Shown here in pieces: positions 1 through 64,000 of a stretch of 64,000 bases of DNA. The translations under genes were made by a program, and so were the position numbers. Each line of letters starts with the position of its first letter. The first letter of the stretch is position 1. The DNA lies in NCBI GenBank assembly GCA_009914755.4, contig CP086569.2, positions 29,280,001 through 29,344,000 of the forward strand. The letters run 5' to 3'. The DNA comes from the human T2T-CHM13v2.0 reference genome, Homo sapiens. The notes under the pieces were generated by a model. That model worked only from the letters and a program-made list of their open reading frames with translations. It was not told where the DNA came from and searched no databases.

Positions 1-183
1 AGGAATCGAAACGAATGGAATGGAATCGAACTGAAGAGAGTGGAATGGAATGCACTGGAATGGAAGGGAGTGTAATGGAAGGTTCTCGAAAAAAATGGAA
101 TCGAATGGAATGGAATTGAGTGGAACGGAATAGAGTCGAATGGAATTGAATGGAATGGAATGGACTAGAGTGAAATGAAATCG
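1..183 (+). repeat. HSat3 HOR unit, partial (tail of a unit cut by the window edge)
   Basis: Sequence 1-183 aligns to 3555-3737 of the next unit. Confidence 0.85.
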
Positions 184-3100
184 AACCACAAGGAATGGAC
201 AGGAATAGAATGGTCTCGAATTGAATGGAATCGTATGGAATGGCATCAAACGGAATGGAATGGACAGCCACGGAATGGAATGCACTCGAATGCAATGGAG
301 TCGAAACTTATGGACTAGAATAGAATGGACTCGACTGGTACGGACTCCAATGGAATGGAATCGAATGGAAGGGAATCGAACGGAATGGACTCGAAGGGAA
401 AAGACTGCAATGGAAAGGTCTCGAATGGAATGGAAATTAATGGAATGGAATGGAATCGAATGAAATGGAGTCAAAAGGAATGGAATCGAATGGCAAGAAA
501 TCGAATGTAATGGAATCGCAAGGAATTGATGTGAACGGAACGGAATGGAATGGAATCCAAAGGAATGGAATAGAATGGAATGGAATCGAATGGAAAGGAC
601 TCGAATGGAAATCACTCGAGTAGAATGCAATTTAATAAAATAGGATCAAATGTAATGGAATGGAATGGAAAGGAATCGAAACGAAAGGAATGGAGACAGA
701 TGGAATGGAATGGAACAGAGAGCAATGGTATAGAATGGAATGGAATCATCTGGAATGGAATTGAATGGAATGGAATAATATGAAATGGAATGGAATGGAA
801 TGGAATGGAATGCCCTTGAATTAAATGGACTGGAATGGAATGGACTCGAACAGAGTGGAATGGAAAGTGTTGAGATAGAATGGAATGGACTCCTTTGGAA
901 TGGTGTAGTATGCAATGCAATCGACTGGCAGGGAATCAAAAGGAATGAAATCGAATGGATTCGACTGGAATGCCATGGACTCGAATAGATTGGAAACGGA
1001 ATGCAAAGGAATGGAATGGAATAGTATGGAATGGAATGGAAAGGAATGGAGTGGAATAGACTAGAGTGGAATGGAATGGACTGGAAAGCAATGGACTGGA
1101 ATGGAACTTTCTTGAATGGACTGGAATCAAACGGAATGGAATGCAATGCAATCAAATGGCATGGAATAAAATAGAATGAAAGAGAATCAAATGGAATTGA
1201 ACCGAATGGAATCGAATGGATTGGAAAGGAATAGAATGGAATGGAATGGAATTGACTCAAATGGAATGGACTAGAATGGAATGGATTCGAATGGAAGGCA
1301 AAGGAATGGAATCTATTGGAATGGACTGTAATGGAATGGAATGGAAGGGATTGGAATGGACTCGAATGGAATGGACTGCAATAGAAAGGATTCGAATGGA
1401 ATGAAAAAGAATTGAATGGAATAGAACAGAATGGAATCAAATCGAATGAAATGGAATGGAATAGAAAGGAATGGAATGAAATGGAATGGAAAGGATTCGA
1501 ATGGAATGCAATCGAATGGAATGGAATCGAACGGAATGGAATAAAATGGAAGAAAACTGGCAAGAAATGGAATCGAAATGAATGGAGTGTTATGGAACGG
1601 ACTCAAAAGGAATTGAATGTAATAGAATGGAGTGGAGTGGACTCGAATATAATGGACTGGAATGGAATGAAATCACATGGAATAGGAACGAATGGAATGG
1701 AATGGAAAGGAATGGAATCGAATGGAAAGGAATCGAATGGAAGGGAATGAAATTGAATCAACAGGAATGGAAGGGAATAGAATAGACGGTAATGGAATGG
1801 ACTCGAATAGAATGGACACGAATGCTCAAATTGAATGGACTCGAATGGAATGGAAACGAAAGGAATGTCATCGAATGGAATTGAATCGATTGGAATGAAA
1901 TCGCATAGAATGGAGTGGAATCAAATGGAATTGAATCGAAAGGAAAGGAAGCGAATGGACTGAAATGAAATGGAATGGAATTGAATGGAAAGTAATGCAA
2001 TGGAATAGAATGGAACGAAATTTCACGGAATGGAATCAAACTGAATGGAATCAAATCAATGGAATCAAATCAAATGGAATGGAAAGGAATTGAATGGAGT
2101 AGATGGGATTGGATGGGATTGGAATGAAATGTACTGGAAAGGACTCGAATTTCATGAAACGGAATGGAATGAATTGGAACGGAATGGACTCGAATGGAAT
2201 GGAATGTCATGGAATGGCATCAAATGGAATGGCATCAAATGGAATGGAATCGAATGCAATGGAATGCTATGGAATGGAATGGAATGCATTGGAATGGAAT
2301 GTCCTCTAATGGAATGGATTAGAGTGGAATGGAATCGAATATAATAGAGTCGAATGAAATAGAATTGAAAGGAATGGGATCGAATACAATGGAATATACT
2401 GGAATGTAACGTAATGAACTCGAATGTAATTGACTGGAAAGGAATGTACATGAATGGAATGTAATCGAATGAAAAGTAATCCAATGGAATAGAATCTAAT
2501 GCAATAAAATCGACTCAAATAGAGTAGAATGTAATGGAATGGAGTGCAGTGCAATGGAATTTAATGGAATGGAATGCAATGGAATGGAATGGAATGGAAT
2601 GGAATGGGATGGAATGGTATGGAATGGATAGTAATGGACTGGAGTGAAATGGACTGGAAAGGAATGGATTCAAATTGAAAGGGCTCGAAAGGAATGGAGT
2701 CAAATGGAATGGTCTGGAATGGAATGAACACGAATGTAATGCAATCCAATAGAATGGAATCGAATGGCATGGAATATAAAGAAATGGAATCGAAGAGAAT
2801 GGAAACAAATGGAATGGAATTGAATGGAATGGAATTGAATGGAATGGGAACGAATGGAGTGAAATTGTATGCAGTAGAAGAGAATAGAATGGAATGCAAG
2901 CGAAAGGAAAGGAATGGATTGGAATGGAATGGAATTCATTGGAATGGAAGGGAATGTAGTGTAATGGACAGGCCTGGAATAAAGTGGAATGCTACGGTCT
3001 CGAATGGAATAAAAATGTATGGAATGGAATGCAATGAAACGGAATCGAATGTCATAGAATGTAATGGAATGCAAAAAAATGGAATCCAAAATCATTGACT

Positions 3101-3737
3101 GGAAAGGCTGGGTGTCGAAAGGAATTGACTCCAATGGAATGGAATCGAATGGAATGGAAGTGAATAGAATCGAACTAAATCGAATGGAATGGAATTGATA
3201 GGAACGGATTGGAAAGGAATGCAATGATTTGGCATGGAATGGAATCGAATGGCATCGAATGGAATGGAATGGAATGCAATGGAATGGAATGTATTAGAAT
3301 GTAATGAACTTTAATGGAATGTACTCGAATGGATTCGACTGGAATGGAATGTTCTGGAAGTGAATGGACTCCAATGGAATGGATTCAAAAGGAATGGAAT
3401 CGTACGGAATGGAATCTAATGGAATGGAATTAAATGGAAATGAATCAAATTGAATAGCACGGAATTGAATTGAATGGAATCGAATGCAATGGAATCTAAT
3501 GAAACGGAAAGGAAAGGAATGGAATGGAATGGAATGGAATGGGCTGGAATGGAAAGGAATCGAAACGAATGGAATGGAATCGAACTGAAGAGACTGGAAT
3601 GGAATGCACTGGAATGGAAGGGAGTGTAATGGAAGGTTCTCGAAAAAAATGGAATCGAATGGAATGGAATTGAATGGAACGGAATAGAGTCGAATGGAAT
3701 TGAATGGAATGGAATGGACTAGAGTGAAATGGAATCG
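184..3737 (+). repeat. HSat3/DYZ1-type HOR unit 1 (3554 bp)
   Basis: Anchor-to-anchor spacing; ORF 221..463/325..510 recurs at 3729..4064. Confidence 0.9.
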
Positions 3738-6700
3738 AACCACAAGGAATGGACAGGAATAGAATGGTCTCGAATTGAATGGAATCGTATGGAATGGCAT
3801 CAAACGGAATGGAATGGACAGCCACAGAATGGAATGCACTCGAATGCAATGGAGTCGAAACTAATGGACTGGAATAGAATGGACTCGACTGGTACGGACT
3901 CCAATGGAATGGAATCGAATGGAAGGGAATCGAACGGAATGGACTCGAAGGGAAAAGACTGCAATGGAAAGGTCTCGAATGGAATGGAAATTAATGGAAT
4001 GGAATGGAATCGAATGAAATGGAGTCAAAAGGAATGGAATCGAATGGCAAGAAATCGAATGTAATGGAATCGCAAGGAATTGATGTGAACGGAACGGAAT
4101 GGAATGGAATCCAAAGGAATGGAATAGAATGGAATGGAATCGAATGGAAAGGACTCGAATGGAAATCACTCGAATAGAATGCAATTTAATAAAATAGGAT
4201 CAAATGTAATGGGATGGAATGGAAAGGAATCGAAACGAAAGGAATGGAGACAGATGGAATGGAATGGAACAGAGAGCAATGGTATAGAATGGAATGGAAT
4301 CATCTGGAATGGAATTGAATGGAATGGAATAATATGAAATGGAATGGAATGGAATGGAATGGAATGCCCTTGAATTAAATGGACTGGAATGGAATGGACT
4401 CGAACAGAGTGGAATGGAAAGTGTTGAGATAGAATGGAATGGACTCCTTTGGAATGGTGTAGTATGCAATGCAATCGACTGGCAGGGAATCAAAAGGAAT
4501 GTAATGGAATGGATTGGACTGGAATGCAATGGACTCGAATAGATTGGAAACGGAATGCAAAGGAATGGAATGGAATAGTATGGAATGGAATGGAAAGGAA
4601 TGGAGTGGAATAGACTAGAGTGGAATGGAATGGACTGGAAAGCAATGGACTGGAATGGAACTTTCTTGAATGGACTGGAATCAAACGGAATGGAATGCAA
4701 TGCAATCAAATGGCATGGAATAAAATAGAATGAAAGAGAATCAAATGGAATTGAATCGAATGGATTGGAAAGGAATAGAATGGAATGGAATGGAATTGAC
4801 TCAAATGGAATGGACTAGAATGGAATGGATTCGAATGGAAGGCAAAGGAATGGAATCTATTGGAATGGACTGTAATGGAATGGAATGGAAGGGATTGGAA
4901 TGGACTCGAATGGAATGGACTGCAATAGAAAGGATTCGAATGGAATGAAAAAGAATTGAATGGAATAGAACAGAATGGAATCAAATCGAATGAAATGGAA
5001 TGGAATAGAAAGGAATGGAATGAAATGGAATGGAAAGGATTCGAATGGAATGCAATCGAATGGAATGGAATCGAACGGAATGGAATAAAATGGAAGAAAA
5101 CTGGCAAGAAATGGAATCGAAATGAATGGAGTGTTATGGAACGGACTCAAAAGGAATTGAATGTAATAGAATGGAGTGGAGTGGACTCGAATATAATGGA
5201 CTGGAATGGAATGAAATCACATGGAATGGGAACGAATGGAATGGAATGGAAAGGAATGGAATCGAATGGAAAGGAATCGAATGGAAGGGAATGAAATTGA
5301 ATCAACAGGAATGGAAGGGAATAGAATAGACGGTAATGGAATGGACTCGAATAGAATGGACACGAATGCTCAAATTGAATGGACTCGAATGGAATGGAAA
5401 CGAAAGGAATGTCATCGAATGGAATTGAATCGATTGGAATGAAATCGCATAGAATGGAGTGGAATCAAATGGAATTGAATCGAAAGGAAAGGAAGCGAAT
5501 GGACTGAAATGAAATGGAATGGAATTGAATGGAAAGTAATGCAATGGAATAGAATGGAACGAAATTTCACGGAATGGAATCAAACTGAATGGAATCAAAT
5601 GAATGGAATCTAATCAAATGGAATGGAAAGGAATTGAATGGAGTAGATTGGATTGGATGGGATTGGAATGAAATGTACTGGAAAGGACTCGAATTTCATG
5701 AAACGGAATGGAATGAATTGGAACGGAATGGACTCGAATGGAATGGAATGTCATGGAATGGCATCAAATGGAATGGCATCAAATGGAATGGAATCGAATG
5801 CAATGGAATGCTATGGAATGGAATGGAATGCATTGGAATGGAATGTCCTCTAATGGAATGGATTCGAGTGGAATGGAATCGAATATAATAGAGTCGAATG
5901 AAATAGAATTGAAAGGAATGGGATCGAATACAATGGAATATACTGGAATGTAACGTAATGAACTCGAATGTAATTGACTGGAATGGAATGTACATGAATG
6001 GAATGTAATCGAATGGAAAGTAATCCAATGGAATAGAATCTAATGCAATAAAATCGACTCAAATAGAGTAGAATGTAATGGAATGGAGTGCAGTGCAATG
6101 GAATGGAATGGAATGGAATGCAATGGAATGGAATGGAATGGGATGGAATGGTATGGAATGGATAGTAATGGACTGGAGTGAAATGGAGTGGAAAGGAATG
6201 GACTCAAATTGAAAGGGCTCGAAAGGAATGGAGTCAAATGGAATGGTCTGGAATGGAATGAACACGAATGTAATGCAATCCAATAGAATGGAATCGAATG
6301 GCATGGAACATAAAGAAATGGAATCGAAGAGAATGGAAACAAATGGAATGGAATTGAATGGAATGGAATTGAATGGAATGGGAACGAATGGAGTGAAATT
6401 GTATGCAGTAGAAGAGAATAGAATGGAATGCAAGCGAAAGGAAAGGAATGGATTGGAATGGAATGGAATTCATTGGAATGGAAGGGAATGTAGTGTAATG
6501 GACAGGCCTGGAATAAAGTGGAATGCTACGGTCTCGAATGGAATAAAAATGTATGGAATGGAATGCAATGAAACGGAATCGAATGTCATAGAATGTAATG
6601 GAATGCAAAAAAATGGAATCCAAAATCATTGACTGGAAAGGCTGGGTGTCGAAAGGAATTGACTCCAATGGAATGGAATCGAATGGAATGGAAGTGAATA

Positions 6701-7271
6701 GAATCGAACTAAATCGAATGGAATGGAATTGATAGGAACGGAATGGAAAAGAATGCAATGATTTGGCATGGAATGGAATCGAATGGCATCGAATGGAATG
6801 GAAAGGAATGCAATGGAATGGAATGTATTAGAATGTAATGAACTTTAATGGAATGTACTCGAATGGATTCGACTGGAATGGAATGTTCTGGAAGTGAATG
6901 GGCTCCAATGGAATGGATTCAAAAGGAATGGAATCGTACGGAATGGAATCTAATGGAATGGAATTAAATGGAAATGAATCAAATTGAATAGCACGGAATT
7001 GAATTGAATGGAATCGAATGCAATGGAATCTAATGAAACGGAAAGGAATGGAGTGCAATGGAATGGAATGGAATGGGCTGGAATGGAAAGGAATCGAAAC
7101 GAATGGAATGGAATCGAACTGAAGAGACTGGAATGGAATGCACTGGAATGGAAGGGAGTGTAATGGAAGGTTCTCGACAAAAATGGAATCGAATGGAATG
7201 GAATTGAATGGAACGGAATAGGGTCTAATGGAATTGAATGGAATGGAATGGACTAGAGTGAAATGGAATCG
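3738..7271 (+). repeat. HSat3/DYZ1-type HOR unit 2 (3534 bp)
   Basis: Anchor-to-anchor spacing; the ORF set 3729..4064, 4134..4337 and so on recurs in the neighbouring units. Confidence 0.9.
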
Positions 7272-10200
7272 AACCACAAGGAATGGACAGGAATAGAATG
7301 GTCTCGAATTGAATGGAATCGTATGGAATGGCATCAAACGGAATGGAATGGACAGCCACGGAATGGAATGCACTCGAATGCAATGGAGTCGAAACTAATG
7401 GACTGGAATAGAATGGACTCGACTGGTACGGACTCCAATGGAATGGAATCGAATGGAAGGGAATCGAACGGAATGGACTCGAAGGGAAAAGACTGCAATG
7501 GAAAGGTCTCGAATGGAATGGAAATTAATGGAATGGAATGGAATCGAATGAAATGGAGTCAAAAGGAATGGAATCGAATGGCAAGAAATCGAATGTAATG
7601 GAATCGCAAGGAATTGATGTGAACGGAACAGAATGGAATGGAATCCAAAGGAATGGAATAGAATGGAATGGAATCGAATGGAAAGGACTCGAATGGAAAT
7701 CACTCGAATAGAATGCAATTTAATAAAATAGGATCAAATGTAATGGAATGGAATGGAAAGGAATCGAAACGAAAGGAATGGAGACAGATGGAATGGAATG
7801 GAACAGAGAGCAATGGTATAGAATGGAATGGAATCATCTGGAATGGAATTGAATGGAATGGAATAATATGAAATGGAATGGAATGGAATGGAATGGAATG
7901 CCCTTGAATTAAATGGACTGGAATGGAATGGACTCGAACAGAGTGGAATGGAAAGTGTTGAGATAGAATGGAATGGACTCCTTTGGAATGGTCTAGTATG
8001 CAATGCAATCGACTGGCAGGGAATCAAAAGGAATGTAATCGAATGGATTGGACTGGAATGCAATGGACTCGAATAGATTGGAAACGGAATGCAAAGGAAT
8101 GGAATGGAATAGTATGGAATGGAATGGAAAGGAATGGAGTGGAATAGACTAGAGTGGAATGGAATGGACTGGAAAGCAATGGACTGGAATGGAACTTTCT
8201 TGAATGGACTGGAATCAAGCGGAATGGAATGCAATGCAATCAAATGGCATGGAATAAAATAGAATGAAAGAGAATCAAATGGAATTGAATCGAATGGAAT
8301 CGAATGGATTGGAAAGGAATAGAATGGAATGGAATGGAATGGACTAGAATGGAATGGATTCGAATGGAAGGCAAAGGAATGGAATCTATTGGAATGGACT
8401 GTAATGGAATGGAATGGAAGGGATTGGAATGGACTCGAATGGAATGGACTGCAATAGAAAGGATTCGAATGGAATGAAAAAGAATTGAATGGAATAGAAC
8501 AGAATGGAATCAAATCGAATGAAATGGAATGGAATAGAAAGGAATGGAATGAAATGGAATGGAAAGGATTCGAATGGAATGCAATCGAATGGAATGGAAT
8601 CGAACGGAATGGAATAAAATGGAAGAAAACTGGCAAGAAATGGAATCGAAATGAATGGAGTGTTATGGAACGGACTCAAAAGGAATTGAATGTAATAGAA
8701 TGGAGTGGAGTGGACTCGAATATAATGGACTGGAATGGAATGAAATCACATGGAATGGGAACGAATGGAATGGAATGGAAAGGAATGGAATCGAATGGAA
8801 AGGAATCGAATGGAAGGGAATGAAATTGAATCAACAGGAATGGAAGGGAATAGAATAGACGGTAATGGAATGGACTCGAATAGAATGGACACGAATGCTC
8901 AAATTGAATGGACTCGAATGGAATGGAAACGAAAGGAATGTCATCGAATGGAATTGAATCGATTGGAATGAAATCGCATAGAATGGAGTGGAATCAAATG
9001 GAATTGAATCGAAAGGAAAGGAAGCGAATGGACTGAAATGAAATGGAATGGAATTGAATGGAAAGTAATGCAATGGAATAGAATGGAACGAAATTTCACG
9101 GAATGGAATCAAACTGAATGGAATCAAATCAATGGAATCAAATCAAATGGAATGGAAAGGAATTGAATGGAGTAGATTGGATTGGATGGGATTGGAATGA
9201 AATGTACTGGAAAGGACTCGAATTTCATGAAACGGAATGGAATGAATTGGAACGGAATGGACTCGAATGGAATGGAATGTCACGGAATGGCATCAAATGG
9301 AATGGCATCAAATGGAATGGAATCGAATGCAATGGAATGCTATGGAATGGAATGGAATGCATTGGAATGGAAGGTCCTCTAATGGAATGGATTCGAGTGG
9401 AATGGAATCGAATATAATGGAGTCGAATGAAATGGAATTGAAAGGAATGGGATCGAATACAATGGAATATACAGGAATGTAATGTAATGAACTCGAATGT
9501 AATTGACTGGAATGGAATGTACATGAATGGAATGTAATCGAATGGAAAGTAATCCAATGGAATAGAATCTAATGCAATAAAATCGACTCAGATAGAGTAG
9601 AATGTAATGGAATGGAGTGCAGTGCAATGGAATGGAATGGAATGGAATGCAATGGAATGGAATGGAATGGAATGGAATGGAATGGAATGGGATGGAATGG
9701 TATGGAATGGATAGTAATGGACTGGAGTGAAATGGACTGGAAAGGAATGGATTCAAATTGAAAGGGCTCGAAAGGAATGGAGTCAAATGGAATGGTCTGG
9801 AATGGAATGAACACGAATGTAATGCAATCCAATAGAATGGAATCGAACGGCATGGAATATAAAGAAATGGAATTGAAGAGAATGGAAACAAATGGAATGG
9901 AATTGAATGGAATGGAATTGAATGGAATGGGAACGAATGGAGTGAAATTGTATGCAGTAGAAGAGAATAGAATGGAATGCAAGCGAAAGGAAAGGAATGG
10001 ATTGGAATGGAATGGAATTCATTGGAATGGAAGGGAATGTAGTGTAATGGACAGGCCTGGAATAAAGTGGAATGCTACGGTCTCGAATGGAATAAAAATG
10101 TATGGAATGGAATGCAATGAAACGGAATCGAATGTCATAGAATGTAATGGAATGCAAAAAAATGGAATCCAAAATCATTGACTGGAAAGGCTGGGTGTCG

Positions 10201-10815
10201 AAAGGAATTGACTCCAATGGAATGGAATCGAATGGAATGGAAGTGAATAGAATCGAACTAAATCGAATGGAATGGAATTGATAGGAACGGATTGGAAAGG
10301 AATGCAATGATTTGGCATGGAATGGAATCGAATGGCATCGAATGGAATGGAATGGAATGCAATGGAATGGAATGTATTAGAATGTAATGAACTTTAATGG
10401 AATGTACTCGAATGGATTCGACTGGAATGGAATGTTCTGGAAGTGAATGGACTCCAATGGAATGGATTCAAAAGGAATGGAATCGTACGGAATGGAATCT
10501 AATGGAATGGAATTAAATGGAAATGAATCAAATTGAATAGCACGGAATTGAATTGAATGGAATGGAATGCAATGGAATCTAATGAAACGGAAAGGAAAGG
10601 AATGGAATGGAATGGAATGGTCTGGAATGGAAAGGAATCGAAACGAATGGAATGGAATCGAACTGAAGAGACTGGAATGGAATGCACTGGAATGGAAGGG
10701 AGTGTAATGGAAGGTTCTCGAAAAAAATGGAATCGAATGGAATGGAATTGAATGGAACGGAATAGAGTCGAATGGAATTGAATGGAATAGAATGGACTAG
10801 AGTGAAATGGAATCG
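7272..10815 (+). repeat. HSat3/DYZ1-type HOR unit 3 (3544 bp)
   Basis: Anchor spacing; ORF 7263..7598 matches 10807..11142. Confidence 0.9.
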
Positions 10816-13800
10816 AACCACAAGGAATGGACAGGAATAGAATGGTCTCGAATTGAATGGAATCGTATGGAATGGCATCAAACGGAATGGAATGGACAGC
10901 CACGGAATGGAATGCACTCGAATGCAATGGAGTCGAAACTAATGGACTGGAATAGAATGGACTCGACTGGTACGGACTCCAATGGAATGGAATCGAATGG
11001 AAGGGAATCGAACGGAATGGACTCGAAGGGAAAAGACTGCAATGGAAAGGTCTCGAATGGAATGGAAATTAATGGAATGGAATGGAATCGAATGAAATGG
11101 AGTCAAAAGGAATGGAATCGAATGGCAAGAAATCGAATGTAATGGAATCGCAAGGAATTGATGTGAACGGAACGGAATGGAATGGAATCCAAAGGAATGG
11201 AATAGAATGGAATGGAATCGAATGGAAAGGACTCGAATGGAAATCACTCGAATAGAATGCAATTTAATAAAATAGGATCAAATGTAATGGAATGGAATGG
11301 AAAGGAATCGAAACGAAAGGAATGGAGACAGATGGAATGGAATGGAACAGAGAGCAATGGTATAGAATGGAATGGAATCATCTGGAATGGAATTGAATGG
11401 AATGGAATAATATGAAATGGAATGGAATGGAATGGAATGGAATGCCCTTGAATTAAATGGACTGGAATGGAATGGACTCGAACAGAGTGGAATGGAAAGT
11501 GTTGAGATAGAATGGAATGGACTCCTTTGGAATGGTGTAGTATGCAATGCAATCGACTGGCAGGGAATCAAAAGGAATGTAATGGAATGGATTGGACTGG
11601 AATGCAATGGACTCGAATAGATTGGAAACGGAATGCAAAGGAATGGAATGGAATAGTATGGAATGGAATGGAAAGGAATGGAGTGGAATAGACTAGAGTG
11701 GAATGGAATGGACTGGAAAGCAATGGACTGGAATGGAACTTTCTTGAATGGACTGGAATCAAACGGAATGGAATGCAATGCAATCAATGGCATGGAATAA
11801 AATAGAATGAAAGAGAATCAAATGGAATTGAATCGAATGGATTGGAAAGGAATAGAATGGAATGGAATGGAATTGACTCAAATGGAATGGACTAGAATGG
11901 AATGGATTCGAATGGAAGGCAAAGGAATGGAATCTATTGGAATGGACTGTAATGGAATGGAATGGAAGGGATTGGAATGGACTCGAATGGAATGGACTGC
12001 AATAGAAAGGATTCGAATGGAATGAAAAAGAATTGAATGGAATAGAACAGAATGGAATCAAATCGAATGAAATGGAATGGAATAGAAAGGAATGGAATGA
12101 AATGGAATGGAAAGGATTCGAATGGAATGCAATCGAATGGAATGGAATCGAACGGAATGGAATAAAATGGAAGAAAACTGGCAAGAAATGGAATCGAAAT
12201 GAATGGAGTGTTATGGAACGGACTCAAAAGGAATTGAATGTAATAGAATGGAGTGGAGTGGACTCGAATATAATGGACTGGAATGGAATGAAATCACATG
12301 GAATGGGAACGAATGGAATGGAATGGAAAGGAATGGAATCGAATGGAAAGGAATCGAATGGAAGGGAATGAAATTGAATCAACAGGAATGGAAGGGAATA
12401 GAATAGACGGTAATGGAATGGACTCGAATAGAATGGACACGAATGCTCAAATTGAATGGACTCGAATGGAATGGAAACGAAAGGAATGTCATCGAATGGA
12501 ATTGAATCGATTGGAATGAAATCGCATAGAATGGAGTGGAATCAAATGGAATTGAATCGAAAGGAAAGGAAGCGAATGGACTGAAATGAAATGGAATGGA
12601 ATTGAATGGAAAGTAATGCAATGGAATAGAATGGAACGAAATTTCACGGAATGGAATCAAACTGAATGGAATCAAATCAATGGAATATAATCAAATGGAA
12701 TGGAAAGGAATTGAATGGAGTAGATTGGATTGGATGGGATTGGAATGAAATGTACTGGAAAGGACTCGAATTTCATGAAACGGAATGGAATGAATTGGAA
12801 CGGAATGGACTCGAATGGAATGGAATGTCATGGAATGGCATCAAATGGAATGGCATCAAATGGAATGGAATCGAATGCAATGGAATGCTATGGAATGGAA
12901 TGGAATGCATTGGAATGGAATGTCCTCTAATGGAATGGATTCGAGTGGAATGCAATCGAATATAATAGAGTCGAATGAAATAGAATTGAAAGGAATGGGA
13001 TCGAATACAATGGAATATACTGGAATGTAACGTAATGAACTCGAATGTAATTGACTGGAATGGAATGTACATGAATGGAATGTAATCGAATGGAAAGTAA
13101 TCCAATGGAATAGAATCTAATGCAATAAAATCGACTCAGATAGAGTAGAATGGAATGGAATGGAGTGCAGTGCAATGGAATGGAATGGAATGGAATGCAA
13201 TGGAATGGAATGGAATGGGATGGAATGGTATGGAATGGATAGTAATGGACTGGAGTGAAATGGACTGGAAAGGAATGGACTCAAATTGAAAGGGCTCGAA
13301 AGGAATGGAGTCAAATGGAATGGTCTGGAATGGAATGAACACGAATGTAATGCAATCCAATAGAATGGAATCGAATGGCATGGAATATAAAGAAATGGAA
13401 TCGAAGAGAATGGAAACAAATGGAATGGAATTGAATGGAATGGAATTGAATGGAATGGGAACGAATGGAGTGAAATTGTATGCAGTAGAAGGGAATAGAA
13501 TGGAATGCAAGCGAAAGGAAAGGAATGGATTGGAATGGAATGGAATTCATTGGAATGGAAGGGAATGTAGTGTAATGGACAGGCCTGGAATAAAGTGTAA
13601 TGCTACGGTCTCGAATGGAATAAACATGTATGGAATGGAATGCAATGAAACGGAATCGAATGTCATAGAATGTAATGGAATGCAACAAAATGGAATCCAA
13701 AATCATTGACTGGAAAGGCTGGGTGTCGAAAGGAATTGACTCCAATGGAATGGAATCGAATGGAATGGAAGTGAATAGAATCGAACTAAATCGAATGGAA

Positions 13801-14358
13801 TGGAATTGATAGGAACGGAATGGAAAGGAATGCAATGATTTGGCATGGAATGGAATCGAATGGCATCGAATGGAATGGAATGGAATGCAATGGAATGGAA
13901 TGTATTAGAATGTAATGAACTTTAATGGAATGTACTCGAATGGATTCGACTGGAATGGAATGTTCTGGAAGTGAATGGACTCCAATGGAATGGATTCAAA
14001 AGGAATGGAATCGTACGGAATGGAATCTAATGGAATGGAATTAAATGGAAATGAATCAAATTGAATAGCACGGAATTGAATTGAATGGAATGGAATGCAA
14101 TGGAATCTAATGAAACGGAAAGGAATGGAATGGAATGGAATGGAATGGAATGGAATGGAATGGGCTGGAATGGAAAGGAATCGGAACGAATGGAATGGAA
14201 TCGAACTGAAGAGACTGGAATGGAATGCACTGGAATGGAAGGGAGTGTAATGGAAGGTTCTCGAAAAAAATGGAATCGAATGGAATGGAATTGAATGGAA
14301 CGGAATAGAGTCGAATGGAATTGAATGGAATGGAATGGACTGGAGTGAAATGGTATCG
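10816..14358 (+). repeat. HSat3/DYZ1-type HOR unit 4 (3543 bp)
   Basis: Anchor spacing; ORF 10807..11142 matches 14335..14685. Confidence 0.9.
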
Positions 14359-17300
14359 AACCACAAGGAATGGACAGGAATAGAATGGTCTCGAATTGAA
14401 TGGAATCGTATGGAATGGCATCAAACGGAATGGAATGGACAGCCACGGAATGGAATGCACTCGAATGCAATGGAGTCGAAACTAATGGACTGGAATAGAA
14501 TGGACTCGACTGGTACGGACTCCAATGGAATGGAATCGAATGGAAGGGAATCGAACGGAATGGACTCGAAGGGAAAAGACTGCAATGGAAAGGTCTCGAA
14601 TGGAATGGAAATTAATGGAATGGAATGGAATCGAATGAAATGGAGTCAAAAGGAATGGAATCGAATGGCAAGAAATCGAATGTAATGGAATCGCAAGGAA
14701 TTGATGTGAACGGAACGGAATGGAATGGAATCCAAAGGAATGGAATAGAATGGAATGGAATCGAATGGAAAGGACTCGAATGGAAATCACTCGAATAGAA
14801 TGCAATTTAATAAAATAGGATCAAATGGAATGGAATGGAATGGAAAGGAATCGAAACGAAAGGAATGGAGACAGATGGAATGGAATGGAACAGAGAGCAA
14901 TGGTATAGAATGGAATGGAATCATCTGGAATGGAATTGAATGGAATGGAATAATATGAAATGGAATGGAATGGAATGGAATGGAATGCCCTTGAATTAAA
15001 TGGACTGGAATGGAATGGACTCGAACAGAGTGGAATGGAAAGTGTTGAGATAGAATGGAATGGACTCCTTTGGAATGGTGTAGTATGCAATGCAATCGAC
15101 TGGCAGGGAATTAAAAGGAATGTAATCGAATGGATTGGACTGGAATGCAATGGACTCGAATAGATTGCAAACGGAATGCAAAGGAATGGAATGGAATAGT
15201 ATGGAATGGAATGGAAAGGAATGGAGTGGAATAGACTAGAGTGGAATGGAATGGACTGGAAAGCAATGGACTGGAATGGAACTTTCTTGAATGGACTGGA
15301 ATCAAGCGGAATGGAATGCAATGCAATCAAATGGCATGGAATAAAATAGAATGAAAGAGAATCAAATGGAATTGAATCGAATGGAATCGAATGGATTGGA
15401 AAGGAATAGAATGGAATGGAATGGAATGGACTAGAATGGAATGGATTCGAATGGAAGGCAAAGGAATGGAATCTATTGGAATGGACTGTAATGGAATGGA
15501 ATGGAAGGGATTGGAATGGACTCGAATGGAATGGACTGCAATAGAAAGGATTCGAATGGAATGAAAAAGAATTGAATGGAATAGAACAGAATGGAATCAA
15601 ATCGAATGAAATGGAATGGAATAGAAAGGAATGGAATGAAATGGAATGGAAAGGATTCGAATGGAATGCAATCGAATGGAATGGAATCGAACGGAATGGA
15701 ATAAAATGGAAGAAAACTGGCAAGAAATGGAATCGAAATGAATGGAGTGTTATGGAACAGACTCAAAAGGAATTGAATGTAATAGAATGGAGTGGAGTGG
15801 ACTCGAATATAATGGACTGGAATGGAATGAAATCACATGGAATGGGAACGAATGGAATGGAATGGAAAGGAATGGAATCGAATGGAAAGGAATCGAATGG
15901 AAGGGAATGAAATTGAATCAACAGGAATGGAAGGGAATAGAATAGACGGTAATGGAATGGACTCGAATAGAATGGACACGAATGCTCAAATTGAATGGAC
16001 TCGAATGGAATGGAAACGAAAGGAATGTCATCGAATGGAATTGAATCGATTGGAATGAAATCGCATAGAATGGAGTGGAATCAAATGGAATTGAATCGAA
16101 AGGAAAGGAAGCGAATGGACTGAAATGAAATGGAATGGAATTGAATGGAAAGTAATGCAATGGAAGAGAATGGAACGAAATTTCACGGAATGGAATCAAA
16201 CTGAATGGAATCAAATCAATGGAATATAATCAAATGGAATGGAAAGGAATTGAATGGAGTAGATTGGATTGGATGGGATTGGAATGAAATGTACTGGAAA
16301 GGACTCGAATTTCATGAAACGGAATGGAATGAATTGGAACGGAATGGACTCGAATGGAATGGAATGTCATGGAATGGCATCAAATGGAATGGCATCAAAT
16401 GGAATGGAATCGAATGCAATGGAATGCTATGGAATGGAATGGAATGCATTGGAATGGAATGTCCTCTAATGGAATGGATTCGAGTGGAATGGAATCGAAT
16501 ATAATGGAGTCGAATGAAATGGAATTGAAAGGAATGGGATCGAATACAATGGAATATACTGGAATGTAATGTAATGAACTCGAATGTAATTGACTGGAAT
16601 GGAATGTACATGAATGGAATGTAATCGAATGGAAAGTAATCCAATGGAATAGAATCTAATGCAATAAAATCGACTCAGATAGAGTAGAATGTAATGGAAT
16701 GGAGTGCAGTGCAATGGAATGGAATGGAATGGAATGCAATGGAATGGAATGGAATGGAATGGAATGGAATGGAATGGGATGGAATGGTATGGAGTGGATA
16801 GTAATGGACTGGAGTGAAATGGACTGGAAAGGAATGGACTCAAATTGAAAGGGCTCGAAAGGAATGGAGTCAAATGGAATGGTCTGGAATGGAATGAACA
16901 CGAAAGTAATGCAAACCAATAGAATGGAATCGAATGGCATGGAATATAAAGAAATGGAATCGAAGAGAATGGAAACAAATGGAATGGAATTGAATGGAAT
17001 GGAATTGAATGGAATGGGAACGAGTGGAGTGAAATTGTATGCAGTAGAAGGGAATAGAATGGAATGCAAGCGAAAGGAAAGGAATGGATTGGAATGGAAT
17101 GGAATTCATTGGAATGGAAGGGAATGTAGTGTAATGGACAGGCCTGGAATAAAGTGGAATGCTACGGTCTCGAATGGAATAAAAATGTATGGAATGGAAT
17201 GCAATGAAACGGAATCGAATGTCATAGAATGTAATGGAATGCAAAAAAATGGAATCCAAAATCATTGACTGGAAAGGCTGGGTGTCGAAAGGAATTGACT

Positions 17301-17887
17301 CCAATGGAATGGAATCGAATGGAATGGAAGTGAATAGAATCGAACTAAATCGAATGGAATGGAATTGATAGGAACGGAATGGAAAGGAATGCAATGATTT
17401 GGCATGGAATGGAATCGAATGGCATCGAATGGAATGGAATGGAATGCAATGGAATGGAATGTATTAGAATGTAATGAACTTTAATGGAATGTACTCGAAT
17501 GGATTCGACTGGAATGGAATGTTCTGGAAGTGAATGGACTCCAATGGAATGGATTCAAAAGGAATGGAATCGTACGGAATGGAATCTAATGGAAATGAAT
17601 CAAATTGAATAGCACGGAATTGAATTGAATGGAATGGAATGCAATGGAATCTAATGAAACGGAAAGGAAAGGAATGGAATGGAATGGAATGGGCTGGAAT
17701 GGAAAGGAATCGAAACGAATGGAATGGAATCGAACTGAAGAGACTGGAATGGAATGCACTGGAATGGAAGGGAGTGTAATGGAAGGTTCTCGACAAAAAT
17801 GGAATCGAATGGAATGGAATTGAATGGAACGGAATAGAGTCGAATTGAATTGAATGGAATGGAATGGACTAGAGTGAAATGGAATCG
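14359..17887 (+). repeat. HSat3/DYZ1-type HOR unit 5 (3529 bp)
   Basis: Anchor spacing; ORFs 14755..14958 and 14960..15163 match 18284..18487 and 18489..18692. Confidence 0.9.
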
Positions 17888-20800
17888 AACCACAAGGAAT
17901 GGACAGGAATAGAATGGTCTCGAATTGAATGGAATCGTATGGAATGGCATCAAACGGAATGGAATGGACAGCCACGGAATGGAATGCACTCGAATGCAAT
18001 GGAGTCGAAACTAATGGACTGGAATAGAATGGACTCGACTGGTACGGACTCCAATGGAATGGAATCGAATGGAAGGGAATCGAACGGAATGGACTCGAAG
18101 GGAAAAGACTGCAATGGAAAGGTCTCGAATGGAATGGAAATTAATGGAATGGAATGGAATCGAATGAAATGGAGTCAAAAGGAATGGAATCGAATGGCAA
18201 GAAATCGAATGTAATGGAATCGCAAGGAATTGATGTGAACGGAACGGAATGGAATGGAATCCAAAGGAATGGAATAGAATGGAATGGAATCGAATGGAAA
18301 GGACTCGAATGGAAATCACTCGAATAGAATGCAATTTAATAAAATAGGATCAAATGTAATGGAATGGAATGGAAAGGAATCGAAACGAAAGGAATGGAGA
18401 CAGATGGAATGGAATGGAACAGAGAGCAATGGTATAGAATGGAATGGAATCATCTGGAATGGAATTGAATGGAATGGAATAATATGAAATGGAATGGAAT
18501 GGAATGGAATGGAATGCCCTTGAATTAAATGGACTGGAATGGAATGGACTCGAACAGAGTGGAATGGAAAGTGTTGAGATAGAATGGAATGGACTCCTTT
18601 GGAATGGTCTAGTATGCAATGCAATGGACTGGCAGGGAATCAAAAGGAATGTAATCGAATGGAATGGACTGGAATGCAATGGACTCGAATAGATTGCAAA
18701 CGGAATGCAAAGGAATGGAATGGAATAGTATGGAATGGAATGGAAAGGAATGGAGTGGAATAGACTAGAGTGGAATGGAATGGACTGGAAAGCAATGGAC
18801 TGGAATGGAACTTTCTTGAATGGACTGGAATCAAGCGGAATGGAATGCAATGCAATCAAATGGCATGGAATAAAATAGAATGAAAGAGAATCAAATGGAA
18901 TTGAATCGAATGGAATCGAATGGATTGGAAAGGAATAGAATGGAATGGAATGGAATTGACTCAAATGGAATGGACTAGAATGGAATGGATTCGAATGGAA
19001 GGCAAAGGAATGGAATCTATTGGAATGGACTGTAATGGAATGGAAAGGAAGAGATTGGAATGGACTCGAATGGAATGGACTGCAATAGAAAGGATTCGAA
19101 TGGAATGAAAAAGAATTGAATGGAATAGAACAGAATGGAATCAAATCGAATGAAATGGAATGGAATAGAAAGGAATGGAATGAAATGGAATGGAAAGGAT
19201 TCGAATGGAATGCAATCGAATGGAATGGAATCGAACGGAATGGAATAAAATGGAAGAAAACTGGCAAGAAATGGAATCGAAATGAATGGAGTGTTATGGA
19301 ACGGACTCAAAAGGAATTGAATGTAATAGAATGGAGTGGAGTGGACTCGAATATAATGGACTGGAATGGAATGAAATCACATGGAATGGGAACGAATGGA
19401 ATGGAATGGAAAGGAATGGAATCGAATGGAAAGGAATCGAATGGAAGGGAATGAAATTGAATCAACAGGAATGGAAGGGAATAGAATAGACGGTAATGGA
19501 ATGGACTCGAATAGAATGGACACGAATGCTCAAATTGAATGGACTCGAATGGAATGGAAACGAAAGGAATGTCATCGAATGGAATTGAATCGATTGGAAT
19601 GAAATCGCATAGAATGGAGTGGAATCAAATGGAATTGAATCGAAAGGAAAGGAAGCGAATGGACTGAAATGAAATGGAATGGAATTGAATGGAAAGTAAT
19701 GCAATGGAATAGAATCGAACGAAGTTTCACGGAATGGAATCAAACTGAATGGAATCAAATCAATGGAATCTAATCAAATGGAATGGAAAGGAATTGAATG
19801 GAGTAGATTGGATTGGATGGGATTGGAATGAAATGTACTGGAAAGAACTCGAATTTCATGAAACGGAATGGAATGAATTGGAACGGAATGGACTCGAATG
19901 GAATGGAATGTCATGGAATGGCATCAAATGGAATGGCATCAAATGGAATGGAATCGAATGCAATGGAATGCTATGGAATGGAATGGAATGCATTGGAATG
20001 GAATGTCCTCTAATGGAATGGATTCGAGTGGAATGGAATCGAATATAATGGAGTCGAATGAAATGGAATTGAAAGGAATGGGATCGAATACAATGGAATA
20101 TACTGGAATGTAATGTAATGAACTCGAATGTAATTGACTGGAATGGAATGTACATGAATGGAATGTAATCGAATGGAAAGTAATCCAATGGAATAGAATC
20201 TAATGCAATAAAATCGACTCAGATAGAGTAGAATGTAATGGAATGGAGTGCAGTGCAATGGAATGGAATGGAATGGAATGCAATGGAATGGAATGGAATG
20301 GAATGGAATGGAATGGGATGGAATGGTATGGAATGGATAGTAATGGACTGGAGTGAAATGGACTGGAAAGGAATGGACTCAAATTGAAAGGGCTCGAAAG
20401 GAATGGAGTCAAATGGAATGGTCTGGAATGGAATGAACACGAAAGTAATGCAATCCAATAGAATGGAATCGAATGGCATGGAATATAAAGAAATGGAATC
20501 GAAGAGAATGGAAACAAATGGAATGGAATTGAATGGAATGGAATTGAATGGAATGGGAACGAATGGAGTGAAATTGTATGCAGTAGAAGGGAATAGAATG
20601 GAATGCAAGCGAAAGGAAAGGAATGGATTGGAATGGAATGGAATTCATTGGAATGGAAGGGAATGTAGTGTAATGGACAGGCCTGGAATAAAGTGGAATG
20701 CTACGGTCTCGAATGGAATAAAAATGTATGGAATGGAATGCAATGAAACGGAATCGAATGTCATAGAATGTAATGGAATGCAAAAAAATGGAATCCAAAA

Positions 20801-21446
20801 TCATTGACTGGAAAGGCTGGGTGTCGAAAGGAATTGACTCCAATGGAATGGAATCGAATGGAATGGAAGTGAATAGAATCGAACTAAATCGAATGGAATG
20901 GAATTGATAGGAACGGAATGGAAAGGAATGCAATGATTTGGCATGGAATGGAATCGAATGGCATCGAATGGAATGGAATGGAATGCAATGGAATGGAATG
21001 TATTAGAATGTAATGAACTTTAATGGAATGTACTCGAATGGATTCGACTGGAATGGAATGTTCTGGAAGTGAATGGGCTCCAATGGAATGGATTCAAAAG
21101 GAATGGAATCGTACGGAATGGAATCTAATGGAATGGAATTAAATGGAAATGAATCAAATTGAATAGCACGGAATTGAATTGAATCGAATCGAATGCAATG
21201 GAATCTAATGAAACGGAAAGGAATGGAGTGGAATGGAATGGAATGGAATGGGCTGGAATGGAAAGGAATCGAAACGAATGGAATGGAATCGAACTGAAGA
21301 GACTGGAATGGAATACACTGGAATGGAAGGGAGTGTAATGGAAGGTTCTCGAAAAAAATGGAATCGAATGGAATGGAATTGAATGGAACGGAATAGAGTC
21401 GAATGGAATTGAATGGAATGGAATGGACTAGAGTGAAATGGAATCG
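17888..21446 (+). repeat. HSat3/DYZ1-type HOR unit 6 (3559 bp)
   Basis: Anchor spacing; ORF 17879..18214 matches 21438..21773. Confidence 0.9.
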
Positions 21447-24400
21447 AACCACAAGGAATGGACAGGAATAGAATGGTCTCGAATTGAATGGAATCATATG
21501 GAATGGCATCAAACGGAATGGAATGGACAGCCACGGAATGGAATGCACTCGAATGCAATGGAGTCGAAACTAATGGACTGGAATAGAATGGACTCGACTG
21601 GTACGGACTCCAATGGAATGGAATCGAATGGAAGGGAATCGAACGGAATGGACTCGAAGGGAAAAGACTGCAATGGAAAGGTCTCGAATGGAATGGAAAT
21701 TAATGGAATGGAATGGAATCGAATGAAATGGAGTCAAAAGGAATGGAATCGAATGGCAAGAAATCGAATGTAATGGAATCGCAAGGAATTGATGTGAACG
21801 GAACGGAATGGAATGGAATCCAAAGGAATGGAATAGAATGGAATGGAATCGAATGGAAAGGACTCGAATGGAAATCACTCGAATAGAATGCAATTTAATA
21901 AAATAGGATCAAATGTAATGGAATGGAATGGAAAGGAATCGAAACGAAAGGAATGGAGACAGATGGAATGGAATGGAACAGAGAGCAATGGTATAGAATG
22001 GAATGGAATCATCTGGAATGGAATTGAATGGAATGGAATAATATGAAATGGAATGGAATGGAATGGAATGCCCTTGAATTAAATGGACTGGAATGGAATG
22101 GACTCGAACAGAGTGGAATGGAAAGTGTTGAGATAGAATGGAATGGACTCCTTTGGAATGGTCTAGTATGCAATGCAATCGACTGGCAGGGAATCAAAAG
22201 GAATGTAATCGAATGGATTGGACTGTAATGCAATGGACTCGAATAGATTGGAAACGGAATGCAAAGGAATGGAATGGAATAGTATGGAATGGAATGGAAA
22301 GGAATGGAGTGGAATAGACTAGAGTGGAATGGAATGGACTGGAAAGCAATGGACTGGAATGGAACATTCTTGAATGGACTGGAATCAAACGGAATGGAAT
22401 GCAATGCAATCAAATGGCATGGAATAAAATAGAATGAAAGAGAATCAAATGGAATTGAATCGAATGGAATCGAATGGATTGGAAAGGAATAGAATGGAAT
22501 GGAATGGAATTGACTCAAATGGAATGGACTAGAATGGAATGGATTCGAATGGAAGGCAAAGGAATGGAATCTATTGGAATGGACTGTAATGGAATGGAAT
22601 GGAAGGGATTGGAATGGACTCGAATGGAATGGACTGCAATAGAAAGGATTCGAATGGAATGAAAAAGAATTGAATGGAATAGAACAGAATGGAATCAAAT
22701 CGAATGAAATGGAATGGAATAGAAAGGAATGGAATGAAATGGAATGGAAAGGATTCGAATGGAATGCAATCGAATGGAATGGAATCGAACGGAATGGAAT
22801 AAAATGGAAGAAAACTGGCAAGAAATGGAATCGAAATGAATGGAGTGTTATGGAACGGACTCAAAAGGAATTGAATGTAATAGAATGGAGTGGAGTGGAC
22901 TCGAATATAATGGACTGGAATGGAATAAAATCACATGGAATGGGAACGAATGGAATGGAATGGAAAGGAATGGAATCGAATGGAAAGGAATCGAATGGAA
23001 GGGAATGAAATTGAATCAACAGGAATGGAAGGGAATAGAATAGACGGTAATGGAATGGACTCGAATAGAATGGACACGAATGCTCAAATTGAATGGACTC
23101 GAATGGAATGGAAACGAAAGGAATGTCATCGAATGGAATTGAATCGATTGGAATGAAATCGCATAGAATGGAGTGGAATCAAATGGAATTGAATCGAAAG
23201 GAAAGGAAGCGAATGGACTGAAATGAAATGGAATGGAATTGAATGGAAAGTAATGCAATGGAATAGAATCGAACGAAGTTTCACGGAATGGAATCAAACT
23301 GAATGGAATCAAATCAATGGAATCTAATCAAATGGAATGGAAAGGAATTGAATGGAGTAGATTGGATTGGATGGGATTGGAATGAAATGTACTGGAAAGA
23401 ACTCGAATTTCATGAAACGGAATGGAATGAATTGGAACGGAATGGACTCGAATGGAATGGAATGTCATGGAATGGCATCAAATGGAATGGCATCAAATGG
23501 AATGGAATCGAATGCAATGGAATGCTATGGAATGGAATGGAATGCATTGGAATGGAATGTCCTCTAATGGAATGGATTCGAGTGGAATGGAATCGAATAT
23601 AATGGAGTCGAATGAAATGGAATTGAAAGGAATGGGATCGAATACAATGGAATATACTGGAATGTAATGTAATGAACTCGAATGTAATTGACTGGAATGG
23701 AATGTACATGAATGGAATGTAATCGAATGGAAAGTAATCCAATGGAATAGAATCTAATGCAATAAAATCGACTCAGATAGAGTAGAATGTAATGGAATGG
23801 AGTGCAGTGCAATGGAATGGAATGGAATGGAATGCAATGGAATGGAATGGAATGGAATGGAATGGAATGGGATGGAATGGTATGGAATGGATAGTAATGG
23901 ACTGGAGTGAAATGGACTGGAAAGGAATGGACTCAAATTGAAAGGGCTCGAAAGGAATGGAGTCAAATGGAATGGTCTGGAATGGAATGAACACGAAAGT
24001 AATGCAATCCAATAGAATGGAATCGAATGGCATGGAATATAAAGAAATGGAATCGAAGAGAATGGAAACAAATGGAATGGAATTGAATGGAATGGAATTG
24101 AATGGAATGGGAACGAATGGAGTGAAATTGTATGCAGTAGAAGGGAATAGAATGGAATGCAAGCGAAAGGAAAGGAATGGATTGGAATGGAATGGAATTC
24201 ATTGGAATGGAAGGGAATGTAGTGTAATGGACAGGCCTGGAATAAAGTGGAATGCTACGGTCTCGAATGGAATAAAAATGTATGGAATGGAATGCAATGA
24301 AACGGAATCGAATGTCATAGAATGTAATGGAATGCAAAAAAATGGAATCCAAAATCATTGACTGGAAAGGCTGGGTGTCGAAAGGAATTGACTCCAATGG

Positions 24401-25000
24401 AATGGAATCGAATGGAATGGAAGTGAATAGAATCGAACTAAATCGAATGGAATGGAATTGATAGGAACGGAATGGAAAGGAATGCAATGATTTGGCATGG
24501 AATGGAATCGAATGGCATCGAATGGAATGGAATGGAATGCAATGGAATGGAATGTATTAGAATGTAATGAACTTTAATGGAATGTACTCGAATGGATTCG
24601 ACTGGAATGGAATGTTCTGGAAGTGAATGGGCTCCAATGGAATGGATTCAAAAGGAATGGAATCGTACGGAATGGAATCTAATGGAATGGAATTAAATGG
24701 AAATGAATCAAATTGAATAGCACGGAATTGAATTGAATCGAATCGAATGCAATGGAATCTAATGAAACGGAAAGGAATGGAGTGGAATGGAATGGAATGG
24801 AATGGGCTGGAATGGAAAGGAATCGAAACGAATGGAATGGAATCGAACTGAAGAGACTGGAATGGAATACACTGGAATGGAAGGGAGTGTAATGGAAGGT
24901 TCTCGAAAAAAATGGAATCGAATGGAATGGAATTGAATGGAACGGAATAGAGTCGAATGGAATTGAATGGAATGGAATGGACTAGAGTGAAATGGAATCG
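21447..25000 (+). repeat. HSat3/DYZ1-type HOR unit 7 (3554 bp)
   Basis: Anchor spacing. This unit shares private variants with unit 6 (ORFs 19749..20048 and 23303..23602 are identical). Confidence 0.9.
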
Positions 25001-28000
25001 AACCACAAGGAATGGACAGGAATAGAATGGTCTCGAATTGAATGGAATCATATGGAATGGCATCAAACGGAATGGAATGGACAGCCACGGAATGGAATGC
25101 ACTCGAATGCAATGGAGTCGAAACTAATGGACTGGAATAGAATGGACTCGACTGGTACGGACTCCAATGGAATGGAATCGAATGGAAGGGAATCGAACGG
25201 AATGGACTCGAAGGGAAAAGACTGCAATGGAAAGGTCTCGAATGGAATGGAAATTAATGGAATGGAATGGAATCGAATGAAATGGAGTCAAAAGGAATGG
25301 AATCGAATGGCAAGAAATCGAATGTAATGGAATCGCAAGGAATTGATGTGAACGGAACGGAATGGAATGGAATCCAAAGGAATGGAATAGAATGGAATGG
25401 AATCGAATGGAAAGGACTCGAATGGAAATCACTCGAATAGAATGCAATTTAATAAAATAGGATCAAATGTAATGGAATGGAATGGAAAGGAATCGAAACG
25501 AAAGGAATGGAGACAGATGGAATGGAATGGAACAGAGAGCAATGGTATAGAATGGAATGGAATCATCTGGAATGGAATTGAATGGAATGGAATACTATGA
25601 AATGGAATGGAATGGAATGGAATGCCCTTGAATTAAATGGACTGGAATGGAATGGACTCGAACAGAGTGGAATGGAAAGTGTTGAGATAGAATGGAATGG
25701 ACTCCTTTGGAATGGTCTAGTATGCAATGCAATCGACTGGCAGGGAATCAAAAGGAATGTAATCGAATGGATTGGACTGTAATGCAATGGACTCGAATAG
25801 ATTGGAAACGGAATGCAAAGGAATGGAATGGAATAGTATGGAATGGAATGGAAAGGAATGGAGTGGAATAGACTAGAGTGGAATGGAATGGACTGGAAAG
25901 CAATGGACTGGAATGGAACATTCTTGAATGGACTGGAATCAAACGGAATGGAATGCAATGCAATCAAATGGCATGGAATAAAATAGAATGAAAGAGAATC
26001 AAATGGAATTGAATCGAATGGAATCGAATGGATTGGAAAGGAATAGAATGGAATGGAATGGAATTGACTCAAATGGAATGGACTAGAATGGAATGGATTC
26101 GAATGGAAGGCAAAGGAATGGAATCTATTGGAATGGACTGTAATGGAATGGAATGGAAGGGATTGGAATGGACTCGAATGGAATGGACTGCAATAGAAAG
26201 GATTCGAATGGAATGAAAAAGAATTGAATGGAATAGAACAGAATGGAATCAAATCGAATGAAATGGAATGGAATAGAAAGGAATGGAATGAAATGGAATG
26301 GAAAGGATTCGAATGGAATGCAATCGAATGGAATGGAATCGAACGGAATGGAATAAAATGGAAGAAAACTGGCAAGAAATGGAATCGAAATGAATGGAGT
26401 GTTATGGAACGGACTCAAAAGGAATTGAATGTAATAGAATGGAGTGGAGTGGACTCGAATATAATGGACTGGAATGGAATGAAATCACATGGAATGGGAA
26501 CGAATGGAATGGAATGGAAAGGAATGGAATCGAATGGAAAGGAATCGAATGGAAGGGAATGAAATTGAATCAACAGGAATGGAAGGGAATAGAATAGACG
26601 GTAATGGAATGGACTCGAATAGAATGGACACGAATGCTCAAATTGAATGGACTCGAATGGAATGGAAACGAAAGGAATGTCATCGAATGGAATTGAATCG
26701 ATTGGAATGAAATCGCATAGAATGGAGTGGAATCAAATGGAATTGAATCGAAAGGAAAGGAAGCGAATGGACTGAAATGAAATGGAATGGAATTGAATGG
26801 AAAGTAATGCAATGGAATAGAATGGAACGAAATTTCACGGAATGGAATCAAACTGAATGGAATCAAATCAATGGAATCTAATCAAATGGAATGGAAAGGA
26901 ATTGAATGGAGTAGATTGGATTGGATGGGATTGGAATGAAATGTACTGGAAAGGACTCGAATTTCATGAAACGGAATGGAATGAATTGGAACGGAATGGA
27001 CTCGAATGGAATGGAATGTCATGGAATGGCATCAAATGGAATGGCATCAAATGGAATGGAATCGAATGCAATGGAATGCTATGGAATGGAATGGAATGCA
27101 TTGGAATGGAATGTCCTCTAATGGAATGGATTCGAGTGGAATGGAATCGAATATAATAGAGTCGAATGAAATAGAATTGAAAGGAATGGGATCAAATACA
27201 ATGGAATATACTGTAATGTAACGTAATGAACTCGAATGTAATTGACTGGAATGGAATGTACATGAATGGAATGTAATCGAATGGAAAGTAATCCAATGGA
27301 ATAGAATCTAATGCAATAAAATCGACTCAAATGGAGTAGAATGTAATGGAATGGAGTGCAGTGCAATGGAATGGAATGGAATGGAATGCAATGGAATGGA
27401 ATGGAATGGGATGGAATGGTATGGAATGGATAGTAATGGACTGGAGTGAAATGGACTGGAAAGGAATGGACTCAAATTGAAAGGGCTCGAAAGGAATGGA
27501 GTCAAATGGAATGGTCTGGAATGGAATGAACACGAATGTAATGCAGTCCAATAGAATGGAATCGAATGGCATGGAATATAAAGAAATGGAATCGAAGAGA
27601 ATGGAAACAAATGGAATGGAATTGAATGGAATGGAATTGAATGGAATGGGAACGAATGGAGTGAAATTGTATGCAGTAGAAGAGAATAGAATGGAATGCA
27701 AGCGAAAGGAAAGGAATGGATTGGAAGGGAATGGAATTCATTGGAATGGAAGGGAATGTAGTGTAATGGACAGGCCTGGAATAAAGTGGAATGCTACGGT
27801 CTCGAATGGAATAAAAATGTATGGAATGGAATGCAATGAAACGGAATCGAATGTCATAGAATGTAATGGAATGCAAAAAAATGGAATCCAAAATCATTGA
27901 CTGGAAAGGCTGGGTGTCGAAAGGAATTGACTCCAATGGAATGGAATCGAATGGAATGGAAGTGAATAGAATCGAACTAAATCGAATGGAATGGAATTGA

Positions 28001-28534
28001 TAGGAACGGATTGGAAAGGAATGCAATGATTTGGCATGGAATGGAATCGAATGGCATCGAATGGAATGGAATGGAATGCAATGGAATGGAATGTATTAGA
28101 ATGTAATGAACTTTAATGGAATGTACTCGAATGGATTCGACTGGAATGGAATGTTCTGGAAGTGAATGGACTCCAATGGAATGGATTCAAAAGGAATGGA
28201 ATCGTACGGAATGGAATCTAATGGAATGGAATTAAATGGAAATGAATCAAATTGAATAGCACGGAATTGAATTGAATGGAATCGAATGCAATGGAATCTA
28301 ATGAAACGAAAAGGAAAGGAATGGAATGGAATGGAATGGGCTGGAATGGAAAGGAATCGAAACGAATGGAATGGAATCGAACTGAAGAGACTGGAATGGA
28401 ATGCACTGGAATGGAAGGGAGTGTAATGGAAGGTTCTCGACAAAAATGAAATCGAATGGAATGGAATTGAATGGAACGGAATAGAGTCGAATGGAATTGA
28501 ATGGAATGGAATGGACTAGAGTGAAATGGAATCG
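25001..28534 (+). repeat. HSat3/DYZ1-type HOR unit 8 (3534 bp)
   Basis: Anchor spacing; ORF 24992..25327 matches 28526..28861. Confidence 0.9.
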
Positions 28535-31500
28535 AACCACAAGGAATGGACAGGAATAGAATGGTCTCGAATTGAATGGAATCGTATGGAATGGCATCAA
28601 ACGGAATGGAATGGACAGCCACGGAATGGAATGCACTCGAATGCAATGGAGTCGAAACTAATGGACTGGAATAGAATGGACTCGACTGGTACGGACTCCA
28701 ATGGAATGGAATCGAATGGAAGGGAATCGAACGGAATGGACTCGAAGGGAAAAGACTGCAATGGAAAGGTCTCGAATGGAATGGAAATTAATGGAATGGA
28801 ATGGAATCGAATGAAATGGAGTCAAAAGGAATGGAATCGAATGGCAAGAAATCGAATGTAATGGAATCGCAAGGAATTGATGTGAACGGAACGGAATGGA
28901 ATGGAATCCAAAGGAATGGAATAGAATGGAATGGAATCGAATGGAAAGGACTCGAATGGAAATCACTCGAATAGAATGCAATTTAATAAAATAGGATCAA
29001 ATGTAATGGAATGGAAAGGAAAGGAATCGAAACGAAAGGAATGGAGACAGATGGAATGGAATGGAACAGAGAGCAATGGTATAGAATGGAATGGAATCAT
29101 CTGGAATGGAATTGAATGGAATGGAATAATATGAAATGGAATGGAATGGAATGGAATGGAATGCCCTTGAATTAAATGGACTGGAATGGAATGGACTCGA
29201 ACAGAGTGGAATGGAAAGTGTTGAGATAGAATGGAATGGACTCCTTTGGAATGGTCTAGTATGCAATGCAATCGACTGGCAGGGAATCAAAAGGAATGTA
29301 ATCGAATGGAATGGACTGGAATGCAATGGACTCGAATAGATTGGAAACGGAATGCAAAGGAATGGAATGGAATAGTATGGAATGGAATGGAAAGGAATGG
29401 AGTGGAATAGACTAGAGTGGAATGGAATGGACTGGAAAGCAATGGACTGGAATGGAACTTTCTTGAATGGACTGGAATCAAACGGAATGGAATGCAATGC
29501 AATCAAATGGCATGGAATAAAATAGAATGAAAGAGAATCAAATGGAATTGAATCGAATGGAATCGAATGGATTGGAAAGGAATAGAATGGAATGGAATGG
29601 AATTGACTCAAATGGAATGGACTAGAATGGAATGGATTCGAATGGAAGGCAAAGGAATGGAATCTATTGGAATGGACTGGAATGGAAGGGATTGGAATGG
29701 ACTCGAATGGAATGGACTGCAATAGAAAGGATTCGAATGGAATGAAAAAGAATTGAATGGAATAGAACAGAATGGAATCAAATCGAATGAAATGGAATGG
29801 AATAGAAAGGAATGGAATGAAATGGAATGGAAAGGATTCGAATGGAATGCAATCGAATGGAATGGAATCGAACGGAATGGAATAAAATGGAAGAAAACTG
29901 GCAAGAAATGGAATCGAAATGAATGGAGTGTTATGGAACGGACTCAAAAGGAATTGAATGTAATAGAATGGAGTGGAGTGGACTCGAATATAATGGACTG
30001 GAATGGAATGAAATCACATGGAATGGGAACGAATGGAATGGAATGGAAAGGAATGGAATCGAATGGAAAGGAATCGAATGGAAGGGAATGAAATTGAATC
30101 AACAGGAAAGGAAGGGAATAGAATAGACGGTAATGGAATGGACTCGAATAGAATGGACACGAATGCTCAAATTGAATGGACTCGAATGGAATGGAAACGA
30201 AAGGAATGTCATCGAATGGAATTGAATCGATTGGAATGAAATCGCATAGAATGGAGTGGAATCAAATGGAATTGAATCGAAAGGAAAGGAAGCGAATGGA
30301 CTGAAATGAAATGGAATGGAATTGAATGGAAAGTAATGCAATGGAATAGAATGGAACGAAATTTCACGGAATGGAATCAAACTGAATGGAATCAATTCAA
30401 TGGAATATAATCAAATGGAATGGAAAGGAATTGAATGGAGTAGATTGGATTGGATGGGATTGGAAAGAAATGTACTGGAAAGGACTCGAATTTCATGAAA
30501 CGGAATGGAATGAATTGGAACGGAATGGACTCGAATGGAATGGAATGTCATGGAATGGCATCAAATGGAATGGCATCAAATGGAATGGAATCGAATGCAA
30601 TGGAATGCTATGGAATGGAATGGAATGCATTGGAATGGAATGTCCTCTAATGGAATGGATTCGAGTGGAATGGAATCGAATATAATAGAGTCGAATGAAA
30701 TAGAATTGAAAGGAATGGGATCGAATACAATGGAATATACTGGAATGTAACGTAATGAACTCGAATGTAATTGACTGGAATGGAATGTACATGAATGGAA
30801 TGTAATCGAATGGAAAGTAATCCAATGGAATAGAATCTAATGCAATAAAATCGACTCAGATAGAGTAGAATGTAATGGAATGGAGTGCAGTGCAATGGAA
30901 TGGAATGGAATGGAATGCAATGGAATGGAATGGAATGGAATGGAATGGAATGGGATGGAATGGTATGGAATGGATAGTAATGGACTGGAGTGAAATGGAC
31001 TGGAAAGGAATGGACTCAAATTGAAAGGGCTCGAAAGGAATGGAGTCAAATGGAATGGTCTGGAATGGAATGAACACGAATGTAATGCAATCCAATAGAA
31101 TGGAATCGAATGGCATGGAATATAAAGAAATGGAATCGAAGAGAATGGAAACAAATGGAATGGAATTGAATGGAATGGAATTGAATGGAATGGGAACGAA
31201 TGGAGTGAAATTGTATGCAGTAGAAGAGAATAGAATGGAATGCAAGCGAAAGGAAAGGAATGGATTGGAATGGAATGGAATTCATTGGAATGGAAGGGAA
31301 TGTAGTGTAATGGACAGGCCTGGAATAAAGTGGAATGCTACGGTCTCGAATGGAATAAAAATGTATGGAATGGAATGCAATGAAACGGAATCGAATGTCA
31401 TAGAATGTAATGGAATGCAAAAAAATGGAATCCAAAATCATTGACTGGAAAGGCTGGGTGTCGAAAGGAATTGACTCCAATGGAATGGAATCGAATGGAA

Positions 31501-32078
31501 TGGAAGTGAATAGAATCGAACTAAATCGAATGGAATGGAATTGATAGGAACGGATTGGAAAGGAATGCAATGATTTGGCATGGAATGGAATCGAATGGCA
31601 TCGAATGGAATGGAATGGAATGCAATGGAATGGAATGTATTAGAATGTAATGAACTTTAATGGAATGTACTCGAATGGATTCGACTGGAATGGAATGTTC
31701 TGGAAGTGAATGGACTCCAATGGAATGGATTCAAAAGGAATGGAATCGTACGGAATGGAATCTAATGGAATGGAATTAAATGGAAATGAATCAAATTGAA
31801 TAGCACGGAATTGAATTGAATGGAATCGAATGCAATGGAATCTAATGAAACGGAAAGGAAAGGAATGGAATGGAATGGAATGGGCTGGAATGGAAAGGAA
31901 TCGAAACGAATGGAATGGAATCGAACTGAAGAGACTGGAATGGAATGCACTGGAATGGAAGGGAGTGTAATGGAAGGTTCTCGACAAAAATGAAATCGAA
32001 TGGAATGGAATTGAATGGAACGGAATAGAGTCGAATGGAATTGAATGGAATGGAATGGACTAGAGTGAAATGGAATCG
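28535..32078 (+). repeat. HSat3/DYZ1-type HOR unit 9 (3544 bp)
   Basis: Anchor spacing. It is the first of three consecutive near-identical units (ORF 30386..30685 = 33940..34239 = 37494..37793). Confidence 0.9.
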
Positions 32079-35000
32079 AACCACAAGGAATGGACAGGAA
32101 TAGAATGGTCTCGAATTGAATGGAATCGTATGGAATGGCATCAAACGGAATGGAATGGACAGCCACGGAATGGAATGCACTCGAATGCAATGGAGTCGAA
32201 ACTAATGGACTGGAATAGAATGGACTCGACTGGTACGGACTCCAATGGAATGGAATCGAATGGAAGGGAATCGAACGGAATGGACTCGAAGGGAAAAGAC
32301 TGCAATGGAAAGGTCTCGAATGGAATGGAAATTAATGGAATGGAATGGAATCGAATGAAATGGAGTCAAAAGGAATGGAATCGAATGGCAAGAAATCGAA
32401 TGTAATGGAATCGCAAGGAATTGATGTGAACGGAACGGAATGGAATGGAATCCAAAGGAATGGAATAGAATGGAATGGAATCGAATGGAAAGGACTCGAA
32501 TGGAAATCACTCGAATAGAATGCAATTTAATAAAATAGGATCAAATGTAATGGAATGGAAAGGAAAGGAATCGAAACGAAAGGAATGGAGACAGATGGAA
32601 TGGAATGGAACAGAGAGCGATGGTATAGAATGGAATGGAATCATCTGGAATGGAATTGAATGGAATGGAATAATATGAAATGGAATGGAATGGAATGGAA
32701 TGGAATGCCCTTGAATTAAATGGACTGGAATGGAATGGACTCGAACAGAGTGGAATGGAAAGTGTTGAGATAGAATGGAATGGACTCCTTTGGAATGGTC
32801 TAGTATGCAATGCAATCGACTGGCAGGGAATCAAAAGGAATGTAATCGAATGGAATGGACTGGAATGCAATGGACTCGAATAGATTGGAAACGGAATGCA
32901 AAGGAATGGAATGGAATAGTATGGAATGGAATGGAAAGGAATGGAGTGGAATAGACTAGAGTGGAATGGAATGGACTGGAAAGCAATGGACTGGAATGGA
33001 ACTTTCTTGAATGGACTGGAATCAAACGGAATGGAATGCAATGCAATCAAATGGCATGGAATAAAATAGAATGAAAGAGAATCAAATGGAATTGAATCGA
33101 ATGGAATCGAATGGATTGGAAAGGAATAGAATGGAATGGAATGGAATTGACTCAAATGGAATGGACTAGAATGGAATGGATTCGAATGGAAGGCAAAGGA
33201 ATGGAATCTATTGGAATGGACTGTAATGGAATGGAATGGAAGGGATTGGAATGGACTCGAATGGAATGGACTGCAATAGAAAGGATTCGAATGGAATGAA
33301 AAAGAATTGAATGGAATAGAACAGAATGGAATCAAATCGAATGAAATGGAATGGAATAGAAAGGAATGGAATGAAATGGAATGGAAAGGATTCGAATGGA
33401 ATGCAATCGAATGGAATGGAATCGAACGGAATGGAATAAAATGGAAGAAAACTGGCAAGAAATGGAATCGAAATGAATGGAGTGTTATGGAACGGACTCA
33501 AAAGGAATTGAATGTAATAGAATGGAGTGGAGTGGACTCGAATATAATGGACTGGAATGGAATGAAATCACATGGAATGGGAACGAATGGAATGGAATGG
33601 AAAGGAATGGAATCGAATGGAAAGGAATCGAATGGAAGGGAATGAAATTGAATCAACAGGAAAGGAAGGGAATAGAATAGACGGTAATGGAATGGACTCG
33701 AATAGAATGGACACGAATGCTCAAATTGAATGGACTCGAATGGAATGGAAACGAAAGGAATGTCATCGAATGGAATTGAATCGATTGGAATGAAATCGCA
33801 TAGAATGGAGTGGAATCAAATGGAATTGAATCGAAAGGAAAGGAAGCGAATGGACTGAAATGAAATGGAATGGAATTGAATGGAAAGTAATGCAATGGAA
33901 TAGAATGGAACGAAATTTCACGGAATGGAATCAAACTGAATGGAATCAATTCAATGGAATATAATCAAATGGAATGGAAAGGAATTGAATGGAGTAGATT
34001 GGATTGGATGGGATTGGAAAGAAATGTACTGGAAAGGACTCGAATTTCATGAAACGGAATGGAATGAATTGGAACGGAATGGACTCGAATGGAATGGAAT
34101 GTCATGGAATGGCATCAAATGGAATGGCATCAAATGGAATGGAATCGAATGCAATGGAATGCTATGGAATGGAATGGAATGCATTGGAATGGAATGTCCT
34201 CTAATGGAATGGATTCGAGTGGAATGGAATCGAATATAATAGAGTCGAATGAAATAGAATTGAAAGGAATGGGATCGAATACAATGGAATATACTGGAAT
34301 GTAACGTAATGAACTCGAATGTAATTGACTGGAATGGAATGTACATGAATGGAATGTAATCGAATGGAAAGTAATCCAATGGAATAGAATCTAATGCAAT
34401 AAAATCGACTCAGATAGAGTAGAATGTAATGGAATGGAGTGCAGTGCAATGGAATGGAATGGAATGGAATGCAATGGAATGGAATGGAATGGAATGGAAT
34501 GGAATGGGATGGAATGGTATGGAATGGATAGTAATGGACTGGAGTGAAATGGACTGGAAAGGAATGGACTCAAATTGAAAGGGCTCGAAAGGAATGGAGT
34601 CAAATGGAATGGTCTGGAATGGAATGAACACGAATGTAATGCAATCCAATAGAATGGAATCGAATGGCATGGAATATAAAGAAATGGAATCGAAGAGAAT
34701 GGAAACAAATGGAATGGAATTGAATGGAATGGAATTGAATGGAATGGGAACGAATGGAGTGAAATTGTATGCAGTAGAAGAGAATAGAATGGAATGCAAG
34801 CGAAAGGAAAGGAATGGATTGGAATGGAATGGAATTCATTGGAATGGAAGGGAATGTAGTGTAATGGACAGGCCTGGAATAAAGTGGAATGCTACGGTCT
34901 CGAATGGAATAAAAATGTATGGAATGGAATGCAATGAAACGGAATCGAATGTCATAGAATGTAATGGAATGCAAAAAAATGGAATCCAAAATCATTGACT

Positions 35001-35632
35001 GGAAAGGCTGGGTGTCGAAAGGAATTGACTCCAATGGAATGGAATCGAATGGAATGGAAGTGAATAGAATCGAACTAAATCGAATGGAATGGAATTGATA
35101 GGAACGGATTGGAAAGGAATGCAATGATTTGGCATGGAATGGAATCGAATGGCATCGAATGGAATGGAATGGAATGCAATGGAATGGAATGTATTAGAAT
35201 GTAATGAACTTTAATGGAATGTACTCGAATGGATTCGACTGGAATGGAATGTTCTGGAAGTGAATGGACTCCAATGGAATGGATTCAAAAGGAATGGAAT
35301 CGTACGGAATGGAATCTAATGGAATGGAATTAAATGGAAATGAATCAAATTGAATAGCACGGAATTGAATTGAATGGAATCGAATGCAATGGAATCTAAT
35401 GAAACGGAAAGGAAAGGAATGGAATGGAATGGAATGGGCTGGAATGGAAAGGAATCGAAACGAATGGAATGGAATCGAACTGAAGAGACTGGAATGGAAT
35501 GCACTGGAATGGAAGGGAGTGTAATGGAAGGTTCTCGACAAAAATGAAATCGAATGGAATGGAATTGAATGGAACGGAATAGAGTCGAATGGAATTGAAT
35601 GGAATGGAATGGACTAGAGTGAAATGGAATCG
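32079..35632 (+). repeat. HSat3/DYZ1-type HOR unit 10 (3554 bp)
   Basis: Anchor spacing; near-identical to units 9 and 11. Confidence 0.9.
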
Positions 35633-38600
35633 AACCACAAGGAATGGACAGGAATAGAATGGTCTCGAATTGAATGGAATCGTATGGAATGGCATCAAAC
35701 GGAATGGAATGGACAGCCACGGAATGGAATGCACTCGAATGCAATGGAGTCGAAACTAATGGACTGGAATAGAATGGACTCGACTGGTACGGACTCCAAT
35801 GGAATGGAATCGAATGGAAGGGAATCGAACGGAATGGACTCGAAGGGAAAAGACTGCAATGGAAAGGTCTCGAATGGAATGGAAATTAATGGAATGGAAT
35901 GGAATCGAATGAAATGGAGTCAAAAGGAATGGAATCGAATGGCAAGAAATCGAATGTAATGGAATCGCAAGGAATTGATGTGAACGGAACGGAATGGAAT
36001 GGAATCCAAAGGAATGGAATAGAATGGAATGGAATCGAATGGAAAGGACTCGAATGGAAATCACTCGAATAGAATGCAATTTAATAAAATAGGATCAAAT
36101 GTAATGGAATGGAAAGGAAAGGAATCGAAACGAAAGGAATGGAGACAGATGGAATGGAATGGAACAGAGAGCGATGGTATAGAATGGAATGGAATCATCT
36201 GGAATGGAATTGAATGGAATGGAATAATATGAAATGGAATGGAATGGAATGGAATGGAATGCCCTTGAATTAAATGGACTGGAATGGAATGGACTCGAAC
36301 AGAGTGGAATGGAAAGTGTTGAGATAGAATGGAATGGACTCCTTTGGAATGGTCTAGTATGCAATGCAATCGACTGGCAGGGAATCAAAAGGAATGTAAT
36401 CGAATGGAATGGACTGGAATGCAATGGACTCGAATAGATTGGAAACGGAATGCAAAGGAATGGAATGGAATAGTATGGAATGGAATGGAAAGGAATGGAG
36501 TGGAATAGACTAGAGTGGAATGGAATGGACTGGAAAGCAATGGACTGGAATGGAACTTTCTTGAATGGACTGGAATCAAACGGAATGGAATGCAATGCAA
36601 TCAAATGGCATGGAATAAAATAGAATGAAAGAGAATCAAATGGAATTGAATCGAATGGAATCGAATGGATTGGAAAGGAATAGAATGGAATGGAATGGAA
36701 TTGACTCAAATGGAATGGACTAGAATGGAATGGATTCGAATGGAAGGCAAAGGAATGGAATCTATTGGAATGGACTGTAATGGAATGGAATGGAAGGGAT
36801 TGGAATGGACTCGAATGGAATGGACTGCAATAGAAAGGATTCGAATGGAATGAAAAAGAATTGAATGGAATAGAACAGAATGGAATCAAATCGAATGAAA
36901 TGGAATGGAATAGAAAGGAATGGAATGAAATGGAATGGAAAGGATTCGAATGGAATGCAATCGAATGGAATGGAATCGAACGGAATGGAATAAAATGGAA
37001 GAAAACTGGCAAGAAATGGAATCGAAATGAATGGAGTGTTATGGAACGGACTCAAAAGGAATTGAATGTAATAGAATGGAGTGGAGTGGACTCGAATATA
37101 ATGGACTGGAATGGAATGAAATCACATGGAATGGGAACGAATGGAATGGAATGGAAAGGAATGGAATCGAATGGAAAGGAATCGAATGGAAGGGAATGAA
37201 ATTGAATCAACAGGAAAGGAAGGGAATAGAATAGACGGTAATGGAATGGACTCGAATAGAATGGACACGAATGCTCAAATTGAATGGACTCGAATGGAAT
37301 GGAAACGAAAGGAATGTCATCGAATGGAATTGAATCGATTGGAATGAAATCGCATAGAATGGAGTGGAATCAAATGGAATTGAATCGAAAGGAAAGGAAG
37401 CGAATGGACTGAAATGAAATGGAATGGAATTGAATGGAAAGTAATGCAATGGAATAGAATGGAACGAAATTTCACGGAATGGAATCAAACTGAATGGAAT
37501 CAATTCAATGGAATATAATCAAATGGAATGGAAAGGAATTGAATGGAGTAGATTGGATTGGATGGGATTGGAAAGAAATGTACTGGAAAGGACTCGAATT
37601 TCATGAAACGGAATGGAATGAATTGGAACGGAATGGACTCGAATGGAATGGAATGTCATGGAATGGCATCAAATGGAATGGCATCAAATGGAATGGAATC
37701 GAATGCAATGGAATGCTATGGAATGGAATGGAATGCATTGGAATGGAATGTCCTCTAATGGAATGGATTCGAGTGGAATGGAATCGAATATAATAGAGTC
37801 GAATGAAATAGAATTGAAAGGAATGGGATCGAATACAATGGAATATACTGTAATGTAACGTAATGAACTCGAATGTAATTGACTGGAATGGAATGTACAT
37901 GAATGGAATGTAATCGAATGGAAAGTAATCCAATGGAATAGAATCTAATGCAATAAAATCGACTCAAATGGAGTAGAATGTAATGGAATGGAGTGCAGTG
38001 CAATGGAATGGAATGGAATGGAATGCAATGGAATGGAATGGAATGGGATGGAATGGTATGGAATGGATAGTAATGGACTGGAGTGAAATGGACTGGAAAG
38101 GAATGGACTCAAATTGAAAGGGCTCGAAAGGAATGGAGTCAAATGGAATGGTCTGGAATGGAATGAACACGAATGTAATGCAATCCAATAGAATGGAATC
38201 GAATGGCATGGAATATAAAGAAATGGAATCGAAGAGAATGGAAACAAATGGAATGGAATTGAATGGAATGGAATTGAATGGAATGGGAATGAATGGAGTG
38301 AAATTGTATGCAGTAGAAGAGAATAGAATGGAATGCAAGCGAAAGGAAAGGAATGGATTGGAATGGAATGGAATTCATTGGAATGGAAGGGAATGTAGTG
38401 TAATGGACAGGCCTGGAATAAAGTGGAATGCTACGGTCTCGAATGGAATAAAAATGTATGGAATGGAATGCAATGAAACGGAATCGAATGTCATAGAATG
38501 TAATGGAATGCAAAAAAATGGAATCCAAAATCATTGACTGGAAAGGCTGGGTGTCGAAAGGAATTGACTCCAATGGAATGGAATCGAATGGAATGGAAGT

Positions 38601-39176
38601 GAATAGAATCGAACTAAATCGAATGGAATGGAATTGATAGGAACGGATTGGAAAGGAATGCAATGATTTGGCATGGAATGGAATCGAATGGCATCGAATG
38701 GAATGGAATGGAATGCAATGGAATGGAATGTATTAGAATGTAATGAACTTTAATGGAATGTACTCGAATGGATTCGACTGGAATGGAATGTTCTGGAAGT
38801 GAATGGACTCCAATGGAATGGATTCAAAAGGAATGGAATGGTACGGAATGGAATCTAATGGAATGGAATTAAATGGAAATGAATCAAATTGAATAGCACG
38901 GAATTGAATTGAATGGAATCGAATGCAATGGAATCTAATGAAACGGAAAGGAATGGAGTGGAATGGAATGGAATGGAATGGGCTGGAATGGAAAGGAATC
39001 GAAAGGAATGGAATGGAATCGAACTGAAGAGACTGGAATGGAATGCACTGGAATGGAAGGGAGTGTAATGGAAGGTTCTCGAAAAAAATGGAATCGAATG
39101 GAATGGAATTGAATGGAACGGAATAGAGTCGAATGGAATTGAATGGAATGGAATGGACTAGAGTGAAATGGAATCG
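35633..39176 (+). repeat. HSat3/DYZ1-type HOR unit 11 (3544 bp)
   Basis: Anchor spacing; near-identical to units 9 and 10. Confidence 0.9.
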
Positions 39177-40748
39177 AACCACAAGGAATGGACAGGAATA
39201 GAATGGTCTCGAATTGAATGGAATCGTATGGAATGGCATCAAACGGAATGGAATGGACAGCCACGGAATGGAATGCACTCGAATGCAATGGAGTCGAAAC
39301 TAATGGACTGGAATAGAATGGACTCGACTGGTACGGACTCCAATGGAATGGAATCGAATGGAAGGGAATCGAACGGAATGGACTCGAAGGGAAAAGACTG
39401 CAATGGAAAGGTCTCGAATGGAATGGAAATTAATGGAATGGAATGGAATCGAATGAAATGGAGTCAAAAGGAATGGAATCGAATGGCAAGAAATCGAATG
39501 TAATGGAATCGCAAGGAATTGATGTGAACGGAACGGAATGGAATGGAATCCAAAGGAATGGAATAGAATGGAATGGAATCGAATGGAAAGGACTCGAATG
39601 GAAATCACTCGAATAGAATGCAATTTAATAAAATAGGATCAAATGGAATGGAATGGAATGGAAAGGAATCGAAACGAAAGGAATGGAGACAGATGGAATG
39701 GAATGGAACAGAGAGCAATGGTATAGAATGGAATGGAATCATCTGGAATGGAATTGAATGGAATGGAATAATATGAAATGGAATGGAATGGAACGGAATG
39801 CCCTTGAATTAAATGGACTGGAATGGAATGGACTCGAACAGAGTGGAATGGAAAGTGTTGAGATAGAATGGAATGGACTCGTTTGGAATGGTCTAGTAGG
39901 CAATGCAATCGACTGGCAGGGAATCAAAAGGAATGTAATGGAATGGATTGGACTGGAATGCAATGGACTCGAATAGATTGGAAACGGAATGCAAAGGAAT
40001 GGAATGGAATAGTATGGAATGGAATGGAAAGGAATGGAGTGGAATAGACTAGAGTGGAATGGAATGGACTGGAAAGCAATGGACTGGAATGGAACTTTCT
40101 TGAATGGACTGGAATCAAACGGAATGGAATGCAATGCAATCAAATGGCATGGAATAAAATAGAATGAAAGAGAATCAAATGGAATTGAATCGAATGGAAT
40201 CGAATGGATTGGAAAGGAATAGAATGGAATGGAATGGAATTGACTCAAATGGAATGGACTAGAATGGAATGGATTCGAATGGAAGGCAAAGGAATGGAAT
40301 CTATTGGAATGGACTGTAATGGAATGGAATGGAAGGGATTGGAATGGACTCGAATGGAATGGACTGCAATAGAAAGGATTCGAATGGAATGAAAAAGAAT
40401 TGAATGGAATAGAACAGAATGGAATCAAATCGAATGAAATGGAATGGAATAGAAAGGAATGGAATGAAATGGAATGGAAAGGATTCGAATGGAATGCAAT
40501 CGAATGGAATGGAATCGAACGGAATGGAATAAAATGGAAGAAAACTGGCAAGAAATGGAATCGAAATGAATGGAGTGTTATGGAACGGACTCAAAAGGAA
40601 TTGAATGTAATAGAATGGAGTGGAGTGGACTCGAATATAATGGACTGGAATGGAATGAAATCACATGGATTGGGAACGAATGGAATGGAATGGAAAGGAA
40701 TGGAATCGAATGGAAAGGAATCGAATGGAAGGGAATGAAATTGAATGG
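39177..40748 (+). repeat. HSat3/DYZ1-type HOR unit 12, truncated after about 1.57 kb at the junction with the AT-rich repeat
   Basis: The unit aligns to 35633..~37204 of the previous unit. At 40744/40748 the GGAAT-type sequence stops and AT-rich sequence begins. Confidence 0.88.
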
Positions 40749-41437
40749 ACTATATATTTTGTTATATATACTTTTATAACATAATTTACATAAAATAACA
40801 TAATGTAATATATATTATATTATTTCATATTACATAATATATATTACATATCACCCAATATAAGTAACATACATAATATTATAATATAGATTATATTATG
40901 TTATATTAAATATCATATATATCATGTATCATATATTCTATAATATATATTATATATTATATAATATGTATGTTGTCTATTATGTGATATATATAACTAT
41001 ATATATAATTATATTATTATACATATTATACATATAACTAGATAAACATGTAATTCTACATATTTTCGTTTATAATATATAGAATTATATAATCATATAT
41101 AATTATTTATATTCTATAAAAAATTATATCATTGTATAAATTATAATATATAAAAATTATAATATGTACTACAAATATATACATTATATATCATATATGA
41201 TATAGTACCTTTGTTATATATCATAATACATATAAATGTGTTTTATGTTATCTATAATTATCTAATTTCTTATATAAGGTGTATAATATGTATCATATAT
41301 TATATATGTTATGTAATATATATAGTATATATAAGATGACACAGGATAAATATTATATACTATGACATATAAAATATATGAGGTTATATGTTACATATAA
41401 GGCATAGCACATAACATGTAATATATATCATATATAA
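40749..41437 (-). repeat. DYZ2-type unit, partial (3' part of the AT-rich segment, immediately after the junction)
   Basis: 40749-41437 aligns to 43178-43853 of the next unit, with a small (~11-13 bp) indel near 41020. Confidence 0.85.
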
Positions 41438-41735
<298 letters not shown>

Positions 41736-42300
41736 ATATTTTTTAAATGAAAAAAAATTTCAAAGGTATTCTGCTTGGTACAATAATCAAATGTATAAAC
41801 TGAGGAATAAAACATAACCATGAAACCTACTTATAACTGCATATGGAAAATACAGAGGATAATTTTTTAAATAACATATTTTGAAAGCCTTAACTAGTAA
41901 TTTGAAGAGTTGGCATTTGAAAGGCCAGTATGAATATACCTTCAAAGCAGCAACACAGGTTCCCCATGAGAAAAAGCAAACTCAGGGAAAATAAAACCAC
42001 AAAGGCTCAATCTCTTCTGACCTTTGAAAGACACAGCACAGACAGTGGTCCTTAGGACGAAGAGCAGGAGACCCCTAATTCTGTCACCATGGCGATAGGG
42101 CATAAACATTGCTGGGTAAGGGCACAATCCACATTGTGAGGTCCAACTGCTGCCAGGAAGACAGGAGTGCTTTTACATAGACCGAAAGGTCATTGAAGTC
42201 TCAGAGTTTCGTTTCAAGAACTGAATCCCAAGCCCACACGTTATTAGGCTGCGATTCTTAAAACAAGTTATGAGATGGGAAAAAGGGCACCCACAAACAT
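41736..42300. other. About 0.57-kb non-AT-rich segment of the DYZ2-type unit whose origin is not recognisable by eye. Representative copy; it recurs once per unit at ~44153, ~46567, ~48985, ~51343, ~53763, ~56183, ~58597, ~61009 and ~63429.
   Basis: It lies between the Alu and the AT-rich block. GC content is ~40% against ~15% in the flanks. It carries a fortuitous 61-aa minus-strand ORF. Copies are >97% identical. Confidence 0.7.
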
Positions 42301-43830
42301 ACGTATACATTATGTATATAATAATATACAGTATCATATATATAATATATATAACCTATGTATAATATTGTTTTACATCCTGCATCTTATGTTATATATA
42401 TTGTATAAAATATAATAATTGATAATATATAAGTTTTATATTTATACAATATGACATATAGTATATATTATAATTTATGACATATATAATATATTTTATA
42501 TATCATATATAGAATATATTATACGGTTAATATACGTATTAAATATAAATTATACATTATATATATTGTATATAATATATCTGTTATATATAATACCCAT
42601 TATGCATAATATATATATTATGTCTATGTTATATATAGTATAAAACAACATATAATAATATATAATTGTATATATAAAATGCGACATATAATATATATTA
42701 TATTTTACGATATATGTAATATATATTATATTTTTTATATAATACGTTGTATGTATAATACCTATATTAAATATATATTATATGACTATGTTATTAATTA
42801 CATGTCACATATGTTATATATTATATATTTTACATAGAATATACGGGTTACATACAATATATACTATGTTACCTATAATGTATAATTTATTACATGTAAA
42901 ATAAAGAATGCAATATATTATGTATAATTTATAATATACAATATGTGGAATGTGATATATATAACATATAATATATGATGTATGATATACAGTATATGAT
43001 ATATAACATACAATATATGATACCTAATATATATGGTATACAATATATATTTTATGATATGAATTCTATATGTTTTATATTCTGTTACATATAACTATTT
43101 GAAATTATATATAACTGTATAATATTTTATGTAAATATGTAATATAATATATATAACTATATAATATATTATATGTAACTATATATTATGTTATATATAC
43201 TTTTATAACATAATTTACATAAAATATCATAATATAATATATATTATATTATTTCATATTACATAATATATATTACATATCACCCAATATAAGTAACATA
43301 CATAATATTATAATATAGATTATATTGTTATATTAAATATCATATATATCATGTATCATATATTCTATAATATATATTATATATTATATAATATGTATGT
43401 TGTCTATTATGTGATATATATAACTATATATAATTATATTATTATACATATAACTAGATAAACATGTAATTCTACATATTTTCATTTATAATATATAGAA
43501 TTATATAATCATATATAATTATTTATATTCTATAAAAAATTATATCATTATATAAATTATAATATATAAAAATTATAATATGTACTACAAATATATATAT
43601 TATATATCATATATGATATAGTACCTTTGTTTTATATCATAATACATATAAATGTGTTTTATGTTATCTATAATTATCTAATTTCATATATAAGATGTAT
43701 AATATGTATTATATATTATATATGCTATGTAATATATATAGTATATATAAGCTGACACAGGATAAATATTATATACTATGACATATAAAATATATGAGGT
43801 TATATGTTACATATAAGGCATAGCACATAA

Positions 43831-64000
<20,170 letters not shown>

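What the first reader, a model, noticed from the sequence alone, without database searches (positions are those of the whole stretch)
40730..40770. Precise DYZ1-type / DYZ2-type array breakpoint with no transition zone
The HSat3 HOR unit that starts at 39177 follows its neighbours faithfully up to '...ggaagggaatgaaattgaatgg' (40748). The previous unit continues '...ttgaatcaacaggaatgg'. From 40749 the sequence instead reads 'actatatattttgttatatatactttt...', which aligns to an internal position of the AT-rich unit (43178 'actatatattatgttatatatactttt'). Neither array shows a gradient of divergence approaching the junction. The HSat3 unit is cut at ~44% of its length and the AT-rich unit is entered mid-unit. 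Array-to-array junctions of this kind record the rearrangement that juxtaposed the blocks (non-homologous joining or unequal exchange). If every other DYZ1-to-DYZ2 junction on the chromosome has the identical phase, the alternating-block structure arose by amplifying a larger super-unit.
Basis: seen in the sequence. Interest (0 to 1): 0.6.

Follow-up and report, generated by a model that had tools for sequence, protein, structure and literature searches.

The report
Human Y DYZ1–DYZ2 satellite array junction
This is a real, razor-sharp join between the two satellite repeats that alternate along the human Y long-arm heterochromatin; such joins are an expected feature, but on the AT-rich side this one sits at the centre of that repeat's strongest hairpin-forming palindrome, which hints at how the join was made.

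Summary
Bases 1-40746 are a 3.53-3.56 kb GGAAT-derived repeat (DYZ1/HSat3). Bases 40749-64000 are a 2.36-2.43 kb AT-rich/Alu/HSATI repeat (DYZ2/HSat1B). The switch takes 2 nt ('GG', 40747-40748), and there is no homology between the two units at the breakpoint. Neither array shows a divergence gradient within the window.

Alternating DYZ1/DYZ2 arrays are well-known architecture of human Yq12, so the junction as such is ordinary.

One result is new to me. In intact DYZ2 units the breakpoint-equivalent lies 0-8 nt from the centre of the strongest palindrome of the whole 2.4 kb unit. That palindrome is a 96-nt, 92% AT hairpin and ranks first of 2,415 possible centres in 6/8 window units and 3/3 external copies. 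The breakpoint falls inside its apical loop. The DYZ1 side has no such structure.

My best reading is a hairpin or cruciform-tip break in DYZ2 that was end-joined to an unrelated DYZ1 break. Homology-driven array or multi-array duplication then carried the junction along.

No second copy of the junction was found in any searchable collection.

The parts
1..40746 (+). DYZ1 (HSat3A6-type) array shown as the GGAAT strand. It holds 11 complete units of 3529-3554 nt in breakpoint phase plus a partial first unit.
   Evidence: The k-mer period is 3529-3559 nt. TRF gives the 15-nt consensus AATGGAATGGAATGG. Units are 97.4-100% identical to each other. There is one GGCC site per unit. Identity to human-contaminant DYZ1 contigs L012, L016 and L025 is 99.0-99.5%.
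37208..40746 (+). Last DYZ1 unit before the junction. It is no more diverged than the other units.
   Evidence: It is 97.8-98.8% identical to the other units and 0.45% from the local consensus.
40747..40748 (.). Two orphan bases 'GG' that match neither parent in register. They could be a filler, or DYZ1 bases left after a 5-nt or 40-nt local deletion.
   Evidence: DYZ1 paralogs read 'ca' here and DYZ2 paralogs read 'ta'. DYZ1 has 'gga' 5 nt downstream and 'ggact' 40 nt downstream. GGACT occurs 30 times per DYZ1 unit.
40749..64000 (-). DYZ2 (HSat1B) array entered mid-unit within its AT-rich segment. It holds 9 complete units of 2356-2429 nt plus a partial last unit. The Alu subunit lies on the minus strand.
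   Evidence: The period is 2356-2421 nt. Units are 94-99% identical. An Alu-like 290 nt on the minus strand recurs every unit, for example at 41438-41729. Identity to external DYZ2 contigs is up to 98.3%.
40749..40793 (+). The retained 3' half of the DYZ2 palindrome (last 3 loop bases plus the right arm). Its partner arm has been replaced by DYZ1, so the hairpin no longer exists at the junction.
   Evidence: This is mapped from the intact copy at 43178-43222. The junction-centred fold is only -4.7/-4.8 kcal/mol, against -16.2/-21.4 for intact copies.
43127..43222 (.). An intact reference copy of the 96-nt AT-rich imperfect palindrome, with apical loop 43170-43180. The breakpoint-equivalent 43177|43178 lies inside that loop.
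   Evidence: The DNA minimum-free-energy fold is -16.2 kcal/mol with 38 bp and 92% AT. On the consensus, z = -3.17. It is the best palindrome centre of the whole unit.
41438..41729 (-). The 5'-truncated, diverged Alu subunit of the first DYZ2 unit, about 690 nt from the junction. It is not involved in the break.
38410..38413 (.). The single HaeIII site (GGCC) of the last DYZ1 unit. It serves as a phase marker: the break lies 2336 nt downstream.
   Evidence: GGCC site list.

Best explanation
The window crosses a genuine boundary between a DYZ1 (HSat3) array and a DYZ2 (HSat1B) array of the human Yq12 heterochromatin. The junction was made once by non-homologous end joining of two unrelated breaks, with 2 orphan nucleotides or at most 1-3 nt of microhomology.

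On the DYZ2 side the break fell in the apical loop of the strongest AT-rich palindrome of the 2.4 kb unit. The most likely trigger is therefore cleavage or opening of a hairpin or cruciform tip, as in palindrome-mediated translocations. The DYZ1 end was an ordinary break.

Joining destroyed the palindrome at that copy. The junction has since been a passive passenger. Homology-driven unequal exchange and duplication within the flanking arrays, and of larger multi-array segments, keep the units on both sides homogenised right up to the join and can copy the junction itself.

Shown here: the anatomy of the junction, the absence of homology, the coincidence with the palindrome centre, and the local homogeneity.

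Inferred: hairpin-tip breakage, end joining, and later propagation.
For: Identity of the arrays:
- The periods are 3.53-3.56 kb and 2.36-2.43 kb, and the left array has a pentamer consensus.
- DYZ1 has one HaeIII site per unit, and DYZ2 gives a 2143-nt HaeIII fragment.
- DYZ2 carries a 290-nt diverged, 5'-truncated Alu. This matches the published descriptions.
- Identity to human-contaminant contigs is up to 98.3% for DYZ2 and 99.0-99.5% for the best DYZ1 contigs.

Non-homologous junction:
- All 11 DYZ1 paralogs and 10 external copies continue 'caacagg'.
- All 9 DYZ2 paralogs and about 9 external copies are preceded by 'tatata' (one window unit 'tatgta'). There is no shared sequence.

Palindrome:
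- With 50-nt arms the best of 2,415 centres (-21.4 kcal/mol; mean -9.0, sd 2.4) lies 3 nt from the breakpoint-equivalent in 6/8 window units and in 3/3 external DYZ2 copies. In the other two units the breakpoint is in the top 0.25-1.2%.
- The breakpoint region is the global minimum for arms of 40, 60, 80 and 100 nt, at offsets -4, -8, 0 and -6. It is in the top 0.7% for arms of 25 and 35 nt.
- The minimum-free-energy fold puts the break inside the 11-nt apical loop. The z-scores are -3.17 and -3.97 against dinucleotide shuffles.
- A random breakpoint would fall within ±3 nt of the top centre with p of about 0.003.
- The DYZ1 side is unremarkable, at the 77th percentile.
- A stall at a hairpin base would place a break about 48 nt from the centre. 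A central break fits tip cleavage better (inference).
- HSat1B is reported to be enriched in inverted repeats (Rhie et al.).

Homogenisation up to the edge: adjacent DYZ1 units 1-2 and 4-5 units from the junction are 100% and 99.94% identical.

Propagation: multi-block duplications up to 5 Mb and array gain/loss are published.
Against: - This is a single junction, so the palindrome coincidence is n=1. It was tested after inspecting the site, although the hypothesis was stated before the scan.
- The palindrome is short and imperfect: 38 bp in 96 nt. The classical translocation-prone AT-rich palindromes are 200-600 bp and nearly perfect (PMC7999016).
- Alternative folds of a longer stretch put an apex 18-25 nt 3' of the break. 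The gapless inverted-repeat finder gives centres at -11 and +26 nt.
- Cruciform motifs were not detected as single-stranded DNA in vivo by permanganate/S1 footprinting (PMC12637528).
- The two orphan bases are not P-nucleotides of the retained arm. A P-nucleotide would be 'gt', not 'gg'.
- Read-level support for the assembly at this position could not be checked.
Confidence: 0.5

Rival explanations
1. Ordinary random double-strand breaks in both arrays were joined by non-homologous end joining. On this view the position at the DYZ2 palindrome centre is a coincidence with no causal role.
For: The junction anatomy (2 orphan nt, no homology) needs nothing beyond end joining. The AT-rich segment is full of imperfect inverted repeats: 51 pairs in 600 nt. 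The palindrome is modest in size and perfection compared with known fragile palindromes. Cruciform motifs gave no detectable in vivo signal.
Against: The breakpoint coincides within 0-8 nt with the single best palindrome centre out of 2,415, across arm lengths of 40-100 nt and in external copies. The nominal p is about 0.003-0.01.
Confidence: 0.3
2. A replication-based template switch (FoSTeS/MMBIR type) made the junction. The nascent strand skipped 40 nt within DYZ1 between two GAAT repeats, then switched into DYZ2 using the 3-nt microhomology ACT. No untemplated bases are needed.
For: DYZ1 reads 'gaatggactcgaat' exactly 40 nt (8 pentamers) downstream of 40746. The junction 'attgaatggactatat' can therefore be read as DYZ1 + DYZ1(+40) + DYZ2 with GAAT and ACT overlaps. 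A hairpin-prone template could stall a replication fork.
Against: GGACT occurs 30 times per DYZ1 unit, about one per 118 nt, so finding one 40 nt away is not unusual. An equally good parse needs only a 5-nt deletion (CAACA) and 1 nt of overlap. A fork stalled by a hairpin should stop at the stem base, not in the loop (inference).
Confidence: 0.12
3. The junction is an assembly artefact: a false join of a DYZ1 contig to a DYZ2 contig, or a chimeric read.
For: Nothing in the sequence points to this. Its only basis is that read support could not be inspected, and that palindromes do break short-read assemblies. Three of 11 metagenome DYZ2 contigs end 1-20 nt from this palindrome centre.
Against: Alternating DYZ1/DYZ2 arrays are established by FISH and many independent assemblies, so such junctions must exist. 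Overlap-based assemblers cannot join sequences that share no overlap. Both flanks are in perfect register with their arrays up to the last base.
Confidence: 0.03
4. The junction was created directly by unequal homologous exchange between arrays.
For: Unequal exchange is the accepted mode of Yq12 evolution.
Against: The DYZ1 and DYZ2 sequences have no homology at or around the breakpoint. Exchange can copy a junction but cannot create one.
Confidence: 0.01

Closest known systems
Alternating DYZ1 (HSat3A6) / DYZ2 (HSat1B) arrays of human Yq12 (Rhie et al. 2023, T2T-Y; Hallast et al. 2023)
   Same: The unit lengths, pentamer basis, HaeIII pattern and tripartite DYZ2 unit with a diverged 5'-truncated Alu all match. 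So does the abutting of the arrays. Hallast et al. also mention a junction between the DYZ2 AT-rich segment and DYZ1 at the proximal inversion breakpoint.
   Different: Nothing differs in kind. The published texts I could read give block-scale structure and manually refined boundary coordinates. They do not give the nucleotide-level phase, the filler bases, or the palindrome position described here.
Palindromic AT-rich repeat (PATRR)-mediated rearrangements, e.g. t(11;22) (review PMC7999016)
   Same: The palindrome is more than 90% AT. The break lies at the centre (hairpin tip). The break was joined to an unrelated sequence by non-homologous end joining, and the palindrome is lost in the product.
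   Different: PATRRs are 200-600 bp and nearly perfect, and typically both partners are palindromes. Here the palindrome is about 96 nt with 38 bp of interrupted stem. The partner (DYZ1) has no Watson-Crick hairpin. The event is ancient and intrachromosomal or inter-satellite, not a recurrent constitutional translocation.
Satellite array boundaries with diverged, degenerate edge units (for example alpha-satellite HOR arrays flanked by monomeric layers, and the divergent-periphery pattern reported for DYZ2 arrays)
   Same: It is an edge of a homogenised tandem array.
   Different: There is no layer of decayed units within the 11 or 9 units seen here. Identical neighbouring DYZ1 units occur one unit from the edge.

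Membership tests
DYZ1 / HSat3A6 (human Y 3.56-kb repeat) | Tandem unit of about 3.5-3.6 kb | tested here: met
   Unit lengths are 3529-3554 nt and the k-mer period peaks at 3554/3544/3539. Published figures are about 3.5-3.6 kb, mean 3,543 bp.
DYZ1 / HSat3A6 (human Y 3.56-kb repeat) | Built from diverged GGAAT/CATTC pentamers | tested here: met
   TRF reports period 15, consensus AATGGAATGGAATGG, 183 copies in 38002-40749.
DYZ1 / HSat3A6 (human Y 3.56-kb repeat) | One HaeIII site per unit (the classical 3.4/3.56-kb male-specific HaeIII band; from memory of Cooke 1976 and Nakahori 1986) | tested here: met
   There are 11 GGCC sites in 1-40746, spaced one unit apart.
DYZ1 / HSat3A6 (human Y 3.56-kb repeat) | Location on the human Y chromosome | not testable with these tools
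   No human assembly is available. The only indirect evidence is 99.0-99.5% identity of the best-matching contaminant contigs found in prokaryote assemblies (others 94-99%), which the T2T-Y paper attributes to human Y satellites.
DYZ2 / HSat1B | Tandem unit of about 2.4 kb (mode 2,413-2,420 bp) | tested here: met
   Unit lengths are 2429, 2415, 2415, 2356, 2420, 2421, 2415, 2414 and 2417 nt.
DYZ2 / HSat1B | Tripartite unit: an AT-rich simple-repeat segment (>85% AT), a roughly 290-bp 5'-truncated Alu about 20% diverged, and a GC-richer HSATI segment | tested here: met
   The 100-nt GC profile runs 8-18%, then 45-55%, then 28-50%, then 8-18%. The HSATI part was not compared with a reference.
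PATRR (palindromic AT-rich repeat) fragile site | More than 90% AT | tested here: met
   92% AT over the 100-nt consensus.
PATRR (palindromic AT-rich repeat) fragile site | Near-perfect palindrome several hundred bp long | tested here: not met
   The palindrome is 96 nt with 38 bp of stem interrupted by internal loops and an 11-nt apical loop. Gapless arm complementarity is 71-79%. The definition comes from PMC7999016.
PATRR (palindromic AT-rich repeat) fragile site | Rearrangement breakpoint at the palindrome centre, joined without homology | tested here: met
   The breakpoint-equivalent is 0-8 nt from the best centre and lies inside the apical loop. The junction has no homology.
PATRR (palindromic AT-rich repeat) fragile site | Cruciform extrusion and breakage demonstrated experimentally, with recurrent events | not testable with these tools
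   This needs experiments or many independent junctions. A genome-wide footprinting study did not detect cruciform motifs in vivo.

The most novel reading that the evidence does not exclude
The alternating DYZ1/DYZ2 pattern of Yq12 descends from one founding event, in which a break at the tip of the DYZ2 AT-rich palindrome was end-joined to DYZ1. All, or most, DYZ1-to-DYZ2 junctions would then carry this exact 'ATTGAAT-GG-ACTATAT' join. The reciprocal DYZ2-to-DYZ1 junctions would retain the left palindrome arm. The same palindrome, present in thousands of copies, would remain a preferred breakage site behind the gain, loss and inversion of arrays that drives Y-length polymorphism.
Probability: 0.25. 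Interest if true: 0.6.

Novelty: already known. Interest (0 to 1): 0.33.

Why it matters
Yq12 is the largest heterochromatic block in the human genome and the main source of Y-length variation. How its alternating two-satellite pattern arose is not explained in the papers I could read.

A junction's exact sequence serves as a molecular birthmark. If all junctions share this one, the pattern grew from a single founding join that was then amplified. If the DYZ2 palindrome is the preferred break site, it offers a concrete mechanism for array gain, loss and inversion.

Both questions can be answered in minutes on existing complete Y assemblies. On its own, this single junction is an expected feature of a known architecture.

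Tried and rejected
1. I searched for other copies of the junction. The exact 22-mer GAAATTGAATGGACTATATATT gave 0 hits in metagenome contigs, genome contigs and viral contigs.

2. I used flank-only probes to retrieve any junction variant. I found 11 DYZ2-bearing metagenome contigs and 10 DYZ1-bearing contigs in prokaryote assemblies. All continue as internal units. L001, L007 and L009 join DYZ2-like AT-rich DNA to unrelated sequence rather than to DYZ1.

3. I tried a protein route. Exact look-up of the two junction-spanning ORFs (69 aa on +, 46 aa on -) found nothing. A homology search with the 46-aa ORF found no candidate. I ran no further search on this.

4. I checked for involvement of the DYZ2 Alu in the break and rejected it. 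The Alu lies about 690 nt away on the opposite strand.

5. I checked for P-nucleotides from off-centre hairpin opening and rejected them. The expected bases are 'gt' and the observed bases are 'gg'.

6. I checked for a hairpin on the DYZ1 side. There is none under Watson-Crick energy rules. Non-canonical GGAAT self-structures are not modelled by these parameters.

7. I looked for a divergence gradient towards the junction and found none within the window.

8. I searched the literature for a nucleotide-level description of DYZ1/DYZ2 junction phases, or for a DYZ2 palindrome breakpoint. I found none in the T2T-Y preprint, Hallast et al. (main text and supplement), the 2026 population-scale preprint, or PATRR-related searches.
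Full report
WHAT IS THERE

The window consists of two tandem arrays that meet at 40746-40749.

Left array, 1-40746:
- Strong positive GC and AT skew and 37-41% GC.
- A k-mer period of 3529-3559 nt.
- A GGAAT-pentamer substructure; TRF gives the consensus AATGGAATGGAATGG.
- Exactly one HaeIII site per unit.

Right array, 40749-64000:
- No skew, and GC oscillating between 13% and 40%.
- A period of 2356-2421 nt.
- A unit built of a long segment with 8-18% GC, a roughly 290-nt Alu-like piece on the minus strand, and a GC-richer piece.

These are the published descriptions of DYZ1/HSat3A6 (about 3.5-3.6 kb, pentamer-derived) and DYZ2/HSat1B (about 2.4 kb; AT-rich simple repeat, a 5'-truncated and roughly 20% diverged Alu, and HSATI). 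The two alternate in 34-86 arrays along human Yq12 (Rhie et al. preprint; Hallast et al. preprint and supplement).

Contaminant contigs carrying the same repeats turned up in prokaryote assemblies and in metagenomes. They are up to 98.3% (DYZ2) and 99.0-99.5% (best DYZ1 contigs) identical to window units. This is the kind of human-Y contamination the T2T-Y paper reports.

THE JUNCTION

The 400 nt to the left match 11 paralogous DYZ1 positions at 99.5-99.75%, but only up to 40746 ('...gggaatgaaattgaat'). All 11 paralogs and 10 external DYZ1 copies then continue 'caacagg...'.

From 40749 ('actatatatt...') the sequence matches 9 internal DYZ2 positions, at 97-98% over the first 200 nt. Each of these positions, and each external DYZ2 copy, is preceded by '...tatattatat(a/g)ta'.

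Bases 40747-40748 ('gg') match neither parent in register. Three parsings are equally allowed by the data:
- (A) two untemplated bases;
- (B) a 40-nt (8-pentamer) skip within DYZ1 to 'ggact', then a 3-nt ACT overlap with DYZ2;
- (C) loss of the 5-nt 'caaca', then 'gga' with a 1-nt overlap.

GGACT occurs 30 times per DYZ1 unit, so parse B is not compelling. All three parsings are signatures of end joining or template switching, not of homologous exchange.

NO TRANSITION ZONE

- The last DYZ1 unit is 97.8-98.8% identical to the others, which is within the range of all pairs, 97.4-100%.
- The first DYZ2 unit is 96.3-97.0% identical to the others, excluding the deletion-bearing unit 48008-50363 (94.2% with gaps counted). 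Most other pairs are 96.7-97.7%.
- Substitutions against the local consensus show no trend with distance from the junction (Spearman p=0.46 for DYZ1 and 0.44 for DYZ2).
- Adjacent DYZ1 units 1-2 units from the edge are 100% identical, and those 4-5 units away are 99.94% identical. Very recent unit duplication therefore operates right at the array edge.

One caveat applies. The window shows about 11 DYZ1 and 9 DYZ2 units, while arrays have a median of 129 units. Hallast et al. report somewhat higher divergence towards DYZ2 array ends on that larger scale.

MECHANISM: THE DYZ2 BREAK SITS AT A PALINDROME CENTRE

The break lies in a very AT-rich segment, so I asked whether it coincides with a hairpin-forming inverted repeat.

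100-nt window scan:
- Sliding 100-nt DNA folds along intact DYZ2 units placed the most stable window within 5 nt of the breakpoint-equivalent in 4/9 units. It was in the top 4 of 465 windows in 7/9 units.
- The fold is a 96-nt hairpin with 38 bp, 92% AT and -16.2 kcal/mol. Its 11-nt apical loop (43170-43180) contains the breakpoint-equivalent 43177|43178.
- The consensus gives z = -3.17 against dinucleotide shuffles. A 161-nt stretch gives z = -3.97.

Direct scan of every possible centre (left arm against right arm):
- With 50-nt arms the global optimum of 2,415 centres is -21.4 kcal/mol, against a mean of -9.0 and an sd of 2.4. It lies 3 nt from the breakpoint-equivalent in 6/8 window units and in 3/3 external DYZ2 copies. 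The other two units rank in the top 0.25-1.2%.
- The result holds for arms of 40-100 nt, with the global optimum at offsets -8 to 0. It weakens to the top 0.7% for arms of 25-35 nt.
- A random breakpoint would land within ±3 nt of the top centre with p of about 0.003.

Controls and consequences:
- The DYZ1 side is unremarkable, at the 77th percentile.
- At the junction itself only the right arm survives and the hairpin is gone, at -4.7 kcal/mol.

This geometry matches that of palindrome-mediated rearrangements, in which a cruciform or hairpin is cut or opened at its tip and the ends are joined by NHEJ (review PMC7999016). A fork stalled by a hairpin would be expected to stop at the stem base, about 48 nt away, so the central position favours tip cleavage. 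That last step is inference.

LIMITS OF THE MECHANISM CLAIM

- This is one junction.
- The palindrome is much shorter and less perfect than classical PATRRs, which are 200-600 bp and nearly perfect. It fails that membership criterion.
- Alternative folds or gapless repeat finders put other centres 11-26 nt away.
- A genome-wide footprinting study did not see cruciform motifs as single-stranded DNA in vivo.

I therefore give about 0.9 to 'real, non-homologous junction of Yq12 arrays' and about 0.5 to the full statement that includes the palindrome trigger.

The proposal was that identical phase at all junctions would imply amplification of a larger DYZ1+DYZ2 super-unit. This could not be tested:
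- The junction 22-mer is absent from all three searchable DNA collections.
- About 20 retrieved Y-satellite contigs are all internal units.
- Junction-spanning ORFs are not in the protein collections.

Block-scale evidence for the idea already exists. T2T-Y shows iterative tandem duplications up to 5 Mb spanning several DYZ1 and DYZ2 blocks. Across 84 assemblies, Yq12 length correlates with array number (rho = 0.78) and not with array size. I found no nucleotide-level statement of junction phases or of a palindrome breakpoint in the texts available to me.

VERDICT

The mid-unit cut and the absence of homology show that the junction arose by non-homologous joining. Unequal exchange can only have copied it.

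The added value of this second look is the coincidence of the DYZ2 break with the centre of the unit's strongest AT-rich palindrome. That gives a specific and cheaply testable hypothesis for how the two satellites were first joined, and possibly for how Yq12 arrays keep breaking.

Noticed in passing
window 30100-37207 and 19463-26570: Adjacent DYZ1 units are 100% identical (30100-33653 vs 33654-37207) and 99.94% identical (19463-23016 vs 23017-26570). These are very recent single-unit duplications within 1-5 units of the array edge.
   Followed up: partly
window 1759-15918: Alternate DYZ1 units pair up: units 1/3 are 98.96% identical and units 2/4 are 98.90%, against 97.5-98.3% for neighbours. 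There are also k-mer distances of 7083/7087 nt. Together these indicate a two-unit (about 7.1 kb) higher-order period in the left part of the window.
   Followed up: no
window 48008-50363: One DYZ2 unit is only 2356 nt long. It carries a deletion of about 60 nt relative to its neighbours (66 differences in one 250-column alignment bin).
   Followed up: no
window 41649-44066 (repeated each DYZ2 unit): Most DYZ2 units have four HaeIII sites clustered in the GC-rich part; three units have three and one has five. The large fragment, 41923 to 44066, is 2143 nt. This matches the classical 2.1-kb male-specific HaeIII band, as I recall it from memory.
   Followed up: no
L012, L015, L016, L018, L020, L021, L023, L024, L025 (genome contigs): Short contigs made of DYZ1 sequence sit in species-representative assemblies of Streptomyces, Actinomadura, Streptosporangium, Actinacidiphila and others. 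Most are 97.7-99.5% identical to window units; L015 and L021 are 93-94%. These look like human-Y contamination of prokaryote genome records.
   Followed up: partly
L003, L007, L009 (metagenome contigs), ends of contigs: Three of 11 DYZ2-bearing metagenome contigs terminate 1-20 nt from the DYZ2 palindrome centre. This is probably the assembler breaking at the inverted repeat, and it gives independent if artefactual testimony to the palindromic nature of the site.
   Followed up: no
L001:1-165, L007:1-1265, L009:1-1846: DYZ2-like AT-rich sequence is joined to unrelated sequence that matches nothing in the window. These may be chimeric assemblies or HSat1-like fragments at other genomic sites. 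They are not DYZ1 junctions.
   Followed up: partly
window 40759 and 62461: The junction unit carries 'tattttgtt' where most DYZ2 units have 'tattatgtt'. The same variant recurs only in the unit starting at 62451, nine units away.
   Followed up: no
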